In this document: piece by piece, positions 1 through 64,000 of the stretch
Layout: each line of letters opens with the position of its first letter
Position numbering within the stretch: position 1 is the stretch's first letter
Assembly (NCBI GenBank): GCA_001029715.1
Contig: CP011212.1
Span: 769,066 to 833,065, forward strand
DNA: 64,000 nucleotides
Source of the DNA: a candidate division TM6 bacterium GW2011_GWF2_28_16
GTDB lineage: Bacteria; Patescibacteriota; Microgenomatia; UBA1400; PJMF01
Direction of reading: 5' to 3'
Notes under the pieces: model-generated
Databases searched by the model: none
Seen by the model: only the letters and a program-made list of their open reading frames with translations
Told to the model about the DNA's origin: nothing
Made by a program: the position numbers and the translations under genes

Positions 1-441
1 GCTGAATTAACGGATAAAAATAGCTTGCGTTTTGCTCTTGGTGTTGGCTCTCCAGAGAACATCGTTCGTCTCTTCTTTATGGGTTATCAATTTTTTGATT
101 GCGTCCTACCAACTAGAGATGCTCGCCATCAAAGACTCTACATTTTTAAAATCAATCCAAAAATTTTAGACCGCAAAACTCTCGAAAAAATGACTGCAGA
201 AAATCGTCTTGATGAAGTCTTTGGACATCTTTATATTGGCAAAGGCCAATTCGACAGTTCAAACGAAGCGATTAGCGATTTTTGCGATTGCCCAACTTGC
301 CAAAAAACCGCTGGAACACCTCAAGTTAGCAAGGCCTATCTCCATCATCTTTTCAAAATCGGCGACGGCAGTGCTTTTCGCTTGGCAAGTTTACATAATT
401 TGCGAACCTATAGTCGATTAATGGAAGTTTTGCGTCACTAA
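1..441 (+). CDS. tgt: queuine tRNA-ribosyltransferase, C-terminal fragment; the reading frame is open from nt 1, so the gene starts before the window
   Basis: 'FDCVLPTRDAR' active-site region and zinc motif 'CDCPTC...YLHHL' typical of the Tgt C-terminus. No stop codon in frame from position 1. Confidence 0.7.
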   Translation, partial: AELTDKNSLRFALGVGSPENIVRLFFMGYQFFDCVLPTRDARHQRLYIFKINPKILDRKTLEKMTAENRLDEVFGHLYIGKGQFDSSNEAISDFCDCPTCQKTAGTPQVSKAYLHHLFKIGDGSAFRLASLHNLRTYSRLMEVLRH

Positions 442-666
442 ATATCCTTCATTTGCGATAGCTTTTACAAGTTGCTCTTTACTGACCTTTTTATCATCAT
501 ATTCAATCTCAACTTGTGCTTTTGCATAACTCGTCTTAGAACTAAGCACTCCATCAATTTCTTCCAGTGCAAAATCAATATTCATGGCACAACTAGGACA
601 ATGCATTCCTTTTATATTAAAGATTGCTTCAGCACCCTGTGATTTTTTCTTAGAAAAATTAAACAT
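418..666 (-). CDS. copZ: heavy-metal-associated (HMA) copper chaperone
   Basis: 82 aa with the metal-binding motif 'GMHCPSC' (MxCxxC) in a ferredoxin-like HMA fold. Adjacent to copA. Confidence 0.75.
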   Translation of the reverse strand: MFNFSKKKSQGAEAIFNIKGMHCPSCAMNIDFALEEIDGVLSSKTSYAKAQVEIEYDDKKVSKEQLVKAIANEGYLVTQNFH

Positions 667-667
667 A

Positions 668-1702
668 TTAAATTACCTCCAATATTCCAGTATACATGCC
701 CATTGAGCAAGTAAATGAATATCTGCCCTTTTTAGTCGGAGTAAAGGTCACTGTCTGACTATCATTTGGACCTAGCTGCATACTTATATTAAATGCTTTT
801 AAAATAAAAGAACTGGCACAAGTATAGACATTTTTAGTTTGTAAGGTTAACTGAACCGGAATACCTGCTTTGACTTGTAATCTGTTTGGAGAATATCCAT
901 TACTTTTCACTTGAATAAGAATTTGCTGAACTCCATTTTTTGTCCCTATCTGCGAATTAGATTGCTTAGAAGTGATCGATTGAGTCATCTTGCTAAATGT
1001 TACTGGTGCATTCAACACAGTTAAAACACCATTGACGCTACTTAATCCTAGAAAAATTAATATAGCGGCCGCTATTTTCATAAAACTTTGTTTAAAAGCC
1101 TCAGACAACTTGGCGGTAGCAACTCCAACTATAGCGAATAAGGGTAAAGTACCTAAAACAAAGAAAAACATAATCAATGCACCAATCATGGAACTCCCTG
1201 AAGTTATTGCTAAAACTTCCATCGCCTGAGTAACACCGCAAGGAATAAAAATAGTCATCAAGCCCAATATGACAGGAGTAAATAAAGCTTTGCTTCTGGT
1301 CGAGTTTTTAACCATTCGTTGTACAAACTTTGGTGGTTGGAAAACGACATAACGAAAAATAGGATGCAAATCTAACAGGTTTCCTGCAGTCGCCAACATA
1401 AATAAGGCTGCTATGCTTTGGAAAATAAGACGAACTGTCAAACTTAGTTCTACCTTAGAACCCAGCCAACCGAGGAAAAACCCTAGTAATACATGAGCTA
1501 CTAATTTTGCTAATAAAAATAAGCTCACTGGTAACCAATCTAACTGATCAAAAGATTTTGGCGAATTATTTTTTTTAACATTACTCTTAAGTTCATCTTC
1601 TTTTTGATTAGCAATAATGCTCGCCAATAATCCGCCCTGCATTGCTAAGCACGACAATCCTCCACTGGTTAGTCCTGTTAAAAAAACTGCCCACAAGTTC
1701 AT
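668..1702 (-). CDS. polytopic membrane protein with a C-terminal cupredoxin-like (CopC/EfeO-like) domain; probable copper-handling protein
   Basis: Multiple hydrophobic helices. C-terminal ~100 aa are beta-rich with a '[12 protein letters not shown]' copper-site-like motif. Sits between copA and copZ. Confidence 0.45.
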
Positions 1703-3939
1703 ATTTTCTCCTGTAATTTAATTCTTTTTAATCGCAGCGCATTTAAAACTACCGATACACTTGAAAAGGCCATTGTTCCACCAGCAATGGCTGGACTAAG
1801 TAAAATTCCAAAAAAAGGATATAAGACTCCGGCTGCCACAGGTATGCCAACAATATTGTAGAAAAACGCCCAAAAGAGATTTTGCTTGATCGTTCTCATA
1901 GTAGCTTTTGATAAAACAAAAGCTTCTGGCAATTTAGAAATTCGCCCTCCAAGTAATGTAATGCCAGCGGACTCTATAGCGACATCTGTACCTGTCCCCA
2001 TGGCAATGCCTACTTCTGCTGTCGCTAAAGCTGGAGCATCATTAATACCATCGCCAACCATTGCTACTTTGTAGCCTTTCATTTGGAACTTTTTAATTTC
2101 ATTAGCCTTATCTACTGGTAAAACTTCAGCGATTACTTGATCAACTCCAACTTGATCAGCAATATATTGAGCAGTTCTTTTATTATCTCCAGTTAGCATG
2201 GCCACCTTAATGCCATGCTTATGCAGTAAATCAACTGCTAACCGCGCATCATCTTTAATAGTATCTGCAATAGCAATATAAGCGAGGATTTCTTTACTAT
2301 CCATCAAAATAATTGGCGTCTTACCTTTGGAAGTAAATGAGTCAATAATTTTATTATCAACTTCTAGAACCAAGTCTTCCACTAATTTGAGATTCCCAGC
2401 AAAATATTTTTTGCCATTTATTGTTCCACTTAAACCCTTACCTTCTATTGCAACAAAATCTTCGATTTTTTCTGGTTCTATTTTTTGTTGTCTAGCTTTT
2501 TCTACTATAGCCAAAGCCAATGGATGCTCTGAATGGTTCTCTAGAGAGAATAATAGTTGTAGTATTTTCGATTGAATCCTATCTCCTAAAGGTAGAATGT
2601 CGGTTACTTCTGGCTTACCTTTAGTAAGGGTGCCTGTTTTATCCATCACTATAAAATCCACTGAATTTAATTTTTCTAAATTCTCAGCATTCTTGATTAG
2701 AATGCCATTTTGAGCTGCCTTGCCAACTCCCACAATCACAGCTATCGGCGTTGCTAAACCCATGGCACAGGGACAAGCAATCACAAGAACACCTACAAAA
2801 TTGATAATTCCTAAAGTTAGCGCTTGAGAGAAAGTCATAAACTGCGAACCGATGATAATCCAAAGCAACAAAACCACTATGGAAAAAATTAAAACAATTG
2901 GTACGAATACGGCCGAAACACGGTCTGCCAATCTCTCAATAGGAGCTTTAGAAGCTTGAGCCTCTTCTACCATTTTAATGATTTGAGATAAAACGGTAGC
3001 ACTCCCAACCTGAGTGGCGCGGATCTGCAACGAACCCTGTTTGTTAATTGTTGCTCCAATAACAACATCGCCAACTTTTTTATCAACAGGTAATGATTCA
3101 CCAGTAAGCATCGATTCATCAAATGAAGAACTACCCTCAATAATTTCACCGTCAACGGCAACTTTTTGACCTGGTTTAATGATCAAAATGTCACCTACTT
3201 TGACTTGTTCAATCGGGATCTCTATTTGCTTGCCATTTTTTAGTACAATGGCACTTTTTGCCTGAAGGCCAAGTAACTTCTCTATCGCTTCGCCAGTTTT
3301 AAGCTTGGAACGGGCTTCTAAATATTTGCCAAGGGTAATAAATCCAATCACTACAATAGTTACATCATAATAAGTATGACTTGTGTTCAGATAAGGAGCG
3401 AGCGAAGTAGCAAAAATTGAAACAATAAAACTGTAAACAAATGCCACCGTTGTTCCAATACCTACCAAAGTATCCATGTTGGCAACGCGGTATTTAATAA
3501 ATCGCCAAACACCCTGCAAGTATGGCTCGCCAATGACAAAAAGCGTGTAGGTAGCAAAAAGTGGAAATAAGCGATTAAATAATTCAAGATTCCAGAACAT
3601 CGCCAAAATACTAAATAACATAAATGGAAGAACTATCTGAAAATGTTTTTTAAGCCTAGATAATTCTTTGAGTTTTCTATCATTGGAAGTTTCACCTGAT
3701 AAAATTGGAGTCATCTCATGACTTATGAGCGAATAGCCCAGCTTATCTATTTCTTTATTCATAGCTCCAATAGAAGTTCTATGAGGATCAAAAGTAACTT
3801 TGGCTTTTTGTGTACCATAGTTAACTGCAAGTTTTTCTACACCATCGAGTTTTCCTAACTTTTTCTGAATAATGCTGGCGCAAGATGCGCAATGCATGCC
3901 TGTTATTTCTAAAAATTTTGTTTGATTAACTTTTGGCAT
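1699..3939 (-). CDS. copA: copper-translocating P1B-type ATPase
   Basis: N-terminal HMA 'GMHCASCAS'; transmembrane 'CPC' motif ([11 protein letters not shown]); phosphorylation site 'DKTGTLT'; hinge '[10 protein letters not shown]'. The track ORF extends to 4071 but overlaps the regulator gene. Start placed at the internal Met ('[17 protein letters not shown]'), codon at 3937-3939. Confidence 0.9.
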
Positions 3940-4411
3940 ATTTTTTTGGATTTTCTTGAAACTTCTTGAGACAACCACTAGCACAAAAATAATAATCATG
4001 ATCTTTGTGTTTAGTACTGTAATTGGCCGTTTTAGGTGATAAACGCATCTTGCAAACCGGATCGTGAACAAGAGGAAGTAAATCTTTCATTGCCAAAGTT
4101 AATTCATCAGCTATTTCTAACCCTCGATTTTGATCAATTAACACTTCGCGAAGTAAATCACTTGCTTTAATTATTTTTGGATCAGCCAATTTATATATAA
4201 TCTGCTTGCCTTCTCTTTTAGCAACAACTATGCCAGCATCGCGAAGTAACATTAAATGTTGACTAATATTAGCTTGTGGTAAATCAAGCATTTCATAAAT
4301 ATCAGAAACACAGAGCTCTTGCTCTCTCAACAAATTAACAATTTCAAGTCTTCTAGGATGAGCAAGTGCCTTAAGTAAATCAGCGTGAAGTGCAAACATT
4401 TGTCCATACAT
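3926..4411 (-). CDS. ArsR/SmtB-family transcriptional repressor fused to a C-terminal YHS/TRASH-like metal-binding domain
   Basis: Winged-helix core ('[13 protein letters not shown]...[28 protein letters not shown]') and C-terminal '[12 protein letters not shown]' YHS-type motif. Divergently and closely placed relative to the cop genes. Confidence 0.65.
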
Positions 4412-4504
4412 ATTCTAATATTAGAATATGTATCAGAAAAAAAGTCAAGCTACAAAACTTTGATTTGTAGCTTTCTTGTAACCTTTCTTAATTACAATGA
4501 GCTT

Positions 4505-5215
4505 GTGACAAAAGAAAAAATAAACATAAATCATGCAATCAAAGATTTAGCTCTGCGCTATCGGCCGAGAGAAAAGGTTAAACGTTTTGGTCTTAAAGCC
4601 CTAAGCAATCAAGAACTTCTTGCCTTAATTATTGGTAGCGGTCAGAAAAATTGCAACGCTTTGGAACTGGCCAAAAAGGTCGAAAGATGTCTTCTAACTG
4701 ACGAAAAGCTTGAAAAAAAGATTAAAACGAAAAAAGATCTCTCCCAAATTTTTGGTATTGGCGAAATCTTGGCCAATAAAATTCTAGCTAGCTTAGAGTT
4801 GGGCCAACGCCTATCTAAAGAACAAAAACAGAAACAAATCAGCAATCCAAAGAAGATTTTTGAATTATCTGCAGAACTCTATGATAAAAAGCAAGAATAT
4901 TGCTTGGCTTTTTCTTTTAATGGCAGACAAGAATTATTAAGTAGAAGGACCATCGCCATTGGTGGACTCAATTATAATTTTCTTGAACCAAGAAATATTT
5001 TTGAACCAGCTTTTAGTCTAGGAGCCAGCAGTTTCATCTTAGTACACAATCACCCTTCTGGAAATTTAGAACCATCCGACGATGATTTACTTTTGACAGA
5101 AAAAGTTGCCAAAATTGCTGATTTGATGGGCGTTAAATTATTGGACCATCTTATTATTGGTAAAAACAACTTTTATTCAATCAGAGAGCATTTTGCTGAA
5201 TTATTAGTTATTTAA
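4505..5215 (+). CDS. radC: RadC-like JAB-domain protein (UPF0758)
   Basis: N-terminal helix-hairpin-helix region 'LSNQELLALIIGSG...IFGIGEILANKI' and JAB metalloprotease motif 'HNHPSGNLEPSDDD'. The track ORF starts at 4385; the first 40 codons look non-native. In-frame GTG at 4505 proposed; start uncertain. Confidence 0.7.
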   Translation: MTKEKININHAIKDLALRYRPREKVKRFGLKALSNQELLALIIGSGQKNCNALELAKKVERCLLTDEKLEKKIKTKKDLSQIFGIGEILANKILASLELGQRLSKEQKQKQISNPKKIFELSAELYDKKQEYCLAFSFNGRQELLSRRTIAIGGLNYNFLEPRNIFEPAFSLGASSFILVHNHPSGNLEPSDDDLLLTEKVAKIADLMGVKLLDHLIIGKNNFYSIREHFAELLVI

Positions 5216-5217
5216 AT

Positions 5218-6669
5218 TCAACGTTTAATTAACACAGAGCCAGCCTGATCAATTAATTGATAGCCAACTTTAGCGAATTCTTGGCGAATTTGATCGGCTT
5301 TGGCAAAATCTTTATCGCTGCGAGCAGCTTCTCTTTCAGCAAAAAGCTTCTGTAGCGAATCTGGTAAATCCTCAAGCGATAAAATTTCTTGATTGTTTGA
5401 GGATAAATCTTTTTCGCTCATGGAAATTAAACCCAAACCTAAAACTCGGTCAAACTCAAGCAAAAGAAAATATTTTTGGCGATCGCTTAGATCACTTTTT
5501 AGAACTTGCCATAGAACTGTTACAGCTTCTGGCGTATTGAGGTCATCTTCAACAAAAGCAAAAAATTGCTTGGAAAATTTTTCTGTTTCTCGATTATCTT
5601 CTTGATCGTCTGCGTCATCGCGATGATTTTTTTTGATCGTTAAATAAGCTTGCAAAAGTTTTTCAAAGGCAGTCTGACTCGCTTCTAAGCTATGAAAAGT
5701 GAAGTTTTGTTCACTACGGTAATGGCTACTTAAGAAAAGCAAGCGCAAAGCCGCTGGAGAAAAACCCCTTTTAATAATGTCATCAATGGTATAAAAATTG
5801 CCAAGAGATTTACTCATTTTTTCGCCATCAACTCGTAAAAAATTGTGATGAACCCAAAATCTAGCAAAAGGCTTTTTACCAGTAAAAGTTTCTGATTGAG
5901 CAATTTCATTGGCGTGATGGACAGCAATATGGTCAATTCCGCCGGTATGAATATCTATTTGTGGACCAAGATGCTCAATGCTCATGGCACTACATTCGAC
6001 GTGCCAACCCGGAAAACTGCGAGCTGACCAAGGACTTGGCCAGATCATTTGGCGATTTTCGCCTGGTTTTTCAAATTTCCAAAGAGCAAAATCTGTGGGA
6101 TTTTTCTTGCCAGCTACCTCCCCCATTCTACTTTCGTGAGGAGTATTGCGTGGATCATAACCGCTTAATTCGCCATACTTCTCTAGCTTAGAAGTATCAA
6201 AATAAACGCCATCCCCTTCAATAATGTAGGTAAAACCCTTCTTTTCTAAATCCAAAACCATTTCCAGCTGACTCTGGATGTGTTCTGTAGCGCGACAACT
6301 TAGAGTTGGTCGTAAAATCCCCATCTTATCCATACTGTAGAAAAAATAATCTTCAAATTTTCTGGCAATTTCTCTTGCAGATTGACCGTATTTACGAGCT
6401 CCCTTCTCCATCTTATCTTCGCCCTCATCATCATCAGAAACCAAATGTCCAACATCAGTAATATTTTGTACATGTCTTACATCATAATTGAGATGACGTA
6501 ACACTCTTACTAAAACATCATCCATAACGTATTTGCGCAAATGACCGATGTGAGAATAATCATAAACAGTCGGACCACAAGCATACATATTGACTTGCTT
6601 TGGATCATCTTGCGAAATCGAATCAAATTCTTCGACTTTTTTGGAAAGAGTGTTATAAAGTTTCATCAC
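5218..6669 (-). CDS. cysS: cysteinyl-tRNA synthetase
   Basis: Class I motifs 'HIGH' (YSHIGHLR) and 'KMSKS' (KMSKSLGN); Cys-binding 'MYACGPTVYD' N-terminus. Confidence 0.9.
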   Translation of the reverse strand: MMKLYNTLSKKVEEFDSISQDDPKQVNMYACGPTVYDYSHIGHLRKYVMDDVLVRVLRHLNYDVRHVQNITDVGHLVSDDDEGEDKMEKGARKYGQSAREIARKFEDYFFYSMDKMGILRPTLSCRATEHIQSQLEMVLDLEKKGFTYIIEGDGVYFDTSKLEKYGELSGYDPRNTPHESRMGEVAGKKNPTDFALWKFEKPGENRQMIWPSPWSARSFPGWHVECSAMSIEHLGPQIDIHTGGIDHIAVHHANEIAQSETFTGKKPFARFWVHHNFLRVDGEKMSKSLGNFYTIDDIIKRGFSPAALRLLFLSSHYRSEQNFTFHSLEASQTAFEKLLQAYLTIKKNHRDDADDQEDNRETEKFSKQFFAFVEDDLNTPEAVTVLWQVLKSDLSDRQKYFLLLEFDRVLGLGLISMSEKDLSSNNQEILSLEDLPDSLQKLFAEREAARSDKDFAKADQIRQEFAKVGYQLIDQAGSVLIKR

Positions 6670-6703
6670 TATGGTCTATTGTAGCTTGAGTGCTAGGGTT
6701 TGA

Positions 6704-7372
6704 CTAGCCATCGCCCTGAGTCATTTGCGTTCTTCTATTTTGCAGTAATTGAGAGGTTTGTTGTTTCTTACTGCCACTTAAGCCAACTGGACCTTTTTTA
6801 GGGCTACTAGGAGGAGCAATGCTCTGTTCTTCAGCTTCCTTTTCTTCCTTTTCTTTCTTTTCCTGTTCTTCCTGCTGCTCTTTTTGTTTTTTCTGCTGTT
6901 CTTCTTGATATTTCTGTTGTACAAAAGACTGTTCTTCTTGAGTTAACTTTTGCCAATTTTGAGCAACTTTTTGTTTTTTTTGTTTTTTTTCTGGCGAATC
7001 TCCAGGATTAATACCAAGAAGTGCATTGAGATCAAAAAAGGATTTAGCAGTGTCTAAGATATCTTTGACTGGACGCTTAATTAATTCTTCACCTAAATTA
7101 GTCACCTCTCTGGGTGGTGTTTGCTGCTTGGCAACTTCATTAGAGGCCAAAGGTGTTTGTCCAGCACCTGCGGCAGCGGCTTGCTGTTTGGCCACACCCT
7201 GCTGACCCAAAACAGATGATTGTTGAGCAGCTTGTTTTTGAGCGGCGGCGGCAGCCGCCGCACCAGAATCTTCATGCTCATCGCTCATGCCATCACCAAA
7301 ACTTTGACGAAAACCTCCTCCTGGACGCATTTGTGGTTTTGCTCCTGCTCCTGGTGCTCCCAATCCTGGCAT
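6704..7372 (-). CDS. hypothetical low-complexity protein (Gly/Ala/Gln-rich N-terminus, Lys/Glu/Gln-rich C-terminus); probably disordered
   Basis: Uninterrupted 222-aa ORF with strong compositional bias (poly-A, QQ, KEEQ runs); no recognisable catalytic motif. Confidence 0.4.
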   Translation of the reverse strand: MPGLGAPGAGAKPQMRPGGGFRQSFGDGMSDEHEDSGAAAAAAAQKQAAQQSSVLGQQGVAKQQAAAAGAGQTPLASNEVAKQQTPPREVTNLGEELIKRPVKDILDTAKSFFDLNALLGINPGDSPEKKQKKQKVAQNWQKLTQEEQSFVQQKYQEEQQKKQKEQQEEQEKKEKEEKEAEEQSIAPPSSPKKGPVGLSGSKKQQTSQLLQNRRTQMTQGDG

Positions 7373-7409
7373 AAAATTATTTCCCGTTATTTCAAAATTA
7401 TTAAATAAA

Positions 7410-7787
7410 TTATGAATCTAAATGTTTTAATTGAAAAATACGCCTGCTTCTTTCTTCTAATCTTTTAGCCTCTGAATCAGCGTCGTTAGCTTCTTTTTGA
7501 CTAAGTCTAGCTTGATATTGAGGAGTATCTTTTAGCTCTGTCTGCATTTTGGCTAATTGTTCTTCTATTTTAATTTGATCTTCGGCAGCTTTGGCTTTTT
7601 GTAATTCGGCAATTTCTTCTGCACTGGGACCCTTTTCCTCTTCTACAACTGCAATTGGAGGAACTTCTCCAGCTACTCCTGATGTTTGATCATTAGAAGG
7701 AACAACAGAACCATCGCTTCCAGCTTGGTTTTTTTGATCACTAAGTAATTGCTGTAATGCGGCCAATGGATCTTGATTGTCTGCCAT
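7410..7787 (-). CDS. hypothetical acidic coiled-coil protein
   Basis: 125-aa ORF, Glu/Lys-rich with heptad-like segments; no motif recognised. Confidence 0.35.
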   Translation of the reverse strand: MADNQDPLAALQQLLSDQKNQAGSDGSVVPSNDQTSGVAGEVPPIAVVEEEKGPSAEEIAELQKAKAAEDQIKIEEQLAKMQTELKDTPQYQARLSQKEANDADSEAKRLEERSRRIFQLKHLDS

Positions 7788-7846
7788 AGCACTATGTTAG
7801 CAGAAAAAAGTGAATAAGAACAAGACCTTGCGCTTGAGCAATAAAA

Positions 7847-8212
7847 TTAAACCAAACTCAGTGGCTGATTCTTGCTCAAACGACGATAATCTGTCTTTTT
7901 TTCCTTGGTTTTGCGCATTTTCCGCAACGCAGCGCTAGTTGCATCAACGATGGCATCGTAAAAATCATAACCATCTATTTCAACCCATAAATCCTTACCT
8001 GGCACCTCAATTTTATATTTAACACAAACTTTTTTAGAATCAGTTGGTTTTTTGGTTCCTTGTTCTAAATAAACAGTCACTTTGCTGACCTTCAAATCTT
8101 TCAGCTTATTCAGCTTGCGGCTTTGTCTTTGGATAAACTCGCGTAAAGCTCTTGTTAATTTGAGACTTTTGGCTTGAACAATAATGTCCATCGCTATCCT
8201 TTCAACCTTCAT
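7847..8212 (-). CDS. hpf: ribosome hibernation promoting factor / ribosome-associated inhibitor A family protein
   Basis: 121 aa. N-terminal beta-alpha-beta-beta-beta-alpha pattern 'MDIIVQAKSLKLTRALREFI...KVTVYLEQ...KVCVKYKIEVPGKDLWVEIDGYDFYDAIVDATSAALRKMRK' typical of the RaiA/HPF (sigma-54 modulation protein) fold. Confidence 0.7.
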   Translation of the reverse strand: MKVERIAMDIIVQAKSLKLTRALREFIQRQSRKLNKLKDLKVSKVTVYLEQGTKKPTDSKKVCVKYKIEVPGKDLWVEIDGYDFYDAIVDATSAALRKMRKTKEKKTDYRRLSKNQPLSLV

Positions 8213-8350
8213 GTTTCAATAAAGGTCATAATTTTTACAAAAAAAACGACCCCTAAATTAGTGTGACTAATCTTGTGATCGTTAATTTCATCTACATTTC
8301 AGAATAACAAAAAGTGACCAAAAAGTCAAAAAGAAGTACAATTATTAATC

Positions 8351-8551
8351 ATGGAAGAAAAAATAATAATTCCGGTTGATACATCTATTAATGATGGCGA
8401 TCATGAAGATGGAGATAGCTTCATTCTTACAGAAGAGCTTGAGGCCAAAGTAATTGGAGTGTTAGAAGGATCTGGTTCTCTTAGGGTCATTATTCCAAAA
8501 ATTGACCCAGATAGAGTTTTCTTTATTCATCAAGCTCCAAAACAAAATTAG
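8351..8551 (+). CDS. small acidic hypothetical protein (66 aa)
   Basis: ORF only; no motif. Could be non-coding. Confidence 0.2.
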   Translation: MEEKIIIPVDTSINDGDHEDGDSFILTEELEAKVIGVLEGSGSLRVIIPKIDPDRVFFIHQAPKQN

Positions 8552-8557
8552 AAATTA

Positions 8558-9169
8558 TTAGATCTTCCTTCTTCCCTCAAGTGCTCTCGCTAAAGTTACG
8601 CCATCTGCATATTCAATATCTGCTCCAATTGGCAAGCCGTGACCAATGCGAGTGACATTGATGTTATCTTTATTTTTTAAGTTCGAAGTAGCAATCATTT
8701 CTCTGATATAGAGAGCAGTGGCTTCACCTTCCATGGTTGGATTTGTTGCTAAAATTAATTCTTCTACTCCGTCTAAACGTTTTAATAAATCTCTTAAATA
8801 CAATTGGTCTGGTCCAATATTATTAAGTGGAGCGATAGAGCCATGTAAAACATGATAAAGACCGTGAAATTTATCTGATTTTTCAAGTGCCAATAAGTCC
8901 AAAGGTTGCTCCACTACACATAGGATTTTTTCATCACGACTCTGGTCTGCACAAATGGAGCAAGGATCACTTTCAGCAATGTTATGGCAAGCCGAACACA
9001 TAACAGTTTCTCTTTTTAGAGCCAAAAGCTTATCCGCAAAATCTTCCAATTCTGTGACTGGATTGTGCAAAAGATAAAAAACCAAACGCTGTGCTGATCT
9101 TGGACCAACTCCTGGCAAACGTTCAAATTTTTCTACTAGTTGGCGAACCGCTTTTGGTAATCTTTGCAT
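8558..9169 (-). CDS. recR: recombination protein RecR
   Basis: Helix-hairpin-helix 'LPGVGPRSAQRL', C4 zinc finger 'CSACHNIAESDPCSIC', Toprim domain. Confidence 0.9.
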   Translation of the reverse strand: MQRLPKAVRQLVEKFERLPGVGPRSAQRLVFYLLHNPVTELEDFADKLLALKRETVMCSACHNIAESDPCSICADQSRDEKILCVVEQPLDLLALEKSDKFHGLYHVLHGSIAPLNNIGPDQLYLRDLLKRLDGVEELILATNPTMEGEATALYIREMIATSNLKNKDNINVTRIGHGLPIGADIEYADGVTLARALEGRRKI

Positions 9170-9170
9170 C

Positions 9171-9878
9171 TTATTCTTCTATGTAATCAACAGAGATATC
9201 TTCCATTTGATCTTGCCAATCTTTGGTTTTGACTTTTTCTAAAAATATTTTAGTTGAATTCCAAATTTTTTCTTCGACTTCTTGAGCACTGACATTGCCA
9301 TCTATAACTTGCCAACGAGAATTAGAGCCGTTAACTTGCAAGTCCTTTTTGGCAACTTGCAAATAAGCTTGTCTGATTTTTTCATGAAACTCTTTGGCTT
9401 CATAGTCTATGCGATTGGCTCCTTCTTCATTCATGCGTCTTGCTAAACCTACTTCTGTAGGAGCATCAAGTAAAAAAGTAATGTTTGGATAGGTTTTTTT
9501 CGTTGAAATATCATTGAGCTGCTCAATAATATCCACTCCAAAGCCCCTCACCATTCCTTGATAAACTACGCTACTATCTCTGGAACGATCCATAACGACT
9601 ACTTTGCCGAGCTCTAGCGATGGTAGAACAATTTCACGATAAATTTGGGCTCTAGCTGCCTGAAAAAGCAAAACTTCTGTGGTATAAGCCATGCCAACAT
9701 TTTTATTAGATAAGACTACTTCACGAATTTGCTCACTAATAGCCGTGCCACCTGGCTCACGTAGAACCACCACATCTCTACCAGCTTGAATCAGGTGCTC
9801 TTTGAGTCTTACTACCTGAGTAGTTTTACCTACTCCTTCCCCACCTTCAAAAGTAATTAGCAAGCCTTTTCTTTTCAT
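9171..9878 (-). CDS. tmk: thymidylate (dTMP) kinase with a C-terminal extension
   Basis: P-loop 'ITFEGGEGVGKTTQ', DR(Y/H) region and lid motifs. First gene of the nucleotide cluster. Confidence 0.85.
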   Translation of the reverse strand: MKRKGLLITFEGGEGVGKTTQVVRLKEHLIQAGRDVVVLREPGGTAISEQIREVVLSNKNVGMAYTTEVLLFQAARAQIYREIVLPSLELGKVVVMDRSRDSSVVYQGMVRGFGVDIIEQLNDISTKKTYPNITFLLDAPTEVGLARRMNEEGANRIDYEAKEFHEKIRQAYLQVAKKDLQVNGSNSRWQVIDGNVSAQEVEEKIWNSTKIFLEKVKTKDWQDQMEDISVDYIEE

Positions 9879-9909
9879 TTCAAATCCCTTGTCTTAATTT
9901 CTAAATATT

Positions 9910-10860
9910 TTAATTCCAAAGAATAGTGTCCTTAGCCAGACTAGCATTCGGCGAGTAGTATTGTAAAGGTGAGAACTCTTCTTCTTTTTGAGGAGAAACT
10001 GTCTGAATACCAGCCACAATCATTTTGCTAACCAAGATTCTATCGTTTTCTTTTGCTTTGCTGTCATTTAAGCTTTGATAAACTTCTAAACTAATCGATC
10101 CAATAAAAGCACTAAATTTTTCATCAAATTCAGAAATCGCCACTTCGCTATGTCGCCAATCTAAAATTCCATCAGCGAAATAGTCTGTAATCCATGATCT
10201 AAGTGGGAACTCTATATGAGTTTGCTCAAATAACTTTTTTCTTATTAAACGCAGATAATCCATGACGTGCTTAACTTTTAAAATATAATCGGCAATATTC
10301 ATGCCTTCCTCTTCTTGGAAAAATCTCGCTTCTCTATTTTGATAAATCTTATGATTTACCAAGTTCGCTAGAAATTCTCCCTGCAAATCCACATTTACAT
10401 ACTTAAGCAAAGATAATAATTCGACAAAAATCGCCTCAAAGTTGCGGTTAGCATTGCCTTCTGCAATATTAAGTGTTTTTTCTTTGAGAGAATCAAAGTT
10501 CCCGCTAAATTGGCCATTAACTGACGCGCTGATTTCCTCTATTGAGAAATTACTAGCTATTCTATTCATTATAATTTTAAGCATTACCATAAAGTCTGCA
10601 AATTCTAATAACCAATTTTTATTTGGCAAAAGCTTTTCTTGAGACTTATCGCTGGCCTCTAATAAAAGTTGAGTTTCTTCTTCAATTTCTGGTATTTCAG
10701 CATAAGTCGCTAGAATTAAGGAATACAAATCAGAAAACTTTTCAGAAATTAACTTAACGGGATGAGTTTCAATTTTGTAACCAACTCCAACACCACCTAT
10801 TTCTGTATTGTCACTACCAAGAAGATTAGCCATCTCTTTTTGATTATTATGAGGAATCAC
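9910..10860 (-). CDS. hypothetical protein (316 aa)
   Basis: Clean ORF between dut and tmk. No Walker motif, so not holB, which often occupies this position; no family recognised. Confidence 0.45.
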   Translation of the reverse strand: MIPHNNQKEMANLLGSDNTEIGGVGVGYKIETHPVKLISEKFSDLYSLILATYAEIPEIEEETQLLLEASDKSQEKLLPNKNWLLEFADFMVMLKIIMNRIASNFSIEEISASVNGQFSGNFDSLKEKTLNIAEGNANRNFEAIFVELLSLLKYVNVDLQGEFLANLVNHKIYQNREARFFQEEEGMNIADYILKVKHVMDYLRLIRKKLFEQTHIEFPLRSWITDYFADGILDWRHSEVAISEFDEKFSAFIGSISLEVYQSLNDSKAKENDRILVSKMIVAGIQTVSPQKEEEFSPLQYYSPNASLAKDTILWN

Positions 10861-10863
10861 TTT

Positions 10864-11301
10864 TTATTTTCTACCGGTACTGCCGAAGCCACCGCGATTA
10901 ATTGTTGTAAAAGTTTCTAATTTTTCTAACTCTATTTTTTCTCTTGGCAAAATTATCATTTGAACCAAGCGCTCTCCTTTTTCAATTTGCACCTTTTCTT
11001 TGCCAAAATTATAAAGAGCTGCTTTATATTCATCACCGTCACCGCGATAATCATAATCACCAATGCCAATTCCATTGGCCATCATTAAACCTTTTTTCTG
11101 CAGCGAACTGCGAGCTGACATCAGTACAAAATAATCTTCTGGAATTTGCAGTGCAATATTAAGTGGCACATACGCCACTTCTCCTGGAGAAATCTCTAAA
11201 TCTAGGCGACTGTAAAGATCAAGGGCCGCCGCTCCACTAGTCTTATATTCTGGCATCGGCAATGAAGAATCAAAGAGCTTGATTTTTACTTTCATAAACA
11301 T
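10864..11301 (-). CDS. dut: dUTP diphosphatase
   Basis: dUTPase motifs including the C-terminal 'RGGFGSTG' (motif V) and 'GIGIGDYDYRG'. Confidence 0.85.
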   Translation of the reverse strand: MFMKVKIKLFDSSLPMPEYKTSGAAALDLYSRLDLEISPGEVAYVPLNIALQIPEDYFVLMSARSSLQKKGLMMANGIGIGDYDYRGDGDEYKAALYNFGKEKVQIEKGERLVQMIILPREKIELEKLETFTTINRGGFGSTGRK

Positions 11302-11322
11302 TTTTCATGCTAACATAAGCTT

Positions 11323-11928
11323 ATGCAAATGGAAACTTTCACTTTGGGTAACCTACAAACCAACTGTTATTTGCTTTCTAATGAATTAACTGGCGCTGCT
11401 ATTATTATTGATCCAGCTGATGATGGAGATTTTCTTAATGATGAATTATTGCGCCAAAATCTTAAATTAGAAGCAATCGTGCTTACTCATGGCCATTTTG
11501 ATCACTGCCTAGGATTGCTTAGTCTCAAAAGTGCCTGGCGAGTGCCGATTATGATGAATTTTGCTGATCAGTTTTTATTGGAGAGAGCTCAGGCAAGTGC
11601 TTTACACTGGCTTGGTCTTGAGAGTGATCCTGTCCCTCCAGCTGATTTTGATTTGGCAGATAAAAATTCGATTGAATTAATTGGTGAAAAATTTCAAATC
11701 ATCAAAACTCCTGGACATACCCCGGGTAGTATTTGTTTGCTGCATGAAAATAGCAAACAACTTTTCAGTGGAGACACTATTTTTGCTCATGGTGACGTAG
11801 GGCGCACTGATTTTGCTTATTCAGATAGAAAAAAAATAAAAACAAGTTTAACTGAACTACGAACCATGGCTAAAAATGGCGATTACATAGAAGTTTATGC
11901 TGGTCATGGAGAAAAATTTTTCGTTTAA
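11323..11928 (+). CDS. MBL-fold metallo-hydrolase (glyoxalase II-like)
   Basis: 'THGHFDH' (HxHxDH) zinc motif plus downstream His/Asp ligands ('TPGHTPGS', 'GD'). Confidence 0.75.
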   Translation: MQMETFTLGNLQTNCYLLSNELTGAAIIIDPADDGDFLNDELLRQNLKLEAIVLTHGHFDHCLGLLSLKSAWRVPIMMNFADQFLLERAQASALHWLGLESDPVPPADFDLADKNSIELIGEKFQIIKTPGHTPGSICLLHENSKQLFSGDTIFAHGDVGRTDFAYSDRKKIKTSLTELRTMAKNGDYIEVYAGHGEKFFV

Positions 11929-11961
11929 TTGAGACTTGCTTAGATTGATGAGACTGATAAA

Positions 11962-12141
11962 ATGTCTAATCTTATGTGTGAAAGAGGTAAAGGAATACCG
12001 TCGGAAGAAGAACAAAGAGTAATCAATGAAAAAAAGTTGGAAGATCTTCTTATCTGTATAGAAGCCATTGAAGAAAAAACAAAAAAACCAATTCAAGAAC
12101 TTCTAAGAGGAGATCAGCCTACTAACGTTAGATTAAAATAA
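11962..12141 (+). CDS. unannotated small ORF (59 aa, charged/helical), absent from the supplied ORF track
   Basis: ATG at 11962 and in-frame TAA at 12139-12141, verified codon by codon: 'MSNLMCERGKGIPSEEEQRVINEKKLEDLLICIEAIEEKTKKPIQELLRGDQPTNVRLK'. Sits in a 215-bp gap after the MBL hydrolase gene on the same strand. Confidence 0.25.
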   Translation: MSNLMCERGKGIPSEEEQRVINEKKLEDLLICIEAIEEKTKKPIQELLRGDQPTNVRLK

Positions 12142-12143
12142 AA

Positions 12144-12686
12144 TTATCCTAAAGCTTCGTACTCCAATAACAAAGTTCCCTTTTCATTCAATCTATTTTG
12201 CTTTAACAAGCTAAACTCCTGTTCAATTTCGCCCTTAAACAACTTCACGCCTTCGCCAAAAATAAATGGCTCAACGGTTAGAAACATTTTGTCGACCAAG
12301 CCTTTTTCTAAAAATAAGCTGTAGATACTAGCTCCACCACAGAGAGCTACTTGCTCAACTTCTTGGCTACTTAAATTTTCTAGAATTTCTTTTGGGGTTT
12401 CATTGGTAAAAAGCAAATCTGGATCATTATGGCTAGTGTAACGTTCTGGCTGACTAGTCATCACAATGCTAACCCTATCCTGTAAAGCTTTGCCAATTGT
12501 TTCAAAGGTTTTTGAACCCATAATCATCAAGCCTATTTCTTTACTTTTTTGACTGAAAAAATCCTTGTCTTCTTTGCTAGTCCAAGCGGTTGAAGGCAAA
12601 CTTTCTTTATCTAAAGGAGCAATGAAACCATCAATACTCATTGCAGCAATTAAAATAACCTCTGGTCTATTTGTCATATTAACCAT
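12144..12686 (-). CDS. dihydrofolate reductase-like / RibD C-terminal domain family reductase
   Basis: 'EVILIAAMSIDGFIA' N-terminus and 'ALCGGASIYS' typical of the DHFR-like fold. Overlaps the next gene by 8 nt (operon). Confidence 0.6.
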   Translation of the reverse strand: MVNMTNRPEVILIAAMSIDGFIAPLDKESLPSTAWTSKEDKDFFSQKSKEIGLMIMGSKTFETIGKALQDRVSIVMTSQPERYTSHNDPDLLFTNETPKEILENLSSQEVEQVALCGGASIYSLFLEKGLVDKMFLTVEPFIFGEGVKLFKGEIEQEFSLLKQNRLNEKGTLLLEYEALG

Positions 12687-13461
12687 TTCCTTTTTGCCAA
12701 TCTACACCGATGAGAAGTGGTGCATATAGATCATCTTTCAGATCAATTTTACTATTTTCTAACTCTTCTTTGCTTGGTTCGTGATCGAGAAATTGTACTT
12801 TTTTTAGGTCAGAGACTAAAACAAAAGGAGTTTGCTCTGCCACTTCGCCCATTTCAAATGTAGCCGCAACACCTAAGGCTTCAGCAACGTTAACCTGTTC
12901 CATTACCATTTCTCTACCAAAAATATCTTTCTGACCAATATGATTATTAAGTGACTTAAAACCACAGCTAGCAATGGCTGTCCCAACCACTCCCCAACGC
13001 AAAGGGAAAGAACGACTGTCAGTGGTGATTACTCCAAAATTTTTCAATCCATGTTTATTGCGTAAATATTTCCAAACTGCATTTAAAGTTTCTTGAATTT
13101 TTTCTGGCCAAAGCACAAAACAGCCCTCTCCATTTAACGAAGCATTTGACTCATCAATGCCAGCGTTAACGATCAGAGTTGAATTTTTAATACTGAGCAT
13201 TAGGTCAAACTTAGAAGAATTAGGATCGGTATATAGCTCGGCTTCTTTTCTGACTAAAGCATGCTTTTGTTCTTTCGAATTAGCCTCTTTTTTGACTAAA
13301 CGTCCCTGACAATAACTAATGATTTTAGAACTAATGGCCAAAACTGAATTTTCTGGCAAATGACCCTTTAAATTAGAATCCGCATTGATTGCCTGATCAA
13401 TAACCGCAAAAAGATCATCATTGGCTTGAATAACACGAGACTTAATGGCTTGAACTTGCAT
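12679..13461 (-). CDS. CofE-like F420-0:gamma-glutamyl ligase family protein (folate/F420-type gamma-glutamyl ligase fold)
   Basis: 'IVNAGIDESNA' and 'GVITTDSRSFPLRWG' motifs characteristic of the CofE/FbiB N-domain family. Confidence 0.55.
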   Translation of the reverse strand: MQVQAIKSRVIQANDDLFAVIDQAINADSNLKGHLPENSVLAISSKIISYCQGRLVKKEANSKEQKHALVRKEAELYTDPNSSKFDLMLSIKNSTLIVNAGIDESNASLNGEGCFVLWPEKIQETLNAVWKYLRNKHGLKNFGVITTDSRSFPLRWGVVGTAIASCGFKSLNNHIGQKDIFGREMVMEQVNVAEALGVAATFEMGEVAEQTPFVLVSDLKKVQFLDHEPSKEELENSKIDLKDDLYAPLLIGVDWQKGNG

Positions 13462-13524
13462 TGGGATTATTATACATGATAGATACTTGATATCCTTGTC
13501 TTAGCTTGCTACATTGTCTTTATA

Positions 13525-14397
13525 ATGTCACATAAACTCTCCCCCTACCAAAAATTACTCAAGGAAATTTTGGATGAAGGAGATCAAAGTAAAACCCAAC
13601 AAGAAGTCGATAGTATTAGCAAAATTGCACCTGCTTCACTCCATTTCAAACTCAGTGAAGGTTTTCCAATTATTACTGAGCGCAAAATCAGCGAAAAAAT
13701 GTGGAAAGGCGCAATTGGCGAAATCATTGGTTTCATCAACGGTGCACGCACTCAAACTGAATTAGAAAAATATGGTTGTAACTGGTGGAAATCTTGGGTG
13801 ACTGAGGCTAAATGCAAAAAACGTGGTCTCGAAACTGGTGATCTTGGTCCTGGTTCCTACGGCGCTGCTTTTCATGATTTTCCCACCGCTGACGGGGGTA
13901 CTTTTAACCAATTCAAAGAAATCATTGAACAAATTAAAGAATTACCTCACCTCAAAACTCACTTTATCACTCCCTGGATTCCTCAGTACACTATTCGCGG
14001 TAAAGGCAAAACTCAAAAAGTCGTCGTTTGCCCATGTCATGGCTGGATTCACATCCGCATTATCGATAACAAATTAACTTTACATATGTTCCAACGCTCC
14101 TGTGACGTCCCGATTGGTCTTCCGGCCAATCTTGCACAGTATGCAGCTCTGACCATGATGATCGCCCAAGTAACTGGTTATGAGGCTTACGAATATATTC
14201 ATAGTTTTTCTGATGCTCATATTTTTGTCGACCAGATTGATCATGTTAAAGAATTAATTAAGCGCGAAACTCGCCCTTTGCCAAAAATGATTCTCAAAAA
14301 CAAAAAAGACAATCTTTTTGATTACCGCGTCGACGATTTTGAATTAGTTGATTACGATCCAAACCCAGGAATGTGGGACATTCCAGTAGCAGTTTAA
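13525..14397 (+). CDS. thyA: thymidylate synthase (ThyA type)
   Basis: Catalytic Cys in 'VVCPCHGWIH' and the conserved 'FQRSCDVPIGLPANLAQYAALTMMIAQ' block. Confidence 0.85.
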   Translation: MSHKLSPYQKLLKEILDEGDQSKTQQEVDSISKIAPASLHFKLSEGFPIITERKISEKMWKGAIGEIIGFINGARTQTELEKYGCNWWKSWVTEAKCKKRGLETGDLGPGSYGAAFHDFPTADGGTFNQFKEIIEQIKELPHLKTHFITPWIPQYTIRGKGKTQKVVVCPCHGWIHIRIIDNKLTLHMFQRSCDVPIGLPANLAQYAALTMMIAQVTGYEAYEYIHSFSDAHIFVDQIDHVKELIKRETRPLPKMILKNKKDNLFDYRVDDFELVDYDPNPGMWDIPVAV

Positions 14398-14409
14398 GCG
14401 AAAGTTAAA

Positions 14410-14880
14410 ATGGCACAAAACAAAAATGATTTTATTAATGTTAATAATTCCAGAGAAAAAGATCAGGTTGAAGTAATGAAAAAAATTGCCAATGAGGCTC
14501 ATTGTCCTTTTTGCCTAGAAAATTTGCGACTTTATCACAAGAAACCCATCCTCAAAGAAGGCAAGTTTTGGGTTATTACTACCAATCAATGGCCTTATGA
14601 ACACACCAAACACCATTTTCTTTTGATTTATAAAGAGCACGCTACTAAATTAACTGATTTAGAAACTGAAGCTGGCAATGAACTTTTTAGCATGATTAAA
14701 GATCTAGAAAAAGAATATCATTTTGAAGGTGGTGGCTTAGCAATGCGCTTTGGAGACACTGACTTTTCTGCCGGCACCGTTAATCATTTGCACGTACAAC
14801 TAGTAGTTCCAGATGCAATGGCCAAAGATTTTGAACCCGTGAAAATTAAAATTGGCTTGCAGTGGGAAAAGAGAAAATAG
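14410..14880 (+). CDS. HIT-like (histidine triad) nucleotide hydrolase/transferase family protein
   Basis: 'CPFC' N-terminal motif and triad-like 'VNHLHVQLVVP'. Confidence 0.5.
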   Translation: MAQNKNDFINVNNSREKDQVEVMKKIANEAHCPFCLENLRLYHKKPILKEGKFWVITTNQWPYEHTKHHFLLIYKEHATKLTDLETEAGNELFSMIKDLEKEYHFEGGGLAMRFGDTDFSAGTVNHLHVQLVVPDAMAKDFEPVKIKIGLQWEKRK

Positions 14881-14881
14881 A

Positions 14882-15802
14882 TTATTTCTTCAGCATGTAG
14901 CAGTTCTCAACCATGCTAGCTTGATTTTCCAATTTTTCAATTTCAACAAATTCTTTTTCGGAAAATTTAACCAAAATTACTTCTATACCAAAGCTCTTAA
15001 AAATCTCTAAACCATCAAGTAAAGCATAGCCTTTGGCATAATAAACTTTTTTAATGCCAGCGACGGCAATCTGTTTGGCGCAAACTGGACAAGGAAAAGT
15101 AGTTACAAACATTTCTGCACCATCTAAAGCAATACCTTGCTTAGCGGCTAAAGCAATTAGGTCTGCTTCAGCATGAATTGAACTACTAAAATCAATTCCA
15201 ACCCCAGAAGTAAAAGAAATTCTTGGATCACTATTTTTATATTGTTCATCATTATTTGGTAAATGTTTGTTAGAACCTGCAAAAATTACTTGACCGTTCT
15301 TCATAATCAGACCACCAACATGACGCCACCAATCACTACTTTTACCAGCCTGCATGAAAGCCTTAATCATCATTTTTTGTTCAAAATCTGCTTTGCTAAT
15401 CACAATATCCTTAGGAGCATCATTTTGTTTAGACATGAGATTTCTATCCCAACGCAAAAAGATTGGTTCAAAAGTTTTGTTTGCTGCTTTGGCAAAAAAT
15501 TCTTGAGCTATAAATTGGCCAATGTCGTCGCTAGTAAACACAAAACTATTTGAGTAATCTAATTGCTCTAAATTTTTAATTTTGATTGATTTAACAATAT
15601 TAAATATGTGCCATGAATTGATAGCTTGTTCAGTTAAAGATAGATCTAAAACCCGAATATCTTTTTTTAAATATTCTAATTCTTCAAAGCTTAGGAGCTC
15701 TTCTCTATCCAAAAGCCAAAGCTCAGCGCCGCGATATTTTTCAAAAAATTCCTGATAGCCGCGATGTAAAACGGGCACATAAGCGATGAGAATTTGTTTC
15801 AT
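14882..15802 (-). CDS. dCMP deaminase-family zinc deaminase with an N-terminal ~150-aa extension of unknown function
   Basis: C-terminal 'HAEADLIA...TTFPCPVCAKQIAVAG' (H-A-E + PCxxC) zinc-binding signature. Confidence 0.7.
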   Translation of the reverse strand: MKQILIAYVPVLHRGYQEFFEKYRGAELWLLDREELLSFEELEYLKKDIRVLDLSLTEQAINSWHIFNIVKSIKIKNLEQLDYSNSFVFTSDDIGQFIAQEFFAKAANKTFEPIFLRWDRNLMSKQNDAPKDIVISKADFEQKMMIKAFMQAGKSSDWWRHVGGLIMKNGQVIFAGSNKHLPNNDEQYKNSDPRISFTSGVGIDFSSSIHAEADLIALAAKQGIALDGAEMFVTTFPCPVCAKQIAVAGIKKVYYAKGYALLDGLEIFKSFGIEVILVKFSEKEFVEIEKLENQASMVENCYMLKK

Positions 15803-15809
15803 ATTAGCC

Positions 15810-16373
15810 TTAAGAGGTTTTTAATTCCTCAAGCACTTCTTCAATACTTTTGATTAATTTAGTGCGCATCCGATCTTGAAGTTTGCGAGCTGTATTCATT
15901 TGCATTAAACGAATTTTAGCTGTTGTAGAAGTAGTCGCCATTGGCTCTAAAACTACCACTTTGCCACAAATTTTTTCTAATTTCTTAATGGTTTCTTCAT
16001 CGTAAGTTTTGGCTGTAGCAATCAAAACGTCTGGCTTAATTAATTTGATCAAATTAAACTTAGCCTCGCCTGCTTCCTTCATAACCACATAATCAACACT
16101 GCGCAGATGAGTTAACATTTCCATACGTTCGTCTTCTGGCACAATTGGACGATTTGGTCCCTTGCGTTGACGAACTTTTTCGTCACTATCAACTCCAACA
16201 ATTAGGGCATCACCGTAATCACGAGCTCTATCACAGTAGCGAGCATGACCAATGTGCACCAGGTCAAAAGAGCCCTGAGTGAGAACTATACGTTTGTTTT
16301 CTTGACGTAGTTTTTTGACTATCGCCACGATATCCTGAGCTTGAAGAATGATGTGGGAATTACAATCGGTCAT
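15810..16373 (-). CDS. cytidylyl/adenylyltransferase-fold protein resembling HldE domain II (D-beta-D-heptose-1-phosphate adenylyltransferase)
   Basis: 'LTQGSFDLVHIGHARYCDRARDYGDALIVGVDSDEKVRQRKGPNRPIVPEDERMEMLTHLRSVDYVV' matches the GxFDxxHxGH...GVNSD...KG..RP...ER pattern of RfaE/HldE domain II. Confidence 0.6.
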   Translation of the reverse strand: MTDCNSHIILQAQDIVAIVKKLRQENKRIVLTQGSFDLVHIGHARYCDRARDYGDALIVGVDSDEKVRQRKGPNRPIVPEDERMEMLTHLRSVDYVVMKEAGEAKFNLIKLIKPDVLIATAKTYDEETIKKLEKICGKVVVLEPMATTSTTAKIRLMQMNTARKLQDRMRTKLIKSIEEVLEELKTS

Positions 16374-17146
16374 AATGATAAAGAATAAGGCACTTGATGT
16401 TTAAAAGCTGTTTTTTTGACCCGCTCTAAAACTTTTTTTACTAAATCCTGTTGATCTTTGGCAAAAAGAACTGGAATTTCACTTTCTGCTTTTTGTTGAT
16501 CAATTAGATAATATAGTACTTGGTCAGCTAATTCATAAGTAAAACCAAATTCTGCTTCATCGCTCTGCCCTTGCCATAAGCCAGCAGAAGGTGCTTTTTC
16601 TAAAAAGACCGCTGGTAGCTTTAATTCTTCAGCAAACTGGCGAACCTGGGTCTTATATAAGCTTATAAGTGGTTCAATATCAGAGGCTTGGTCGCCAAAT
16701 CTAGTAAAATAACCTAAATAGTGCTCGGATTTATTTTCTGTACCCACTACTAAAGCATTTTTACTTTTAGCATAATCAAAAACTGCCACCATACGCATTC
16801 TGGCCATGACGTTACCTTTGCGTAATTTGTCATCCTCATCAATTTGCAAAGACTTGCAAGCTGCATCAACCATAGAAGCAATGTTTAATACTTTTCTATT
16901 TTCAAAAGGAATTTGCCAAAAATCTAAAATTGTCTCCGCATCAGTCATATCTTGACGATTATATGGCAATAAAATTGGCCAAATTTGTTCTTTTGGCAAA
17001 GCTTTAGCGAGCAAAGAAAGTGACAGTGCGCTATCTATTCCCCCAGAAACAGCAATGACTGCAGCTTTTTTATTGGCTTGCAAAAAAGTATCTCGTAAAA
17101 ACTCAACAATTAAGGAAACTTGCTTCGAAGATGAAGAATTATGCAT
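16370..17146 (-). CDS. nadE: NH3-dependent NAD+ synthetase
   Basis: PP-loop 'AVSGGIDSA' and 'GTENKSEHYLGYFTRFGD'. Confidence 0.85.
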   Translation of the reverse strand: MHNSSSSKQVSLIVEFLRDTFLQANKKAAVIAVSGGIDSALSLSLLAKALPKEQIWPILLPYNRQDMTDAETILDFWQIPFENRKVLNIASMVDAACKSLQIDEDDKLRKGNVMARMRMVAVFDYAKSKNALVVGTENKSEHYLGYFTRFGDQASDIEPLISLYKTQVRQFAEELKLPAVFLEKAPSAGLWQGQSDEAEFGFTYELADQVLYYLIDQQKAESEIPVLFAKDQQDLVKKVLERVKKTAFKHQVPYSLSL

Positions 17147-17158
17147 AAAAATCTCAAA

Positions 17159-17470
17159 CTAGCGTTTAAGACGCTTAATTGTTTTTTTGGCAGTTTTTTT
17201 TATTGATGCAACTACTTTATTTTCGTCTTTTTTGACGAAAAAAAGTAAGTAGACAATTGGCAAAATACCGACTGTATTAAAAATAATTAAAACAACAAAC
17301 CAAACTAATTGATTAGCTCTAGCAGCTTTCCACAAAGAAATTGCCTTTAAAACTCCGTCCAGAATAATCAAAAAGATAAAAGCGCTTGCAAAAGTACCAA
17401 AAATTGATAAGAAATCATTCGACATATAAGGGGCTGAATTAATTAATTGCATAGACCTCAATTTTAGCAC
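17159..17470 (-). CDS. small membrane protein (2 predicted helices, basic C-terminal tail)
   Basis: 103-aa ORF with two hydrophobic segments and a 'KKTAKKTIKRLKR' tail. Confidence 0.4.
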   Translation of the reverse strand: MLKLRSMQLINSAPYMSNDFLSIFGTFASAFIFLIILDGVLKAISLWKAARANQLVWFVVLIIFNTVGILPIVYLLFFVKKDENKVVASIKKTAKKTIKRLKR

Positions 17471-17474
17471 ATTT

Positions 17475-17783
17475 TTATTTGACTAACTTTACTTTCACTC
17501 CAACCATGTCAATTTGATCAAAGTCTTTTCTGACTAAATCCCAAAATTTTTCTGATAATTTTTGCGAGTAAGTACTGTAAACTCCTCTGCCCATAGCACT
17601 ACAAAGACGGCGATCAAAATCTCTGATTTTATCAACTACTTTTTGTCCAACTTGGTGAAATTCAACTGCATTTTTCTCTGGATTTTCTCTAAAAAGATCA
17701 TTGATCTTCAAAAATTCATCAAAGAGCTGACGATTCTCAGTCACCATTTTTTGATAGTATTCGTTGTACTTGGTTTTTGCCAT
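17475..17783 (-). CDS. hypothetical protein (102 aa)
   Basis: ORF between nadD and the membrane protein; no motif. Confidence 0.4.
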   Translation of the reverse strand: MAKTKYNEYYQKMVTENRQLFDEFLKINDLFRENPEKNAVEFHQVGQKVVDKIRDFDRRLCSAMGRGVYSTYSQKLSEKFWDLVRKDFDQIDMVGVKVKLVK

Positions 17784-17791
17784 CTTGGTTT

Positions 17792-18394
17792 TTAAACAAA
17801 GAGTTTATTTTCCTTAATATATTTAATTACTTTAGCATTCAATAAACCATCAAGACTAGTCTTGTTTTTAAATGCCCTCCTCACTTTTGTTGAAGAAACT
17901 TCCATTTTTGGAAAATCCTTCAAAGCGATCATACCCTCATAAAAAGGCAGAAGTTCAAAAGCAATTCTTGGATAAACATAAAAAGGATATTTTTTTAGCA
18001 TTAGCTGATAGTCGTTCCACAAATGAAATTTCTCTAAATTATCCGAACCAATTAAAAAAGAAAATTGGTGCTCTGGATGTTTTTTGGAAAGAGCCTTCAA
18101 AGTTGAAAAAGTTTGACTTTCCTCATCATGCTCTAGTTCATATTTTTCCAAAAAGATTTTATTTTTGAGGGAGGGATTTTTTTCAACAATGCTATTAACC
18201 ATTAGTTCCAACATCGCCAAACGGTGTTCATTGCTAACAAATTTTTTGGCAAAACTATGCTGACCAACTGGTAAAATCCACAGCTGATCAAGACTAGAAC
18301 CATCTGCAAGAGTTTTGGTTAAAACTTGTTCAATCATCATTTGATGACCAAGATGAGGTGGATTAAAAGTTCCTCCAAAAACAAGAGTTTTCAT
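17792..18394 (-). CDS. nadD: nicotinate-nucleotide adenylyltransferase
   Basis: 'VFGGTFNPPHLGH' (H/T-x-G-H nucleotidyltransferase motif). Confidence 0.8.
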   Translation of the reverse strand: MKTLVFGGTFNPPHLGHQMMIEQVLTKTLADGSSLDQLWILPVGQHSFAKKFVSNEHRLAMLELMVNSIVEKNPSLKNKIFLEKYELEHDEESQTFSTLKALSKKHPEHQFSFLIGSDNLEKFHLWNDYQLMLKKYPFYVYPRIAFELLPFYEGMIALKDFPKMEVSSTKVRRAFKNKTSLDGLLNAKVIKYIKENKLFV

Positions 18395-18397
18395 AAT

Positions 18398-20590
18398 TTA
18401 TGCTGATTTCTTTTTGGCGGCAGTTTTTTTCTTTACTTTAGTTTTAGCTTTTGCTTTAACTTTTTTAGCTGGCTTAGTTTCAGCTGGTTTTTTGTTTTTA
18501 CCCATTCTTTCTTTCCACTCTTCTCTTTTTCTCTTCATTTCCGCCCATTCTTCTTTGGTCAACTTGTAATCTGGTTCTGGCTTTTTCCAAGAAGCAAAAT
18601 CACATTTTGGATAAAGAGAACAGCCATAAAAAGGTTTTCCCCATCTGGTATTTTTGACTATCACATCACCCTCTCCACAAAGTGGACAATGTTGATCAGG
18701 CAAAGTTTCAACAATATTTTGAGTATATTTACATTCTGGAAAACGACTGCAACTTTTAAACTTACCAAAGCGGCCACTGCGAATAACGATTTCTCCTTCT
18801 TTGCATTCTGGACATTGCTCGCCTGTCTTTTCGACTGGAACTTGCACTCTAACTGCTTCCTCGGTGACTTCTGCAATTTTTTTGGCTAGTGGCTTGTAAA
18901 ATAAATCAATAATTTTGACCCAATTTTTTTCGCCAAGAGCAATTAAATCTAAATCCTCTTCCATAGAAGCGGTAAAATCATAATCCATGAAATTATCAAA
19001 ATGCTCTACTAAAAAATCACAAACTGTAATGCCTATAGGAGTAGCAAAGAATTTTTTCTGCGTTCTTTCTACATAAGCACGATCGACAATCACTGAAATA
19101 ATCGAAGCGTAAGTACTTGGACGACCAATACCTCTTTTTTCTAATTCTTTGACCAAAGAAGCATCATTGTATCTGGGTGGAGCTTGGGTGAATTTTTGCA
19201 AAGAAGCGAGATCTAAATAAGATAATGGATCATTAGCTTTGAGATCTGGCAAAATTTGATCTTCGGAAATAGTAAACAATCTTCTCCAACCATCAAATCT
19301 AACAATCGAGCCACTACTACGCAATAAATATTTATTTTTATTTTCCTTAGCTGTAGCCTCAACTAAAATTGTGGTCTGATCATAAATCGCCGGAGTCATC
19401 TGAGATGACAAAAATCTTCTCCAAATTAAATCATAAAGTTTAACGTGCTGTTCAGTCAGTGAAGCAGCTTTGCTAATTACATTATTTTTATCAATACTGA
19501 GATCAGTGACACGGATAGCCTCATGAGCTTCTTGAGCATTTTTGGAGGTTTTACTAAAAACTCTAGCTTTTGCTGGCAGATAATCTTTGCCAAAACTATT
19601 AACTATATATTCACGAGCCTTATCAACAGCGGAAGTAGCTAAATTAAAAGAATCGGTACGATGATAAGTAATCAAACCTTCTTCATAAAGTCTTTGCGCC
19701 AAACTCATGGTCTGTTTAGCAGAATAACCGAAGCTAGTAGCAGCGGCTTGCTGCAATAGCGAAGTAGTAAAAGGTGGCAAACTCTGACGATTACGCTGAG
19801 TTTTCTCTACTCCAATAACGGAATAAGCAGCATCAATCAGATCTTTAGAAATAGCTTCCGCCTGAGCGACATTGCTTACACTGGCTTTTTTACCATTTAA
19901 TTTATCTAAAGCCGCCACAAAAATATTTTTATCTAGCTGTTCTTTTGGCTTGCCTTCTTCGTCAAATACTTTTTGTTCTTTAAGTAAGTCTGCCTTGGCT
20001 AAAGCAACAGATAATTCCCAAAATTCATCTGGTTTAAAAGCAAGGATCTCCTTTTCTCTCTCCACAATTAAGCGTAAGGCTACAGATTGCACTCTACCAG
20101 CAGATAAGCCTCTACGGATCTTCTTCCACAAGACTGGTGAAACTTGATAGCCAACTAAACGATCTAAAATGCGGCGTGCTTGCTGAGCATCAACTAGATT
20201 GAGATCAAGCTTGCCTGGTTTTGCGATAGCAGCATTAACTGCTTCTTTAGTAATTTCATGAAAAGTGGAACGGAAAAATTGTTCTTTGTTCTTGGAATTC
20301 GTTAATAAATTTTGAATATGCCAAGCAATTGCCTCTCCTTCGCGGTCAGGGTCAGTAGCTAAATAAATTTTATCAGCAGTTTTGGCCAATCTTTTGAGAG
20401 TGGCAACAACTTTTTTCTTACCATCACTTACCTCATAAACAGGTTGATAATTATTTTCCAAATCGATGCCCAAGGTTTTCTTTGGTAAATCACTAACATG
20501 ACCCACAGAAGCCTCAATAACATATTTGTTACTGAGATAATCTTTTAGTTTTCTTGCTTTAGTTGGTGACTCAACGATGACTAGATCCAT
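18398..20590 (-). CDS. topA: DNA topoisomerase I
   Basis: Toprim N-terminus 'LVIVESPTKARKL', active-site Tyr region 'LITYHRTDS', C-terminal C4 zinc ribbons, Lys-rich tail. Confidence 0.9.
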   Translation of the reverse strand: MDLVIVESPTKARKLKDYLSNKYVIEASVGHVSDLPKKTLGIDLENNYQPVYEVSDGKKKVVATLKRLAKTADKIYLATDPDREGEAIAWHIQNLLTNSKNKEQFFRSTFHEITKEAVNAAIAKPGKLDLNLVDAQQARRILDRLVGYQVSPVLWKKIRRGLSAGRVQSVALRLIVEREKEILAFKPDEFWELSVALAKADLLKEQKVFDEEGKPKEQLDKNIFVAALDKLNGKKASVSNVAQAEAISKDLIDAAYSVIGVEKTQRNRQSLPPFTTSLLQQAAATSFGYSAKQTMSLAQRLYEEGLITYHRTDSFNLATSAVDKAREYIVNSFGKDYLPAKARVFSKTSKNAQEAHEAIRVTDLSIDKNNVISKAASLTEQHVKLYDLIWRRFLSSQMTPAIYDQTTILVEATAKENKNKYLLRSSGSIVRFDGWRRLFTISEDQILPDLKANDPLSYLDLASLQKFTQAPPRYNDASLVKELEKRGIGRPSTYASIISVIVDRAYVERTQKKFFATPIGITVCDFLVEHFDNFMDYDFTASMEEDLDLIALGEKNWVKIIDLFYKPLAKKIAEVTEEAVRVQVPVEKTGEQCPECKEGEIVIRSGRFGKFKSCSRFPECKYTQNIVETLPDQHCPLCGEGDVIVKNTRWGKPFYGCSLYPKCDFASWKKPEPDYKLTKEEWAEMKRKREEWKERMGKNKKPAETKPAKKVKAKAKTKVKKKTAAKKKSA

Positions 20591-20643
20591 AATAAAAACT
20601 TTCTTTCAAAAAACATGCAACAGTTGCTCATTCTAAACGTATT

Positions 20644-21777
20644 CTAACTTACTAAGCAATACTTGCCCCATTTTTTGATAATTTTACCTTGTAATTCCAG
20701 ATCAAATAAGAGTTGATTTAATTCACTTTCAATAAAATTATTATTTTTCATGAGGTCATCGAAAGTTAATTCTGGATAAAAAGTTAGCTTTTCTAGTAAA
20801 GTTTTGCTCTTATCAGTCTCTTCTTGTTCATTTTTTACAGAATCGCAAAGCTGAAAATGATAGTCATCCGCGATTCCCTTTAAAACATCGCTAGCATTAT
20901 TAACCAAAGTCGCCCCCTGACTAATTAAAACTTTAGTTCCTTCACTAAAAGGATTAGTAATCGGCCCAGGAACAGCCATCACAATCCGTCCATAGTCGTT
21001 AGCATAATTTGCCGTGATATGTGAACCGCTACGTTTAGCTGCCTCAATTACCAAAGTTGCCTTGGATAAACCTGCCACAATGCGATTGCGCGTCACAAAA
21101 TTAGAAGCCTTAGCCAAAGTTTCTGGAGCAAATTCACTTAAAAAAATCGCTCCACGCTCCAGAAATTCTTGCATAATTTTTTTCTGACTTGATGGAAAAC
21201 AATGATCAAAACCAAAACCAAGTACTGCAATCGTCTGCCCACCATTCTTAAGAGCTATTTGGGCAGCAGCTAAATCGACCCCATACATAAAACCAGAAAC
21301 CACCACTCTTCCAGCCGAAACCAAAGGTGGAACAAGCTCTCTAATCACTAATTGACCATAAGCAGTCATTTTTCTCGTACCAACTATTGAAATTGTTTGA
21401 GCAAAAGCAACTTGCCAAGCCTTACTGCCAACCTTAAGCTGACTTTTGACAAATAAAACTGGTGGAAAATCTTCAGTTTCTAGCAAAAGTTGAGGGTAAG
21501 CTTTTTCCTCAAAAGTAAGTATTTGAACACCCGAAGCTTCTAAGCTTGAAAGATTGTCTAATAAATTATGTTCTTTTTTAAAATTTCTAATTGAATCAAT
21601 CGTCTTTTCAGAAAGCAACATTTCCTGCCAAATATGATCTTTATTGGCCAAAAATTCGCTATTTCTCAATCCTCTTTTTTGACAAACATTAAGAATTTTT
21701 AGTAAAGTTTTTGGACCAACACCACTGAAAGAAGTCAGAGCAAGTAAAAAAGCTTTGCGATTAATTGATTTTTTCAT
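20644..21777 (-). CDS. dprA: DNA processing protein A (DprA/Smf)
   Basis: 'GVDLAAAQIAL..GGQTIAVLGFGFDHCFP...SEFAPETLAKASNFVTRNRIVAGLS' Rossmann-like DprA signature. Confidence 0.8.
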   Translation of the reverse strand: MKKSINRKAFLLALTSFSGVGPKTLLKILNVCQKRGLRNSEFLANKDHIWQEMLLSEKTIDSIRNFKKEHNLLDNLSSLEASGVQILTFEEKAYPQLLLETEDFPPVLFVKSQLKVGSKAWQVAFAQTISIVGTRKMTAYGQLVIRELVPPLVSAGRVVVSGFMYGVDLAAAQIALKNGGQTIAVLGFGFDHCFPSSQKKIMQEFLERGAIFLSEFAPETLAKASNFVTRNRIVAGLSKATLVIEAAKRSGSHITANYANDYGRIVMAVPGPITNPFSEGTKVLISQGATLVNNASDVLKGIADDYHFQLCDSVKNEQEETDKSKTLLEKLTFYPELTFDDLMKNNNFIESELNQLLFDLELQGKIIKKWGKYCLVS

Positions 21778-21833
21778 TCAGGAAATATTATGAGGGACCA
21801 AGTTTACAAGAAGTGTGATAAATTCCAAATCTT

Positions 21834-23639
21834 CTAAAACATCCAGTCTAAAACCTTGGCGATAACTGGGGCTGCGTCTTGAGAACCCTCACTAAAAATC
21901 TGATCTTCATTACTTTCAACTAGAACAGTTATCACTAATTTCTTTGGGAAACCGTTTTTCCTAACTAGCTCTGCCCATTCTGCTCTATTCGGCGAGATTT
22001 TTTCTTCATTTGTAATAGGCTCTAGTTCAGCATTAAGAATTTTTTCTTGATCGACACCAAGAATCGCTGTCATCCAGGCATGAGTTTTGCGATAGCCTTT
22101 CTCATCAGCTGCACCAAACTCTGCAGTACCAGTTTTACAAGCAATCATACCCTGATCAATTTTTTGACTATCTGAAAAATCCTCTTCAGATAAAGTCAAA
22201 GCTAGTTTAGTGTTATAAGGAAACAAAGGATAAGCTGTCCCACCTTGACTGCAAGCTCCTAACATTCCAGATAAAACAATTTCTAAATTCTTTTCATCTA
22301 TAGCTAAATCTCGACAATTTTGCTGACTAATTGGTAAAAGAGAACCCTGACAAAGAGTGCCCTGATTAGCGATCGCCTGCGTCATATTAGCAATTTGTAC
22401 TGGAGTCACCAAAAGATCTCCCTGACCAATTCCAAAATGATAAGTATTACCTAAATACCAACTCTCACCGAGCTCCGTTTCTTTCCATTTAGGATCAGGC
22501 ACTAAACCAGCAACTTCCTGACTTAGTTGCAAACCAGTCGGACTACCGAAACCAAAGAGCCGAGCATATTCCGCCAGTTTTGTTGGACCTAGCCATTCGG
22601 CTGCTTTATAGAAAAAGATGTCATTGCTACGAGCTAAAGCCCTTTCAACACTGATCGCTCCTTCAGTTCTACCATACTGAGTAAAATACCAGTTAGCATA
22701 CTCAAAATCACCAACTTTTAGTGTTCCATTATCCTCAATGATAGTGTTTTCATCGATTGCTCCTTCTTGCAAAGCTCCAATGGCCGTCACAAGTTTAAAA
22801 ATCGACCCAGGAGGATAAGCTCCAGCGACGCTTCTGTTAAAAAAAACTTTATTTTCATCACTAAGATATTCCTTAATTTTAGACATGCTTTCGCTAGAAT
22901 CACGTTTATAAAGGCTATTGATAAAATTTTCCTCAAAAACATTGGCGTCAAAACTTGGACTACTAATTAAAGTCAAAATTTCTCCATTGCTAGCATCCAT
23001 AATTACCACTGCTCCTTTTTTACCAGCCATTGTTTGATAAGCAAGCTCGCTTAAATAGGGGTCAAGAGAAGTTTGGATATTAGAGCTATAAACAGGCGCA
23101 GTATAGGAAACCAGACGTTGCTTTTGACCAAGGGCGTTAGTTTCAAATTTAGATAAGGCAGGTTCTGACTGTAAATTCTTATCAAAAAATTGTTCTAAAC
23201 CCATCCTGCCAATGCGATTGGAGATTGGCAAACTGAAATCTTTTTTTAAATCATTCTCTGTCACTGGCGAAATGTATCCAAGAACTGAAGATAAAGACTC
23301 TTTATATGGGTAAACTCTATTAAATTCATAACCAAGATTGGCACTATCAGTAGCTAATAAACCCAAAGCTTCTTCTTTTGCTAAAAATTCCTTATCACTA
23401 TAAAGTTGGTCTTTTTTAAGATACTTAAAATACTGCTTCTCATTTCTAACTAAAGCTTGACCATAGCGATCCAAAAAAACTGCTCTCTCTGCTGGATTCT
23501 TTTTGGTAAAATAGCGATTATTTTCAGCTAAAGTGAAAAAATGCTCTCCGTTTACAATCTCCACATCCAACAAACGAATTAATAAAAGACTAAAAACCAT
23601 TAATAAACAAGAAAACAGCAATAAAAATTTAAGACGCAT
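21834..23639 (-). CDS. mrdA: penicillin-binding protein 2 (class B transpeptidase, elongasome type)
   Basis: N-terminal membrane anchor; transpeptidase motifs 'GSIFK' (SxxK) and 'KTGTAE' (KTG). Directly downstream of mreC and mreD. Confidence 0.85.
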   Translation of the reverse strand: MRLKFLLLFSCLLMVFSLLLIRLLDVEIVNGEHFFTLAENNRYFTKKNPAERAVFLDRYGQALVRNEKQYFKYLKKDQLYSDKEFLAKEEALGLLATDSANLGYEFNRVYPYKESLSSVLGYISPVTENDLKKDFSLPISNRIGRMGLEQFFDKNLQSEPALSKFETNALGQKQRLVSYTAPVYSSNIQTSLDPYLSELAYQTMAGKKGAVVIMDASNGEILTLISSPSFDANVFEENFINSLYKRDSSESMSKIKEYLSDENKVFFNRSVAGAYPPGSIFKLVTAIGALQEGAIDENTIIEDNGTLKVGDFEYANWYFTQYGRTEGAISVERALARSNDIFFYKAAEWLGPTKLAEYARLFGFGSPTGLQLSQEVAGLVPDPKWKETELGESWYLGNTYHFGIGQGDLLVTPVQIANMTQAIANQGTLCQGSLLPISQQNCRDLAIDEKNLEIVLSGMLGACSQGGTAYPLFPYNTKLALTLSEEDFSDSQKIDQGMIACKTGTAEFGAADEKGYRKTHAWMTAILGVDQEKILNAELEPITNEEKISPNRAEWAELVRKNGFPKKLVITVLVESNEDQIFSEGSQDAAPVIAKVLDWMF

Positions 23640-24012
23640 ATTTTTTAAAATTGCTTTTGTAAAAATAAAAAAAGAAAAACGGCAAATGGACTAAATAAAA
23701 ATAATTAAGCTGTAGATTTCCAAGTTTAAAAATCAGTAAATTTAAACAAACAAAAATGAATGATTCCCAAAAAAGCTTGTCGGCAAATTTTTGTGAAGCG
23801 ATATGAAAAATCAATAATAAAAAAGCCAAGAGAGGCCAAGATAAACTATAAAAAATAGCTAGGGAAAAAGCTATTGCGATCAGCGCCAACAAGGCAAATT
23901 TATCACTGCGACGACTGATTAAACTATAAGAAAGATATAGAAAGAAAATTGGCAAACCGATGGTTGATTCCAAACTCAAAATTACTAGTAAAAAAACAGC
24001 ACTGATGATCAT
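23629..24012 (-). CDS. mreD: MreD-like small polytopic membrane protein
   Basis: 127 aa, ~4 hydrophobic helices. Located between mreC and PBP2 with 11-nt and 0-nt junctions (operon). The call rests on position and hydropathy only. Confidence 0.4.
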   Translation of the reverse strand: MIISAVFLLVILSLESTIGLPIFFLYLSYSLISRRSDKFALLALIAIAFSLAIFYSLSWPLLAFLLLIFHIASQKFADKLFWESFIFVCLNLLIFKLGNLQLNYFYLVHLPFFFFYFYKSNFKKYAS

Positions 24013-24774
24013 TTATTTAATCTCCACTAAACTAACTTCATAAAAATTAGCCATTTGTTCAATCAGAGCAGTTTTAGTAGCCAAGGCCTGATTATCTGCT
24101 AAAACTCTTACTACTTTACCTATTAAAAGACCCTTTTCCAAACCAAACTGTGAAGAAGTAAAGACCAATTGTCCAACTTCTAATTGAGCATCACTGGCAA
24201 TTTCGCTCAAAAAAACTTCACGACCATTGCCTTTGACAACACCCTTTAAGCCCGTGTTCGTCTCTGCCAAAATTGCTGAATCAGTCATTTGTGATAAAAG
24301 CATTACGCTAGACTGTCTTTCTTCAACTTGGTCAATTAAGCCAAGCAAAGTGTCTTTGTATAGAACAACTGACTTAGGTCTCACCCCATCCCGACTGCCG
24401 GCAGCAACAAAACTTTGAGCAAAAGAAATCACTGGCGCTGCAATGATCACTTCTTTATAAGAGCGGTCACTATTTTCCAAAATTTTACGTAATTCTTGAT
24501 TCTCTTTTTGCAAAGCATTGGTTTGCACGGCAACAGCTGCTATTTCGCTATAACGATATTGTAAGTCTTCAAGTTTGCTCGTTAGTTGCCACATCATCAA
24601 TAATCTCTTAAATGGATGAGCCACTTTTTGCAAAAGAATGTAGTTTTTTTCTTTCCAGCTATTAGCTGCGTTGTTTAACAAAGAAAGATTTAAAAGCTTG
24701 AGAAATTGCAAGAAAAATAGAATAAAAACAATAAAAAAAGCTAATAAATATTGTTTGTATTTTTCATTTAGCAT
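24013..24774 (-). CDS. mreC: rod shape-determining protein MreC
   Basis: N-terminal transmembrane helix, coiled-coil segment ('QTNALQKENQELRKILE'), C-terminal beta-rich domain. Upstream of mreD and PBP2. Confidence 0.55.
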   Translation of the reverse strand: MLNEKYKQYLLAFFIVFILFFLQFLKLLNLSLLNNAANSWKEKNYILLQKVAHPFKRLLMMWQLTSKLEDLQYRYSEIAAVAVQTNALQKENQELRKILENSDRSYKEVIIAAPVISFAQSFVAAGSRDGVRPKSVVLYKDTLLGLIDQVEERQSSVMLLSQMTDSAILAETNTGLKGVVKGNGREVFLSEIASDAQLEVGQLVFTSSQFGLEKGLLIGKVVRVLADNQALATKTALIEQMANFYEVSLVEIK

Positions 24775-25409
24775 AGATTTTCTATTTCTATGGCCTCTAG
24801 CTTCAAATATTTGGCTAAATCTAGCGAATCTGGCTTCTCAGCCAGATTATTGGTGAAAAAATAAAAGCAATCGGGCTGTTCAAATTCAAATTTTTCTCTG
24901 GCTCTCTTAAAAAATATTTTGCTTGAAAAAGCTAAATTGCGTAAAGAAACCCTTTCATAAGACAAAAGTTTCTCCTGATCAAATAAACTCAATTCTACAC
25001 AATCATTAAAAAAACTAATCAAAAATTTTATCTTAGAAAAGTTTCTCTTTTGCATTAAATAAAAATTATAGAAAAAGTGACGATCAACAAAAAATGTTTT
25101 CTTCAAAAAAGGAACAACAGCCTTAATAGCTTTTTTTTCTAATTCACTATAACCTGGAGCTAATAAAAAAACCAAAGAATAGTTCTCCAAATCGAACCTC
25201 CTAAGATTTTGACTTAAAATTTTTTGCAAAGCCAAGTCGTCTGCTAAAAAGTTGACTTGGCAAACTTGATTTGTGTAAATACTCTTTAGTAAAGTTAGAT
25301 TACTAAAATCAATTGAAGCTAAATCCCTGACATCCTTGGCTAAATAAAAAGACAGACCACTGCTACTTAAATCAACCAACAGGAGATGCTTAAAATCCAA
25401 GAAATTCAT
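24768..25409 (-). CDS. hypothetical protein with an N-terminal actin-fold phosphate-1-like motif
   Basis: 'HLLLVDLSSSGLSFYLAKD' resembles the hhhhDhGSxxh motif of ASKHA ATPases (compare PilM 'GLDIGSSSIK'). Only 213 aa, so not a canonical MreB. Confidence 0.35.
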   Translation of the reverse strand: MNFLDFKHLLLVDLSSSGLSFYLAKDVRDLASIDFSNLTLLKSIYTNQVCQVNFLADDLALQKILSQNLRRFDLENYSLVFLLAPGYSELEKKAIKAVVPFLKKTFFVDRHFFYNFYLMQKRNFSKIKFLISFFNDCVELSLFDQEKLLSYERVSLRNLAFSSKIFFKRAREKFEFEQPDCFYFFTNNLAEKPDSLDLAKYLKLEAIEIENLC

Positions 25410-25439
25410 AGTGATCCAATCAAGGGCAGTAAAGCTAGC

Positions 25440-26381
25440 TTAACTCAATTGGTTTAGTAATGAAACGGCTGATTTCCAACGATTTTGACTAATTAGATCC
25501 TCCGCCTCTTTAACTTTATCTAAAGTAGCTTGATCAGCTCCATCTTTTGTTTTACTAAGTCGCTCCGCCAACATTTCTGACTTAAGCTCCAAAGCTTTCT
25601 CATATAAGACTTCATCTAAATCTGGAATTAATTTATCTAAGTAAGCGATTAATGCTTCTTTTTTCTCATCATCTTGGTCTGGCTTATCTAGAATTTCTCG
25701 TGCACCAGCATATTCTTCACTAGTCAGCAATAATTCTAGATCATGCACCACAAAATCATCCCAAATCATCGATTCTAATTCATCTAAAAATTGATTTTTT
25801 TCTTCATCTGAAATCTTAGTTAAACCAAGCATTTCAAAAATATTTTGTGACTTGAGCTCTTCTGCCGTTGGCTCTTCTGAGGCTGAAAATGTCTCTGAGC
25901 TAAGTTCACTGCCCTGCTCAGGCATGTCTTCTCTATCATCTTCTAAATCAGTAGCAGAACGATTTTTTCTAAAGTCATCAGCAAAATCTTCTGGATCTGG
26001 AAAATCCTCTATCACCTCATCACTTGTTGGCTCTTTGCTAGCAGTAGGAGTCATCTCTGATATTTCTCCCGGTTCGTTTCTTTTACTTTCCTGATCAATT
26101 TTCTTTTCTAAATCTGACAAAAAGCCATCAAAGTCAAATTTTTCATCTGAAGTTGCAGGACTGGGATATTCAACAGTTTCCTCTTTTTTAAGCACTTCAT
26201 TCCCACTAGAAACTGGTTTTTCATCTAGATCTTTGGACAATCTGTCCAGTTCTGCTAGAAGCTGATCAATTTCAGCATTACTTTGAGCTGGTTGAGCCGA
26301 TTGGTCTGAAGAGTTTGAGCTAGACTGTGGTTGTGACACACTAGCACTTTGGTTTATATTATCATCTTGTATCTGGATCAT
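25440..26381 (-). CDS. highly acidic, likely disordered hypothetical protein with a structured C-terminal domain
   Basis: 313 aa, very Asp/Glu/Ser-rich; last ~110 aa are helical and less biased. Confidence 0.45.
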   Translation of the reverse strand: MIQIQDDNINQSASVSQPQSSSNSSDQSAQPAQSNAEIDQLLAELDRLSKDLDEKPVSSGNEVLKKEETVEYPSPATSDEKFDFDGFLSDLEKKIDQESKRNEPGEISEMTPTASKEPTSDEVIEDFPDPEDFADDFRKNRSATDLEDDREDMPEQGSELSSETFSASEEPTAEELKSQNIFEMLGLTKISDEEKNQFLDELESMIWDDFVVHDLELLLTSEEYAGAREILDKPDQDDEKKEALIAYLDKLIPDLDEVLYEKALELKSEMLAERLSKTKDGADQATLDKVKEAEDLISQNRWKSAVSLLNQLS

Positions 26382-26467
26382 AGGCAGGTTCCATATATAC
26401 TAAAATACTGTACAATTTCAATTTAACATAGCTAAAACAAAAAAATAAGAGCCTGTTAGTTTTTTAT

Positions 26468-28600
26468 ATGCAAATTAATCGTTCAAAAATTTCTGAACTA
26501 CTACAAAAACTAATTTTTGTTACTTTTAACCTACTATTTTTCCTTACTCCCTTTATTTTTACTTGGATGAACCAAGAACTATTTGAGTTTAGTAAAATGC
26601 TGTTTGTTTATTTACTAACAACTATCATAGCGGCTCTATGGCTAACAAGAATGGTGGTGACACAAAAACTAATTTTCAAAAGAAGTAAATTAGATTATTT
26701 CCTTTTAGCATTTCTCGTTTCTCAAGTAATTTCGACTCTTTTCTCGCTCCACCCGCGCACTTCTTGGTTTGGCTATTACACTAGGTTTAATGGTGGACTA
26801 CTTTCAACAATTACTTACATTACTCTTTTTTATGCTTTTGTTTCGAACATTAAAAAAACCCAACTAAAAGCTATTTACAGCAGTCTTTTTCTCTCTGCCT
26901 TAATCATCAGCTTGTACGCTATTCCAGAGCATTTTGCTCATTCCCCTAGTTGCTGGCTAATTACTCAAAAATTCGACACCAATTGCTGGTCGGATAACAA
27001 CAATCCTCGTTTTAGAGTCTTTGCTACCTTTGGCCAACCAAATTGGCTAGCAGCTTTTTTAATCACTATTATTCCTCTTAACATTGATTCTCTTTTGAAA
27101 AAAAAGAAGTGGCTAGATCGACTTTACTTAATACTCGTGCTTGGTGCCAGCACTTTGGCGCTTTTGTTTACTAAATCCAGGTCAGGATTACTTGGATTGG
27201 GAGTTGCTTTAGTTTTTTATGCATTTTGGAAAATTTTACTGAATAAAAAAGAAAGATTAAACAATTTTCTCAAATTAAGTGGAGTTGCACTGATAATCCT
27301 ACTGATTTCTCTCTTCACGGGCACTCCTTTTACACCTAAATTAAGCGATCTATTGCAAGGAAAAACCAATATTAGTGAAGCCACTCCTGTAGCAGAAACT
27401 CAAGCAGGCGGCACTCCATCAGAGGAAATCAGAAAAATAGTCTGGCAAGGTGCCATTAAGATTTGGCAACGTTATCCTATCTTTGGATCTGGAGTAGAAA
27501 CTTTTGCTTATAGCTATTATCTAGATCGACCGCTGGCTCATAACTTAGTCTCTGAGTGGGACTTCCTCTATAACAAAGCCCACAATGAATTGCTCAATTT
27601 CTTGGCTAATTCAGGCCTAGTTGGCTTAGTTAGCTATCTAACTCTTTTTGTCATGATTTTTTATCTTGGCTTGAAACAGTTTCTGAACAATAAAAAAGAT
27701 AGTCGATCTTTAGCTATTCTTGCAGGTCTCTTGGCAATGTTTATTTCTAACTTTTTCGGTTTTTCTACGGTGATGAGCAATTTGCTCTTATTCGGCCTAT
27801 TTGCCATCGTCATCATGAATGAGAAAAATGAAAAAAATGAAAAATTAGCTACTATAGAAAATATTGATAAAACAGAGAAAATTAATAACATTGAATACTT
27901 TCTTTATGCTTTAATTGGACTCGGCGCAATTCTTACAAGCAGTAAGGTTTGGCACATTTGGCAAGCTGATTATTTGTTTACTCAGGGTCAAAATACTTTT
28001 GAGCAAGGCTTATATCCATCAGGACTAAGTACAATTCAAGAAGCCATTAAGAAATCACCTAAAGAAGCTTTTTTTTATGATGAACTAGCTGGAGATCTTG
28101 CACAATGGAGCATCGTTACTGCTAAAAATGGTCAATCTACAGCCAGTGCTCAACTTGCTCAGAAAGCCATTGAAAGTAATAGCTATGCTTTAGAACTAAA
28201 TCCTGTTCATCTTAATTTTTATAAGAGCCAAGCCAGAATTTATATTCGTCTCGCTCAACTCGATTCGAGACTCTACTCTTATGCAGAGCAAGCTCTCAAA
28301 AAAGCCATCACTCTTTCACCAACAGACGCCAAACTTTATTACAACCTAGGCTTAGTGTTGGAGGTTTTAGGCAAAGATGAAGAAGCTTTACAAAACATGG
28401 AATATGCCATCGAAATTAAGAGTAATTATTTGCAAGCTAGAGATGAATTAGCTCGCATATATTTCGGTCAAGGAGAGCTAGAAAAAGCCAAAGGACAATA
28501 TCTCTACAGTTTAGAAAATATCGCTCCTGATGATGAGCTCGTCAAAGAAAAATTGGCAATTGTAGAGGCTAGCTTGAGCGCAAAAATCAAAAAAAACTGA
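26468..28600 (+). CDS. O-antigen ligase/polymerase-like polytopic membrane protein with C-terminal TPR repeats
   Basis: ~10 predicted helices with a Wzy_C-like loop, followed by TPR-like repeats ('YYNLGLVLEVLGKDEEALQNMEYAIEI...'). Confidence 0.55.
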   Translation: MQINRSKISELLQKLIFVTFNLLFFLTPFIFTWMNQELFEFSKMLFVYLLTTIIAALWLTRMVVTQKLIFKRSKLDYFLLAFLVSQVISTLFSLHPRTSWFGYYTRFNGGLLSTITYITLFYAFVSNIKKTQLKAIYSSLFLSALIISLYAIPEHFAHSPSCWLITQKFDTNCWSDNNNPRFRVFATFGQPNWLAAFLITIIPLNIDSLLKKKKWLDRLYLILVLGASTLALLFTKSRSGLLGLGVALVFYAFWKILLNKKERLNNFLKLSGVALIILLISLFTGTPFTPKLSDLLQGKTNISEATPVAETQAGGTPSEEIRKIVWQGAIKIWQRYPIFGSGVETFAYSYYLDRPLAHNLVSEWDFLYNKAHNELLNFLANSGLVGLVSYLTLFVMIFYLGLKQFLNNKKDSRSLAILAGLLAMFISNFFGFSTVMSNLLLFGLFAIVIMNEKNEKNEKLATIENIDKTEKINNIEYFLYALIGLGAILTSSKVWHIWQADYLFTQGQNTFEQGLYPSGLSTIQEAIKKSPKEAFFYDELAGDLAQWSIVTAKNGQSTASAQLAQKAIESNSYALELNPVHLNFYKSQARIYIRLAQLDSRLYSYAEQALKKAITLSPTDAKLYYNLGLVLEVLGKDEEALQNMEYAIEIKSNYLQARDELARIYFGQGELEKAKGQYLYSLENIAPDDELVKEKLAIVEASLSAKIKKN

Positions 28601-28628
28601 TCTTGTTATATAATAGACTGATAAGAAA

Positions 28629-29231
28629 ATGAAAATTATTAGTGCCCCACATCCAACACTGCGTCAAAAAGCCAAAGAGGTAACTATTTTTGATAAGAAA
28701 TTCTTTAATTTTTTGGAAGAACTGGCAGATACACTCGTTAAGAAAGAAAAGCCCAGTGGCGTCGGTCTAGCCGCTCCACAAGTCAATAAATCTCTTAAAG
28801 TTTTCGCTGCAGTACTTGGAGAAAAAAATCAAGAAAGTGAAAAGCCTCAAATTGAGTTCTTCATTAATCCAAAAATTACTAAACATAGTAACGAGAAGAT
28901 CTTGGGCTTAATTGATGGCTCAGAACGTTTTGAGGGCTGTTTGTCAGTGCCAATGCTCTATGGACCAGTGCCTCGTTTTACTTGGGTAGAAGTTGAGTAT
29001 CAGAGCTTAACTCTTGCTGATTTATTAAAAAATAAAACCAATTCTAGAATTAAAAACAAGCGCACTCGCTTCGAAAATTTTGACGCTCGAGTAATTCAGC
29101 ATGAATACGATCATCTAGAAGGAATTCTTTTTACTGACCATATTCTACAAAATGAACTACCCATTTACCTCGAAAAAAATAATGAATGGGTGGAAGTAAA
29201 AAATAGTAAAAAGATTCTCGAGTTACTTTAA
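28629..29231 (+). CDS. def: peptide deformylase
   Basis: Motifs 'GVGLAAPQV', 'EGCLSVP', 'QHEYDHLEG'. Confidence 0.85.
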   Translation: MKIISAPHPTLRQKAKEVTIFDKKFFNFLEELADTLVKKEKPSGVGLAAPQVNKSLKVFAAVLGEKNQESEKPQIEFFINPKITKHSNEKILGLIDGSERFEGCLSVPMLYGPVPRFTWVEVEYQSLTLADLLKNKTNSRIKNKRTRFENFDARVIQHEYDHLEGILFTDHILQNELPIYLEKNNEWVEVKNSKKILELL

Positions 29232-29236
29232 TTCAG

Positions 29237-30241
29237 TTGGTCGCTGATCTAGATCGGCACAAAAAAATGAAATACACCATCGCCATTGCTGGCTCCACTA
29301 AAAATACCGTTTTGATGGCCGAGACTCTGCTTAAAGACTCACGTTTCGAAATTATAGCCACTATTTCCCCTACAGCAAAATTAATTGGTCGCAAACAAAT
29401 TCTCACTAAAAATCCCCTACAAATCTGGTCTGAAGAACATAAATTACCAACTTTTTTGGTGAAAAAAAAACTTGAAGAAATAAGTTTTAGTGAAATAAAG
29501 TCAATAGATTTTTTGTTAGTAGTCGATTTCGGTTATTTGATTCCAGAATGGCTCCTCAAATTGCCAAAAATTGCTCCACTCAATGTTCACCCTTCGCTTT
29601 TACCAAAATGGCGCGGTAGCTCACCTGGTCAGTTTGCTCTACTCTTCCAAGATTTGGACAGAAATGGCAAGCAGTCGGCAACAACTTTAATGATCATGAG
29701 CCAAGGCTTGGATGAGGGACCGATTTTAGCTCAGCTAGATTTTCAATTAGAAGAAGATTGGACACAAATCGAATATTATGAAACTGCTTTTAACCTAATG
29801 GGTGAAAAACTGGCGGATTTAATCAGCGATTTCGCAGAAGGGAAAATTTCGGCGCAAAATCAGGCAGAAAAAAGCCCTACTATGATTGCGCGCAGACTTA
29901 ACAAAGAAGATAGTTTTATAGATTTTGAGAGTTTAAAAAAAATGATGGCAGCAGATTCTGGCTCGGAAAAAATCTCCAGCAAAAATCAGGAAAAAGCCTT
30001 ACTAAGAAATTTACTAAGCGAGCAACAAAGCAGAGCTGAGCAAATAAACTTAGTCATCAACGCTAGCAAAGCTTTTTCTCCTTGGCCAGCTTTGTGGACC
30101 ATGGTTAAAACCAGTAAAGGCGAACAAAGAATGCGAATTTTCTCCTGTCACTTGGCAGTAAATAAACTAGTTTTGGATCAAATCCAAATCGAAGGTAAAA
30201 ATCCCTGTCTATTTAACGAGTGTAAAAATGCGCTAATTTAA
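29237..30241 (+). CDS. fmt: methionyl-tRNA formyltransferase
   Basis: Formyltransferase core 'HPSLLPKWRGSSP'. Follows def in def-fmt operon order. Confidence 0.8.
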   Translation: MVADLDRHKKMKYTIAIAGSTKNTVLMAETLLKDSRFEIIATISPTAKLIGRKQILTKNPLQIWSEEHKLPTFLVKKKLEEISFSEIKSIDFLLVVDFGYLIPEWLLKLPKIAPLNVHPSLLPKWRGSSPGQFALLFQDLDRNGKQSATTLMIMSQGLDEGPILAQLDFQLEEDWTQIEYYETAFNLMGEKLADLISDFAEGKISAQNQAEKSPTMIARRLNKEDSFIDFESLKKMMAADSGSEKISSKNQEKALLRNLLSEQQSRAEQINLVINASKAFSPWPALWTMVKTSKGEQRMRIFSCHLAVNKLVLDQIQIEGKNPCLFNECKNALI

Positions 30242-30255
30242 TTGATCAATTAAAT

Positions 30256-30489
30256 TTAAACGGCTTTTTTGAAGTGAGTGGTGATACCCAATTTTTTGAG
30301 TTGTTTAAGTACTCTGCTTGGAACTTTGACTTTTTTCTTGATACCGTCAATAAGAACAGTAGCTGAGTGCAAATTGTACTTAAATGATCTTCTGGTACGA
30401 TTCTTGGCGTGAGAAACGTTATGACCGTAACCGGCAACTCTAGGATATTTGTGTAGATTAACTTTCATAAGAGAGAGTGATTTTACCAT
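30256..30489 (-). CDS. rpmB: 50S ribosomal protein L28
   Basis: 'GYGHNVSHAKNRTRRSFKYNLH' matches the L28 core (G..NVSHS..KTKR.F.PNL). Confidence 0.8.
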   Translation of the reverse strand: MVKSLSLMKVNLHKYPRVAGYGHNVSHAKNRTRRSFKYNLHSATVLIDGIKKKVKVPSRVLKQLKKLGITTHFKKAV

Positions 30490-30548
30490 ATGAAGAAAAA
30501 AATGTGCAGAGGAAGAAAATATTCTTAAAATGGTAGAATAGAATTCCT

Positions 30549-31166
30549 ATGCTCAATCTCCTCCTTCAAAATCCGATCGCTTTCATCATTTTCATGGCTG
30601 GTTTGTTGATGTCGATCAGCATTCACGAGTTTACTCACTGTTTCGTAACTGATAAGCTCGGCGATCCTACCCCACGTATTAAAGGTCGATTAACTCTCAA
30701 TCCCCTCGCCCATCTTGATCCGATTGGTACTTTGGCAATTATTCTGACTGGATTTGGTTGGGGCAAAGCAGCCCCTTACGATCCTTACAATCTCAAAGAA
30801 CCAGTGCGCGACGCTGCTTTAATTGCGGCGGCTGGTCCAGCTAGTAATTTGATCATCGCTACTTTGCTATCTGTTTTAATAAAATTCGGTATTGGTGGCG
30901 AATTCGTAGCTCTTTTTGCCAGTCAATTGATTTTTATCAATATTGCTTTGGCTCTTTTTAATCTTTTACCTGTTTATCCTTTGGATGGTGGCAAAATTAT
31001 GCATGCTGTACTGCCTTATCAGGCCAGTTTAGAGTATGAAGACATCATGAGCCGTTATGGCACCATTATTTTAATCATGATGGTTTTTCCTTGGGTAGGC
31101 GGACAATCAGCGGTTAGCGCCCTGCTCTCTCCAGTGATTGATGTTTTACTGAAAATTTTTCTTTAA
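30549..31166 (+). CDS. site-2 protease family (peptidase M50) membrane metalloprotease
   Basis: 'HEFTHC' (HExxH) in a transmembrane helix and 'NLLPVYPLDGG'. Confidence 0.7.
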   Translation: MLNLLLQNPIAFIIFMAGLLMSISIHEFTHCFVTDKLGDPTPRIKGRLTLNPLAHLDPIGTLAIILTGFGWGKAAPYDPYNLKEPVRDAALIAAAGPASNLIIATLLSVLIKFGIGGEFVALFASQLIFINIALALFNLLPVYPLDGGKIMHAVLPYQASLEYEDIMSRYGTIILIMMVFPWVGGQSAVSALLSPVIDVLLKIFL

Positions 31167-31194
31167 AAGCTAGAAATGGGAGAATAAAAGAAAT

Positions 31195-31217
31195 GAGCCG
31201 GCTTTTTAGGCCGGCTC
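31195..31217 (-). terminator. rho-independent terminator hairpin (GAGCCGG/CCGGCTC stem) downstream of gene 31225-31533; a near-copy lies at 33046-33068
   Basis: Perfect 7-bp GC stem, followed on the minus strand by 'ATTTCTTTTATT'. Confidence 0.55.
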
Positions 31218-31224
31218 AAAATCC

Positions 31225-31533
31225 TTAATAAGTCCAAGCCGTGAGGCTTGAGGAAATTTTTTCTTCCTCAAGCAGCGCTAGCCACAGGCTTACCCTTTCT
31301 AGGGGTAAGCCGTACTTCTCTGAAAAAACTTGCAGATTTGAATCCTGCATTTTTCCAGAGTGATAAGAGTAGTTGCAAAATACTTGCCTGTTTTTTCTAA
31401 CCAAAAACTCAACTGCTCCGGTTTTTAACTCGGTATCGTAAGATACCTTGTATTCGACTTCCGTTCCTAAAGCTACAGTTAATATAAACACTTCTAACCT
31501 CTCCTCTTCCTGAACTAAATTAAGGTTCTCCAA
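31225..31533 (-). CDS. hypothetical small protein (module gene A', paralog of 33075-33353)
   Basis: 102 aa. Shares the C-terminal region 'LPLERVSLWLALLEE' with the paralog's 'LVLSDVSAWLSVVDN', and the same terminator sequence at its 3' end. Confidence 0.45.
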   Translation of the reverse strand: MENLNLVQEEERLEVFILTVALGTEVEYKVSYDTELKTGAVEFLVRKNRQVFCNYSYHSGKMQDSNLQVFSEKYGLPLERVSLWLALLEEEKISSSLTAWTY

Positions 31534-31622
31534 TGTTATTTATCTCCAAATCAGCGCGTGGCCGATTATTCGATAAATAATTTAAGGGGTATATTATATC
31601 AAGATGTACTAAAAAAGTCAAT

Positions 31623-31633
31623 GTTATAGGATA
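31623..31633. promoter_or_regulatory. GTTATAGGATA core, copy 1 (with conserved flank AAAAAGTCAATGTTATAGGATA)
   Basis: The 11-mer recurs at 33459-33469, 61617-61627 and 61659-61669. Here it lies in the divergent intergenic region between the A' gene and the papain-like gene. Confidence 0.45.
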
Positions 31634-31690
31634 GTCACAATTAAATTAAAGATGGCTATCAAAAAAATATTTTCATATATAATCTAGCCA

Positions 31691-32608
31691 ATGAACACGA
31701 ATATAGAAACACACCTTGCAAATAATATTGGTAAAGATGTCGTTGGACTTAATCAGATGGTAAATCACGAAGTGCAAGAGAGTGACTTTCTTGCTGCGGT
31801 GGATGCCGCTCCAGCTATGCAAAAACTTTTTTCCGAAATTGATCCAAGCCTTCTTTTGTCCAAAGAATTAAATAAGTTTATAGAAGTTGAAAAAGAAATG
31901 CTTGGCAAAATAATTTGTCTTCCCACTACCATCTTGATGGCAATCAGACACCTGAAAAAAGAATCTAAATCTCTAACCCTCTCAGAATTTTATGAATTAG
32001 GAATTTATGCTCACACAAATGACCTCCATTCAGAAAATGGTGCTATTGAAAAAGGATTTCCTTCTTTTCATAGAAATGGCTTAGACACCTATCTTCGTTA
32101 TGCTTTAGAATTTGCTAAAATCAATGGTTTGGGAGGTGGAATTATCACTAATTTTTCAAATCTAGATTTTATAAGAAAAGTAACTAATAACGGAGTTGTA
32201 ATCTTGTCGGTTGATAACCTCTTTATTCCAAAAGTAATGAACACCGATATTGACCCTTCAACATTCAAGCCATCTAGACATGCAGAGTTAGTTCACGGCT
32301 TCTCAGAGAAAAATCTTTTAATAAGTGACGTCACCAATTCTAGAAATGGAACTACCTGGAATACGAGAAACAAATTTGTTCCGCAAACCGAAATAGAAAA
32401 ATATTTAACTTGTCCAAGGCTAAATGACACTTTCACTAGAGCAATTATTCTCACAAAAAATGATTTAGATTGGGACAAAATTACAGAAAAAATTGCAGAA
32501 GATGGGAACATCGAAAAACCGAATTACAATCCAATGCTGTCACCATTTTTTAATAAGGGAATAGATGCAACTCTCAAAGCAATGCGTCCAAATAGCTATT
32601 TAGATTAA
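31691..32608 (+). CDS. hypothetical protein with a putative papain-fold (peptidase C39-like) cysteine peptidase domain
   Basis: Candidate catalytic Cys in 'GKIICLPTTILMAI' (N-cap of a helix). Downstream 'RHAELVHGFSEKNLLISDV' resembles the C39 H-x-V-V-L-x-G-Y...I-x-D block. Confidence 0.35.
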   Translation: MNTNIETHLANNIGKDVVGLNQMVNHEVQESDFLAAVDAAPAMQKLFSEIDPSLLLSKELNKFIEVEKEMLGKIICLPTTILMAIRHLKKESKSLTLSEFYELGIYAHTNDLHSENGAIEKGFPSFHRNGLDTYLRYALEFAKINGLGGGIITNFSNLDFIRKVTNNGVVILSVDNLFIPKVMNTDIDPSTFKPSRHAELVHGFSEKNLLISDVTNSRNGTTWNTRNKFVPQTEIEKYLTCPRLNDTFTRAIILTKNDLDWDKITEKIAEDGNIEKPNYNPMLSPFFNKGIDATLKAMRPNSYLD

Positions 32609-32919
32609 ACGAGATACGAGTGCTTAGTATTCCAAGATTTAAGATATTCTTCTTTACTAGCGCCCCATTCTGGACCTACTATTTCAGAAACATCTTCAAT
32701 GTCGTTGGGATCAACTAATGTGTGAAGAACTGCATTGGCTAATATTTTGAGGATTTTATCGTAAGCTCGATATTTTTCTTCAAATGAAGTTTGCTCATTT
32801 AACATTAGTGCAACAAGCTCATCGTCTGCACCATATTTTTTTGCAATTTCCAATAATCTTTCTGCGCTTACAACTTCAACATTTTGGTGTTGATTAAGAA
32901 CTTCTAGGTTTTTAAACAT
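32605..32919 (-). CDS. hypothetical small protein (module gene B', paralog of 33491-33826)
   Basis: 'ERLLEIAKKYGADDELVALMLNEQTSFEEKYRAYDKILKILANAV' aligns with the paralog's 'ERQLEVSRKYGVPEEVIATVLDKNASDEDKDKAFGKILEIIGSAI'. Confidence 0.45.
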   Translation of the reverse strand: MFKNLEVLNQHQNVEVVSAERLLEIAKKYGADDELVALMLNEQTSFEEKYRAYDKILKILANAVLHTLVDPNDIEDVSEIVGPEWGASKEEYLKSWNTKHSYLV

Positions 32920-33045
32920 TGTTAAAATCTTTTTTTAAAGGGGCAGCAAATAATGGCGATTATTATAGCACTATTGTTTGTTTTATCAAAAAAACGCTTG
33001 TATATAGATGTTTTAGGGGTAATTTATTTTTTTAGAGAAAAGAAA

Positions 33046-33068
33046 AGAGCCGGGTTTTAACCGGCTCT
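33046..33068 (-). terminator. rho-independent terminator hairpin (AGAGCCGG/CCGGCTCT) downstream of gene 33075-33353
   Basis: 8-bp GC stem followed by T-rich sequence on the minus strand; near-identical to the hairpin at 31195-31217. Confidence 0.55.
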
Positions 33069-33074
33069 AAATCC

Positions 33075-33353
33075 TTAATTTTTTCTTTCCCAAACGGTAG
33101 ACTTCTCAAAATTTGAGTTGTTATCTACCACTGATAGCCATGCGCTGACATCGCTTAAAACCAGGCCTAGATCTTCTCTAATCTCATTGAGTGAAAATTT
33201 CTCCACAGAAATAGCTTCTGTAGTAGCAACTTCCATGCCGTTAATGTACAAGGAAATAATAATTTCCTTGTTTTGTCTGTCATAAATGACAAACAGATCT
33301 ACACCATTCCTTAAGCATATCTTCAAGTCATACATTGTCTTCTTTTCCTCCAA
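33075..33353 (-). CDS. hypothetical small protein (module gene A)
   Basis: 92-aa ORF, paralogous to 31225-31533. Confidence 0.45.
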   Translation of the reverse strand: MEEKKTMYDLKICLRNGVDLFVIYDRQNKEIIISLYINGMEVATTEAISVEKFSLNEIREDLGLVLSDVSAWLSVVDNNSNFEKSTVWERKN

Positions 33354-33458
33354 AAATTAAGGTTCTTCAAATTTTTTGCCGCCAAGTCAACAGATAGTCG
33401 ACTCTTAAACAAATAATTTGAGAACTGGATTATACCAAAAAATACCTAGAAAATCAAT

Positions 33459-33469
33459 GTTATAGGATA
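33459..33469. promoter_or_regulatory. GTTATAGGATA core, copy 2 (flank GAAAATCAATGTTATAGGATA)
   Basis: Lies between module genes A and B. About 40 bp of flank is similar to copy 1 ('attata.caa...tac.taaaaaa.tcaatgttataggata'). Confidence 0.45.
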
Positions 33470-33490
33470 TTATGTTTACAGATTTCTTAA

Positions 33491-33826
33491 CTAAATTCTA
33501 TTACCAATGATAGCATTTGCTATTTTATAGTCTTCGACATCGACTTTTTGAGCATAAATAGCACTACCTATAATTTCAAGAATTTTTCCGAATGCTTTGT
33601 CTTTATCTTCATCTGAAGCATTTTTATCCAATACAGTTGCGATGACTTCTTCAGGAACGCCATACTTCCTGGAAACTTCCAATTGCCTTTCTGGAGTTAT
33701 TTCTTCGTCCATAATTTTTTGGACATTATCAGACCATGGTCTTTCTTTTGGTTCAACTTCACTATCAACTTCAGCACCTGTAATAGATTCTGAAATATTT
33801 GCTTCTGGATTTTTTGGCATTACCAA
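33491..33826 (-). CDS. hypothetical small protein (module gene B)
   Basis: 111-aa ORF, paralogous to 32605-32919. Confidence 0.45.
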   Translation of the reverse strand: MVMPKNPEANISESITGAEVDSEVEPKERPWSDNVQKIMDEEITPERQLEVSRKYGVPEEVIATVLDKNASDEDKDKAFGKILEIIGSAIYAQKVDVEDYKIANAIIGNRI

Positions 33827-33935
33827 TCCTTTTAATAAGGCAGTAAATAATTATTGGCATTATAACACTGCAAAATTTTTATCAAAAAATTTTAAAAAGC
33901 ATCTTGTCCAAAAATTTTCTGCTATCATCTTAATA

Positions 33936-34448
33936 GTGAAAAAATTTTTGAAAATAATACAAAGCACTGCTTTCAGAAAAACCATTGTGGTATTAGGCAG
34001 TTTTCTAGCAGTTGCAAGTATTTTAATTTCCATAAATCCAGAACCTTTTTTAAAAACTGGCTATTGGGGTGTTTTTCTGTATGGAATGTTAGGACCAGTC
34101 ACCTTAATTATTCCTGTAATGTCACAGCATTTAAATTTGGTTTTACTGTCAGCTGCAGCTGCCACTGGAGTGGTCGTAAACGATACTCTCGCATATATCG
34201 TTGGGAGAAATGCTGATGCGTTTATTCAAAAAAGTAAAAAAGTCTTGCTCGTAGAAAAATGGGTGAACAAATATGGTGTCTTCGCTCTGTTTCTTATCTC
34301 AATCTCACCTCTCCCCTATGATTTTGTTGGATTGATTGTCGGATATCTAGATCTATCATTTAAAAAATACGTCATACCTTTATTTCTGGGTAAATTTATA
34401 AGATTTATTCTAGTTGGCTTAGGTACAAATTTTATTTTAGGATGGTGA
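33936..34448 (+). CDS. DedA/VTT-domain-like small polytopic membrane protein (start uncertain)
   Basis: The track ORF starts at 33597 but its first ~110 codons run antisense to paralog-supported gene B. An in-frame GTG at 33936 gives 'MKKFLKIIQS...' with 4 hydrophobic helices and a 'GVVVNDTLAYIVGR' motif. Confidence 0.4.
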   Translation: MKKFLKIIQSTAFRKTIVVLGSFLAVASILISINPEPFLKTGYWGVFLYGMLGPVTLIIPVMSQHLNLVLLSAAAATGVVVNDTLAYIVGRNADAFIQKSKKVLLVEKWVNKYGVFALFLISISPLPYDFVGLIVGYLDLSFKKYVIPLFLGKFIRFILVGLGTNFILGW

Positions 34449-34469
34449 GGGGCTATGGTTTATTAGAAA

Positions 34470-35198
34470 CTATAGTCTAGATTGCTCTTGCTGTATTTTT
34501 TTTATCAAATCAGGAAAATATCCATACTGTTTATTGTTTTTATCATACATTCTTTGCAGATTATCAATTCCCTCATTAATAGGTCTTATTTTTTGACCAA
34601 AGACTGATAAGTAAACTTCCCCATCCTGATCCTTAAAAATAAAATACGCATGCCTATCTAAAAGATTTAAACCTTCAAATACATTCCTTATATGTCTCTT
34701 AGTATTAGAAAACATTAACAGTCTAACTTCAGTACCAGGAAAATAAATTTTAGAAATTGTACTAATAAAGGTTGCATACTCTATACAATTAACAGTTTCT
34801 TTAAATGGCTTGGTCATAAAAGACTCATCTTTAGTAAACAAACTCATGGTAAAGTTCAAGTTATTGCTAGCATTTTCAAATGAAGCTAGAAGGTTTCCTT
34901 TTGACCTCGCTGAGTTTTGATCAGTTGTAAAATCCACAAACTCTCTTAAGCTTTTGTAATAAGGTTTGCTATTTTCATCCAGCATGAATTTATCGACTGC
35001 TTCTTTAACTTTTTCATCAGCAAATTTATAAACACCATCGTCACAACTGGAAATTTTTATTGCTCTCCCAATACTATTAACCAGAGTAGTATTAATTGGT
35101 CCAAGATGACCTTCAACGGTAGCACCGGCGGTAGCTTTATCAGTCAAACCTAATTTGTGTAGTCTATTTCCTAATTCTGCAAAAACGATATTCGGCAC
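34470..35198 (-). CDS. hypothetical protein (242 aa)
   Basis: Clean ORF adjacent to the tRNA-Trp scar; no family recognised. Confidence 0.45.
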   Translation of the reverse strand: MPNIVFAELGNRLHKLGLTDKATAGATVEGHLGPINTTLVNSIGRAIKISSCDDGVYKFADEKVKEAVDKFMLDENSKPYYKSLREFVDFTTDQNSARSKGNLLASFENASNNLNFTMSLFTKDESFMTKPFKETVNCIEYATFISTISKIYFPGTEVRLLMFSNTKRHIRNVFEGLNLLDRHAYFIFKDQDGEVYLSVFGQKIRPINEGIDNLQRMYDKNNKQYGYFPDLIKKIQQEQSRL

Positions 35199-35223
35199 AA
35201 AATAAATATATCATAAAAGAAAA

Positions 35224-35241
35224 AGCAGGGCGGGAAGGAAT
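35224..35241 (-). repeat. 18-nt direct duplicate of the tRNA-Trp 3' end (T-loop 3' half + acceptor 3' strand), att-like scar
   Basis: 'gcagggcgggaaggaatc' is identical to 35399-35416 inside the tRNA-Trp gene, in the same orientation, 157 bp away. Confidence 0.6.
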
Positions 35242-35367
35242 CCACGACTCGCCTATCTGTATTTTCTGGAAGATAGCTCGCTGCATTACCCAGGCTCGCT
35301 TCACTCGCTTGGCGGCAGAACTACTGCTTCGCAAGGACGTCTCTTCATTACCACAACAAGTATAAAA

Positions 35368-35392
35368 AAATCCAGCGTTGCTGGAATTTTTT
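35368..35392. terminator. bidirectional hairpin terminator (A-run, TCCAGC/GCTGGA stem, T-run)
   Basis: 'aaaaaaatccagcgttgctggaatttttt', immediately 3' of tRNA-Trp. Confidence 0.5.
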
Positions 35393-35399
35393 ATACTTG

Positions 35400-35470
35400 C
35401 AGGGCGGGAAGGAATCGAACCTTCATCAAGGGTTTTGGAGACCCCGATTCTACCGTTGAAATACCGCCCT
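35400..35470 (-). tRNA. tRNA-Trp (anticodon CCA)
   Basis: Reverse complement 'AGGGCGG-TA-TTTCAACGGTAGAA-TC-GGGGT-CTCCAAA-ACCCT-TGAT-GAAGG-TTCGATT-CCTTC-CCGCCCT-G'. 7-bp acceptor stem, anticodon loop CU-CCA-AA, T-loop TTCGATT. Confidence 0.8.
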
Positions 35471-35630
35471 TTGTTAAATTTTTAGAGTTTATGAAATCAA
35501 CTCTCGAAAGCCAATTATAATAATCATTAGCCAATAAAGCCAGGGGATTTTAAAATTTCAACTAAAAAGCAAGAAAAAACCAAAAAGACTAGTTCTCCCC
35601 CAACCTTTCAAAAACTGTTACACTAATTAA

Positions 35631-37115
35631 ATGCAAGACCAAGACATCGCTCAAGATCTAAAAAGGATTTATCAAGAAGACAAGAAACTACTCGAGGAAA
35701 CTCAAATCCCAATCATCACTGTTTCTGCTTCTTTTAGAGAAGATTTAAAAGGTTTGCATCACCAAAAAGAAGAAGACAAAAGCACTGACATCGTGCTTTC
35801 CCGTGCCCATTATTCCATGGCGCTTGGAGTGGCCATGCAAGCTTGGGGTGAAAAGATTGATCCTAAAAAAGCTTGGTTAGTTGACAGCACCAACTACGTT
35901 AACAATGAAGATTTCAAAGGCGTACAGCTAACTAACATTATTGGTAAAATCATTGCTCGCTGGCCAATGCTTAAAACTTTTAAAGACGTAGTCGATAAAT
36001 TTGGTCGTTCTAAAATGCCAATTCTCGATAATGTTACTCCTCCTACTCTTTACTTAGGCGCTGGTGTTAAAAAAACTATCTTGTCCTTTCACATTGTGAC
36101 CGGCAATATCTTAGCAGCAGAAGGTAAAAAAGTTATTCAAATGATTACCGATCCACATGTGAGAAGCGATTATTTAGAAAATGCCCATCGCAAAAACATG
36201 CAGTTTTTGGTTTTTGATGAAGCCACCAAAGCAGATTTTTGGAGAGTTGCCAAAGAAATTGGTAAAAGAATTCCTAAGGAGCAAGTTGCTAATAAAGTTA
36301 TTGTCACTGGCCCACCAATTGATCCAAGGATTGTCGACTGTAATAAAAGTAAAAATATTTGGAACAAAGATCAAGCTCTTAAGGTTTGTCTTACCACTGG
36401 CGGGCTAGGCACTAACAAAACTGAAATTAAAGAAATTTTGGAGCAACTTTTGCCAGAACTAAAAAAGCAAGCTACTGATCAAAAAACAGATTTGCCAACC
36501 ACAGAATTAATTTTTTATGCTGGCACGCACAGCGATCATAAAGATATGGCAGTCCGAATCGCTAAAGAGAACAATCTTTTGTATCAAATAATCAGTCCAA
36601 AAGATCCAGCTCACTTTGGTATTAATGACAAAATTGAAACCACTCCACATAAAAAAACCGAAACAACTAGAGCTAAATTTAGAATCATTTATCATCCACA
36701 GATCGTTGATGCTAATGAATTGCTAATTCAAAAAGGCTTTCCTTGGGCCGACGTTTTTATTAGTAAACCATCTGGAGATATGGCTTATGACGCCGTTGTC
36801 TCTGGAGCTGCTCTGCTTACTCTTAAAGAATGGGGTGAATGGGAATTTAACGTTAGAGCAGTTTTTGAAAAAAATGGTACCACTAAGCAAGCTCAAACAG
36901 ACCAGATTGTCAAACAATTAATAGAAATTACTCAAAGCAATGGCTCCACTTTTGAAAGTAATAAAGTTATTGGATCTAAACTACCAAGTCCAAATATAAA
37001 GGATGAAGCTCAATCTTCCTGGTTGGAAAAAGCCATGCAAAATGCGAAAAAACTAGATAAAGACTTCTATCAGGGTGCTAAAAACATCTTGAAAGCTGTC
37101 AAAGAAAGTAATTAA
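35631..37115 (+). CDS. putative GT-B glycosyltransferase (MurG / MGDG-synthase / GT28-like fold)
   Basis: 494 aa. 'LTTGGLG' after a Rossmann-like stretch and a C-terminal 'ELL...KPSGDMAYDAVVSGAALL' segment resembling the GT28 C-domain. Assignment is tentative. Confidence 0.35.
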   Translation: MQDQDIAQDLKRIYQEDKKLLEETQIPIITVSASFREDLKGLHHQKEEDKSTDIVLSRAHYSMALGVAMQAWGEKIDPKKAWLVDSTNYVNNEDFKGVQLTNIIGKIIARWPMLKTFKDVVDKFGRSKMPILDNVTPPTLYLGAGVKKTILSFHIVTGNILAAEGKKVIQMITDPHVRSDYLENAHRKNMQFLVFDEATKADFWRVAKEIGKRIPKEQVANKVIVTGPPIDPRIVDCNKSKNIWNKDQALKVCLTTGGLGTNKTEIKEILEQLLPELKKQATDQKTDLPTTELIFYAGTHSDHKDMAVRIAKENNLLYQIISPKDPAHFGINDKIETTPHKKTETTRAKFRIIYHPQIVDANELLIQKGFPWADVFISKPSGDMAYDAVVSGAALLTLKEWGEWEFNVRAVFEKNGTTKQAQTDQIVKQLIEITQSNGSTFESNKVIGSKLPSPNIKDEAQSSWLEKAMQNAKKLDKDFYQGAKNILKAVKESN

Positions 37116-37119
37116 AAAA

Positions 37120-37323
37120 TTACTTTAACTTTTTCATCATCTTGTGAGAGGTGTGTTTGCGACAGACTTTGCAGTATTTATTAATAGGAAAGCTACTCTC
37201 TCCTGAAATTTGCTTCTTGAGGGTTTCATTGTTTTTGTTGTATTCACTTACGTAACCAAAAGCATTACAAACACTACATTGTAAACCGATTAATTGTCTT
37301 GGACCTTTTTTCTTACTTGCCAT
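37120..37323 (-). CDS. rpmG: 50S ribosomal protein L33
   Basis: Zinc ribbon 'CSVC...CKVC' and overall L33 pattern. Follows the tRNA array on the same strand. Confidence 0.8.
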   Translation of the reverse strand: MASKKKGPRQLIGLQCSVCNAFGYVSEYNKNNETLKKQISGESSFPINKYCKVCRKHTSHKMMKKLK

Positions 37324-37394
37324 AGATTTGATATTTTAGCACATTTTCTTTTTAATTTAAGTGTCAGCTCTTGATCGAGCATTTTTGCTAAAAA

Positions 37395-37469
37395 TGAGCC
37401 ACCTCTGGGACTCGAACCCAGGACCTACTGTTTACAAAACAGTTGCTCTACCAACTGAGCTAAGGGGGC
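37395..37469 (-). tRNA. tRNA-Thr (anticodon UGU)
   Basis: Reverse complement 'GCCCCCT-TA-GCTC-AGTTGGTA-GAGC-A-ACTGT-TTTGTAA-ACAGT-AGGTC-CTGGG-TTCGAGT-CCCAG-AGGTGGC-T'. One C/T mismatch in the acceptor stem. Confidence 0.8.
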
Positions 37470-37474
37470 GATAG

Positions 37475-37556
37475 TGCCAAGGGAAGGATTCGAACCTACG
37501 GAGGCTAGGCCAGCAGTTTTACAGACTGCCCTCGTTGACCACTTGAGTACCTTGGC
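37475..37556 (-). tRNA. tRNA-Tyr (anticodon GUA), type II with long variable arm
   Basis: Reverse complement 'GCCAAGG-TA-CTC-AAGTGGTCAAC-GAG-G-GCAGT-CTGTAAA-ACTGC-TGGCCTAGCCTCC-GTAGG-TTCGAAT-CCTTC-CCTTGGC-A'. Perfect acceptor stem. Confidence 0.8.
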
Positions 37557-37563
37557 GTCTCTA

Positions 37564-37638
37564 TGAGCCTTCGTCGGGGATCGAACCCGAGACCTCAGTC
37601 TTACCAAGACTGCGCTCTACCAACTGAGCTACAAAGGC
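37564..37638 (-). tRNA. tRNA-Thr (anticodon GGU)
   Basis: Reverse complement 'GCCTTTG-TA-GCTC-AGTTGGTA-GAGC-G-CAGTC-TTGGTAA-GACTG-AGGTC-TCGGG-TTCGATC-CCCGA-CGAAGGC-T'. One G-U pair in the acceptor stem. Confidence 0.8.
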
Positions 37639-37653
37639 AAAAGGACTTTGAGT

Positions 37654-37682
37654 ATTATATTTCGGACCCTGTCTTTTTGCAA
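37654..37682 (-). promoter_or_regulatory. sigma70-like promoter for the tRNA-Thr/Tyr/Thr-rpmG operon
   Basis: Minus strand reads 'TTGCAA-(17 nt)-TATAAT' and ends 15 nt before the tRNA 5' end. Confidence 0.45.
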
Positions 37683-37695
37683 AACAAAAAGCAGC

Positions 37696-37760
37696 TGGTA
37701 CGAAAGATGCAAAGCGAATTTCGGACAATGTGGTACGAAAGATGCAAAGCGAATTTCGGA
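37696..37760. repeat. two tandem 30-nt direct repeats (TGGTACGAAAGATGCAAAGCGAATTTCGGA), period 35
   Basis: Identical copies at 37696-37725 and 37731-37760. They lie at about -40 to -110 relative to the tRNA operon promoter and share 'TCCGAAAT' and 'TTGCA' with it. Confidence 0.7.
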
Positions 37761-37783
37761 GAAAATACAGACGAGAAAACACT

Positions 37784-37933
37784 CCACTTCCCTTTGCAGG
37801 AAAGCAAGCCTCTTTCCCCGGGAAAAACCAGGTGGTTAAGAAGATCTCATTTCCACGGAAATAAGATACTCCTTTATCCATAAAAGAGCTGTTGAGGAAA
37901 AACATCGCTTAGCTTTCCTGCAAAGGGAAGTGG
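37784..37933. repeat. 22-bp perfect inverted repeat (CCACTTCCCTTTGCAGGAAAGC ... GCTTTCCTGCAAAGGGAAGTGG) enclosing 106 nt; candidate structured RNA or regulatory element
   Basis: Arms at 37784-37805 and 37912-37933 read directly. The interior contains small palindromes ('ccccggg', 'tttccacggaaa'). Confidence 0.6.
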
Positions 37934-38057
37934 TATTAATGTGCTAAATACAATTTTAGAAGCTAACAAACAAAAAACAAAGCTGTTTTTGACACAGAAA
38001 AATTGCTATAATGGAATCTTCCACATTTTGAAAAATAGATGACGCCAAACTCGACTT

Positions 38058-38963
38058 TTAACCAGCGATCTCCTCTACCCATTCCTTGACTTTGTGACCG
38101 TATTTTTCGTTTTCGATCACAAATTTTAAATGAGCTTTGAAATAATTTTCTGGATCACCAGTGGTCATCCACTTACTGTCGTTTTTAACCACTAAAACTT
38201 TCTTTCCAGATTGCTTGAGTTTTTCGATTGCGTCCACTGTCCAAAGTTCGCCATCCTTACCAGTGCTATTAATTGTCAAATAGTCAAAAATAGCTGGTGT
38301 TAGTAAATAGCGACCATAGGAAGCTAAATTGCTAGGCGCCTCTTCCACGGATGGCTTTTCGACAATATTAACTAAAAAATTTTCTTGACCCTCATGATAA
38401 CTGCCATCTTGTAAAGAAACTATTCCATATTTAGAAACCTCTCCTTTCTGGATCTCCTCAGCCATGATGATGGCAGCAGCGTCATTATATTGATGATAGT
38501 TGTCAACTAAAGTTTTAGCTGCACCTGGGCTACCAAAAACCACATCATCACTATAAATAGCTAAGAAAGCATCTTCGCCCTCTACAAAAGCCTTGGCTGA
38601 AGCAATTGGTGAACCATTGCCGTAAGGCAAACTCAAGTCCTGAGTGATTACGGTAATTTTTGGATAATCTAACACTCGCTGTACAGATTCGTAGCGATCT
38701 TCCTTGCCCTGGGCAGCTAACTGTTTACGAATGCGGTTAACATTATTGTTAAAGTAGTCTTCATAAATTGGTTTTCCCTCAGGAGTAGCAACAATGATAA
38801 TTTCTTCAATCCCTGCTTCAACACACTCTTCAATCACGAATTGCATGATGGGACGATTGCCCATTGGCAACATCGCTTTTGGCACAGTTTTAGCGATTGG
38901 CAAATAACGACTAGCAAAACCAGCGTCGGTGATAATTGCTTTACGAACCAATTTTTCTGACAT
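38058..38963 (-). CDS. galU: UTP--glucose-1-phosphate uridylyltransferase-like sugar nucleotidyltransferase
   Basis: 'AIITDAGFASRYLPIAKTVPKAMLPMGNRPIMQF' matches the GxGTRxLPxTKxxPKEMLP N-terminal signature. Confidence 0.7.
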   Translation of the reverse strand: MSEKLVRKAIITDAGFASRYLPIAKTVPKAMLPMGNRPIMQFVIEECVEAGIEEIIIVATPEGKPIYEDYFNNNVNRIRKQLAAQGKEDRYESVQRVLDYPKITVITQDLSLPYGNGSPIASAKAFVEGEDAFLAIYSDDVVFGSPGAAKTLVDNYHQYNDAAAIIMAEEIQKGEVSKYGIVSLQDGSYHEGQENFLVNIVEKPSVEEAPSNLASYGRYLLTPAIFDYLTINSTGKDGELWTVDAIEKLKQSGKKVLVVKNDSKWMTTGDPENYFKAHLKFVIENEKYGHKVKEWVEEIAG

Positions 38964-39038
38964 AAAAATTCACCTTTCTAAATAAGTTCTAAAAGTATAA
39001 CATAACAAAGGACTTGACCTAAGAGTGAGAAGTCAGTT

Positions 39039-39416
39039 ATGCTTGAGATAATGCCTTCAAAAAAAATCACTAAACAAAAAAAGAACGAAATTGAATCAAA
39101 TCTCATTCTCTTTGGTCTTTTGCTCGTTTTAATTCTCTCCGTAATTACTTTTTGGCACATTAGCTACAAAAAAAACCAGACAAATAGTGCTGAAACTTCC
39201 GCTATAAACCAGGAACTGGCGCAAAAAGCCGACATTGATCAAGATGGAAATATTGATGAAAAAGATGCTAAACTGATTAAAGAGGCTTTTTTGAAGAGTG
39301 ATGTTGAATCACTTAAGGCTGATCTAAACCAAGATAATAAAGTCGATGCTAAAGACTTCTCACTGTTCAATAAAATCTTTAACTTAAAAGAGAAAGAACA
39401 AAATGACTCCAAATAA
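39039..39416 (+). CDS. small membrane-anchored protein with two dockerin-like calcium-binding repeats
   Basis: N-terminal helix 'LILFGLLLVLILSVITFW'; 'DIDQDGNIDEKDAKLIKEAF' and 'DLNQDNKVDAKDFSLFNKIF' resemble dockerin type I D-x-D-x-D-G-x-(I/V)-D repeats. Confidence 0.45.
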   Translation: MLEIMPSKKITKQKKNEIESNLILFGLLLVLILSVITFWHISYKKNQTNSAETSAINQELAQKADIDQDGNIDEKDAKLIKEAFLKSDVESLKADLNQDNKVDAKDFSLFNKIFNLKEKEQNDSK

Positions 39417-41331
39417 AAAGAAAAATCACCTCGCCATTGTCGGGTTGTTTATTGTTGTTTTCATTATGTCTATTTCCTTGTTAGCAGTCATGTTTCTTAA
39501 GAAACCTGTTTCAGAATTGAGTTTAGACACTAGGAAAGAAGCTATGGTTGATAGTGGTTTAGTTGAATTGGATACTTATCCTTTTAATCAAAGTACTCTG
39601 AAGGTCAAAGAAGAGCAAAAAATTAATCTTCAAATCAATACCAAGGATAAATCAGTCGACGCTGTGGAACTCATTTTTGAAGTCATCGCCGATGAGGGTT
39701 TATTAGATAAAAGTAAAATTAAGCTTACTGGTACCATTCCAGAAGAACTAGAAGTTGGCAAACAAGAAATCATCGATAGTGTTTGTTCCAAAGATTGTTA
39801 TACGGTTACCCTTCTCCTCAATATTAAAGATTCAAACCAAGCTTTTGCCACTCATGATCAAATGGCTACCATTTCACAACTTAGCTTTACTCCTCAAAAA
39901 GAAGGTAGTCTAAAAATTAAAATCAGCCAAGATAGCACTGCTATTGAACACGAAAGCAGCAGCGACGTGTTACAAAAACCCTCTGTACTAGACTTTCAAT
40001 ATTATGTAACTAACAATGGCATTGATCCTTCTCAATGTTATTACCAATATACTTCCTGGGGAGATTGCAATAATGGTTGGCAAACCAGACAGTATTCTGT
40101 CGAACCAGACAACTGTTATTGGTATGAAAAAGAAACTCTCAAAGAATTAAGTCAAAAATGCGTTGATAGCGATGAGGTCAGCGCCAATAATAGCTATTTT
40201 TATCTTTATTCAACTAACAATTGTTTTAATCAGGCAACCACTGGTGAAAATTTTTATATCATTTGGAATGATGATAAATATGACAATGTAACATGGGTCG
40301 ATGTCAGCACTAGTAATAGCTTCAGCAATTTTTATCATAAAAAAGTTGAAGGCAACATTGATCAAACCAATGGAGACTGGTTGATGATTAATGCCAAAGG
40401 TTTTACAGATGCTACTGATGACAGAGGAACATTAATTTTTGAGCCAGATGAGGATTATTATTTCCGTCTATACAGCACCGATAATGACGGACAACACATC
40501 TCCTCAGTTCATTATTATGTAGCTTATTGTAGCGGAGACCAAAGTATCTATAAAAACTGTAATGATGCTTGTGGTGCTAACAGCGACCAAGGTAAAAGTT
40601 GTGCTCCAGGAATGACTTGTTATGAGGGCAGTTGTCGTAATGAAAACAACCCTAGTGATTCTAGTTGTTTACCGATTTTAGGAACTCAATTAAGTAATCA
40701 AAGTTGTAATCAATATTGTGCCAGTAATAATGATTGCTCCGCTGGCTTAAGTTGTTATTGGAATAGTTGTCGCAATCCATTAAATCTAAGTAGTACTTCT
40801 TGTTCCGTCACAACTACTTATTCATCTGCAACCACTAGCAAAAGCACTCTCTTACCCAGTGAAGCTTATGATCTAAGTACTTACAGTTGTAATCATGGTT
40901 GTAATAATAATCGTGACTGTGAAGCCGATATGCGTTGTTATAAAGGTAGCTGTCGCTTAGCAGATGATCCAGAAAATATTGCTTGCGTAGTCAGTGCGAC
41001 TGAATTAAACAGCAAAGACGCAAGTTCTAGCAGTAGTGCAGCTAAAATTGTTAAACCTAGCACCACTCCAATTACTGACACTAACAGCAAAGACACTCAA
41101 AGTGGACTGAACAAATTTTTGTCTAGTTTTTCCTGGCAATGGTTGGCTATTGCTGGGGTGATCTTACTTGTCGCGATTTCCCTGATTATTAGCTCAATTG
41201 CCAAAGCCAAAAAAGATCCCTGGACTAATCATATTAAAATGATCAACGAGAATGATATTCCTCAAAAACCAGAGCCAGAAAAAACAACTGAAACCATAAA
41301 AATTCCAGAAGATAAACCTTTGCAATTATAA
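39403..41331 (+). CDS. cell-surface protein with three Cys-rich repeats and a C-terminal membrane anchor
   Basis: N-terminal hydrophobic segment. Three repeats of C-x5/6-C-Y-x-G/N-S-C-R-x7-C ('CAPGMTCYEGSCRN', 'CSAGLSCYWNSCRN', 'CEADMRCYKGSCRL'). C-terminal helix 'WLAIAGVILLVAISLIISSIAKAKKD'. Overlaps the upstream gene by 14 nt. Confidence 0.55.
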   Translation: MTPNKKKNHLAIVGLFIVVFIMSISLLAVMFLKKPVSELSLDTRKEAMVDSGLVELDTYPFNQSTLKVKEEQKINLQINTKDKSVDAVELIFEVIADEGLLDKSKIKLTGTIPEELEVGKQEIIDSVCSKDCYTVTLLLNIKDSNQAFATHDQMATISQLSFTPQKEGSLKIKISQDSTAIEHESSSDVLQKPSVLDFQYYVTNNGIDPSQCYYQYTSWGDCNNGWQTRQYSVEPDNCYWYEKETLKELSQKCVDSDEVSANNSYFYLYSTNNCFNQATTGENFYIIWNDDKYDNVTWVDVSTSNSFSNFYHKKVEGNIDQTNGDWLMINAKGFTDATDDRGTLIFEPDEDYYFRLYSTDNDGQHISSVHYYVAYCSGDQSIYKNCNDACGANSDQGKSCAPGMTCYEGSCRNENNPSDSSCLPILGTQLSNQSCNQYCASNNDCSAGLSCYWNSCRNPLNLSSTSCSVTTTYSSATTSKSTLLPSEAYDLSTYSCNHGCNNNRDCEADMRCYKGSCRLADDPENIACVVSATELNSKDASSSSSAAKIVKPSTTPITDTNSKDTQSGLNKFLSSFSWQWLAIAGVILLVAISLIISSIAKAKKDPWTNHIKMINENDIPQKPEPEKTTETIKIPEDKPLQL

Positions 41332-41399
41332 ATTTATAAGCCAACTTGAAAAAAAACCCATCTACGGATAAAATTCGAAGGACAAGATAGATCATTTTT

Positions 41400-41582
41400 A
41401 TGTTTACAAAAATTAAAAAATACTTTAGAGAAGTTATCACAGAGCTCAAGCAAACCTCTTGGCCAAGTAAAAACGATACTAAGAATATGACCCTGCTTGT
41501 ATTTTTAGTAGCTACTCTACTCGCCCTGTATCTTGGAGGGCTCGATTTTCTCCTACAAAAAATCATGGGAATTCTGATATAA
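41400..41582 (+). CDS. secE: preprotein translocase subunit SecE
   Basis: 60 aa with a single C-terminal transmembrane helix, immediately upstream of nusG. Confidence 0.7.
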   Translation: MFTKIKKYFREVITELKQTSWPSKNDTKNMTLLVFLVATLLALYLGGLDFLLQKIMGILI

Positions 41583-41620
41583 TATCCTCCTTTGTAAAAG
41601 GAATCACCAAAAAAGGAATT

Positions 41621-42241
41621 ATGACTGACCAAATGCAAATACCAGAAGTGCCAGAAGTCCAAGAAGTAAGAGTTCAATCTCCTAACTTAGTGAACATCTC
41701 TGATGTCGACAACAAGAAAGCTCGTTGGTACGTAGTGCACGTTTATTCTGGACATGAAAAGAAGATCGCTGAGGCCTTGCGCCAACGTGCTCAAACCTTG
41801 CATTTAACTGATAAAATTATTCAAGTTTTAATTCCTACTCAAGATAAAATTCAAATTCGTCGTGGCATGCGCAAAACCGTTAGTGAAAAGATTTTCCCAG
41901 GATATATGTTGGTTAAATTGGAAATGGCTGACGATGTTTGGTTGGCAGTGCGCACCACTGATGGTGTGACCGGCTTTGTTGGTATGAGTAGTAAACCTAC
42001 TCCACTCCCAAAAAGCGAAGTTGAAGCAATCATGAAATATACTGAACAATCTGGCGAAGCTTCTTACAAAGCTGACTTTGTCGATGGCGAAGCCGTCAAA
42101 GTGGTTGAAGGACCATTCAATGACTTCTTAGGCAGTGTTGACAAGATTGACGAAGAAAAAGGCAAAGTTACGGTCTTGCTCAACATCTTCGGTAGAGAAA
42201 CTCCAGTGGAATTGGATTTCTTGCAAATTAAGAAAGTTTAA
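41621..42241 (+). CDS. nusG: transcription termination/antitermination factor NusG (with N-terminal extension)
   Basis: NGN domain 'WYVVHVYSGHEKKIAEAL' and C-terminal KOW 'GEAVKVVEGPFNDFLGSV'. Confidence 0.85.
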   Translation: MTDQMQIPEVPEVQEVRVQSPNLVNISDVDNKKARWYVVHVYSGHEKKIAEALRQRAQTLHLTDKIIQVLIPTQDKIQIRRGMRKTVSEKIFPGYMLVKLEMADDVWLAVRTTDGVTGFVGMSSKPTPLPKSEVEAIMKYTEQSGEASYKADFVDGEAVKVVEGPFNDFLGSVDKIDEEKGKVTVLLNIFGRETPVELDFLQIKKV

Positions 42242-42336
42242 AACAAAAACCATTGCGGTCGGCATAGGGACGCCGAGCTTCTCCGCATGAAGGTTAATTA
42301 AAAATAGAAAACAAATGAAAATAAAGAAAGTCGTGT

Positions 42337-42759
42337 ATGGCAAAAAAAATTAAATCAGTTCTAAAACTCAATCTACCAGCTGGCACAGCAACTCCAGCAC
42401 CTCCAGTCGGTCCTATTTTAGGTCAGGCAGGTATCAACATGATGGATTTCTTGAAACAATATAATGCTGCTACTGCTGATCAAAAAGGTCAGGTTATTCC
42501 AGCAGAAATCACTGTTTTTGAGAACAATTCTTTTACTTTTGTTTTGAAATTGCCTCCAGTCTCTGACTTGATCAAGCAAACCCTCAAAATGAAAGCTGGT
42601 AGTTCTACTCCAGGCAAAGATAATAAAGCTAAAATCACTATGGATCAAATCAGAGCAATTGCTGAAAAGAAATTGCCAGACATGAATACTGAAAATATTG
42701 ATTCTGCTATGCAGAGTATTATTGGTTCAGCTAGATCCATGGGTGTTGAAGTCGTTTAA
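42337..42759 (+). CDS. rplK: 50S ribosomal protein L11
   Basis: 'KLNLPAGTATPAPPVGPILGQAGINMMDF' L11 N-terminal domain signature. Confidence 0.9.
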   Translation: MAKKIKSVLKLNLPAGTATPAPPVGPILGQAGINMMDFLKQYNAATADQKGQVIPAEITVFENNSFTFVLKLPPVSDLIKQTLKMKAGSSTPGKDNKAKITMDQIRAIAEKKLPDMNTENIDSAMQSIIGSARSMGVEVV

Positions 42760-42828
42760 TATTAAAAAATAAAATATAGTGGGAGGCTCAAGCTTTACTC
42801 AAGCCGTTCGCACCACCAGAAAGGAAAT

Positions 42829-43557
42829 ATGGGAAGCAAAAAAAATGTCGACATGTCCGCAACTGAGACTGAAATCAAAGTCGTCGAGGCAACTGAAGTA
42901 AAAGAAGAGACTGATTCTCAAGGCGAAGCAAAAGTCGAGAAAAAAATCACTAAAGCCAAAAAAGTTCGTGGCAAAAAATATCAAGCTGTCCGCTCTCAAT
43001 TGGATAAAAGCAAATTTTACACTGCCAAAGAAGCAGTTGAATTGGTGAAGAAACTTTCTTACACCAAATTTGTTGGTTCAGTTGAAGCCCACATCGTGGT
43101 TAGAGAAATTGGCGATAGTGTCAACATCGCTCTTCCTCATTCCACTGGTAAATCTGTCAAAGTCACCGTCGTTGACGCTCAAGTTTTAAGCGACATCGAA
43201 GCTGGCAAAATTGACTTTGATATTTTGGTCGCCGCTCCTGAATTTATGCCAAAATTGGCTAGATTCGCTAAAGTTCTTGGACCAAAAGGCCTCATGCCAA
43301 ATCCAAAAAGTGGCACCCTGACCCCAAATCCAGAACTTAAGAAAAAAGAGTTGGAAGCCGGTAAATTCAGCCTTAAAACTGAGAAAAAAGCTCCTCTCAT
43401 GCATTTGATTATCGGCAAAACCGATATGAAAAGTGCCGACTTATTGGCAAACATCGAAGCTTTAGTCAAAGCTTTGAAGGGCAAAATTCTTAAATTAAGT
43501 ATTGCTGCCAGTATGAGTCCTGGAGTTAAAGTTTTAGTTGAAGAAAGTGAAGAATAA
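42829..43557 (+). CDS. rplA: 50S ribosomal protein L1
   Basis: Overall L1 pattern ('KKYQAV...KFVGSVEAHIV', 'APEFMPKLARFAKVLGPKGLMPNPKSGT'). Confidence 0.9.
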   Translation: MGSKKNVDMSATETEIKVVEATEVKEETDSQGEAKVEKKITKAKKVRGKKYQAVRSQLDKSKFYTAKEAVELVKKLSYTKFVGSVEAHIVVREIGDSVNIALPHSTGKSVKVTVVDAQVLSDIEAGKIDFDILVAAPEFMPKLARFAKVLGPKGLMPNPKSGTLTPNPELKKKELEAGKFSLKTEKKAPLMHLIIGKTDMKSADLLANIEALVKALKGKILKLSIAASMSPGVKVLVEESEE

Positions 43558-43582
43558 ATTTCTTCTTTAAAATATGAAAAAG

Positions 43583-43612
43583 AAAACCCGCTTGAAAAAG
43601 CGGGTTTTTTAA
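43583..43612. terminator. rho-independent terminator after rplA (AACCCGC/GCGGGTT stem + T6)
   Basis: 'aaaacccgcttgaaaaagcgggtttttt'. Confidence 0.7.
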
Positions 43613-43615
43613 ATT

Positions 43616-44041
43616 CTAAATTTTAAACTTTATAGATAGCCACCTACCTTTTGAAGGAATACTATAGCTACCATGTCTCACACCTGATTTAACAAAATAT
43701 AATTTATATTCACCTATAGTTTGTGAGGCTCTAGGCAAACCAGCATAAACACTATCTTTGTCTACAATGACTATTTCTGTAATGCCATCAGCGCCATGAT
43801 CATGTTCATTAACTCTGCCTGAGTCTACAGTAATATTTTGATCAATACATTGAGACCAAAAACCAACTATTCTTCCATCTGACCCAGAGTATAAATTTTC
43901 TGAAGTCAATAATCCAACATGACCAGCAATTGGAGTTTTAGGCTCATCATCTGCTAAAAAAGCCGCTATTGAATCAGTATTTAGACCAACTACCGATAGG
44001 ACCTCATTTATTAAAGAATTATTTGGTTCTTTCTCTGACAT
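43616..44041 (-). CDS. hypothetical protein (141 aa) co-oriented with and 12 nt downstream of thrS
   Basis: ORF only; 'HDHGADG' and Gly-rich loops; no family recognised. Confidence 0.4.
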   Translation of the reverse strand: MSEKEPNNSLINEVLSVVGLNTDSIAAFLADDEPKTPIAGHVGLLTSENLYSGSDGRIVGFWSQCIDQNITVDSGRVNEHDHGADGITEIVIVDKDSVYAGLPRASQTIGEYKLYFVKSGVRHGSYSIPSKGRWLSIKFKI

Positions 44042-44053
44042 AAAGCGCCCGTT

Positions 44054-46078
44054 CTACTTTTTCAAAAACTCATCTAGCAAACTCAAATCTTGTGCACCTA
44101 AATCGCCACTTTGACTTAATTCTGCTTTTAATTCGCCGTTTTTGATCAATTCTTCTGCTCTCTCACGAGCTTTACCGCGCACGCGCACACCAACCTTATT
44201 AGCTTCAATTTCGCTGTCGCCAATAATAAGCATTAATGGCACTCTCGCTACTTCAGCAGCTCGAATTTTAGCCTGCAAACGCTCGGAGCGGTCATCAATT
44301 TCTACTCTAACGTCCTGGTCCAATAATTGGTTCATGATTTTTTGCGCATATTCCAAATGACGATCAGCGATGGGCAAAATTTTAACCTGCACTGGCGCAA
44401 ACCAGACTGGAAAATCGCCACCGTGTTGCTCAATTAAGAAAGCAAAGAAGCGTTCAAAAGAGCCAATTAAGGCACGATGAATTACAAAAGGACGTTGTTT
44501 TTCACCTTTTTCATCGACATAAGTAATGTCAAAGCGTTCTGGTAAGTTAAAGTCCACCTGAATCGTTGAAATACTATCTTCTTTGCCAAAAACATTCACT
44601 GCTTGAACATCGAGTTTGGGACCATAAAAAGCCGCCTCGCCTTTGGCTTCAACATAATCAACTCCGGCTTCATTGAGAATTTCGCGCATGATGTTTTCAG
44701 CTTTTTCCCAATCACTGCGCTTACCACAAGCTTTGAACTTTTCTTTATCTGGATCTGAAATTGAAAGACGGAAGTGATAATTATCGAAACCCATATCTTT
44801 GTAAAAAAGATCTAACATTTTCATTACTTCTTTGAATTGGTCCTTCAATTGCTCTGGTGTACAGAAAATATGAGCATCATTTTGCGTAAAACCGCGGACT
44901 CTCTGCAAACCATGCAATTCGCCAGATTTTTCGCGACGATAAACAGTGCCAAATTCACCCATCTTAACTGGCATGTCGCGGTAGCTATGACTTTTAAGTT
45001 TATAGACCATCATTCCAGCAGGACAGTTCATTGGTTTGGGATAATAGACTTCAGGCTGTCCTATAACTTTTCCCGAATCATCTTTTTCTTCGTAGGTCAA
45101 GGCTGGATACATACTATCTGCATAAAAACCTAAATGTCCTGATGTTTCAAATAATTCTTTTCTATTCAAATGAGGAGTCAAAATATGAACATACCCGAAG
45201 CGTCGCTCCATTTTCATCATGTAATCTTCCAAGACCCTGCGCATAGCATAGCCATTTGGCAACCAAACTGGTAAACCCTGACCAATTTCTGGAATGATCG
45301 CAAATAGCTCCATTTCTTTGCCAATCTTACGATGGTTGCGCTCTTCAGCCAGTTGTTTCTTGGTTAAATAATCATCTAAGTCAGCCTGTGAAGAAAAAGC
45401 TGTGCCGTAAATACGCGTCAGCATTTTATTTTTCTCATCACCGCGCCAATAGGCACCGGCGATACTCAAAAGTTTAAAAGCTTTGATTTCGGAAATTTTC
45501 TCGACGTGAGGACCCTTACACAAATCAGCAAAAGAAGCTAACTTAATACTAGCTTTATCGCTGTTTGACATCATTTCTAAACCAGCAATCAATTTTTTAT
45601 CTGCTTCAATTTGCTCGGGACGACCCGTCAAATACAGAGTAATTTTTTCTGGATTTCTCTCTAGCATCTGATGTTTGATCATCGATTTGCCATCACTCAC
45701 CGATTCACTTAGCTCAAAATCCTCAGCATGTTCTAAGCCATCGAGTAATTCTTGCTTATAAGAATTATTGGCAAAAATTTGTCTCGCTACTCCGAGAGAA
45801 ACCTCTACTCTTTCCATCAACAAACCTTGCTGGATAAGTTTTTTCATTTCTTTTTCAATCTTAGGAAAATCTTTTTCAGTGATTTTTAAGCCTTTTTCTT
45901 TGGCACTTTCGGCGATATCAAAGTCAAAATAAAAACCATCGTCGATGGCTGGCCCCATGGCTTTAATAATCACTGGATTACTTTTCTCATCACTGCCATA
46001 AAGTTTTTCCATGACTATAGTCAGAACGTGCTCCGCGCTATGACGCATAAGGAACAATTGGTCGATTGGTTTTTGCAT
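44054..46078 (-). CDS. thrS: threonyl-tRNA synthetase (begins at the editing/second additional domain; no separate N-terminal TGS segment evident)
   Basis: 'HSAEHVL' (HxxxH) editing-domain motif, class II catalytic core, C-terminal anticodon-binding domain. Confidence 0.9.
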   Translation of the reverse strand: MQKPIDQLFLMRHSAEHVLTIVMEKLYGSDEKSNPVIIKAMGPAIDDGFYFDFDIAESAKEKGLKITEKDFPKIEKEMKKLIQQGLLMERVEVSLGVARQIFANNSYKQELLDGLEHAEDFELSESVSDGKSMIKHQMLERNPEKITLYLTGRPEQIEADKKLIAGLEMMSNSDKASIKLASFADLCKGPHVEKISEIKAFKLLSIAGAYWRGDEKNKMLTRIYGTAFSSQADLDDYLTKKQLAEERNHRKIGKEMELFAIIPEIGQGLPVWLPNGYAMRRVLEDYMMKMERRFGYVHILTPHLNRKELFETSGHLGFYADSMYPALTYEEKDDSGKVIGQPEVYYPKPMNCPAGMMVYKLKSHSYRDMPVKMGEFGTVYRREKSGELHGLQRVRGFTQNDAHIFCTPEQLKDQFKEVMKMLDLFYKDMGFDNYHFRLSISDPDKEKFKACGKRSDWEKAENIMREILNEAGVDYVEAKGEAAFYGPKLDVQAVNVFGKEDSISTIQVDFNLPERFDITYVDEKGEKQRPFVIHRALIGSFERFFAFLIEQHGGDFPVWFAPVQVKILPIADRHLEYAQKIMNQLLDQDVRVEIDDRSERLQAKIRAAEVARVPLMLIIGDSEIEANKVGVRVRGKARERAEELIKNGELKAELSQSGDLGAQDLSLLDEFLKK

Positions 46079-46265
46079 AAGATCTTTCTTGATTTTAGTT
46101 ATTGTTATTTTACTTGTTTTTTTAGTATTTTGCGAAAGGTAGCAGTTCTGGTAACCTTAAGCTCCCATAATTGAGCTTAAGTGGGCCTGCCACTGTTTGT
46201 GGAACCGGATCTGAGAAATTTGGTTCGGGAGTCCAATTCTCCTCAAGTCCACCAGCTTTTATTTA

Positions 46266-46294
46266 TTGACAAAATTGTCAAAAAAATATATATT
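46266..46294 (+). promoter_or_regulatory. near-consensus sigma70 promoter (TTGACA-17-TATATT) embedded in the palindrome TTGACAAAATTGTCAA
   Basis: -35 at 46266-46271, a 17-nt spacer, -10 at 46289-46294. Points rightwards into a region with no annotated plus-strand gene. Confidence 0.4.
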
Positions 46295-46346
46295 TAGGCA
46301 ATTCTCAGACAAGGTTCCAAATTGCCACAACCAGTGGTGAACCATT

Positions 46347-46378
46347 AAATCGCTTTTAAAAAAGCGATTTTTTGTTTT
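46347..46378 (+). terminator. plus-strand rho-independent terminator (AAATCGCTTTT/AAAAGCGATTT hairpin + TTTTTTGTTTT)
   Basis: About 80 nt downstream of the promoter at 46266-46294, delimiting a possible small transcript. Confidence 0.45.
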
Positions 46379-46420
46379 AATCCGCTTCGGGCATTCCTTC
46401 GTCGTTTAAGCTCAGTCACA

Positions 46421-46452
46421 AAAAATCCCGCTCTTGGCGGGGTTCTCATTTT
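46421..46452 (-). terminator. minus-strand rho-independent terminator ending the 5-gene operon (CCCGC/GCGGG stem followed by ATTTTTTGTG)
   Basis: 'aaaaaatgagaaccccgccaagagcgggattttttg' on the minus strand, 100 nt after the stop of gene 46555-48645. Confidence 0.55.
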
Positions 46453-46554
46453 TTAAACAACAAAAATACCCCGCGCTCTAAGCAGTGGTAGTAGTGTTAT
46501 TTAAATTAAAATTTAGCATTACAAAGATGAATTATAAATCAAAAGAGGAAAACA

Positions 46555-48645
46555 TCAACCCGCTCCGCCACCACCACCTCCACCTCCACCGCCACCACCT
46601 CCAGAAAAACCTCCACTTGAACCACCTCCAGAAGCACCATAGCTGCTAGTGGCTGAGCTAGTCAGATTGGCAAAAGCACCGCCCAAAGAATTCAGCGAGT
46701 CAGTCAAAGAACCTAAGTTAATAGCACTTAAATTACCTACTGCGGAGCCATGTAAACTATCAAAGCTAGCAACTCCCCAATAGGTTCCCAAAACTCTTTG
46801 GTCAGCATCTGAGAAATGTACTGGCAATTGTGATAAAGCTTTCATCGACACTCCAAACAAAGTCCCATAAACCAAATATTTCTCCCACAAAATCACGCTA
46901 TCGATCGAATAGTCTTTAGTTTTTTTATAATCGAACATATGTTTTTTAAAAGCTTGCCACGCGCTAGCCTCTTCCCAACCTTTTTTAGTTCTTTTTTGGG
47001 CAAAATGTTGCAGCATAGAAAAAACCATTCCGATCGTAAAAAAGAGCAATAAATTAATTACAGCTAGAAATAAACCGATAGTAACTAAACTTGTGGTTTT
47101 TACTGATGGCTCTCCTTCTAACAAGTTACCAAGCATAAACAGGAGAATAAAGCTAAAAACAGGCACTAGAAAGACCCGTAGAGCCGAAAAACTTCTTGCG
47201 TAATCATAAGAATCTCTTTCAAAAAAACCTTGGCTAAGACCGCTATCTAAAGATGTTTTTTCCAAACCCTTAAAAAAGTTATAACTAGAAGAAGGATTAC
47301 TCTTAATATATTGGCTAATGTCGGTTAAAGCTAAGCGTCTTTTGGTTTTTTCAGTTGGTGTGGCGCTTAAAGCTCCTCGCTTTGTCCAGGTTTGTTCTTT
47401 TTCATCAAAAAATTGAAGATAACTTTTAGCAATTTTTTCAGTCAAAAACTCATAAACTTCCTGCTCCACTGCGGCTAATTCACTGGGTGAACGATTGGTT
47501 TTTTCCAAGAAATATTTGTACTCTTTGTGCAAAAAACCTTCTTTCTTATTGCTGCGAGTGATTTTGAAAAGTTTTTTAGCCACCAAAGACAAAACAGAAG
47601 CGGTAAAAACCTTTGGACTTAAACTTTTAGTCGCAGATAAAAGTTGTACCACCAAAGCTGGCTCCAAATCACTAGGTGGTTCCCAAACTCCACTTAAATT
47701 TTTTAATTTTTTATCTTTGCCCAAACGTAAAAACTTGGAAAACTCAACTACACTCAGGAAAACTCCAAGTAGAAAAAGCAATATCGTTGCTAAAAGATAG
47801 AGCAAACCCAAACGTTCGTTTTTCTTAACTTTAGCAATTGTTTCATCAATAAAAGATTGCTCCTCTTCTAAAATACTCGCTTCATTTGAAGAACCATTGA
47901 TTTCTCTCAAAAACATATTTGTTGGTAATAAAACTCTCCCTTCAAAAAACTTTCCAACTGGCAAGCGATCAGCCTGCAAAGAGACGAGATAAAGTCCAGT
48001 CTTTTCATCTGGCAAAGCAGAAATACTCACTTTCGCATTAAGTGGACCATGGCCAAAAGCCTTAACGCTATCAAGCTGGCTGGCCAAAATTTCTTTTGGC
48101 AAATAAATATCAACTTTGATGTTTTGGCTTGACACTTCCCAAGCATCACCAATAAATTGCCAATAAAGTTCAGCTATGTCTATGTGCTTAGTAATAGCAT
48201 TGCCAACTTTATAGCTCAAAACAAAATCTTTAACTTCGTAATTAGCCTGAAAGTGCCACTCTAAAAAATATTTGTCGCCCCGATCATCGATCAGAAAAGT
48301 ATTATCAGGATTGTTTCTGGGTTCTACTAAATTAGCTGAAGCCGTAGCCAAAGCTTTATAACAAAGCTCATTATTTTTTTCACAAAGCTTGAAATCGCTC
48401 AAAACATAAGGCACTTCTCTACCGTCGTTGCCTGGAACTTTGTTAATTTCTTGATAAACAAAACGATAATCACCTTGGAAATTAAATTGGCGCTCTTCCG
48501 TCACATCCATTGAGCCATCTTTATTGATGAAGGCTTGAATATTAACTGTGTCGATACTGTATTCTTTAGCAAAAGCACTACCAGAAAAAATGAAGGTAAG
48601 AATGAAAAATAGAAATAAAATTTTTTTATTCATAGCGTAAAGCAT
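46555..48645 (-). CDS. DUF2207-like membrane protein: signal peptide, large extracytoplasmic domain, transmembrane helices, C-terminal Gly-rich tail
   Basis: N-terminal 'KKILFLFFILTFIFSGSAFA', central hydrophobic helices, C-terminal 'GGGSSGGFSGGGGGGGGGGGGGAG'. Overlaps the upstream permease gene by 20 nt. Confidence 0.5.
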   Translation of the reverse strand: MLYAMNKKILFLFFILTFIFSGSAFAKEYSIDTVNIQAFINKDGSMDVTEERQFNFQGDYRFVYQEINKVPGNDGREVPYVLSDFKLCEKNNELCYKALATASANLVEPRNNPDNTFLIDDRGDKYFLEWHFQANYEVKDFVLSYKVGNAITKHIDIAELYWQFIGDAWEVSSQNIKVDIYLPKEILASQLDSVKAFGHGPLNAKVSISALPDEKTGLYLVSLQADRLPVGKFFEGRVLLPTNMFLREINGSSNEASILEEEQSFIDETIAKVKKNERLGLLYLLATILLFLLGVFLSVVEFSKFLRLGKDKKLKNLSGVWEPPSDLEPALVVQLLSATKSLSPKVFTASVLSLVAKKLFKITRSNKKEGFLHKEYKYFLEKTNRSPSELAAVEQEVYEFLTEKIAKSYLQFFDEKEQTWTKRGALSATPTEKTKRRLALTDISQYIKSNPSSSYNFFKGLEKTSLDSGLSQGFFERDSYDYARSFSALRVFLVPVFSFILLFMLGNLLEGEPSVKTTSLVTIGLFLAVINLLLFFTIGMVFSMLQHFAQKRTKKGWEEASAWQAFKKHMFDYKKTKDYSIDSVILWEKYLVYGTLFGVSMKALSQLPVHFSDADQRVLGTYWGVASFDSLHGSAVGNLSAINLGSLTDSLNSLGGAFANLTSSATSSYGASGGGSSGGFSGGGGGGGGGGGGGAG

Positions 48646-51193
48646 TTAAAGCTGAAATTTTTGTAGCTCTATAAGACGGATACATACCTGTAGCAACAGC
48701 GATAATGAAAGAAAGTGCCACTACACCCGCACCTAAATAAAATGGGATATAAACCAATTGAATGTAGCCGAGCCCTTTAGTTACAGAAATCATTGATAAA
48801 ATCAAACTAACCAATTGACCTGCCAAGGAACTAATTAAAAGTCCACACACCCCTCCAGACAAACCCATAACAATCGACTCTGCCAAAAATAAACGTTTCA
48901 CTTCATTTGATTTCATACCAATAGCCTTCATTAAGCCAACTTCTCTAGTTTTCTCCAAAAGTGAAACTGTTAGCGTATTAAACATTCCAAGCGCAGCAAC
49001 ACTTAAGGCCACCATGCCTAAAATTGAAAGCACAAACCTCACAGTATCAAACAAATCATTAATCTTACCCACTGTATCTACTACTGAGCTAGTTTGAAAA
49101 CCACTGGATTCAATACTTTGACGAATTTGATCAATTTTGTTTTGATCTTTAACTACAACTTTAATTTGAGAATAATTTTCTACTCCTAGACCCTTAATAT
49201 CATTAAATGGCATATAAAAAGCTGGCGTTTTTTCATCAGGAATAACAGCTACAATTGTAAAATCAGTTGGAGCAGATTCTGCCTGATAATCTGCCTTAGA
49301 AAAGAATTCTTGATCAAGCATAAAAGTAGTGTTAAAAACTTTCCCAACTGCATCAGCTTCATCAATTGCTAAAATTTTGAGCATAGCTCTATTAACTACG
49401 GCAACTTTTTGTGCCGACTCACGTAAAGGAATAACTTCTCTTTTTGTAATTGAAGCAGATGAAGAACCATCGCCCATACTATTCCAGTCCAAAGTACCAT
49501 CAGGCAATTGTTGCGCCATCAAAATAGTTCCATCTGCTAAAGCAATCTGACCACTATCGCTAGCCTCTTCTGAATCACTAGCTAAAGCACTTCCACTTGA
49601 TGAAGCACTGTTGGCAAGAGCACTCTCAATATTCTCTGCCAAAGATGCGCTAGCAGTTGATTCTCCTAAAACTTGACCGAACATTAGTGGTTCATCCATA
49701 TCTTCAATTAATACTCTATCTGCTCTTATATATGCTATTGCTTCTTTTTGTTTATTGTTGTCATCTAAATCTCTTAAATAAGTGTTATCACAAGTCTCTC
49801 CGCAATCAACTTTCTTCCAAAGTGGCAAACTCGCTCTCACCCAATAACCGACATTTTTGCCATTAACATTGCTGCCTACATTGCCCCAACCACTCTCGCT
49901 GTAATAAGATTCTCCATAAACTAATTCTCCAGAAATTAATAAATCATTTGTTTGAGAAGCATAAGTATTAAGAATCTGTTTGTCTTTAAAAACATCCGAG
50001 TAAAGTTCAATATATTTATTTTTGCCAATACTAAAGCTAATTGACTCGACTGTATCTCCCTCTATAAAACTTGGAAAAGCCGAAGCTAAAACTTTATATC
50101 GATCAATACTCATACTATCCTCAGTCATGTATCCTTGAATCAATTCTTGTCCATTTCCAGATTTAATAACTTGATACTTGCCGTCTACACAACCAAGCTC
50201 ATTTTCATCACAGATTCCACTCTTCCAGAGTGGCACAGTATCAACTATCCATGGACTGAAAACATTACTAAACAAATCGATGCCTTCGATTAAAGGTTCG
50301 CTGGTCTCATAAGACTCCCCCCAAACCTCACTTGCTTCAACATCTCCAACTCCTCTACTCGTGTAACCAAGAATTTTGGATTTTGTACTAGGCTCCGTAT
50401 AAACTGGCTTCCAAACCAATGGATAAATTGAGTAACGAGCTTGAGATAGCTCCTTTCCCAATTTTGCGCCACTCAAACGTTTAATAACTGCACCAGCAAC
50501 CTGACCAACAACATCGTCGTTTGATTCTATTTCTGCGGAGAGCTCCTTGTCTTCAAAAAGCGTCCCTTTAACTGGCTGAATAGCCGATTGTTGCAAAAAT
50601 TCTTTAGTTACTCCGTAAGCAACTACATCTGAAACAGAGTTGTTATAATTAACTTTAGAGACAATAGAAATCATTGGAATAACTAGCTCCACTCCTTCAA
50701 TATTTTTTAAATCATCCAAAGTTTTATCATTGATCGTTAAAGAAGCAGATTGACCGATGGTGACATTAATCTGTTTCATTTCATCTAATCTAGCTACTCT
50801 CGAAATAACTAGTTTTTGGACGCCATAGCCTAAAGATAATAAAAACACCACTGCTCCAAAGCCAATAGCCATGCCACCAATAGTAATAATAGTGCGGGTC
50901 TTCTTTAATTTTAAATGTCTGACAGCTAAATGTACTAAATCTAAAGAAGAAATTTCGCCCTCATCTTTGGAGTTAAGAGGTCCAATGATTTTTTTATAAA
51001 TAGTTTTAACTGGTTTTCTAAATGGGTTAGCAAGAATTCTAATAATTGGCCAATGACTAATAAATTTCAGAACATCAAAAAAAAGATAAATAATGACAAT
51101 TAAGAAAAAACGTAAGAAAAAGAACAACTCCTTAACAAAAGCAATGTAATTAAAACTCTTAAGCTTGGAAAGAAAGGATTTTAGTTTTGTCAT
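48626..51193 (-). CDS. MacB/FtsX-type ABC transporter permease with a very large (~600 aa) extracytoplasmic domain
   Basis: Transmembrane helix 1 'IITIGGMAIGFGAVVFLLSLGYGV', then a long soluble insert, then an FtsX 3-helix bundle at the C-terminus ('MKAIGMKSNEVKRLFLAESIVMGLSGGVCGLL'). Overlaps the ATPase gene by 4 nt. Confidence 0.7.
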   Translation of the reverse strand: MTKLKSFLSKLKSFNYIAFVKELFFFLRFFLIVIIYLFFDVLKFISHWPIIRILANPFRKPVKTIYKKIIGPLNSKDEGEISSLDLVHLAVRHLKLKKTRTIITIGGMAIGFGAVVFLLSLGYGVQKLVISRVARLDEMKQINVTIGQSASLTINDKTLDDLKNIEGVELVIPMISIVSKVNYNNSVSDVVAYGVTKEFLQQSAIQPVKGTLFEDKELSAEIESNDDVVGQVAGAVIKRLSGAKLGKELSQARYSIYPLVWKPVYTEPSTKSKILGYTSRGVGDVEASEVWGESYETSEPLIEGIDLFSNVFSPWIVDTVPLWKSGICDENELGCVDGKYQVIKSGNGQELIQGYMTEDSMSIDRYKVLASAFPSFIEGDTVESISFSIGKNKYIELYSDVFKDKQILNTYASQTNDLLISGELVYGESYYSESGWGNVGSNVNGKNVGYWVRASLPLWKKVDCGETCDNTYLRDLDDNNKQKEAIAYIRADRVLIEDMDEPLMFGQVLGESTASASLAENIESALANSASSSGSALASDSEEASDSGQIALADGTILMAQQLPDGTLDWNSMGDGSSSASITKREVIPLRESAQKVAVVNRAMLKILAIDEADAVGKVFNTTFMLDQEFFSKADYQAESAPTDFTIVAVIPDEKTPAFYMPFNDIKGLGVENYSQIKVVVKDQNKIDQIRQSIESSGFQTSSVVDTVGKINDLFDTVRFVLSILGMVALSVAALGMFNTLTVSLLEKTREVGLMKAIGMKSNEVKRLFLAESIVMGLSGGVCGLLISSLAGQLVSLILSMISVTKGLGYIQLVYIPFYLGAGVVALSFIIAVATGMYPSYRATKISALNALRYE

Positions 51194-51945
51194 GACTTTT
51201 CTGCCCTTCCTATATTACCTCTTTTAGAAACGCTGAGTTTTTTTAGACGCTCATCATTGGCTGAATACTCACCAACTACAACTCCATCGGCCATATTAAC
51301 AGATCTTGAAGCAAACTTAAGATATTCCAAATCGTGAGTAACCATAATGACTGTTTTTCCCTTATCATTAGATTGCTTAAATAAGGCCATAATGTCTTCA
51401 CTAGCTTTTGAATCCAAATTACCAGTTGGCTCGTCTGCCACGATCAAAGCTGGATCAGAAATCAAAGCTCTAGCTAAAGAAACACGTTGCTGCTGACCAG
51501 ATGAAAGTTCGGCAGGATTTTGGAGAGCACCTTGCTCCATGCCAACCATTTTTAAAACTTCCATCGCTCGTTTTTCTCTTTCTTCTTCTGGCAAACCACG
51601 CAGAGTTAAAGGGAAGTATACATTTTCAATAACGTTGAGCGATTTTACCCAGTTAGATTGCTGATAAATAATTCCAACCTGTTGCTTTCGCATTTGCGCA
51701 CGTCCATCTTCGTCAAAAGCATCGTAAATATTCTTGCCTAAGAAAATTACTTCTCCTTTGGTTGGAGGCTCCAAACCAAGCAAAATATTTAGCATAGTGC
51801 TCTTACCACAACCAGAGGGACCAAATAAAATCAAAAAATCACCCTTATTAACTGAAAAACCAGCTCCTTTAATAATCTGAGTTTCCTGAGTTCCCAGATT
51901 AAATGATTTATGAATTTCAGTTAGTTTAAGTATTTGTTCTGCCAT
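51190..51945 (-). CDS. ABC transporter ATP-binding protein (MacB/LolD-like)
   Basis: Walker A 'GPSGCGKST', signature 'LSSGQQQRVSLARAL', Walker B 'IVADEPTGNLD', H-loop 'VTHD'. Confidence 0.85.
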   Translation of the reverse strand: MAEQILKLTEIHKSFNLGTQETQIIKGAGFSVNKGDFLILFGPSGCGKSTMLNILLGLEPPTKGEVIFLGKNIYDAFDEDGRAQMRKQQVGIIYQQSNWVKSLNVIENVYFPLTLRGLPEEEREKRAMEVLKMVGMEQGALQNPAELSSGQQQRVSLARALISDPALIVADEPTGNLDSKASEDIMALFKQSNDKGKTVIMVTHDLEYLKFASRSVNMADGVVVGEYSANDERLKKLSVSKRGNIGRAEKS

Positions 51946-51952
51946 TTTATTT

Positions 51953-52342
51953 TTATTCTATTTTCGTTGGATCAAAATTAATTTTTTTAACTTCCGACCA
52001 CAAAAATGGACTGTCTTTATCAGTATGCAAAGATAGATAAAAGCCATCGGCTGGAATATCAGTTAGTAGAACTGCATGAATTGTTCCAGGAACACTGCTT
52101 GTTTGCTGTGCGACTTGTGAAAGGTTGGTTTCACTTTCTCCATACTTTGCAAAACCAATAGATTCTTTTTCTGAAGTCCAAAAAATAATAGCCTGATGAG
52201 GATCTACAAAAGTTACTTCAAAATGGTTCTCAATTTGGCGCTGTTGTTTATTAAAGATAAAAATTGACAATAAAAGCCCAGTTATAAAAGCCAAGCTTAG
52301 AACGATTAAAGCAATTTTTTGCTTTATATTTAATATTTTCAT
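51953..52342 (-). CDS. small membrane-anchored protein (N-terminal helix + ~100-aa extracytoplasmic domain) between the giant gene and the ABC genes
   Basis: 'IALIVLSLAFITGLLLSIFIF' helix; no motif. Spaced 2 nt from the giant gene and 7 nt from the ATPase gene. Confidence 0.4.
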   Translation of the reverse strand: MKILNIKQKIALIVLSLAFITGLLLSIFIFNKQQRQIENHFEVTFVDPHQAIIFWTSEKESIGFAKYGESETNLSQVAQQTSSVPGTIHAVLLTDIPADGFYLSLHTDKDSPFLWSEVKKINFDPTKIE

Positions 52343-52344
52343 TT

Positions 52345-55300
52345 TTACTTAGTTCCTAAAAATCCAAATATCAAAGACATATTGGAAACCACCAAATCTA
52401 AGGCATTGTCCGTAGCTTTTGGAGTAATTACTACTTTATCAACTGACTCTCCCACATTACTATACTGATCTTTTGATAAGGCTCGCAAGTGATAAACCTT
52501 CGATGGAGTTAATCCAGAAATAACAACTATATGGTGACTTGTTAAGGAAGCATCTTCTTGAGTTTTTTGTGAATAAGTTGAACCACTACCCTCTCCAAAC
52601 TCAATTTGGGCAGATGCTGGTTCATCCGTGTTAAACGAAACTAATAATTGAGCGGTTGATTCTTCTCCTACTCCAAGAATTTCTCCTTCCACTCTGAGAT
52701 CACTAATTTGAGGAGGCCTACTATCTGCCGAGGTTGCAATCTGTTGGAACTCACCAACAGCTTCATTACCAACGGCATCTTTACCTTTGATTAAAATTCC
52801 ATAAGTTGTCTGTGAATCAAGATCATAAATAATCATTTGATGTTTACCAGACTTAAGAGCAAGATTGACTTCGTCTTTGGCTGCCCCCGGAGCGGTAACT
52901 GGATAATAGGTTACAATTGAAGAAATACTGGTGTTTGATTCCCAAGTAACTAATAGAGTCGATCTAGCAGTCCCTTTAACTTGACTCACTTTAATATTTT
53001 TGATTTTTGGTCTTGGTAAAGTTTCGAATGAATGAATTTCACCCTCATATTCTTCACCCTCTGAGTCAAAAGAGTTAATTTTGTAATAATATTTAGTGCC
53101 ATCTTTCAAGTCTGAAAGTTGCACAGTGTGCGTACCCTCTCCAGAGCCAGTCACTACATTTTCGATTCCGCCAAAAGCAGATGATTCACCAAAATAAACT
53201 CTAACGCTAGCAGCATTTTTTGATATAAATTGAATTAAAGCACTGTCCAAACCCATACTTTTTACCTGAGGTTCTTCTGTTGTTGGAGCTGGCTCTGTAA
53301 CAAAAGTTGCTTCAGCAGACTCACCAGTGTTTCCATCTTCATCCGTCCATTTAGCAATATAATAGTAAGTAGTTCCCGGAGAAAGGTTGAGTAAGTTTAA
53401 TGCATGATTAGTTGCTTGAATGGAATTTGAAACTTCTTCATCAAAATAATCACCAGGACTCGTTCCATAAGATATCCTCGAATCAGCTGTTCTTGCTGTG
53501 GACCAAGCAACAGAAGCTTTTTTAGTGGTCACATTTGAAACCACTGGCTCAGATACTAGACCAGCTGGTTCAATAAATTTTCCATCTGGAAATAATTCAA
53601 CCACTTCAGAAAATGCACCACAATTATTAGTGCTATCACAAACTTTGACTTTGTAATAATACTCTTGCTGAATCAAACCAGTATCAACGTAAGAAATACC
53701 ACCACTAGTAGCTATTTGAGCAAATGTTTCACCATCTATTGATCGATAAATAGCATAATGATCAGAAATACCACCCTCCGACGGAGCTTCCCAAGACAAA
53801 GCAATCTTCCAAGAGCTAGTGGCTTTAACAGAAACATCAGCAATATCCATATTAAGTGGAATTCCTGGAGCAGTGGTGTCTGCTGTAAAGATAACCGACG
53901 CATAATTTGAGTAATTTATGTTTCCCGCTTCGTCTTTAGTCACAATATAAAGAACATTTTCACCTGGTAAAGTTGCATAAGCCCCAGCAACTAAATTTCT
54001 TACACTAGTTCCAGTGGTACTATGGGCTGTTGGCAATGCATTAATACTGTAATAATAAGACAAATTAGAAACTGAGCCATAATAAGTTCCTGTTGCTGGA
54101 GGATCCCAACTAAAAGCAAAGGAATTTTCCGTATTAGATGATGGCGTGACTACTAAATTAGTTGGAGGTGCTGGAGCATTGCCGCTATCTACATAATAAT
54201 ATGGTGTAGATGCGTAATCACTATAGTTACCAGCCTCATCTTTACTACGAACATAAAAAGTATTCGCTCCCACTTTATGTGAAGGTATACCAGTGACAGA
54301 AGTGCTAGTGATACATTGATCTTCTGCATAAGTTCCTGAAGTGGCAGCAGTTTTATAACAATATCCAGTAATCTGTGCTCCACTGCTGGTGGACTCACTC
54401 CAAGAAAAATCAAAACTATCCGTAGCTGAATAGCCAGATGGATCAGCCGATAAATCAGCTGGAGCGGCTGGGGGTCGCGAATCATATTTATAAATGAAAG
54501 GTGCCCAAGCTTCTGCTGAAACATTTCCAGCATTATCAATCGTCTTAACTCTCAAATAATAAGTCTCTCCATCGGTCAAATTGCTAGCAGAATAGTTGCT
54601 ATCAACTTGAAGCGAACCGTCTTCTTCTGGATTTGCTGATGAATTTGTTCCAAAGTAAACATAATATCCAGCTACCCCTGAACCAGTACTTGTATCAGAA
54701 GCTCCATCTGTAGATTCTGCATCTGGCCAATCAAAATATGGATTACTATGCCCATACCAATTTGAGGAAACTATTGCCGTTCCAGGATCACTATTGCTAT
54801 AAGTAGCTAAACCAGAAGTTTGTGGATTTGTTGGCGCAGAAGTGTCTTTGTAATAATTAACCGTATAATCATTAATAACGCCAGAATAGACGCCATCTGA
54901 TGATGAAAGTTCAAATTTTATTTCAAGGTAACGAGCTGCTGGAGACTTAATTTCATAAATATAGCTTGAACCATTCTTCTTCTCAGAGGCTACTGCAGTC
55001 CAAGACGACCAAGTACTATTGTCAGCAGAACTGCGTGTTTTAATGCTAAGAGAAGCGTTATTTGCTAAAACATAATCAACTTGTAAATTTATCCATTTGT
55101 AGACTGAATCTAAATCGTGAGAAACAGAAGTATAAGTTCCCTCTTCTTCAAAAGAAGAAGTAGCTGTCTCCATAATGTATGTATAAATTCCATTGTCATA
55201 ACCACCAGTGCCGGTACCAGATAGCATAAAAACTTTGTCCACTCCATTACTTTCACCAGATCCACCAACATAAATTTTAGAGGGTGCATTGCCTAATTGA

Positions 55301-58300
55301 GTCCAATTGTTATCTACCACTGAATATTTATAAAAATCATTATCATTTTCACCTCTAGCAGCATAGATATTTCCATCTCCACCGTAAGTCGCGAAGCCAT
55401 CATTGTAAACATCTATATTCAGGTCGCTAACAGCTGGATCACTCCAAGTATTGCTTGCAATGTCATAGCGATAAAAAGGATTATTGGCTACGTTTTGGCC
55501 CCTTAAGGTATAAATATAGTTATTACCATCAAAAACCAGCTCAGCTCCATAACCCAAACCAGCAGGCGAAGCAGTCATAGTAGACCATTTGCTACCAGCA
55601 CTACCCTGCGTATCAAATCTATAGAAAGTAGTATTTGCTCCACCCCTATTTAAATAAATATAACGAGATCCGTCATAAGCCATAGAGCTACCATAATCTG
55701 TAACAGCAAGAGTTGGATCATCAACTTCTTCAGACCAAGTATTCGAAGCAATGTTATAAACATAAAATCTTTGTAAATAATAGCCACCAGTTAGATAAAT
55801 TTTATTTTGCGTACTATCATAAACTAATGAAGATCCAGAATAAGTCCCAGTAGGAGTTGAAGCCAGTTTTTGCATTGACCCAGTGCTCGAATCATAACGC
55901 ACAAAATCATCTGAATAGTTTCCTTTGGTTAGATAAAAATAATTACCATCACCCTTAACAAGATCTTCTCCATAGCCAGGATATACATAGTCCGTACCTT
56001 GATATGTTGTCCCGAACAAACCTACATTAGGGATTAGCCAGCTATCCTTTGAAACACTATATTTATAAAAATTAGTTCTATTGCCACCAATAATGGCATA
56101 TAAACTGTCACCAACATTTTTAAGATTGGCTCCATAATAAAAGGTGTATGGGGCTGAAGAAACCTCCTCCCAAGTTTGATCTGAAGTTTTAAACTTATAC
56201 ATCTTGTCAGAATAATAACCAGGAACAAAATAAACTGCCTCCGCGCTTGGAACGTATTCTATTGACGATCCTAAATAAGATAATTGAGGTAAATCTGGCA
56301 GAACCGCCCAAGAATTTGAGTTCATATTATAAACAGCAAACCCATCGCGAATATTACCTTGAGTAGCATAAACAAAACCATTTTCTCTATCTATTGCTAG
56401 GTCAGCTCCAATATAAGCACTATTATTAACAGCATTGGTAGTAGCACCAAAATCTAAGTTTGATAAAGATTCCCAACTATCCCCAACAGCGTCATATCTC
56501 CAAAAAGCATCATCATTATTTCCACGCATTACATAAACGTGTCCAGAACCGTCATATTCCATGGAAGCACCATAATAAACTGCTAAAGGGGCGTCACTTG
56601 CATCTTCATCACTCCAAATATTGTTTTCTATGTCATAACGATAAAATGAAGAAGTATTATTACCACGCAAACCATAAAGATAACCGTCTGGTCCTTCCAC
56701 TACTCCACCGCCAATATAAATATTTCCTGGAGCATTAGCTAAAGTCGACCAAGTATCACTAGCTAGATCGTAACCATAAAAAGTTGCTACATTTGCACCT
56801 CTAAAAGCAAAAAGCTTGTTTAATGATGCAACGTAGGCTGTATTTTTTGCTCCATATTGCATAGTTGCTGGAACATTACTTAATGGCTCTTGTAACCAAA
56901 AACCTCCCTCTCTGCTAGCTAATTTTAGTTGATTATTGCCTGTGTTAATTTCATCAGCAGTACCAACAAAATCAGTTATTGTTAAACTTTGCGGTGGCGA
57001 AATACCTGCATAAACATAAGTGAATATTGTGCTTGCATCACTAATATTCCCATAGCTATCTTTTGTTTTAATTCTTAAATAATAAGAACCAGTACTTAAG
57101 CTTTCAGTTACAGTGTAATTACTATTTGTCTGAAAAAATCCTACTGATTCTGGATCAGCTACTTCATTACTACCAAAATAAACATAATATCCAGCAACCT
57201 CAGATTGCGCATCGGTTGCTCCACTCCATGAGAAGTAGGGGCGAATATAATTATATGTTTCTCCACTAGTCAGTGCTATACCAGCAACCTGCTGAGAGAG
57301 ACCACTAATGGCATCTGGATTGCTTGGTGCCAAAGTATCACCTGCATAAGAAATACTAATCTCACTTAACGTCGGGCTACTAGCAGAGCCGCTTGAAGCC
57401 ACCAGTGTTGCTTTAACCTGAATAAATCTTTGAGCTGGAGAAGAAATCACTCCGCTCGCCACAACAACCCAATCACTCCAAGATAAAGCGTCACTACTAG
57501 TTCTAGTTTCATAAATAATACTGCTATCGTCTGGAGTTGATGAGGTAGCAGAAAAAGCAGTAAAACTAGAAACGTAAGCTAGATCTTTAATTTCAGAGGT
57601 CCATGATCCAGTGGCATAATACTTATTTGCTGCAGGAGTATAAGTGAGAATATTTTGGCGACCATTTCCATAAGAAATATAAAAAGAATTATTGCTATCA
57701 TATTCAATAGAAGCACCTGCATAAACTCCATTATCCTGAGCATAATAACCAGGAATACTCTGCAATTTCCTCCAATTATCTAAAGAAATATTGTACTCAT
57801 AAATGTCTTTTTTGTACCAACCTGCCAAAGCAACAATTTTTCCATCATGGTAAGCAAGATCGGTGCCGTAAAATGGAGCAAATGGAGGCTTAGCAACTTC
57901 TGTCCATACATTGTCATTAATTGTATATTTAAAAAATCTGCTAATACCAACTCCAGGAATATAGAATATATCAGTACCATCAGAGATAAGACGAGAACCA
58001 TACGAAGACTCTGCATCCACAGGTAAATCAGCCACTGAGACATCATCCCAAGAGTTTCCAGAAATACTGTATCTCCAAAAAGAATTAGTGGTAGCTCCAC
58101 GCGTTGCATAGATATAATCTCCAGAACCAGGATAGGATAGAGCTCCTCCAAAACGCACTGTAGTTGGCGGAGCAGTCATCGTAGTCCAACTGTCTCCTGA
58201 AGGACTGTATCTATAAAAACTATTAGTGTTCCCGCCTCTAAAAAAATAAAGATCAGAACCAGCTACTACTCCTTTGACATCATCTGTCATTGTTCCTGGA

Positions 58301-59463
58301 GTAGCGGTTAAGGTGGTCCAAACATTGGCGGAAGGATCATATTTATAAAATGTAGAGTTTGCACCACGCAATACATACATGTCATCATCGTAATAAACGA
58401 TATCACTACCTGTGGATAGAGTGCCTGGAGCATCATCAACGCCAATAAACGAATTTGTTGCTGGATCGTATTTCCAAAAATTGTATGTTCCATTTCCTTG
58501 AAAAACATAAACATAACCATCATTGCTGTTATAGATAGAACCAGCATAACGGGAAACTGCTGGGAGATTGGCTAAAGTTGACCAAGTATTTGAAACAATG
58601 TCATAAGCATAAAAAGAATTTGTTCCACTCTGTCTGGTAACATAAATTTTGCTGCCATCGGTGGAAATTTCAACGTCTTCATTAATTGTGACCGGTAAAA
58701 CAGCCATTGTTGCCCAAATGTTAGCGGTTAGGTCATATCTATAAAATGTGTTTGTATTACTTCCACGAGGCGTGTACAAATAATTCCCCACTCTAACCAA
58801 ATCTGATCCAGAAGAAGTTGTAGCTGGAGTACCAGCCATAGGACTCCAAGAATTATTGCCAACGTCGTATTTATAAAAATCTTGTGTACCACCCGAACGG
58901 AGAGCATAGATACTCGTGCCATCATTTTCCAAACTGGCTCCAGAGTAAATCAGATCTGGCAAATCGCTCAACATTTCCCAAGAATCATTAGCCACCGAAT
59001 AACGAGCAAAAGCAGTTTGATAGCCACCAAACATGGCATAAACATAACCATCCATATATTCCAACTCTGATCCGTAGTAAGTTCCTCTCGGCAAATTAGC
59101 CAAAGTAGTCCATTTATCATTTTCAGGAGAATATTTCCAAAATAGAACATCTCCAGTTCCTCTTGAAACATAAATATCTTCACCATCAAAGGCTAAAGCC
59201 GTACCTGCGCTTAAAGTAAGATCTGGAGCTCTCCAACTTTTTGCTCCAAAAGTTCCAGCTGCACTTATTGAAACATCTCCTTCTTTGATAGAAAAATCTA
59301 AATTTAGATTTGTCCCAGCATCCCAATCAGAACTAGTAGTAAAAAATGTTTCTGAGGCCCTAACTGGAAATTCATAAAAAAGTAAATTTAAGGCAAAAAA
59401 AGACATCACAACAAAAGCAATTCTCAACACAAAAAACTCGCGATTGTTGAATCCCGAAACCAT
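52345..59463 (-). CDS. giant (2372 aa) membrane-anchored or secreted surface protein: Kelch-type beta-propeller repeats interleaved with and followed by fibronectin type III-like domains
   Basis: N-terminal hydrophobic segment 'FFVLRIAFVVMSFFALNLLF'. More than 25 repeats of ~47 aa matching the Kelch blade pattern (IYV..G.....FY.YD...N.W..L...P). FN3-like modules such as 'APSNPDAISGL...YYVYFGSNE...YYLRIKTKDSYGNIS' and 'APTNPQTSGL...YYLRVKTIDNAGNVS', then at least 5 tandem FN3-like modules at the C-terminus. No LPxTG-type sorting signal. Confidence 0.7.
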   Translation of the reverse strand: MVSGFNNREFFVLRIAFVVMSFFALNLLFYEFPVRASETFFTTSSDWDAGTNLNLDFSIKEGDVSISAAGTFGAKSWRAPDLTLSAGTALAFDGEDIYVSRGTGDVLFWKYSPENDKWTTLANLPRGTYYGSELEYMDGYVYAMFGGYQTAFARYSVANDSWEMLSDLPDLIYSGASLENDGTSIYALRSGGTQDFYKYDVGNNSWSPMAGTPATTSSGSDLVRVGNYLYTPRGSNTNTFYRYDLTANIWATMAVLPVTINEDVEISTDGSKIYVTRQSGTNSFYAYDIVSNTWSTLANLPAVSRYAGSIYNSNDGYVYVFQGNGTYNFWKYDPATNSFIGVDDAPGTLSTGSDIVYYDDDMYVLRGANSTFYKYDPSANVWTTLTATPGTMTDDVKGVVAGSDLYFFRGGNTNSFYRYSPSGDSWTTMTAPPTTVRFGGALSYPGSGDYIYATRGATTNSFWRYSISGNSWDDVSVADLPVDAESSYGSRLISDGTDIFYIPGVGISRFFKYTINDNVWTEVAKPPFAPFYGTDLAYHDGKIVALAGWYKKDIYEYNISLDNWRKLQSIPGYYAQDNGVYAGASIEYDSNNSFYISYGNGRQNILTYTPAANKYYATGSWTSEIKDLAYVSSFTAFSATSSTPDDSSIIYETRTSSDALSWSDWVVVASGVISSPAQRFIQVKATLVASSGSASSPTLSEISISYAGDTLAPSNPDAISGLSQQVAGIALTSGETYNYIRPYFSWSGATDAQSEVAGYYVYFGSNEVADPESVGFFQTNSNYTVTESLSTGSYYLRIKTKDSYGNISDASTIFTYVYAGISPPQSLTITDFVGTADEINTGNNQLKLASREGGFWLQEPLSNVPATMQYGAKNTAYVASLNKLFAFRGANVATFYGYDLASDTWSTLANAPGNIYIGGGVVEGPDGYLYGLRGNNTSSFYRYDIENNIWSDEDASDAPLAVYYGASMEYDGSGHVYVMRGNNDDAFWRYDAVGDSWESLSNLDFGATTNAVNNSAYIGADLAIDRENGFVYATQGNIRDGFAVYNMNSNSWAVLPDLPQLSYLGSSIEYVPSAEAVYFVPGYYSDKMYKFKTSDQTWEEVSSAPYTFYYGANLKNVGDSLYAIIGGNRTNFYKYSVSKDSWLIPNVGLFGTTYQGTDYVYPGYGEDLVKGDGNYFYLTKGNYSDDFVRYDSSTGSMQKLASTPTGTYSGSSLVYDSTQNKIYLTGGYYLQRFYVYNIASNTWSEEVDDPTLAVTDYGSSMAYDGSRYIYLNRGGANTTFYRFDTQGSAGSKWSTMTASPAGLGYGAELVFDGNNYIYTLRGQNVANNPFYRYDIASNTWSDPAVSDLNIDVYNDGFATYGGDGNIYAARGENDNDFYKYSVVDNNWTQLGNAPSKIYVGGSGESNGVDKVFMLSGTGTGGYDNGIYTYIMETATSSFEEEGTYTSVSHDLDSVYKWINLQVDYVLANNASLSIKTRSSADNSTWSSWTAVASEKKNGSSYIYEIKSPAARYLEIKFELSSSDGVYSGVINDYTVNYYKDTSAPTNPQTSGLATYSNSDPGTAIVSSNWYGHSNPYFDWPDAESTDGASDTSTGSGVAGYYVYFGTNSSANPEEDGSLQVDSNYSASNLTDGETYYLRVKTIDNAGNVSAEAWAPFIYKYDSRPPAAPADLSADPSGYSATDSFDFSWSESTSSGAQITGYCYKTAATSGTYAEDQCITSTSVTGIPSHKVGANTFYVRSKDEAGNYSDYASTPYYYVDSGNAPAPPTNLVVTPSSNTENSFAFSWDPPATGTYYGSVSNLSYYYSINALPTAHSTTGTSVRNLVAGAYATLPGENVLYIVTKDEAGNINYSNYASVIFTADTTAPGIPLNMDIADVSVKATSSWKIALSWEAPSEGGISDHYAIYRSIDGETFAQIATSGGISYVDTGLIQQEYYYKVKVCDSTNNCGAFSEVVELFPDGKFIEPAGLVSEPVVSNVTTKKASVAWSTARTADSRISYGTSPGDYFDEEVSNSIQATNHALNLLNLSPGTTYYYIAKWTDEDGNTGESAEATFVTEPAPTTEEPQVKSMGLDSALIQFISKNAASVRVYFGESSAFGGIENVVTGSGEGTHTVQLSDLKDGTKYYYKINSFDSEGEEYEGEIHSFETLPRPKIKNIKVSQVKGTARSTLLVTWESNTSISSIVTYYPVTAPGAAKDEVNLALKSGKHQMIIYDLDSQTTYGILIKGKDAVGNEAVGEFQQIATSADSRPPQISDLRVEGEILGVGEESTAQLLVSFNTDEPASAQIEFGEGSGSTYSQKTQEDASLTSHHIVVISGLTPSKVYHLRALSKDQYSNVGESVDKVVITPKATDNALDLVVSNMSLIFGFLGTK

Positions 59464-59826
59464 ATAATATTAATACTATATAATGTGAAAAAAGAAGTCG
59501 AGCCTATATTCTTTATAAAAAGGATCAAAATAGATCTAAATAGATAATTTTTGGAAAAATTGCTCAGTAAAAAAACAGCTATTTCTAAGCTTCTTCCAAA
59601 CTTCATCATTTATCACAAAAAATCGTCTTTTTAAGGGCCTTTTAAGCACTCTTTTCAAATTTGAAAAAAGATGTATAATTCACTTCTGTTCCAAAGACAG
59701 TGTGGCTCGAAAGAGTTAAAAATCGCACCGAGGAAAATAAATTTCTTTATTTTATCTCCCCTGCTTTTTCTCACATCTTTGGCACAAAATTGAAAATAGA
59801 AAATTAGTAATTTTTGAAAGACTTTT

Positions 59827-60330
59827 ATGCCAAACCAACATAATCAAGAACAAATTAAAATCGTCCAAGAAAAATTGGACAAAGCCGCCTCCATGGTTGT
59901 GATCGACTACGCAGGTGCTGATGTAAAGAAATTAACTGAACTACGTGCTGCTCTAAGAGAAGCTGGTGGCGAAATGTTTGTCACTAAAAATACTCTTATT
60001 GATATCGCTGTTGGTAAAGGCAAGCTCACTGAATCCCTCCAAGGCATGAGTGCTGCCGTTTTTTCTTACAATGATCCAGTTTCCGCTATCAAAGCCTTAG
60101 TTAAATTTCATGACGAGACCGATTTACTTGAGATCAAACAAGGTTTCATGGACGACAAAGTCCTCTCTATCGATGAGGTTAAAGCTTTGAGTCAATTGCC
60201 AAGTAAGAACGAATTAATCGTCATGTTGATTCAGAGACTTAAAACTCCAGGTCAAGGTTTGGTTAATGTTCTTCAGGCTAATGCTCGTAACTTAGTCTAC
60301 GTTTTAAAAGCTATCACAGATAAAAAATAA
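59827..60330 (+). CDS. rplJ: 50S ribosomal protein L10
   Basis: 167 aa, L10 pattern ('VVIDYAGADVKKLTELR', 'LVKFHDETDLLEIKQGFMDDKVLS'). Followed 24 nt later by rplL. Confidence 0.85.
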   Translation: MPNQHNQEQIKIVQEKLDKAASMVVIDYAGADVKKLTELRAALREAGGEMFVTKNTLIDIAVGKGKLTESLQGMSAAVFSYNDPVSAIKALVKFHDETDLLEIKQGFMDDKVLSIDEVKALSQLPSKNELIVMLIQRLKTPGQGLVNVLQANARNLVYVLKAITDKK

Positions 60331-60354
60331 TAAGTAATAAAGAAAGGAATATAT

Positions 60355-60747
60355 ATGGCAGATGAGAAAAAACTCTCAGAAAAAGTCCAAAAGATCGTTG
60401 ACGGAGTCAAAGAACTTTCCCTTATGGAAGTTTCCGAGCTCGTTAGTGCTCTAGAGGATGTCTTTGGTGTAAGCGCAGCCGCTCCTATGATGGGTGCTAT
60501 GGCAGCCGCTCCAGCAGCAGCTGTTGAAGAGAAAGACGAATTTGACGTCATTCTTAAAGAAGCTGGTAGCAATAAAATTGCCGCCATCAAAGCCGTGCGT
60601 ACTCTTAAACCTGAATTAGGTTTAGGTGAAGCCAAAACTTTCGTCGAATCAGCTCCTAAGCCAGTCTTAGAAGGTGCTAAGAAGGAAGATGCCGAAGCAG
60701 CCAAAAAGACTTTGGAAGAAGCCGGTTGCGTCGTTGAATTAAAATAA
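60355..60747 (+). CDS. rplL: 50S ribosomal protein L7/L12
   Basis: N-terminal dimerisation helix, Ala-rich hinge '[16 protein letters not shown]', C-terminal domain '[29 protein letters not shown]...EAGCVVELK'. Confidence 0.9.
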
Positions 60748-60777
60748 TTATTTTAATTCTTTAAGCAAGAAATAGTG

Positions 60778-60806
60778 AAAACCCCGCCACAGTGCGGGGT
60801 TTTTCA
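60778..60806 (+). terminator. rho-independent terminator after rplL (CCCCGC/GCGGGG stem + T5)
   Basis: 'gaaaaccccgccacagtgcggggtttttc'. Confidence 0.7.
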
Positions 60807-60839
60807 TGGCACAAAGGTAACAAGCTTTTTTAGTTTAAT

Positions 60840-61538
60840 GTGGCTATAATCAATGCTCCTGTGTCTAATATCATAAAAAAACACCTCAAAAAATCCGGGC
60901 TTTTAATTTTAGATGCTCATCTACATCCCTTAGATATCCTGCTCACTGCCAGACATTTACATAAAAATTACAATGCCAACATTACCATGGCAATAGTGGG
61001 CTATGCTTTTCACATGCCCATCATGAAACAGGTGGTGAATTGGTTTGGGCGCACTTATAAAATCAATTTTTTACCAGTTTATAGAAAAGAAGAATTGGCT
61101 CCAAAAGCCTGGACCCTGAAGTTTTTCTGCTCTTTTTACCCAAAGAGAATAGATTTAAAAACTCGTAAAGCTGCTAATAAAAGTTTCATTAAAACCGCCA
61201 TGGAACTTTGCCAAAAACCAGGGGAAGTGGTTGTGGCTGCTCCATATGGCAGCACCGTTCCTTTATTTGGTGAGAAAGTAAGAAATGGTATCAAACAAAT
61301 TTTACTGAATAATTCTTTACATTTGACCAGTATCACTAGATGGCATTTCCCCAAAATGGGCTTTAAAACTCATTTTGGCAAGGTTTATTACTTCAAACCA
61401 TCTTTTAATAGAGAAAAAATTGAAGCTAAAATTCAAAAAGAATTCTTTAATCTACCCCTCCCAATCTGGTTACACTTAATTAAAAGCAAGCTGTTCAGAT
61501 CTAAAGCATTTCTCAAAGTTTCTTCCTCAAAAAATTGA
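60840..61538 (+). CDS. putative lysophospholipid acyltransferase (PlsC/LPLAT-like) family protein; GTG start
   Basis: 'LILDAHLHPLDILL' fits LPLAT motif I (H-x4-D followed by ILL). 'VVVAAPYGSTVPLFG' loosely fits motif III (FPEGTR). Basic 232-aa protein; assignment tentative. Confidence 0.35.
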   Translation: MAIINAPVSNIIKKHLKKSGLLILDAHLHPLDILLTARHLHKNYNANITMAIVGYAFHMPIMKQVVNWFGRTYKINFLPVYRKEELAPKAWTLKFFCSFYPKRIDLKTRKAANKSFIKTAMELCQKPGEVVVAAPYGSTVPLFGEKVRNGIKQILLNNSLHLTSITRWHFPKMGFKTHFGKVYYFKPSFNREKIEAKIQKEFFNLPLPIWLHLIKSKLFRSKAFLKVSSSKN

Positions 61539-61616
61539 GCATCTTTTCTAAAACCGAATCAATTCTATTTTTGGAATATTTTTGTGCATTTTTTACACAT
61601 TTCTCTAATCTAAAAA

Positions 61617-61627
61617 GTTATAGGATA
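61617..61627. promoter_or_regulatory. GTTATAGGATA core, copy 3 (flank AAAAAGTTATAGGATA)
   Basis: One of two tandem copies 42 bp apart in the 333-bp region upstream of the excisionase-family gene. Confidence 0.45.
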
Positions 61628-61658
61628 TAAGTTTCGCCTATTTTCTTGTTTTCAAAAA

Positions 61659-61669
61659 GTTATAGGATA
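61659..61669. promoter_or_regulatory. GTTATAGGATA core, copy 4 (flank AAAAAGTTATAGGATA)
   Basis: Identical 16-mer to copy 3. Confidence 0.45.
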
Positions 61670-61871
61670 ATTGTGTGGAAAAAGAGGTAAAACTATTCAG
61701 CATAAAAACTCAATTTTCCCTCTTGACCCACAGAGTCTCAATCTGTTACTGTTGGATATAGATCAAAATAATACTTTGATCTAAAAAGACTTACTCAGCA
61801 CCGCGATAAGCCAAAACTATAGGCTATTTTAAAAATAAAAAAGGGCAAAATTGCCCTAAACGAAAGGAAAA

Positions 61872-62144
61872 ATGAACGATAACCTCAACATAATCAGTGA
61901 GGACGATAAAAAAACAGGTCGCGCTGACGATGCCAGTAAATTAGACATCAAAAACCTCCCTGATTTATTAACTGTCCGTGAAGTTGCCGATTTATTGCGC
62001 GTTTCTCCTTTGACCATCAAACGCTGGGGCAAAAGAGGTAAATTGCCAGCTATTCGTATTAACTCCAGAGGTGACAGACGCTACAAAAAAGAAGCCGTGC
62101 TTTGGCTTCTAGGTGTCAATCCAAATGGTGCTGAAGAAGAATAA
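61872..62144 (+). CDS. excisionase-family (MerR-like winged) helix-turn-helix DNA-binding protein
   Basis: 'LLTVREVADLLRVSPLTIKRWGKRGKLPAIRINSRGDRRY' closely fits the excisionase/AlpA-type pattern (LLTxxEAAxLLxVSxxTIxRWxxxGxLPAxRIGxRxxRI). Confidence 0.6.
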   Translation: MNDNLNIISEDDKKTGRADDASKLDIKNLPDLLTVREVADLLRVSPLTIKRWGKRGKLPAIRINSRGDRRYKKEAVLWLLGVNPNGAEEE

Positions 62145-62153
62145 GCTTAAAGC

Positions 62154-62906
62154 TTAAAAAATCTCTTTGATAATTAGATAAATAAATTCGATTAGACGGA
62201 GTTGCCTATACTTGCGCCAAGGTTGCTTAATCAGGCGCCACAGCCACTCTAAACCCATTTTTTGCATGAAAAGTGGCGCTCTACTCACTTTGTCAAAGAT
62301 AAAGTCAAAAGAACCGCCAACAGCCATTACTAGCTTGACTCCATTTTTTTCTAAAAGCCCAATATGTTCAACAATCCACTCTTCCTGATATGGTGCTCCC
62401 AAAGCTACAAAAACAAAATCTGGCTGAAGTTTTTCGATTAGTTTCTCTAACGCTTCTTTTTCTATGGGATGAATGTGTTTTTTATTTTGATAAGCCTCTG
62501 TCCAAAATACATTATCACTGAGATGATCAGCGTAATCACGACCACCAATAATTAAGCTTCTTAAACCTTTTTTTAGAGACAAAGACAATAAATGTTCTAC
62601 CAACTCCACTCCAGCGATGCGCTCAGGAATTTTAGTGTTAACTTTGCCAAAAAAATTCAGTAAATTAGCGGCAACAACTAAACCAATCCCATCTGGTAAA
62701 AGATAATCACCTTGTTTTAGAGCCTTGGCAAAAACCTTGTCGTGCTTGGCTAAAACAATTTGCTCTGGATTGGGTGTAAAAACCTTCAAAGTCTTGGTTT
62801 TCTCCGACTGATTTACTTCAGTAGCCAAAAATTGATCAAAAAAATCAAAGAGCTCTGCTTTTTTAACACTGAGGATCTCTAAATTAAAAAGACGGCTTGT
62901 TTGCAT
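62154..62906 (-). CDS. WecB/TagA/CpsF-family glycosyltransferase (N-acetylmannosaminyl-transferase-like)
   Basis: 'DYLLPDGIGLVVAANLL', 'HIHPIEKEALEKLIEKLQPDFVFVALGAPYQEEWI', 'LWRLIKQPWRKY' typical of the family. Confidence 0.7.
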   Translation of the reverse strand: MQTSRLFNLEILSVKKAELFDFFDQFLATEVNQSEKTKTLKVFTPNPEQIVLAKHDKVFAKALKQGDYLLPDGIGLVVAANLLNFFGKVNTKIPERIAGVELVEHLLSLSLKKGLRSLIIGGRDYADHLSDNVFWTEAYQNKKHIHPIEKEALEKLIEKLQPDFVFVALGAPYQEEWIVEHIGLLEKNGVKLVMAVGGSFDFIFDKVSRAPLFMQKMGLEWLWRLIKQPWRKYRQLRLIEFIYLIIKEIF

Positions 62907-62971
62907 AACTTGATTTTAACAGCTTTTTTTCACAACTTTTGGATTAAAAGATATCAGGCTATAATAAATCT

Positions 62972-64000
62972 ATGGATTTCAAAAGCCTGCGCCGAAAACA
63001 CCCTCGTTTAATTTATCAGGGCTTTGCTATGCGCAAAGAAAAAAACGATCTTTTGCTGACTTTTGATTTACTGCTTGAACCAGATATTCATTTCAGTCCA
63101 AAACTAATCATTAAAAAACTTGATCCAAAAATTCTCGAACAAATAGATAGTAAAAAAGATCTTGATCCACAATTAAATCAATTATTTTTTCAGTTGGGCA
63201 TCGCCGAAATTCCTAGTTATTTTAAAACCGCTTGTCCCAAAGAAATTCTCATCAGACATCAGGGTCAAATCAGCAGAACAGCTTTGCCATTTTGGCAAGA
63301 TTTACTCATTAATGGTTTGGGAGAATTTTATTACCAAAACCAAATCGATTTTACCGCCAAAGATTTTGTCAAAATTAAATTAGAAAAATTAGCTCAGACA
63401 GCAGATGACATCAATTACAAAGAAAAAAATAAATTTATTCCCGTTAAACACAGCTCCGTTTTAGTACCTGTGGGCGGCGGGAAAGATTCGGCAACAGTTT
63501 TGGCGATGCTCGAGGAAAAGAAGCTGGCTTACGATGTTCTTTTGCTTTCACCCAACTCTCCCGCCGCCAAAAAAATCGCCCTCATTCTACAAAAAAACGG
63601 TCATTGCCAAAACATTATCGAGGTTGAGCGTCAGATCGATCCACAATTAATTGAGCTCAATAAAAAAGGTTACCTCAATGGTCACACACCATTTAGTGCC
63701 TACTTGGCATTTTTAAGCTCGGCTATTGCCTATTTGCATGGTCAAAGTAGCATTTTGCTAGGCAACGAAGCTTCTAGTGAAGAAGAAAATTTGCTCTATT
63801 TAGGTCATAAAATTAATCACCAATACTCCAAAAGCTTGGATTTTGAAGAAAAATTTGCCAAATACAGTCAAGAGCAACTTTTTCTGGCAGAGAAAGTCAA
63901 AAAAGCACCTAAATATCTTTCGCTACTTCGTGAACTTTCAGAAATAGAAATCACTAAAATTCTTTGTGATTTCGCGAGTAAAGATCAGAGATTTGCTGAA
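62972..64000 (+). CDS. PP-loop-type ATP pyrophosphatase-fold protein, 3'-truncated by the window end (not in the ORF track)
   Basis: ATG at 62972, open in frame to 64000 (checked codon by codon). 'VLVPVGGGKDSATVLAML' resembles the SGGxDS PP-loop. Confidence 0.4.
   Translation, partial: MDFKSLRRKHPRLIYQGFAMRKEKNDLLLTFDLLLEPDIHFSPKLIIKKLDPKILEQIDSKKDLDPQLNQLFFQLGIAEIPSYFKTACPKEILIRHQGQISRTALPFWQDLLINGLGEFYYQNQIDFTAKDFVKIKLEKLAQTADDINYKEKNKFIPVKHSSVLVPVGGGKDSATVLAMLEEKKLAYDVLLLSPNSPAAKKIALILQKNGHCQNIIEVERQIDPQLIELNKKGYLNGHTPFSAYLAFLSSAIAYLHGQSSILLGNEASSEEENLLYLGHKINHQYSKSLDFEEKFAKYSQEQLFLAEKVKKAPKYLSLLRELSEIEITKILCDFASKDQRFAE

Follow-up and report, generated by a model that had tools for sequence, protein, structure and literature searches.

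An ABC ATPase and permease of the MacB/FtsX fold are encoded in the window (the whole 64,000-nt stretch of DNA that we analyzed) as part of a conserved gene unit, which runs from a giant surface protein through a small FN3-like membrane anchor, found in some loci, to the ATPase and then the permease. We give about an even chance to the reading that this ATPase/permease pair is a YtrEF-like mechanotransducer that docks, actuates or releases the giant protein. Because the giant and the ABC pair are nearly always neighbors, they probably make up one undescribed surface apparatus; our literature search found no earlier description of an ABC/giant-protein apparatus. Type VII ABC systems as a class have been described as mechanotransducers (PMC11466899).

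The four open reading frames of the original prediction were confirmed on the minus strand at their coordinates, together with their domains and the glycine tail of one of them: a 696-residue DUF2207 membrane protein (46555..48645), an 855-residue permease (48626..51193), a 251-residue ABC ATPase (51190..51945) and a 129-residue membrane-anchored protein (51953..52342). The block includes a fifth gene, a 2372-residue open reading frame (52345-59463, minus strand) located 2 nt upstream of the small one. The region originally described stopped just short of this Kelch/FN3 gene, which is the conserved partner. The overlapping stop and start codons reported earlier are real, with 4 nt (ATGA) shared between ATPase and permease and 20 nt between permease and DUF2207 (8 nt if DUF2207 starts at Met5), and a 7-nt gap separates the small ORF from the ATPase ORF. 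A consensus scan found no terminator-like site at any of the four junctions between the five genes, and a GC hairpin with a T-run (CCCGCCAAGAGCGGG then ATTTTTTGTG; 46427..46441, minus strand) lies ~115 nt past the DUF2207 stop. This hairpin, a consensus match only, is probably the end of the transcription unit. The tight spacing and this lone terminator-like site past the block speak for the ABC pair and the giant working together. In total, the region has as many terminator-like sites as expected from shuffling, and four other minus-strand matches occur in the unit, three of them within the coding sequences of DUF2207 and the giant (47185-47173, 53633-53615 and 53784-53771) and one ~400 nt upstream of the giant start codon (59882-59861).

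We surveyed synteny in 80 species-representative loci, 63 of which were informative, i.e., had at least 3 kb of upstream DNA. A giant homolog lay directly upstream of the ATPase gene on the same strand in 54 of these 63 loci. In eight more it was within the locus but rearranged, being divergent in L041 and L071, downstream in L057, and 1.5-3 kb apart from the ABC genes in L040, L043, L044, L051 and L080; a single locus lacked it. The ATPase gene adjoined the permease gene in nearly all loci and was fused to it in some relatives, and the linkage of ATPase, permease and small gene that had been proposed was borne out in relatives. No gene downstream of the permease was conserved among the 80 loci. 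At least 558 loci of species-representative genomes carry the family and, where a taxon was given among the 80, it was always Patescibacteria/CPR. Co-regulation alone, with no contact between the proteins, could also explain why the giant and ABC genes stay adjacent. Thirteen loci combined a long permease with the small protein and a Kelch head and 42 loci had none of the three, with one exception among the 56 loci with a complete giant gene; L076 has a short permease yet a Kelch-type giant, whose gene is cut at a contig edge. One event in the ancestor of one clade may account for this co-variation.

The permease is a type VII (MacB/FtsX-fold) ABC subunit, as had been predicted. It matched Pfam MacB_PCD in two stretches (E-value 4.1e-19) and FtsX at residues 724-847 (E-value 3.1e-15). 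Its family profile found YtrF as the best match in the PDB (9o9x, E-value 1.1e-36), followed by MacB (5e-26), Spr0694/5 and LolF/C/E (LolC, 3e-11), and its AlphaFold model (pLDDT 87.7) matched MacB, YtrF and LolE by Foldseek with E-values of 6e-14 to 4e-13, further matches including LolCE, HrtB, BceB and FtsX. Superfamily features present are the C-terminal FtsX bundle, a Porter core between TM1 and TM2, and a cognate ATPase encoded adjacently or fused. The ATPase (Pfam ABC_tran, E-value 7.6e-32) falls in the FtsE/LolD/MacB-NBD clade; its top NCBIfam models were FtsE, DarD, LolD and the MacB NBD, each below cut-off. The earlier view that the combination departs from the textbook MacAB, FtsEX and Lol systems also stands, as the permease fell far under the NCBIfam cut-offs: 59.8 vs 966 bits for the MacB equivalog, 64.5 vs 362 bits for lolCE and 25.9-31.9 vs 225-255 bits for the FtsX models. 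The ATPase scored 199.4 vs 264.85 bits for FtsE.

From its N-terminus, the permease has an extra helix, an elbow helix, TM1, a 581-residue extracytoplasmic domain and TM2-4 (the FtsX domain). A topology of one TM helix, a domain and three TM helices had been proposed, which was right as to TM1 and TM2-4 but left out the conserved hydrophobic helix at residues 16-46 (51056..51148, minus strand; Kyte-Doolittle peak 2.49, pLDDT > 90). F29 in this helix is almost invariant among 107 homologs, and the helix is possibly a fifth TM or an in-plane helix. The best-conserved part of the permease is the FtsX-type bundle (TM2-TM4) with its coupling region (48629..49084, minus strand), which has dense invariant columns at residues 726-855 and aligns with YtrF residues 242-435.

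The closest solved relative is YtrEF of B. subtilis (9o9x/9o9y; 26% identity in the Foldseek alignment), which likewise belongs to a bacterium lacking an outer membrane and shares the separate ATPase, the single permease gene, the MacB-type fold and the arrangement of four TM helices plus an extracytoplasmic domain. However, YtrF has 436 residues with an extracytoplasmic domain of normal size (that of the permease here is ~2.5-3x larger), and it has no SH3b-like modules, extra N-terminal helix or giant neighbor. It also belongs to the ytrGABCDEF operon under YtrA, whereas the locus here neighbors the giant, the small protein and DUF2207 and has no ytr-type context. No function has been established for YtrEF, and deleting ytrF had no clear phenotype (PMC12772383), so YtrEF sets no mechanistic precedent for a giant partner.

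The extracytoplasmic domain of the permease covers ~581 residues (roughly residues 134-715). Those of MacB and YtrF have roughly 200-230 residues, so the earlier description of an insert about three times the usual size holds for the domain as a whole; the insertion relative to the MacB core, however, is ~350 residues (237-580) and not 600. The extra length consists of a duplicated ~130-residue all-beta module and a disordered Ser/Ala linker. Module A (residues 237-370; 50084..50485, minus strand; pLDDT 93.8) is conserved in every member of the permease family and has an SH3b-like beta core with a Trp/Cys-rich extension (W261, W291, W315, W323, C328, C335). Module B (residues 371-506; 49676..50083, minus strand) is a diverged and confidently folded duplicate of module A with conserved W, C464 and C468, which occurs only in long-form permeases and corresponds to an alignment gap in short forms; a BlastP comparison of the two modules (E-value 4e-4 over 122 aligned positions) points to internal duplication. 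The acidic Ser/Ala-rich linker (residues 507-580; 49454..49675, minus strand; 17 Ser and 13 Ala among 74 residues) leads back to the MacB core, varies in length between homologs and is mostly disordered (pLDDT < 50 at residues 507-547 and 575-580).

A search of 1.84 billion proteins with a module A profile, for which E-values are library-wide and summed over repeats, matched P0253 (E-value 2.6e-7; five stretches, five SH3_3 domains), P0270 (4.2e-5; four stretches, four SH3_3 domains) and P0276 (2.8e-4; three stretches, four SH3_3 domains plus NlpC/P60). A Big_2 repeat protein was also matched (E-value 2.4e-5), through summed repeats. The module in the window had no match at the Pfam SH3_3 threshold, and two of 30 members matched (best E-value 0.012). 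By Foldseek, SH3b endolysins and NlpC/P60 enzymes ranked top by probability in two libraries, at sub-threshold E-values of 0.02-0.07. By its profile matches, the module reads as a divergent SH3 (SH3b)-like domain of the bacterial type, almost confined to this permease family. The first ~60 residues of each module resemble SH3b (SH3_3) wall-binding domains by profile and, weakly, by fold; the modules differ from such domains in their length of ~130 residues, their Trp-rich extension and their conserved Cys pair, and they are embedded in an ABC permease, whereas the SH3b domains of endolysins and NlpC/P60 enzymes are attached to hydrolases.

The giant is a secreted or anchored surface protein with an N-terminal signal/anchor, two Kelch beta-propeller regions and Ig/FN3 arrays (Pfam matches to Kelch_1/3/4/6, beta-propeller families, fn3, Pur_ac_phosph_N and PhoD_N). 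Its N-terminal segment (59353..59463, minus strand) is hydrophobic at residues 10-33 and is predicted to be cleaved between MVSGFNNREFFVLRIAFVVMSFFALNLLFYEFPVRA and the following S, and its homologs have similar hydrophobic segments ending in '..FA'-type small residues. The variable 'head' (~residues 40-1500; 54964..59346, minus strand), composed of Kelch propellers with Ig-like spacers, was covered by ~16 of 67 giant homologs and is specific to the long-permease clade, the heads of other clades being different, e.g., Laminin_G_3. The conserved 'stalk' (~residues 1520-2345; 52429..54906, minus strand), an array of FN3-like and Pur_ac_phosph_N-like domains, was covered by 65-66 of the 67, and Pfam fn3, Pur_ac_phosph_N and PhoD_N matches were found here and in all seven of seven homologs from other clades. 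What the giant homologs have in common is the C-terminal ~850 residues, that is, the FN3 stalk and a terminal peptide only. This peptide (ITPKATDNALDLVVSNMSLIFGFLGTK; 52348..52428, minus strand) follows the consensus '...ITPKAT(E/D)NAL(N/D)LV..NL...FGFLG' in 68 of 68 homologs with a visible C-terminus, from all clades, and the last ~25 residues of the giant are near-invariant despite the differing heads. The peptide has an Eisenberg hydrophobic moment of 0.29-0.36 and a mean hydrophobicity of 0.41-0.53, and is a candidate amphipathic docking helix.

If the pair is a mechanotransducer for the giant, it probably consists of two ATPase and two permease subunits, by analogy with MacB, FtsEX and YtrEF. 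As is general for complexes of this type, ATP binding and hydrolysis would move the extracytoplasmic domain, with no substrate carried across the membrane, and the domain would bear one SH3b-like module (two in the long form, as here) on its flexible Ser/Ala linker. The giant would leave via Sec using its N-terminal signal, and its stalk and C-terminal peptide may dock on the permease extracytoplasmic domain or in an outer-leaflet groove, so that the ABC complex would form the membrane base of the giant and hold, reshape or free it in an ATP-dependent manner. The SH3b-like modules may brace the complex by binding the cell wall, or they may bind the stalk, and in the long-form clade the small FN3-like protein might be an extra stalk-like subunit paired with the second module. 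The likely role would be to deploy or control a host- or surface-contact structure of these episymbiotic bacteria. The jobs of type VII ABC systems include wall hydrolase activation (FtsEX), lipoprotein extraction (LolCDE), drug or toxin expulsion (MacB) and peptide sensing (BceAB), and a widespread family devoted to a giant surface protein would extend this list. It would also provide a function-directed handle both on the YtrEF-like branch and on the giant surface proteins of CPR/Patescibacteria, the presumed mediators of host-cell contact; the module is compact (3-4 genes) and found in hundreds of species, with clear predicted interfaces in the SH3b-like modules and in the invariant peptide that ends the giant.

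A bolder form of this reading, which we consider unlikely, is a hitherto unrecognized ATP-powered surface organelle of Patescibacteria, in which a wall-braced ABC motor grips a giant FN3-stalked fiber with a host-contacting, swappable head. The SH3b-like modules would brace the motor, the motor would grip the invariant C-terminal helix, and the swappable heads would be the Kelch propellers, lectin-like domains and others. Were the head to contact the host, intracellular ATP hydrolysis could then drive attachment, tension or release of the epibiont. If true, a giant adhesin-like fiber would for the first time be the 'substrate' of a type VII ABC system.

The same linkage evidence would also fit a Lol-like extraction system, in which ATP is used to draw the giant's N-terminal anchor or its C-terminal peptide from the outer leaflet. 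This would be a one-shot step of maturation or release, freeing the giant to the wall or an S-layer or shedding it, and not a permanent base. LolCDE is of the same fold class by PDB and Foldseek matches and, as is textbook knowledge, extracts lipid-anchored proteins from the outer leaflet, so that it offers an ATP-driven precedent for a protein 'substrate' outside the cytoplasm. The hydrophobic C-terminal peptide of the giant would suit this, as would the long N-terminal anchors of giant homologs, which carry conserved motifs in short-form clades, e.g., 'RFQFNL'. However, LolCDE has a two-permease heterodimer and a Hook that recruits LolA, and serves lipoproteins in diderm bacteria, whereas the locus here has one permease gene with no LolC/LolE pair and no LolA-like acceptor. 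The low lolCE score also argues against extraction, which leaves the SH3b-like modules unexplained, and we regard it as quite unlikely.

FtsEX is the closest analog for the working mode we propose for the giant's mechanotransducer, its extracytoplasmic domain binding and actuating an outside partner (EnvC, PcsB, CwlO, RipC) without solute transport. Control of the wall itself is another reading: the modules would bind peptidoglycan and the complex would regulate a hydrolase encoded elsewhere, with the giant merely co-expressed. Endolysins and NlpC/P60 hydrolases typically bind the wall through SH3b domains, FtsE was the top NCBIfam model of the ATPase, and a role in wall metabolism has been proposed for YtrF (PMC8060467). 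Yet the FtsX and FtsE scores lie under their cut-offs, and the extracytoplasmic domain of FtsX has ~100-150 residues vs ~581 here. The FtsEX partners are coiled-coil activators or hydrolases, whereas the partner here is a 1000-2400-residue FN3-stalk protein in which Pfam found no such hydrolase or coiled-coil domain; nor did Pfam find LytM, CHAP or NlpC/P60 domains in the gene block, and the locus has no partner of these kinds or of the coiled-coil kind. Wall remodeling would leave unexplained both the linkage to the giant, which persists through rearrangements, and its invariant C-terminus, and it too seems quite improbable to us.

The 129-residue protein bears on whether the pair is instead an ordinary MacB-type pump, one that exports, or confers resistance to, a peptide, toxin or antimicrobial, with the large domain a lineage decoration and the giant unrelated. 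This protein had been proposed as a minimal adaptor, but it gave no HlyD- or biotin-lipoyl-type match even at E-values up to 10, and no Pfam or NCBIfam family scored above threshold. It has a TM helix at residues 12-30 and a ~90-residue beta domain, which matched Pfam Pur_ac_phosph_N (E-value 0.016) and, by hhalign, an FN3-like domain of the giant (E-value 0.0024, probability 12%); all of its homologs are unnamed. It was present in 16 of 17 long-permease loci with the giant stalk visible, missing from L015 alone, and in none of the short-permease loci. Read from sequence, it is a membrane anchor with a weakly FN3-like domain and an accessory of the long-form clade, and the adaptor proposal is not sustained. 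MacAB-TolC and the Gram-positive MacAB-like pumps Spr0693-0695 and YknXYZ do share the MacB_PCD (Porter/Sabre) core and FtsX bundle (E-values 1e-11 to 1e-14), and MacB resembles those relatives in which the NBD is fused. The two domains are generic, and JGI names homologs 'ABC-type antimicrobial peptide transport system permease'. Unlike those systems, the one here has no membrane-fusion adaptor (no HlyD-family gene was conserved among the 80 loci), no exit duct or outer membrane component, and an extracytoplasmic domain ~2.7x larger with inserted modules. The MacB equivalog score, the lack of a conserved peptide or bacteriocin gene nearby and the strong linkage to the giant across deep clades make a pump less probable still. 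We find highly improbable a Bce-like sensory module that relays signals from the envelope or from contact to a two-component system: Bce-type type VII transporters do signal to kinases (PMC11466899; textbook), and a CHASE4-PAS histidine kinase with two receiver proteins lies between the giant and ATPase genes in L040, L044 and L080, but this arrangement occurs in only three of 63 loci and not in the window, and the permease has 4-5 TM helices vs 10 in BceB.

DUF2207 had been considered a linked member of the system, and this part of the original prediction fails because the gene is unlinked in more distant relatives. Its gene overlaps the permease stop in this genome, L081 and L083 only; these two relatives are genus-level (68% and 75% permease identity) and their DUF2207 proteins are 69% and 67% identical to the one here. 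It was absent downstream of the permease in L082 (63% identity) and in 80 of 80 species-representative loci. The gene is thus a lineage-specific, recent local add-on outside the conserved module, probably co-transcribed with the block here. The protein itself is well supported, with both Pfam DUF2207 domains above threshold (N domain, E-value 1.9e-25, 90.5 bits vs 24.4; C domain, E-value 3.3e-31, 109.3 bits vs 33), and its C-terminus of 13 Gly followed by AG involves no homopolymer tract, the glycines being encoded by mixed GGA/GGT/GGC codons.

At 46555-59463 of the window, five close-packed genes on the minus strand encode, from upstream to downstream, a giant Kelch/FN3 surface protein (52345-59463, 2372 aa), a small protein (51953-52342, 129 aa), an ABC ATPase (51190-51945, 251 aa), a permease (48626-51193, 855 aa) and a DUF2207 protein (46555-48645, 696 aa). 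The original prediction had described the last four of these as a MacB/FtsX exporter with associated genes, and all four ORFs and the features described for them were confirmed. In the same order, the genes are separated by 2 nt and 7 nt at the first two junctions and overlap by 4 nt (ATGA) and 20 nt at the other two, the last overlap being 8 nt if counted from Met5. No terminator-like site was seen at any junction within the five-gene block; at 46441-46427, ~115 nt past the DUF2207 stop codon, there is a GC hairpin with a T-run after it. A promoter scan gave a site count not above that of shuffled sequence. Both the permease and the small protein match proteins of Candidatus Pacebacteria bacterium GW2011_GWF2_38_9 (CPR/Patescibacteria) at 100% identity.

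When one genome per species was scanned, at least 558 loci with a relative were found, 80 of which were taken for analysis. The giant gene, which had been left out of the original prediction, proved to be the persistent neighbor: of the 63 loci whose upstream DNA was long enough, 54 had a giant homolog immediately upstream in the same orientation, 8 had one rearranged within the locus (divergent, downstream, or 1.5–3 kb apart) and only 1 lacked it. Since this linkage with the permease holds across deep clades even where the gene order has changed, we consider it strong evidence of a functional tie. DUF2207, which had been proposed as a linked partner, was next to the permease in 0 of the 80 loci, and nothing else was conserved downstream of the permease among them. 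Outside the window, the DUF2207/permease stop-codon overlap occurred only in the two closest relatives (loci L081 and L083; permease identity 75% and 68%), whose DUF2207 proteins share 69% and 67% identity with that of the window and retain the Gly tail, and DUF2207 was already absent beside the permease in a relative at 63% permease identity; synteny thus rules it out as a member of the system. The Gly tail itself (46558-46680, minus strand) includes a 13-Gly run with mixed GGA, GGT and GGC codons, and this mixture, together with its retention in both relatives, indicates selection at the protein level and no slippage artefact. The sole functional study of DUF2207 that we found concerns S. 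mutans SMU.243 (PMC10457818). All informatively titled records among the 80 loci were from Patescibacteria (Pace-, Woese-, Collier-, Shapiro-, Davies-, Beckwith-, Dojka-, Moranii- and Nomurabacteria, and WWE3). This Patescibacteria-type locus also occurs in many "binchicken" TPA MAG records (among L002-L080) titled Pseudomonadales, Gammaproteobacteria or Bdellovibrionales, and such titles look unreliable as a guide to taxonomy.

The permease has Pfam MacB_PCD (split) and FtsX domains, and a search with a 107-homolog profile placed B. subtilis YtrF (9o9x/9o9y) as its closest solved structure (E = 1.1e-36), followed by MacB (5e-26) and then Spr0694/5, LolF and LolC/E. A Foldseek search with its AlphaFold model (mean pLDDT 87.7) matched MacB, YtrF, LolC/E, HrtB, BceB and FtsX. 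On the basis of the domains, the profile matches and the structural matches, it is a type VII (MacB/FtsX-fold) ABC permease. An additional N-terminal hydrophobic helix (residues 16-46; 51056-51148, minus strand), which precedes the elbow helix and TM1, is conserved across the family; it was modeled with pLDDT above 90, has a nearly invariant F29, and is a candidate fifth TM helix or in-plane helix. We know of no counterpart to it in MacB, LolC or FtsX. In some loci (L003:8978-12358 and L021:9155-12055) the ATPase and permease are fused into one polypeptide of 966–1126 aa, as in MacB. A known anti-phage defense system was ruled out, as the PADLOC similarities were to generic ABC ATPases only.

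Alignment of long (820–880 aa) with short (640–740 aa) permease homologs divided the ~581-aa extracytoplasmic domain into parts. Module A (residues 237-370), which follows the first Porter half, is rich in conserved Trp and present in all members, with a conserved Cys pair (C328/C335); module B (371-506), with the Cys pair C464/C468, is present in long forms only and is a copy of module A that has diverged, the two aligning at 122 positions (BLASTP E = 4e-4); and a Ser/Ala-rich, mostly disordered linker (507-580) returns to the MacB core. Modeled by themselves, the two modules were all-beta (pLDDT 93.8), and searches against solved and viral predicted structures gave nothing at E ≤ 1e-3. The top-probability, non-significant matches in both libraries were nevertheless to SH3b wall-binding proteins: the phiSM101 endolysin 4krt, the endopeptidase 3m1u and the NlpC/P60 dipeptidyl-peptidases 4r0k and 3npf, two MurNAc-LAA amidases, an "SH3 domain protein" and a "Lysin-wall binding ... 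SH3b" protein from BFVD. Pfam SH3_3 was the sole recurrent family, matching 2 of 30 members below threshold (lowest E = 0.012). Stronger support came from an hmmsearch of 1.84 billion representatives with a module A profile, which gave only 149 matches at E ≤ 1e-3. Almost all belong to this permease family. The non-permease matches were mostly genuine tandem SH3_3 proteins, namely P0253 (E = 2.6e-7, five stretches, five Pfam SH3_3), P0270 (4.2e-5, four stretches, four SH3_3) and P0276 (2.8e-4, three stretches, four SH3_3 plus NlpC/P60), although these E-values are repeat-summed and a Big_2 repeat protein likewise scored 2.4e-5. We therefore think it likely that modules A and B each have a divergent SH3b-like core with a family-specific extension.

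The giant protein begins with a signal or anchor, followed by two Kelch-propeller regions with Ig/FN3 domains between them (residues ~40-1500) and, at the C-terminus, an array of domains resembling FN3 and Pur_ac_phosph_N. Its homologs have only the C-terminal ~850 residues in common (65–66 of 67); the Kelch head is limited to ~16 loci, and other clades have different heads. The last ~25 residues, "...ITPKAT(E/D)NAL(N/D)LV..NL...FGFLG", have amphipathic-helix character and are near-invariant in all 68 homologs with a visible C-terminus. A homology search with the C-terminus returned only unnamed fragments, and no homolog carries a name. Some loci encode two tandem giant paralogs, each with the conserved C-terminal peptide (L041:660-9111, minus strand; L076:12-8853, plus strand).

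The small protein has a TM helix and a ~90-aa beta domain weakly similar to the FN3-like units of the giant protein (Pfam Pur_ac_phosph_N, E = 0.016; hhalign to the giant's FN3 domain, E = 0.0024, probability 12%). It had been suggested as a minimal adaptor; we found no membrane-fusion match and discarded that reading. The small protein was found exclusively alongside long permeases. In the 56 loci where the giant gene is complete, with long and short forms called by permease length since BLAST of module B cross-matches module A and is unreliable, a long permease, small protein and Kelch head occurred together in 13 loci and a short permease with neither in 42, while one locus (L015) had a long permease with neither. 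One ancestral event could suffice for this co-variation.

The best-supported reading, to which we give a probability of about one half, is that the ABC pair is functionally and physically coupled with the giant protein. The ATPase-permease complex would be its ATP-driven membrane base; with lower confidence than the coupling itself, we propose that the complex may dock the giant's conserved stalk and C-terminal peptide and that the SH3b-like modules may bind the wall or the stalk. MacB, FtsEX and LolCDE are known for mechanotransmission. The type VII class is described as working in that way and not by transmembrane transport (PMC11466899). The closest working analog of the proposed system is FtsEX with its partners, and the closest relative is YtrEF, for which ytrF mutants have no clear phenotype (PMC12772383). 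Our literature search found no account of an ABC-giant module, nor of a type VII permease carrying SH3b-like inserts; we see the pair as a branch of the type VII ABC systems in which both the extracytoplasmic module and the class of partner are new.

The ABC pair is outside the named equivalog families MacB, lolCE, FtsX and FtsE. That the complex extracts or releases the giant protein in a Lol-like way is unlikely; LolC/E is among the structural matches, and the permease scored 64.5 bits against an NCBIfam lolCE cut-off of 362. Just as doubtful is control of a wall hydrolase as in FtsEX, with the giant protein a bystander: wall-binding folds recur among the module matches, and neither a hydrolase nor a coiled-coil domain turned up in the giant protein and the homologs examined, with FtsX scores of ≤31.9 bits (cut-offs ≥225) and an ATPase score of 199 bits (FtsE cut-off 265). 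We consider an ordinary MacB-type exporter slightly less probable still; the permease reached 59.8 bits against the MacB cut-off of 966. Bce-like sensing is very improbable. The idea comes from three loci (L040:5920-8939, L044:4361-7209 and L080:6088-8997) in which a CHASE4-PAS-HisKA-HATPase_c histidine kinase is encoded, along with two receiver-only response regulators (Pfam), between the giant and ATPase genes; these insertions hint that the module of some lineages receives or sends signals.

Elsewhere in the window, ARAGORN called a 93-nt "tRNA-Asn" with anticodon ATT at 2884-2976 (minus strand) within the ORF at 1699-4071; it was not reported by Rfam at the gathering threshold and is probably a false positive. 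The terminator-like hairpin past DUF2207 reads as bidirectional (46424-46444) and lies inside the 476-nt DUF2207-thrS spacer (46079-46554), which has a second hairpin at 46347-46370 and may include a leader of the ThrRS gene; Rfam gave no match across this spacer or the five-gene block. The minus-strand genes as a whole (43616-59463: a 141-aa ORF, ThrRS, DUF2207, permease, ATPase, small protein and giant) are flanked by nusG-rplK-rplA (41621-43557, plus strand) and by 167-aa and 130-aa ORFs (59827-60747, plus strand). In both L081 and L083 the giant gene adjoins Ribosomal_L10 and L12 genes, which these two ORFs match in position, so the normally contiguous rplKAJL cluster is interrupted here by ~16 kb.

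Follow-up and report, generated by a model that had tools for sequence, protein, structure and literature searches.

An uncultivated ultra-small bacterium of the Patescibacteria (CPR), a group that holds a large share of bacterial diversity, encodes a protein of 2372 residues upstream of ABC transporter genes in the 64,000-nucleotide stretch of DNA analysed here (the window). This arrangement raises the question of what a giant surface protein has in common with a transporter of the MacB type, and of how such a protein is retained on the cell. The original prediction regarded the protein as a candidate adhesin or S-layer-like envelope component that is genetically coupled to an exporter. The features of the locus are collected in Table 1.

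Export and architecture of the giant protein

The open reading frame begins with ATG, and more than 110 full-length orthologues identify it as a real gene. Two start options exist, the ATG at 59463 and a GTG 11 codons downstream (codon 12), the position at which a 93%-identical orthologue begins; each yields a valid signal peptide. The N-terminal hydrophobic segment that had been noted as an anchor or signal is present and corresponds to a cleavable Sec signal with a hydrophobic core at residues 10-28. Each of the 111 orthologues satisfies the -3/-1 rule at one common alignment boundary, and 100 of them have alanine at -1. The predicted mature protein comprises about 2336 residues (253.8 kDa, pI 4.3) and is rich in Ser, Thr, Gly, Ala and Tyr. 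Its only four cysteines form two conserved close pairs, 1702/1717 and 1942/1948, both within FN3 domains. Since the signal peptidase I site is kept in all 111 orthologues and both cysteine pairs are conserved, the bulk of the protein is placed outside the cytoplasm, as anticipated. These features show a protein predicted to be Sec-secreted, acidic and extracytoplasmic. The conserved N-terminal strands that follow the signal peptide may pack against the beta-sandwich.

Table 1. Coordinates of the features discussed (positions in the window; residues refer to the giant protein)
Feature	Positions	Strand	Residues	Evidence
Whole ORF, 2372 aa	52345..59463	-		Full-length orthologues of 2330-2420 aa, 48-93% identity
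Sec signal peptide, predicted SPase I site VRA/SE (cut between)	59356..59463	-	1-36	Hydropathy, orthologue alignment
Conserved N-terminal beta strands before blade 1 ('T..DW..G...N......EG')	59212..59355	-	37-84	Strands at model residues 2-37, pLDDT 87-91
Kelch block 1, 12 blades, read as two six-bladed propellers	57622..59211	-	85-614	
Beta-sandwich module 1	57340..57621	-	about 615-708	AF2 strands; no Pfam match
FN3-like module 1 ('APSNP..YYVYFG..YYLRIKTKDSYGNIS')	56974..57339	-	about 709-830	Signature, self-alignment, AF2; weak Big_13 match
Kelch block 2, 12 blades, paralogous to block 1	55177..56856	-	870-1429	Blade profile, self-alignment
Beta-sandwich module 2	54835..55176	-	1430-1543	AF2 model 2 strands at 1441-1538
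FN3-like module 2 ('APTNP..YYVYFG..YYLRVKTIDNAGNVS')	54481..54834	-	1544-1661	Signature, self-alignment, AF2; Ig_Rha78A_N 34.7 bits
FN3 stalk, seven tandem domains	52426..54459	-	1669-1757, 1768-1861, 1870-1957, 1969-2055, 2066-2147, 2154-2243, 2253-2346	AF2 pLDDT 87, Foldseek, Pfam
Conserved C-terminal tail, amphipathic helix, superfamily hallmark ('TPKATDN-ALDLVVSNMSLIFGFLGTK')	52348..52425	-	2347-2372	
129-aa protein, N-terminal signal-anchor TM and one FN3-like (PAP-N type) domain	51953..52342	-		Starts 2 nt past the giant gene's stop codon
ABC ATPase, 251 aa, FtsE/LolD/MacB-NBD type	51190..51945	-		Pfam ABC_tran E = 8e-32
MacB/FtsX-type permease, 855 aa	48626..51193	-		Pfam MacB_PCD 70 bits, FtsX 57 bits; hydropathy
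DUF2207 membrane protein, 696 aa	46555..48645	-		20-nt overlap with permease gene
Terminator-like GC hairpin and T-run, likely end of a five-gene transcription unit	46427..46441	-		Consensus scan

Pfam Kelch_6 matches the giant protein with an E-value of 2e-36 and 123 bits (cutoff 25), and Kelch_1 (86 bits), Kelch_3 (83), Kelch_4 (58) and Kelch_2 (39) each exceed their own cutoffs, as do two whole-propeller models. A blade profile detects repeats with a period of 43-47 residues and the pattern 'hYh.RG.....FY.YD...N.W..L...P'. This tandem motif, with Pfam support from Kelch_1 to Kelch_6, bears out the Kelch-like blades and the propeller-type periodicity that had been proposed, at a count of 24 blades instead of more than 25. 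They occupy residues 85-614 and 870-1429, whereas ~80-1000 and ~1100-1500 had first been mapped, and the final blade of either 12-blade block is degenerate. The earlier estimate of about four propellers agrees with the 12 + 12 blades, from which we infer that all four are six-bladed. In the AF2 model (pLDDT 91), each Kelch repeat consists of four strands, the fold of a propeller blade, and Foldseek matches the model to NS1-BP at TM 0.79.

The two blocks belong to a larger internal duplication that the earlier reading had overlooked. Residues 57-823 are colinear with residues 855-1665 at 29% identity (E = 3e-77), and both duplicates keep the same order of a 12-blade block, a beta-sandwich and an FN3-like module. 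Pfam yields nothing credible for either beta-sandwich, even at E <= 5. The predicted recurrence of the signature 'AP(S/T)NP..YYVYFG..YYLR(I/V)KT..D..GN(I/V)S' is confirmed, exactly twice, at about residues 709-830 and at residues 1544-1661. From N- to C-terminus, the protein thus comprises two head units (each with two propellers, read as six-bladed, followed by a beta-sandwich and an FN3-like module), a stalk of seven FN3 domains and a tail helix.

A surface enzyme array working on host or environmental glycans, with propellers of the NanM-like mutarotase, galactose-oxidase-like radical copper oxidase or lactonase kind, would agree with the JGI label 'N-acetylneuraminic acid mutarotase' on several orthologues, with the weak PF24996 NANM matches recorded for them, and with the FGE-sulfatase-like head of one relative. 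However, the best fold matches of the propellers are non-catalytic Kelch domains, the invariant blade residues occupy the structural G/Y/W/R positions of the repeat, and no cofactor motif was identified. Catalytic propellers therefore appear highly improbable. Binding of a ligand by the propellers may be inferred from fold resemblance; the Kelch fold also serves protein binding and catalysis. The top Foldseek match is BT4663, a periplasmic glycan sensor in which tandem propellers are likewise followed by an Ig-like domain (E = 7e-18), and both models match the ROS1/Sevenless ectodomains, in which propellers alternate with FN3 domains. Since sequence identity is only 10-12%, these likenesses are analogies and not family membership. 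The propeller families also differ, those of BT4663 being seven-bladed and those of ROS1 of the YWTD type, and the giant protein carries no kinase or other signalling domain.

A conserved stalk and tail with exchangeable heads

The C-terminal half of the question, how the protein is anchored, leads to the stalk and tail. Pfam fn3 reaches 60 bits on the giant protein (cutoff 25) and Pur_ac_phosph_N 35.9 bits (cutoff 30). Along with this profile match, AF2 model 2 contains seven tandem all-beta domains of about 90 residues after the second FN3-like module, where at least five terminal FN3 domains had been expected, and Foldseek matches of the stalk model are FN3/Ig strings. The stalk ends in a helix that had escaped the earlier reading. 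This tail, of the pattern 'h-x-h-h-h-x-x-h-x-x-x-F-G-h', lies at the extreme C-terminus throughout the superfamily described below. Among orthologues, A2354 and F2366 are conserved in 100%, F2368 in 99% and L2357 in 95%. With a mean KD of 1.52 the tail is moderately hydrophobic and too polar for a transmembrane segment, while its helical moment lies at the 94th percentile. The tail profile outscores all 3000 internal controls in 125 of the 150 superfamily representatives listed.

None of the established anchors was detected. The reported absence of a sortase motif holds: a scan of the giant protein for LPXTG found no match, the sole loose one being an internal 'NPQTS' at residue 1546, and the C-terminus is an amphipathic helix ending in GTK, without a hydrophobic segment and basic tail. 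Sortase anchoring is ruled out by these motif tests. Furthermore, Pfam and motif scans revealed no SLH, LysM or LPXTG wall-binding module in the giant protein, and neither a lipobox nor another lipid anchor was found on it. A type I-secreted giant RTX adhesin of the LapA/SiiE kind was likewise ruled out by the Sec signal, the lack of Pfam RTX matches in the protein and the presence of an FtsX-type system instead of a T1SS ABC transporter.

The more than 110 orthologues, of about 2370 residues and 48-93% identity, align nearly without gaps. Along 112 aligned orthologues conservation is uniform and peaks in the stalk, the best-conserved part of the protein. Constant length and a near gap-free alignment set the family apart from variable adhesins, and 'adhesin' in the usual sense is therefore a poor fit. 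MSCRAMM/LPXTG adhesins resemble the giant protein in their Sec signal, distal head, repeat stalk and C-terminal anchoring determinant (the last as proposed here); they are unlike it in that repeat number and length are constant here, conservation is high, and the linkage is to ABC genes rather than to sortase.

The stalk is also the core that is common to a wider group. Stalk and tail together define a Patescibacteria-wide superfamily of 1281 clusters at 50% identity (threshold E <= 1e-30). The 150 representatives listed all match at E <= 1e-158, range from 679 to 4418 residues and are mostly matched through the C-terminus; Kelch blades are absent from 112 of these 150. Alternative N-terminal heads are LamG/ConA-like, FGE-sulfatase-like or of no recognized type, and some genomes carry tandem paralogues of stalk proteins. 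Where the sources are named, they are Microgenomates-type, Dojkabacteria, WWE3 and Saccharibacteria genomes. The giant protein is thereby shown to be the Kelch-headed branch of a superfamily with a constant stalk and tail and an exchangeable head. Databases annotate the members only as 'hypothetical' or 'FN3 domain-containing', and a literature search on Kelch, beta-propeller, FN3 or MacB in Patescibacteria, CPR or Microgenomates found no account of the giant-protein family.

S-layers have been reported for groundwater CPR cells, and the giant protein could accordingly form an S-layer-like or sheath scaffold of the ultra-small cell, with the ABC system exporting or flipping a lipid-linked glycan or a small ligand bound by the heads. 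Constant length, uniform gap-free conservation, large size, a pI of 4.3 and the Ser/Thr/Gly/Ala/Tyr-rich composition are consistent with such a scaffold. We nevertheless consider it quite unlikely: the Pfam scan of the protein found neither SLH nor any other known S-layer anchor, and interchangeable heads and tandem paralogues suit binding modules better than a lattice. A further, weak argument against it is that the gene sits in a tight operon with a membrane transporter, whereas S-layer genes are typically expressed independently and at very high levels; consensus scans found no strong promoter signal near the operon.

One gene of possible relevance in a related organism proved not to be a member. 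SEML1_0890 of Southlakia epibionticum, an essential 'glycan-binding fibronectin III' gene (PMC10633639), is ruled out at only 195 residues, and PF16656 is absent from the Pfam annotation table of the S. epibionticum proteome (PMC10633639). Since no S. epibionticum member was found, no genetic data are transferable to the giant protein.

Neighbouring genes and their conservation

From the giant gene to the permease gene, the spacings are a 2-nt gap, a 7-nt gap and a 4-nt overlap. The ATPase has its best NCBIfam matches to FtsE, DarD, LolD and MacB, all under the equivalog cutoffs. In the permease, TM1 (residues 101-119) is followed by an extracytoplasmic domain of ~600 residues and by TM2-4 within residues 720-834; an extra N-terminal hydrophobic segment lies at residues 24-42. 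Among solved structures, the permease is closest to B. subtilis YtrF (9o9x; the match spans the C-terminal FtsX domain at E = 2.7e-28), a protein without an established function; MacB and LolC/E/F come next. A four-TM permease with MacB_PCD and FtsX matches, next to an ABC_tran ATPase, identifies a MacB/FtsX-type (type VII) ABC system. Sharing 20 nt with the permease gene, the DUF2207 gene lies in the same operon here; it was rejected as part of a conserved module, being found downstream in only 2 of 56 loci. In the terminator and promoter consensus scans, site counts in the region, the listed terminator-like hairpin among them, were no higher than in shuffled sequence.

The 129-residue protein between the giant protein and the ATPase is related to the stalk domains by type. 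Pur_ac_phosph_N is its top match, though below threshold, in three orthologues, and BLASTP aligns it with the giant protein's FN3 domain at 1975-2043 (E = 0.043). Only 9 of the 74 loci have it, all of them from close relatives with permeases of 835-873 residues; it was therefore rejected as a core component and is a lineage-specific accessory.

Synteny firmly upholds the predicted genetic link with a MacB-type ABC system. In 69 of 74 loci the gene directly after the stalk gene encodes the ABC ATPase, and 53 of 56 loci have a MacB/FtsX-type permease; the genomes range from Microgenomates-type to Saccharibacteria-labelled ones. At 35-93% identity and across Patescibacteria classes, 93-95% of loci thus keep the stalk-ABC order; this order is seen also at 48-50% identity and in Saccharibacteria-labelled MAGs. 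The stop and start codons of stalk and ABC genes frequently overlap, and some related loci encode a fused ATPase-permease. It is the stalk and tail, and not the Kelch head, that accompany the ABC genes, a point the earlier reading had missed.

The adjacency could reflect co-regulation only, the ABC genes encoding a generic MacB/BceAB/YtrEF-like stress or antimicrobial-peptide efflux system and the giant protein being an independent adhesin anchored by other means. MacB-type systems are indeed numerous in Patescibacteria; S. epibionticum has at least three, and none of the three inspected adjoins an FN3 stalk gene. The extracytoplasmic domain of the permease is, moreover, poorly conserved in size. 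Against co-regulation alone stand the retention of the gene order at such sequence distances and across classes, the frequent codon overlaps, and the fact that neither another conserved neighbour in the loci inspected nor an alternative anchor in the giant protein was found. We regard this explanation as very unlikely. The near-constant adjacency points to an ATP-coupled device at the cell surface more than to an adhesin of the ordinary kind.

The term 'exporter' for the ABC system is misleading, because the giant protein has its own Sec signal and no MacB/FtsX-type (type VII) system is known to translocate polypeptides across the membrane. The permease shares MacB_PCD and FtsX domains with MacAB-TolC and LolCDE, and the fused ATPase-permease of some loci recalls MacB. 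Unlike in MacAB-TolC, however, no gene for a membrane-fusion protein (HlyD/MacA) or an outer-membrane duct was found in the operon or in the related loci inspected, and a tripartite efflux pump was rejected for lack of an adaptor or duct gene. B. subtilis YtrEF, of YtrBCDEF, is comparable as a monoderm MacB-type system without a known transported substrate, and is implicated in cell-wall thickness. YtrEF is not accompanied by a giant surface protein, and the ~600-residue extracytoplasmic domain of the permease here has no solved relative.

FtsEX, a type VII mechanotransmission system, binds and regulates the Sec-exported partners EnvC, PcsB, CwlO and RipC without transporting them. The present locus resembles it in having a separate FtsE-like ATPase, a four-TM FtsX-domain permease whose extracytoplasmic domain separates TM1 from TM2, and a Sec-exported partner. 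It is not FtsEX itself: NCBIfam FtsE reaches 199 bits (cutoff 265) and the FtsX models 26-32 bits (cutoffs 225-255), and the permease is nearer to YtrF, MacB and LolC than to FtsX. The partners also differ, in that the giant protein is a 254-kDa Kelch/FN3 protein without a coiled coil or hydrolase domain, is encoded in synteny with the ABC genes, and is proposed to dock through a C-terminal helix instead of an N-terminal coiled coil.

Possible coupling of the stalk protein to the transporter

We tentatively favour, at slightly less than even confidence, a scheme in which a stalk with a lectin-like head docks to the type VII ABC transporter, which actuates or releases it. After Sec export and signal-peptide cleavage, the giant protein would be retained on the cell via its C-terminal end, with the tail helix, and probably also the membrane-proximal FN3 domains, docking on the extracytoplasmic domain or the transmembrane cleft of the permease dimer. 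The 129-aa membrane-anchored FN3 protein might assist docking in this lineage. With an estimated length of a few tens of nanometres, the stalk would carry the lectin-like propeller heads outward through the wall. There the heads could bind a conserved glycan, either of a host cell or of the cell's own envelope. In this scheme the transporter would have no part in exporting the giant protein. Instead, mechanotransmission of the kind found in FtsEX-PcsB/EnvC or LolCDE may relay cytoplasmic ATP hydrolysis across the membrane, which would alter the conformation of the docked stalk protein, load it or release it. In favour of docking, tail class correlates with permease size class. Counting against docking are the size of the extracytoplasmic domain, which varies from about 200 to about 600 residues (permeases of 407-962 residues) and is unexpected for the partner of a conserved stalk, the low pLDDT of about 50 at which AF2 model 2 predicts the tail as helical, and the five of 74 loci without an adjacent same-strand ATPase.

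The same tail could be handled in another manner. LolCDE extracts lipoproteins from the outer leaflet, and a Lol-like release would place the tail helix in that leaflet, from which the MacB-type transporter extracts it once and hands the protein to the wall or S-layer, acting as an assembly factor and not as a lasting anchor or actuator. The amphipathic character of the tail, its position at the extreme C-terminus throughout the superfamily, the presence of LolC/E/F among the solved relatives of the permease and the conserved synteny with ABC genes are all consistent with this. Nevertheless, the partner here carries no lipoprotein signal, unlike those of LolCDE, no LolA-like acceptor gene was found in the operon or in related loci inspected, no known wall-binding module would keep the released protein, and a one-off extraction of the tail leaves the conservation of the whole stalk unexplained. 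Lol-like release is accordingly judged unlikely.

Through the stalk module, large secreted proteins with lectin-like heads are connected with a type VII (MacB/FtsX) ABC system. Should this connection prove physical, as docking of the stalk protein would require, mechanotransmission ABC transporters would gain a new class of partner, and a new C-terminal signal for anchoring would be added. More broadly, and doubtfully, the seven-FN3 stalk and C-terminal tail helix might constitute a new docking or sorting signal by which exchangeable lectin-type heads (Kelch, LamG, FGE-like and others) plug into an ABC motor of the MacB type. Patescibacteria would then possess, throughout the phylum, a surface organelle driven by ATP: a mechanotransmission transporter that holds host-contact proteins and mechanically actuates them, or loads and fires them, and that would be central to episymbiosis. 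The locus provides specific gene targets for CPR surface biology, and the combination of stalk, tail and adjacent ABC genes offers annotators a rule for recognizing members.

Architecture and export of the giant protein

The giant protein is a secreted head-stalk-tail protein, in which N-terminal Kelch heads precede a stalk of seven tandem FN3 domains and a conserved C-terminal helix, the tail. Five Kelch repeat families and two whole-propeller models of Pfam exceed their curated cutoffs (Kelch_6, E = 2e-36), and fn3 (60 bits) and the FN3-type domain Pur_ac_phosph_N (35.9 bits) are also matched. A blade profile derived from the ORF's own repeats counts 24 Kelch blades that recur every 43-47 aa, in two blocks of 12 (residues 85-614 and 870-1429), the final blade of each being degenerate. 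The original prediction of more than 25 blades at residues 80-1000 and 1100-1500 was therefore inaccurate in number and range, whereas its estimate of about four propellers is correct. The FN3-like module it recognized by 'AP(S/T)NP..YYVYFG..YYLR(I/V)KT' is real and occurs in exactly two copies, each C-terminal to a blade block. Since residues 57-823 align colinearly with 855-1665 (29% identity, E = 3e-77), the N-terminal two thirds of the protein represent, as judged from self-alignment, an internal duplication of a unit comprising 12 blades, a beta-sandwich and the FN3-like module. The predicted model of residues 1430-2372 (pLDDT 87; pTM 0.39, in keeping with a beads-on-a-string arrangement) runs from a beta-sandwich through an FN3-like module and seven FN3 domains to a terminal helix (residues 2354-2371, low confidence). 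Its fold matches are the FN3 arrays of titin, MyBP-C, mastigoneme, cytokine-receptor and ROS1/Sevenless proteins, along with the bacterial grappling-hook protein GhpA.

The N-terminus carries a hydrophobic core (residues 10-28) followed by VRA|SE. A -3/-1 signal-peptidase site falls at one shared alignment boundary in all 111 orthologues with a complete N-terminus, and 100 of these have Ala at -1. Scanning of the giant revealed no TM segment beyond this core and, as anticipated, no LPXTG sortase motif. From these signals, we conclude that export proceeds through Sec with cleavage of the signal peptide and that most of the protein lies outside the cell. The hydrophobic anchor or signal foreseen in the original prediction is thus a signal peptide, and the implied extracytoplasmic location stands, a mainly cytoplasmic placement not having been found. 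The mature protein (253.8 kDa, pI 4.3) contains only four cysteines, in close pairs (1702/1717 and 1942/1948) that are both kept across its family. Translation may start at the ATG at 59463 or at a GTG at codon 12, 11 codons downstream; no clear Shine-Dalgarno sequence precedes either candidate, and an AT-rich -10-like element lies directly next to the ATG. rplJ and rplL lie upstream and are transcribed divergently, and the intergenic region shows no Rfam match to an L10 leader at the gathering threshold.

Conserved stalk and tail with exchangeable heads

The stalk and tail constitute the conserved unit of a superfamily. An exhaustive search with residues 1430-2372 yielded 1281 cluster representatives at E <= 1e-30, and the common core corresponds to approximately residues 1630/1730-2370 of the window protein. 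The best 150 of the 1281 all have E <= 1e-158 and lengths of 679-4418 aa, and their matches mostly reach the C-terminal end. Among these best 150, only 30 have at least 8 Kelch blades and 112 have none; the tail exceeds all 3000 internal control segments in 125, and most of the remaining 25 carry divergent forms of the same helix. Because most of these representatives carry the tail and most lack Kelch blades, the stalk and tail are the invariant unit and Kelch one of several interchangeable heads. Kelch-free heads include Laminin_G_3/ConA-like domains, FGE-sulfatase-like domains and regions without a Pfam match. A search from a distant Kelch-free member retrieved proteins of ~1000-1100 aa labelled Saccharibacteria or Saccharimonadales. 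Some genomes encode tandem stalk paralogues. In three such loci (L050, L056 and L058), all copies terminate in the conserved tail and lack Kelch blades; the L050 and L056 copies are about 1430-1470 aa each.

The giant itself has more than 110 full-length orthologues (2330-2420 aa, 48-93% identity), whose source names, where given, are Patescibacteria group, Woesebacteria, Dojkabacteria, WWE3, Pacebacteria and 'Parcubacteria group'. They are annotated as 'hypothetical', 'large repetitive protein' or 'FN3 domain-containing', and the label 'N-acetylneuraminic acid mutarotase' on some is a COG transfer; that the propellers are catalytic is very improbable. An alignment of 112 sequences is nearly gap-free, with conservation even over all mature residues and somewhat greater in the C-terminal FN3 region. 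It contains no hypervariable region, and length and repeat number are constant, which is unusual for repeat adhesins. An S-layer-like scaffold, the ligand of which is exported by the ABC system, is quite unlikely. The tail (the last ~25 residues, 'ITPKAT(D/E)N-ALDLVxxNLSxxFGFL') is among the best conserved parts (A2354 and F2366, 100%; F2368, 99%; L2357, 95%). It is amphipathic, with a helical moment at the 94th percentile of the giant's 18-mers, and its mean KD of 1.52 and internal Asp, Asn and Ser make it too polar for a TM helix. One full-length orthologue (P0116, locus L004; 48% identity) bears the NCBI label 'Weeksellaceae bacterium'; its neighbours, small-genome housekeeping genes together with the same ABC pair, suggest that this is a Patescibacteria contig that was mis-binned or mislabelled.

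Linkage to a type VII ABC pair and proposed function

Four genes follow the giant gene on the same strand (Table), and a terminator-like hairpin lies 3' of the last, the DUF2207 gene. Synteny was assessed in 86 related loci, with denominators restricted to those with enough downstream DNA. The ATPase gene is immediately downstream on the same strand in 69 of 74 loci (at least 900 nt downstream), and the permease gene lies within 2 kb in 53 of 56 (at least 3.2 kb). The stalk gene is therefore near-obligately linked to a type VII ABC pair, as the suggested genetic coupling to a MacB-type system implied. This adjacency is retained in loci of 35-50% identity and in MAGs labelled Saccharibacteria, and no further conserved neighbours accompany the pair across the related loci; that the stalk gene is simply co-regulated with an efflux module of generic function is decidedly improbable. 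In L067, the pair is convergent with the stalk gene, a rare rearrangement; in other exceptions, stalk genes stand in tandem or the flanks are short. The small TM-FN3 gene is present in 9 of 74 loci, only alongside permeases of 835-873 aa, and DUF2207 lies downstream in 2 of 56. Since the DUF2207 overlap recurs in the 75%-identical locus L001 and almost nowhere else, this gene joined the operon recently and in a lineage-specific manner. Tails of the '..IIGRASDSVLTIIFNSLQKVFGL-end' type pair with permeases of ~407-434 aa, and 'ALDLV..NLS..FGFL' tails with permeases of 550-960 aa, which may be a mere lineage effect. In six loci (L040, L044, L048, L068, L069 and L072), the ATPase and permease 3' of the stalk gene are apparently fused (725-962 aa) and resemble E. 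coli MacB; these are stop-to-stop calls with a possible missed stop or frameshift.

The permease has the MacB/FtsX layout of TM1, an extracytoplasmic domain of ~600 aa and TM2-4, and its ATPase is FtsE/LolD/MacB-like, scoring below every equivalog cutoff. A membrane-fusion protein gene is absent from all inspected loci. Transporters of this superfamily relay ATP-driven movement to extracytoplasmic domains: MacB and LolCDE expel substrates from the outer face, and FtsEX regulates the bound partners EnvC, PcsB, CwlO or RipC. To our knowledge, their substrates are not passed through the membrane. The MacB type of the original prediction thus holds, but export of the giant by the pair is unlikely, because the protein has its own Sec signal and the superfamily is not known to work by through-membrane passage. 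Among solved structures, B. subtilis YtrF matches the permease best (E = 3e-28), ahead of MacB and LolC/E/F; a link between YtrEF and wall thickness has been reported. An extra hydrophobic segment of the permease, preceded by a Lys-rich stretch, is kept in the ~850-aa permeases of close relatives. A membrane-spanning placement would put the basic N-terminus outside, contrary to the positive-inside rule; alternatively, the segment may be re-entrant or amphipathic.

We propose that the permease serves as a dock for the C-terminal helix and membrane-proximal FN3 domains, to which the small TM-FN3 protein probably contributes in the window's lineage. The stalk would keep the propellers at a distance from the membrane, reaching a few tens of nm by our estimate (nine FN3-size domains of ~3.5-4 nm). 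The heads may bind a conserved glycan, and ATP hydrolysis would actuate, load or release the docked protein. Taken jointly, these steps have a little less than an even chance of being correct. A Lol-like step that extracts the tail once, for envelope assembly, is unlikely.

Kelch, FN3 and MacB/FtsX-type ABC components are already known; no description of their combination was found in the literature searched. In this combination, a stalk-and-tail module that spans the phylum and takes exchangeable heads is hard-wired to a type VII ABC pair. This observation is robust and broad and yields testable predictions; the function is entirely inferred. SEML1_0890, the essential FN3 protein of Southlakia epibionticum (195 aa), was rejected as a member, being unrelated, and this species appears to lack the stalk-tail/ABC module.

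Other features of the window and related loci

Directly upstream of the FN3-stalk/ABC module, L084/L085 encodes bAvd, an RVT_1 reverse transcriptase and several C-type-lectin-like Lcl_C proteins, candidate retroelement targets; further Lcl_C genes lie downstream. In the window, the 'tRNA-Asn' call lacks Rfam support and is therefore probably a false positive, and the other four tRNAs are confirmed.

Table. Coordinates of features in the window and in related loci (L numbers)
Feature	Location	Strand	Remarks
Giant gene	window 52345-59463	-	single uninterrupted ORF, 2372 codons, ATG start
129-aa protein gene (TM + FN3-like domain)		-	2-nt gap after giant gene
ABC ATPase gene	window 51190-51945	-	7-nt gap after 129-aa gene
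MacB_PCD/FtsX permease gene, 855 aa	window 48626-51193	-	4-nt overlap with ATPase gene
Extra N-terminal hydrophobic segment of permease	residues 24-42		upstream of canonical TM1
DUF2207 membrane-protein gene	window 46555-48645	-	overlaps permease gene end at 48626-48645 (20 nt)
Divergent intergenic region, giant gene/rplJ	window 59464-59826		363 nt
'tRNA-Asn', anticodon ATT	window 2884-2976	-	93 nt; ARAGORN; inside ORF 1699-4071
tRNA-Trp	window 35399-35470
tRNA-Thr-Tyr-Thr	window 37396-37638
Tandem paralogous stalk genes	L050 1071-9877; L056 1335-9889; L058 3-9838
ABC ATPase + permease genes	L067 10306-12485		downstream of stalk gene, opposite strand
Diversity-generating retroelement components	L084/L085 about 2980-5855 and 14011-15150		Saccharibacteria-labelled MAG GCA_037127775.1
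Second FN3/Pur_ac_phosph_N protein (1408 aa) and two Lcl_C genes	L086 1-5964		before stalk gene
Chemotaxis cluster (MCP, CheW, response regulator, CheB, CheA)	L086 11344-15129		after ABC pair
Cell-envelope genes (Amidase_2, GT2 glycosyltransferase, sortase, polysaccharide deacetylase with CBM_4_9)	L003 1435-7896		WWE3-labelled; upstream of giant gene

Follow-up and report, generated by a model that had tools for sequence, protein, structure and literature searches.

A sharply defined 11-nt word as a probable operator, tentatively that of an adjacent BldC-like protein, in a Microgenomates genome

The gene of a 90-aa helix-turn-helix (HTH) protein in a Microgenomates genome is preceded by two copies of an 11-nt word, GTTATAGGATA, which recurs in two islets of small orphan genes. 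What this word is, and which protein reads it, are the questions raised by the locus. Exact copies were searched for in the window, the whole stretch of 64 kb that was analysed out of a genome of ~850 kb, and were found at 31623, 33459, 61617, and 61659, all four on the + strand. The expected number is 0.04, and none of 100 dinucleotide shuffles of the window reached four copies. Four copies in these places had been pointed out in a preliminary description of the same DNA, which had proposed counting the 11-mer genome-wide against chance; within the 64-kb window it stands far above it. A single copy with one mismatch (45057, - strand) lies within a coding region. With up to two mismatches, 12 matches were obtained compared to 17.8 expected, a lack of any degenerate halo that speaks for a few well-delimited sites and against a general signal. 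The tandem arrangement upstream of the HTH gene, also described earlier, is borne out as AAAAAGTTATAGGATA at 61612-61627 and 61654-61669, with starts 42 nt apart. The same holds for the extended flank of the islet copies, which have CAATGTTATAGGATA in common; the CAATG of this flank is a -35 box in reverse. Among relatives, the general form of the motif is best read as AAAA(a/g)tTATAGGaT.

The region upstream of the HTH gene is organized as follows.

61591 to 61599, + strand: DnaA-box-like 9-mer TTTTACACA, which fits TTWTNCACA, on the left-hand border of the conserved block
61612 to 61627, + strand: O1, AAAAAGTTATAGGATA, kept in L010-L016 and L068, its core centred at ~-136 relative to the predicted start of transcription
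61654 to 61669, + strand: O2, an exact copy of AAAAAGTTATAGGATA, 42 nt beyond O1, core centred ~-94 from the predicted start
61674 to 61682, - strand: DnaA-box-like 9-mer TTTTCCACA (on the + strand TGTGGAAAA), beginning 7 nt after the TATAGG of O2
61723 to 61752, + strand: promoter of the HTH gene, with -35 box TTGACC (61723-61728), an 18-nt spacer and extended -10 box TGtTACTGT (61744-61752)
61759 to 61783, + strand: hairpin TAGATCAAAATA / TACTTTGATCTA where the HTH mRNA is predicted to begin, seen as an inverted pair and by folding
61813 to 61827, + strand: O3, degenerate AAAACTATAGGCTAT in the predicted 5' UTR, ~+55 to +69 and at -54 from the ATG
61842 to 61857, no strand: GC-rich palindrome AGGGCAAAATTGCCCT, 14 nt ahead of the ATG and taken for a putative 5'-UTR stem-loop
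61872 to 62144, + strand: gene of the BldC-like winged-helix protein (90 aa), whose acidic N-terminal tail is variable and whose winged-HTH (wHTH) core is almost invariant

The non-coding block 61592-61871 (280 nt) is 92-100% identical between strains that are ~90% identical overall, and this conservation starts just before O1, at ~61591. Transcription of the HTH gene is predicted to start near 61758, from a promoter that is conserved in 76 of the 81 Microgenomates species compared (with the 18-nt spacer in 59) and has the consensus aattt.cctcTTGACcca..N..TcTG.TActtT. One unit of the BldC type AATTxxxx(C), namely AATTTTCCC, is seen just upstream of the -35 box; it is single and degenerate. Downstream of the predicted start, an equivalent of the hairpin at 61759-61783 followed by tCACCG is present in many species, and an equivalent of O3 (AAAAGTTATGGGAYAT or TATAGG) stands 35-69 nt before the ATG in ~15 species. 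O3 itself had been overlooked in the preliminary description.

The palindrome next to the start codon had been taken for a minus-strand terminator. The hairpin and, in the window strain, a T-run after it on the minus strand are indeed present, but the element lies within the predicted 5' UTR of the HTH gene and the T-run is not kept in relatives: L011-L016 retain the hairpin and mostly lack the T-run. The nearest minus-strand gene ends at 62154, 297 nt away, and has a terminator-like hairpin of its own (62110->62090). In a covariation alignment, the stems across relatives are all G-run/C-run with little variation. The element is more likely to be a 5'-UTR hairpin of the HTH mRNA. The idea that the 333-nt spacer holds a gene for a structured RNA was considered and rejected, as the fold z-score is only -2.7 and no Rfam match was obtained for the spacer at gathering thresholds or at E <= 5; the inverted 9-mers show no stem co-variation, and each fits TTWTNCACA independently. 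A 29-aa ORF called in the spacer of one strain was also rejected, being without a start codon in the window.

The two islet copies belong to modules of a different layout.

31623 to 31633, + strand: islet site 1, the motif (minus strand TATCCTATAAC) at ~-47 to -37 of its promoter
31593 to 31621, - strand: predicted promoter of A1, TTGACT-17-TATAAT with TG extension, 11/12 matches
31225 to 31533, - strand: orphan gene A1, encoding 88-102 aa according to the start codon used, with no family match
33459 to 33469, + strand: islet site 2, the motif at ~-47 to -37 of its promoter
33429 to 33457, - strand: predicted promoter of A2, TTGATT-17-TATAAT with TG extension, 10/12 matches, conserved in L095-L098
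33075 to 33353, - strand: orphan gene A2, whose ATG at 33335 would give 86 aa

In both modules the motif adjoins the -35 box on the opposite strand, giving the composite TATCCTATAAC-A-TTGACT/TTGATT-17-TATAAT with a near-consensus sigma-70 promoter. The likelier start of A1 is the GTG at 31491, and its terminator runs from 31218 to 31194; A2 has a conserved 5' UTR of ~90 nt and a terminator from 33068 to 33046. On the minus strand, transcription is predicted to begin near 31586 for A1 and near 33422 for A2. Islet site 2 also lies 22 nt beyond the stop codon of the ORF 33491-33826. A minus-strand promoter of the islet kind was looked for beside the HTH-gene copies and rejected, as TTGAAA stands 3 nt further out there, with no acceptable -10 box and in an arrangement that is inconsistent among relatives.

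The proteins of the two islet modules are only 25% and 37% identical, and the 15-mer made up of the motif and its flank is identical. Orthologues of A2 (68-93% protein identity) keep TCCTATAAYATTGA and the -10 box, and the DNA immediately 5' of the motif is unrelated among them; in two it is the 3' end of a tRNA. The orphan DNA of the islets is low in GC, lies near a tRNA, and bears an att-like scar. Islet protein A has only six close relatives in the database, the islet proteins match no PHROG or NCBIfam family, and Pfam yielded for the islets only a sub-threshold match to a C39-like peptidase and a neighbouring membrane gene with a VTT domain (PF09335). A search for the islet of a diverged strain via RpmB retrieved the same strain only. 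Composites of the islet type occur in other species, as TAGCCTATAACATTGACT-17-TACAAT in L039 and TCCTATAATGTTGACT-17-TAATAT in L069. A metagenome-wide scan for CCTATAAYRTTGAYT-N16-18-TAHWAT gave >118 matches, mostly from unrelated organisms and with unconserved flanks; many of them contain CCTATAAT, a plain -10 box beside a second promoter, and among the matches listed only L103 also encodes the HTH protein.

The HTH protein is a stand-alone MerR-like wHTH with no effector or coiled-coil domain; its only Pfam matches are HTH_17, MerR, and MerR_1, at residues 32-81. Among solved structures, it is closest to the BldC-DNA complexes 6AMK and 6AMA (PDB, E 1e-8). The top NCBIfam family, NF033787 HTH_BldC, is matched with 44.9 bits (E 7.6e-12) where the curated cutoff demands 77, so the protein is called BldC-like and not a certified member of the subfamily. 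The DNA-contacting residues Arg30 and Lys36 of BldC align with R51 and K57 (TVTRWAKAGKL and TIKRWGKRGKL, 6AMA), both of which are invariant in 81/81 species. The wHTH core has a median identity of ~96% across species, compared to ~72% for RplL in the same loci, and is conserved more than RplL or RplJ. The earlier assignment to the excisionase family stands at the level of the domain, since TIGR01764 'excise' is matched at 34.8 bits against a cutoff of 28.8 and PHROG excisionase families match as well. The role of an excisionase of a mobile element does not stand: no integrase or recombinase domain was found among the called genes within 10 kb of the HTH gene in any strain, no att site or mobile element was found around it, and it is a core gene that keeps its synteny with rplJ-rplL in 68/81 species.

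The link between the motif and this gene extends across species. At least one copy of A-tract plus TATAGG, in the same orientation, is present upstream of the HTH gene in 32 of the 81 species, and many species have two upstream copies of TATAGG plus one near the ribosome-binding site. In the 400 nt that precede the HTH start, TATAGG occurs 50 times on the gene strand and 5 times on the opposite strand, with a background of ~1 per 100-nt bin when all loci are summed. The two upstream copies are spaced by 21-22 nt in 10 species, by 31-32 nt in two, and by 42 nt in nine, that is, by two, three, and four helical turns. Elsewhere, 37% of the motif matches are intergenic compared to 13% for permuted cores with the same flanks (p = 2e-4), and TATAGG ranked top for intergenic bias among 90 hexamers tested; the raw intergenic enrichment is seen in species both with and without the upstream module. 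The other 49 species lack an upstream TATAGG, although their HTH protein is invariant and their promoter conserved, so autoregulation through the motif would be lineage-specific at best. What is universally conserved is the promoter, with the stretch aattt.cctc just before the -35 box, which could be the real site of the HTH protein at its own gene.

Taken with the positions relative to promoters, these findings make it highly probable that GTTATAGGATA is a selected protein-binding operator. That its binder is the adjacent 90-aa protein is a tentative assignment, drawn from adjacency and co-occurrence. A motif conserved over deep lineages needs a conserved reading head, and the wHTH core would be one. 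For the whole statement, namely an operator that is probably that of the HTH protein and serves to regulate both itself and the orphan genes, a probability of roughly 0.45 seems appropriate. The earlier proposal of a protein-binding site tied to the HTH gene survives in outline, with the motif in 32 of the 81 orthologue upstream regions and exact between the diverged islets. The tie between islet sites and HTH-gene sites appears supported but not proven: it is an 11-mer shared between two classes of site, which in the window is a chance event of ~0.04.

The proposed mechanism is an ordinary kind of gene switch, given sites upstream of a conserved BldC-like gene and against the promoters of orphan genes. 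At the HTH gene, the BldC-like protein would bind O1 and O2, which at 42 nt, or four turns, would present the same helix face ~136 and ~94 nt ahead of the predicted start of transcription; O3 may act as a weaker third site in the 5' UTR, near +60. The protein would in this way regulate its own gene. In the islets it would bind one copy against the -35 box, centred at ~-42 and in the opposite orientation, and each promoter would serve one small orphan gene. Repression at the islet sites is more likely than activation because the islet promoters are already near consensus. Additionally, the DnaA-box-like 9-mers on either side of the tandem sites suggest that a second protein may be active there.

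Known systems offer partial parallels. Like Streptomyces BldC, the protein is a small stand-alone MerR-like wHTH without effector or coiled-coil domain, and its candidate sites are direct repeats on one helix face. BldC binds direct repeats head to tail, represses or activates depending on the target, and makes few base contacts, with a loose AATTxxxx(C) per protomer in contiguous units of ~9-11 bp, so that its sites 'cannot be predicted bioinformatically' (PMC5859096, PMC6428758). By contrast, the present sites have a sharp TATAGG core in copies 22-42 nt apart, the protein carries an extra N-terminal tail of ~28 aa, and the host belongs to the Pacebacteria of the Candidate Phyla Radiation, with no developmental link. 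Excisionases of the lambda Xis type and other recombination directionality factors share the wHTH domain family (TIGR01764), and Xis forms a filament on tandem direct repeats (as cited in PMC5859096); unlike in phages and integrative elements, the candidate sites here lie at promoters and not in recombination arms. Classical MerR regulators have the same N-terminal HTH fold (Pfam MerR, MerR_1), but they are coiled-coil dimers that bind a palindrome inside a 19-20-nt spacer, whereas the 90-aa protein lacks a dimerisation helix and its candidate sites are direct repeats upstream of the -35 box or farther. In their position at ~-47 to -37 of sigma-70 promoters, the islet sites resemble operators that abut the -35 box, such as the -41.5 sites of class II activators and those of many repressors.

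A different regulator may instead own the operator and govern both the BldC-like gene and the orphan genes, perhaps together with DnaA at the flanking TTWTNCACA boxes. This reading is a real possibility, though a somewhat improbable one. The evidence for selection and for association with promoters fits it equally, the sharp core is unlike the loose sites that BldC reads by shape, and the 49 species without the upstream motif nevertheless keep the HTH protein. The participation of DnaA is suggested by 9-mers resembling its boxes, which show an enrichment of ~40-fold between -400 and -200 of the HTH gene in the 81 species, and by the fixed gap of 7 nt that separates the reverse box from the second TATAGG, kept in ~16 species; the islet sites, however, have no such boxes. 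No other DNA-binding gene stands consistently beside the motif, and the conservation of the motif over deep lineages has its counterpart in a wHTH that is itself unusually invariant. Furthermore, genomes of this group are generally considered poor in regulators.

It is far less probable that the upstream module is a replication-linked DnaA locus of the oriC, datA, or DARS type, in which TATAGG would bind an architectural protein. The flanking 9-mers are putative DnaA boxes that fit the relaxed TTWTNCACA; they form an inverted pair 54-83 nt apart in ~25 species and are perfect TTATCCACA boxes in L044, L055, L060, and L067, and relatives of the protein, BldC and Xis, do work as architectural proteins. 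Unlike DnaA loci, however, the module has two boxes only, TTWTNCACA occurs 8 times in the whole window against 10.8 expected, and the islet copies are without boxes. An origin was rejected because the GC skew is negative on both sides, with no switch of sign, and a DnaA query matched nothing in the window or, within 10 kb, in the loci L001-L090; the query sequence was approximate and the search lacked a positive control, which makes this absence soft evidence.

The alternative raised in the preliminary description, that the motif serves on the + strand as a -10 or extended -10 element of an unusual kind, is now most improbable. TATAGG matches TATAAT at 4/6 positions and TG precedes the islet copies, but this TG belongs to the reversed -35 box of the minus-strand promoter (CATTGA) and is absent from the HTH-gene copies. 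The last position of the hexamer is G in place of a normally invariant T, none of the four copies has a -35-like hexamer 16-18 nt upstream, and a promoter scan gave no + strand promoter at any of them. Moreover, the organism uses the canonical TTGACA-17-TATAAT (tRNA operon, rplJ, islets), and module B has no + strand gene after the motif. Equally improbable, and already disfavoured, is the reading of the copies as functionless relics left by a short repeat or by the end of a mobile element, which would suit the orphan DNA of the islets with its att-like scar and the direct orientation of all copies but not a core that stays exact while flanks and neighbouring proteins have diverged (25-37% identity), with positions relative to promoters conserved across species and an intergenic bias above permuted controls.

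The preferred reading, an operator that is probably that of the HTH protein, is a matter of ordinary bacterial gene regulation, found in an ultra-small groundwater bacterium whose group has hardly any described regulation. To our knowledge, almost no transcription-factor regulons have been described for the Candidate Phyla Radiation, and a full-text literature search that paired BldC with Patescibacteria, Candidate Phyla Radiation, or Microgenomates had no paper with the word 'BldC' among its best matches. A broader and unlikely view is that the 90-aa protein is an undescribed, hyper-conserved BldC-like global regulator or nucleoid protein of all Microgenomates, with A-tract plus TATAGG as its genome-wide site and a coupling to DnaA in the Pacebacteria-like clade. 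It is prompted by a wHTH conserved above RplL and RplJ, the slot after rplJ-rplL, and the group-wide promoter and 5' leader; if true, the inverted box pair would connect the replication cycle of ultra-small bacteria with a master regulator. The more modest pairing is concrete, as it joins a small, easily purified protein to a sharp word at three promoter regions that recurs in many Microgenomates. If it is false, the motif still marks a conserved regulon of another factor. If it is true, it would be the first operator defined in the lineage, and a protein of the BldC type would be reading a defined sequence instead of DNA shape.

Within the 64-kb window there are exactly four copies of the 11-mer GTTATAGGATA, always on the plus strand, at 31623, 33459, 61617 and 61659. 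Dinucleotide-preserving shuffles of the window contain it 0.04 times on average, so the recurrence reported in the preliminary description is genuine and far exceeds chance. The two copies 5' of the helix-turn-helix (HTH) gene (61872-62144, plus strand), termed O1 (61612-61627) and O2 (61654-61669), start 42 nt apart as described and have the 16-mer AAAAAGTTATAGGATA in common. Likewise, the two copies in the islet of orphan genes carry the same 11-mer with the extended flank that had been claimed, namely CAATGTTATAGGATA. With up to two mismatches, 12 matches were observed in the window against 17.8 expected, which indicates few sharp sites and no diffuse signal; the sole copy with one mismatch (45057) lies within a coding region. 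The open reading frame of the HTH gene and a palindrome at 61842-61857 are also present as first described. The features concerned are:

31218->31194, minus strand: GC-rich terminator after A1
31225-31533, minus strand: small orphan ORF A1, after the first islet promoter
31621->31593, minus strand: islet promoter from the promoter scan, TTGACT-17-TATAAT with TG extension, 11/12 matches
33068->33046, minus strand: GC-rich terminator after A2
33075-33353, minus strand: small orphan ORF A2, after the second islet promoter
33457->33429, minus strand: islet promoter from the promoter scan, TTGATT-17-TATAAT with TG extension, 10/12 matches
61591-61599, plus strand: DnaA-box-like TTTTACACA, left of O1
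61674-61682, minus strand: DnaA-box-like TTTTCCACA, right of O2, the pair bracketing O1 and O2
61723-61728 and 61744-61752, plus strand: HTH-gene promoter, TTGACC and TGtTACTGT
61813-61827: O3, degenerate fifth copy AAAACTATAGGCTAT
61842-61857: palindrome AGGGCAAAATTGCCCT; in the window strain, a minus-strand T-run comes after it

Strains whose overall identity to the window is only about 90% match it at 92-100% across the non-coding stretch 61619-61871. This conservation sets in abruptly at TTTTACACA (61591), the preceding 100 nt being 40-70% identical. Sigma-70 promoters of the host are canonical (TTGCAA-17-TATAAT before a tRNA operon, TGtATAAT before rplJ), and the form aattt.cctcTTGACcca-(18)-TcTGnTActtT precedes the HTH gene in 76 of 81 species, a set recovered by searching with the HTH protein. 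The promoter elements in the window predict that transcription starts near 61758 and that the leader is 114 nt long; on this numbering, the centres of O1, O2 and O3 would fall at about -136, -94 and +62. A hairpin followed by tCACCG occupies the predicted mRNA 5' end (61759-61800); many Microgenomates orthologues have an equivalent hairpin and the CACCG word in their own leaders.

Across the 81 species, the 400 nt 5' of the HTH start codon contain 50 copies of the TATAGG core on the strand of the gene and 5 on the opposite strand, compared with a background of about 1 copy in each 100-nt bin when all loci are added together. At least one copy is found in 32 species, and the 50 sites give the matrix AAAA(a/g)tTATAGGaT(a/t). 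Usually two upstream copies are accompanied by one lying 35-69 nt 5' of the ATG. The upstream copies are spaced by 21-22 nt (10 species), 31-32 nt (2 species) or 42 nt (9 species), that is, two, three or four helical turns, as would be expected for touching proteins on one helix face. Beyond the HTH upstream region, 37% of matrix matches are intergenic. The share falls to 13% when the core is permuted and the flanks are retained (p = 2e-4), and it is highest for TATAGG among the 90 hexamers tested; the raw enrichment is present whether or not a species has the upstream module. The motif is under selection and tied both to promoters and to the HTH gene.

We consider the motif to be an operator with a probability of roughly 0.8. 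That its binder is the adjacent HTH protein is a tentative reading with slightly less than even odds. The 90-aa product matches HTH_17 and MerR in Pfam; its top NCBIfam family is HTH_BldC (44.9 bits, under the 77-bit cutoff), and its closest solved structures are the BldC-DNA complexes 6AMK and 6AMA (E 1e-8). BldC binds head-to-tail on direct repeats, contacts DNA via Arg30 and Lys36, and represses or activates (PMC5859096, PMC6428758); the two residues align with R51 and K57 of the HTH protein, both conserved. Binding by the gene's own product is favoured by the adjacency in 32 species, by the direct-repeat, in-phase layout typical of BldC/Xis relatives and by a reading head whose conservation equals that of the motif. 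Across species, the median identity of the 54-residue core LPDLLTVREVADLLRVSPLTIKRWGKRGKLPAIRINSRGDRRYKKEAVLWLLGV is 96%, against 72% for RplL and roughly 50% for RplJ at the same loci, which were selected as best matches to the HTH protein itself. This core is almost invariant across Microgenomates (loci L010-L090). However, BldC makes few base contacts and recognises the shape of the DNA, at AATTxxxx(C) units that are contiguous, and BldC sites are unpredictable from sequence (PMC5859096, PMC6428758), whereas the motif here is sharp and its copies are spaced apart. Moreover, 49 of the 81 species keep the HTH protein and promoter without the upstream motif. Both points speak for another regulator as the binder, which we regard as less probable than the HTH protein but a serious candidate.

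The alternative that the motif is a promoter element resembling a -10 was rejected. The sites beyond the HTH upstream region vary in their position relative to promoters, lying upstream of the -35, within the spacer (locus L089 of a relative) or across the -10 (L034), as would fit an operator and not a promoter element. In the islet, the motif reads TATCCTATAAC-A-TTGAYT on the minus strand and spans about -47 to -37, its 'CAATG' flank being the -35 box in reverse reading. The islet modules are old duplicates (A proteins 25% identical, B proteins 37%), yet the 15-mer is still identical. The A2 orthologues in L095-L098, which come from other samples and have protein identities of 68%, 74% and 93%, retain TCCTATAAYATTGA together with the TATAAT and its TG extension. 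The sequence immediately 5' of the motif is unrelated; in L095 and L096 it is the 3' end of a tRNA. The same composite also stands before unrelated genes in two further species, L039 (TAGCCTATAACATTGACT-17-TACAAT) and L069 (TCCTATAATGTTGACT-17-TAATAT). A protein bound at -42 would more likely repress, because the islet promoters are already near consensus; the sign remains a guess.

The A-gene 5' UTR (about 90 nt; 33354-33428 and 31534-31592, minus strand, and L095-L098; e.g. CTCAAATTATTTGTTTAAGAGTCGACT...GAAGAACCTTAATTT) is strongly alike in paralogues and orthologues, which suggests a second control element, either RNA-level or protein-binding. The islet genes at 31691-32608 (plus) and at 32605-32919, 33491-33826 and 34470-35198 (minus) are orphans, apart from a weak match of the 305-aa protein to C39-like peptidases, which is below threshold (E 2.7e-4). 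Two of the proteins, of 104 and 111 aa, are paralogues (37% identity), and a separate near-consensus promoter (32989->32962) belongs to the gene for the 104-aa protein. The 18-nt 3' end of tRNA-Trp recurs without mismatch 174 nt from the gene (35225-35242, 35399-35416), resembling an att scar at the islet edge. A tRNA 3' end also stands directly before the motif-bearing promoter in L039, L095 and L096.

The bracketing boxes belong to a class, TTWTNCACA, that is about 40-fold enriched at -400 to -200 of the HTH gene across species. The inverted pair keeps its position in about 25 species, the reverse box starting a constant 7 nt past the second TATAGG, and some species carry a perfect TTATCCACA. 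The boxes look like protein sites, as they do not co-vary as a stem, and DnaA is a possible co-regulator. A replication origin was rejected, as GC skew is negative on both sides, TTWTNCACA is not enriched in the whole window, and an approximate DnaA query, run without a positive control, found no match in L001-L090 or the window.

The palindrome had been described as a minus-strand terminator. Its hairpin and T-run are indeed present, but the A-run that encodes the latter is mostly missing in six related species, which keep a GC hairpin here with differing stem lengths and loops. Furthermore, the convergent WecG-family gene, ending at 62154, has its own terminator-like hairpin (62110->62090) within the 3' part of the HTH coding region. 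With its location 14 nt 5' of the ATG, in the predicted leader, a 5'-UTR stem-loop appears the better reading, and in the window strain it may also block antisense read-through. The 62090-62110 hairpin and T-run (minus strand) of this WecG/TagA-family gene (62154-62906) overlap the invariant YKKEAVLWLL codons.

The match to TIGR01764 'excise' exceeds its cutoff, but the earlier excisionase label does not denote a mobile-element type: there is no integrase in the 10 kb around the HTH gene, and rplJ-rplL lies within 10 kb in 68 of the 81 species. Directly upstream of rplJ, 52345-59463 (minus) encodes a giant protein of 2372 aa, whose repeats are of the Kelch-like beta-propeller and fibronectin-III types. 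A diverged strain (751-kb contig; L003/L004, 6715-8904) has a gene for a 729-aa trehalose-phosphate synthase/phosphatase inserted between rplL and the 232-aa gene; the window lacks it at the corresponding site (60787-60819).

The initial proposal that the HTH protein recognises these sites remains tentative but is the best available explanation, and the motif is probably a transcription-factor operator within an autoregulatory loop. The host is a groundwater bacterium of the Candidate Phyla Radiation, a lineage with, to our knowledge, almost no defined regulons. The motif is of interest because of this lineage and because of the BldC-like protein that it indicates, which is unusually conserved.
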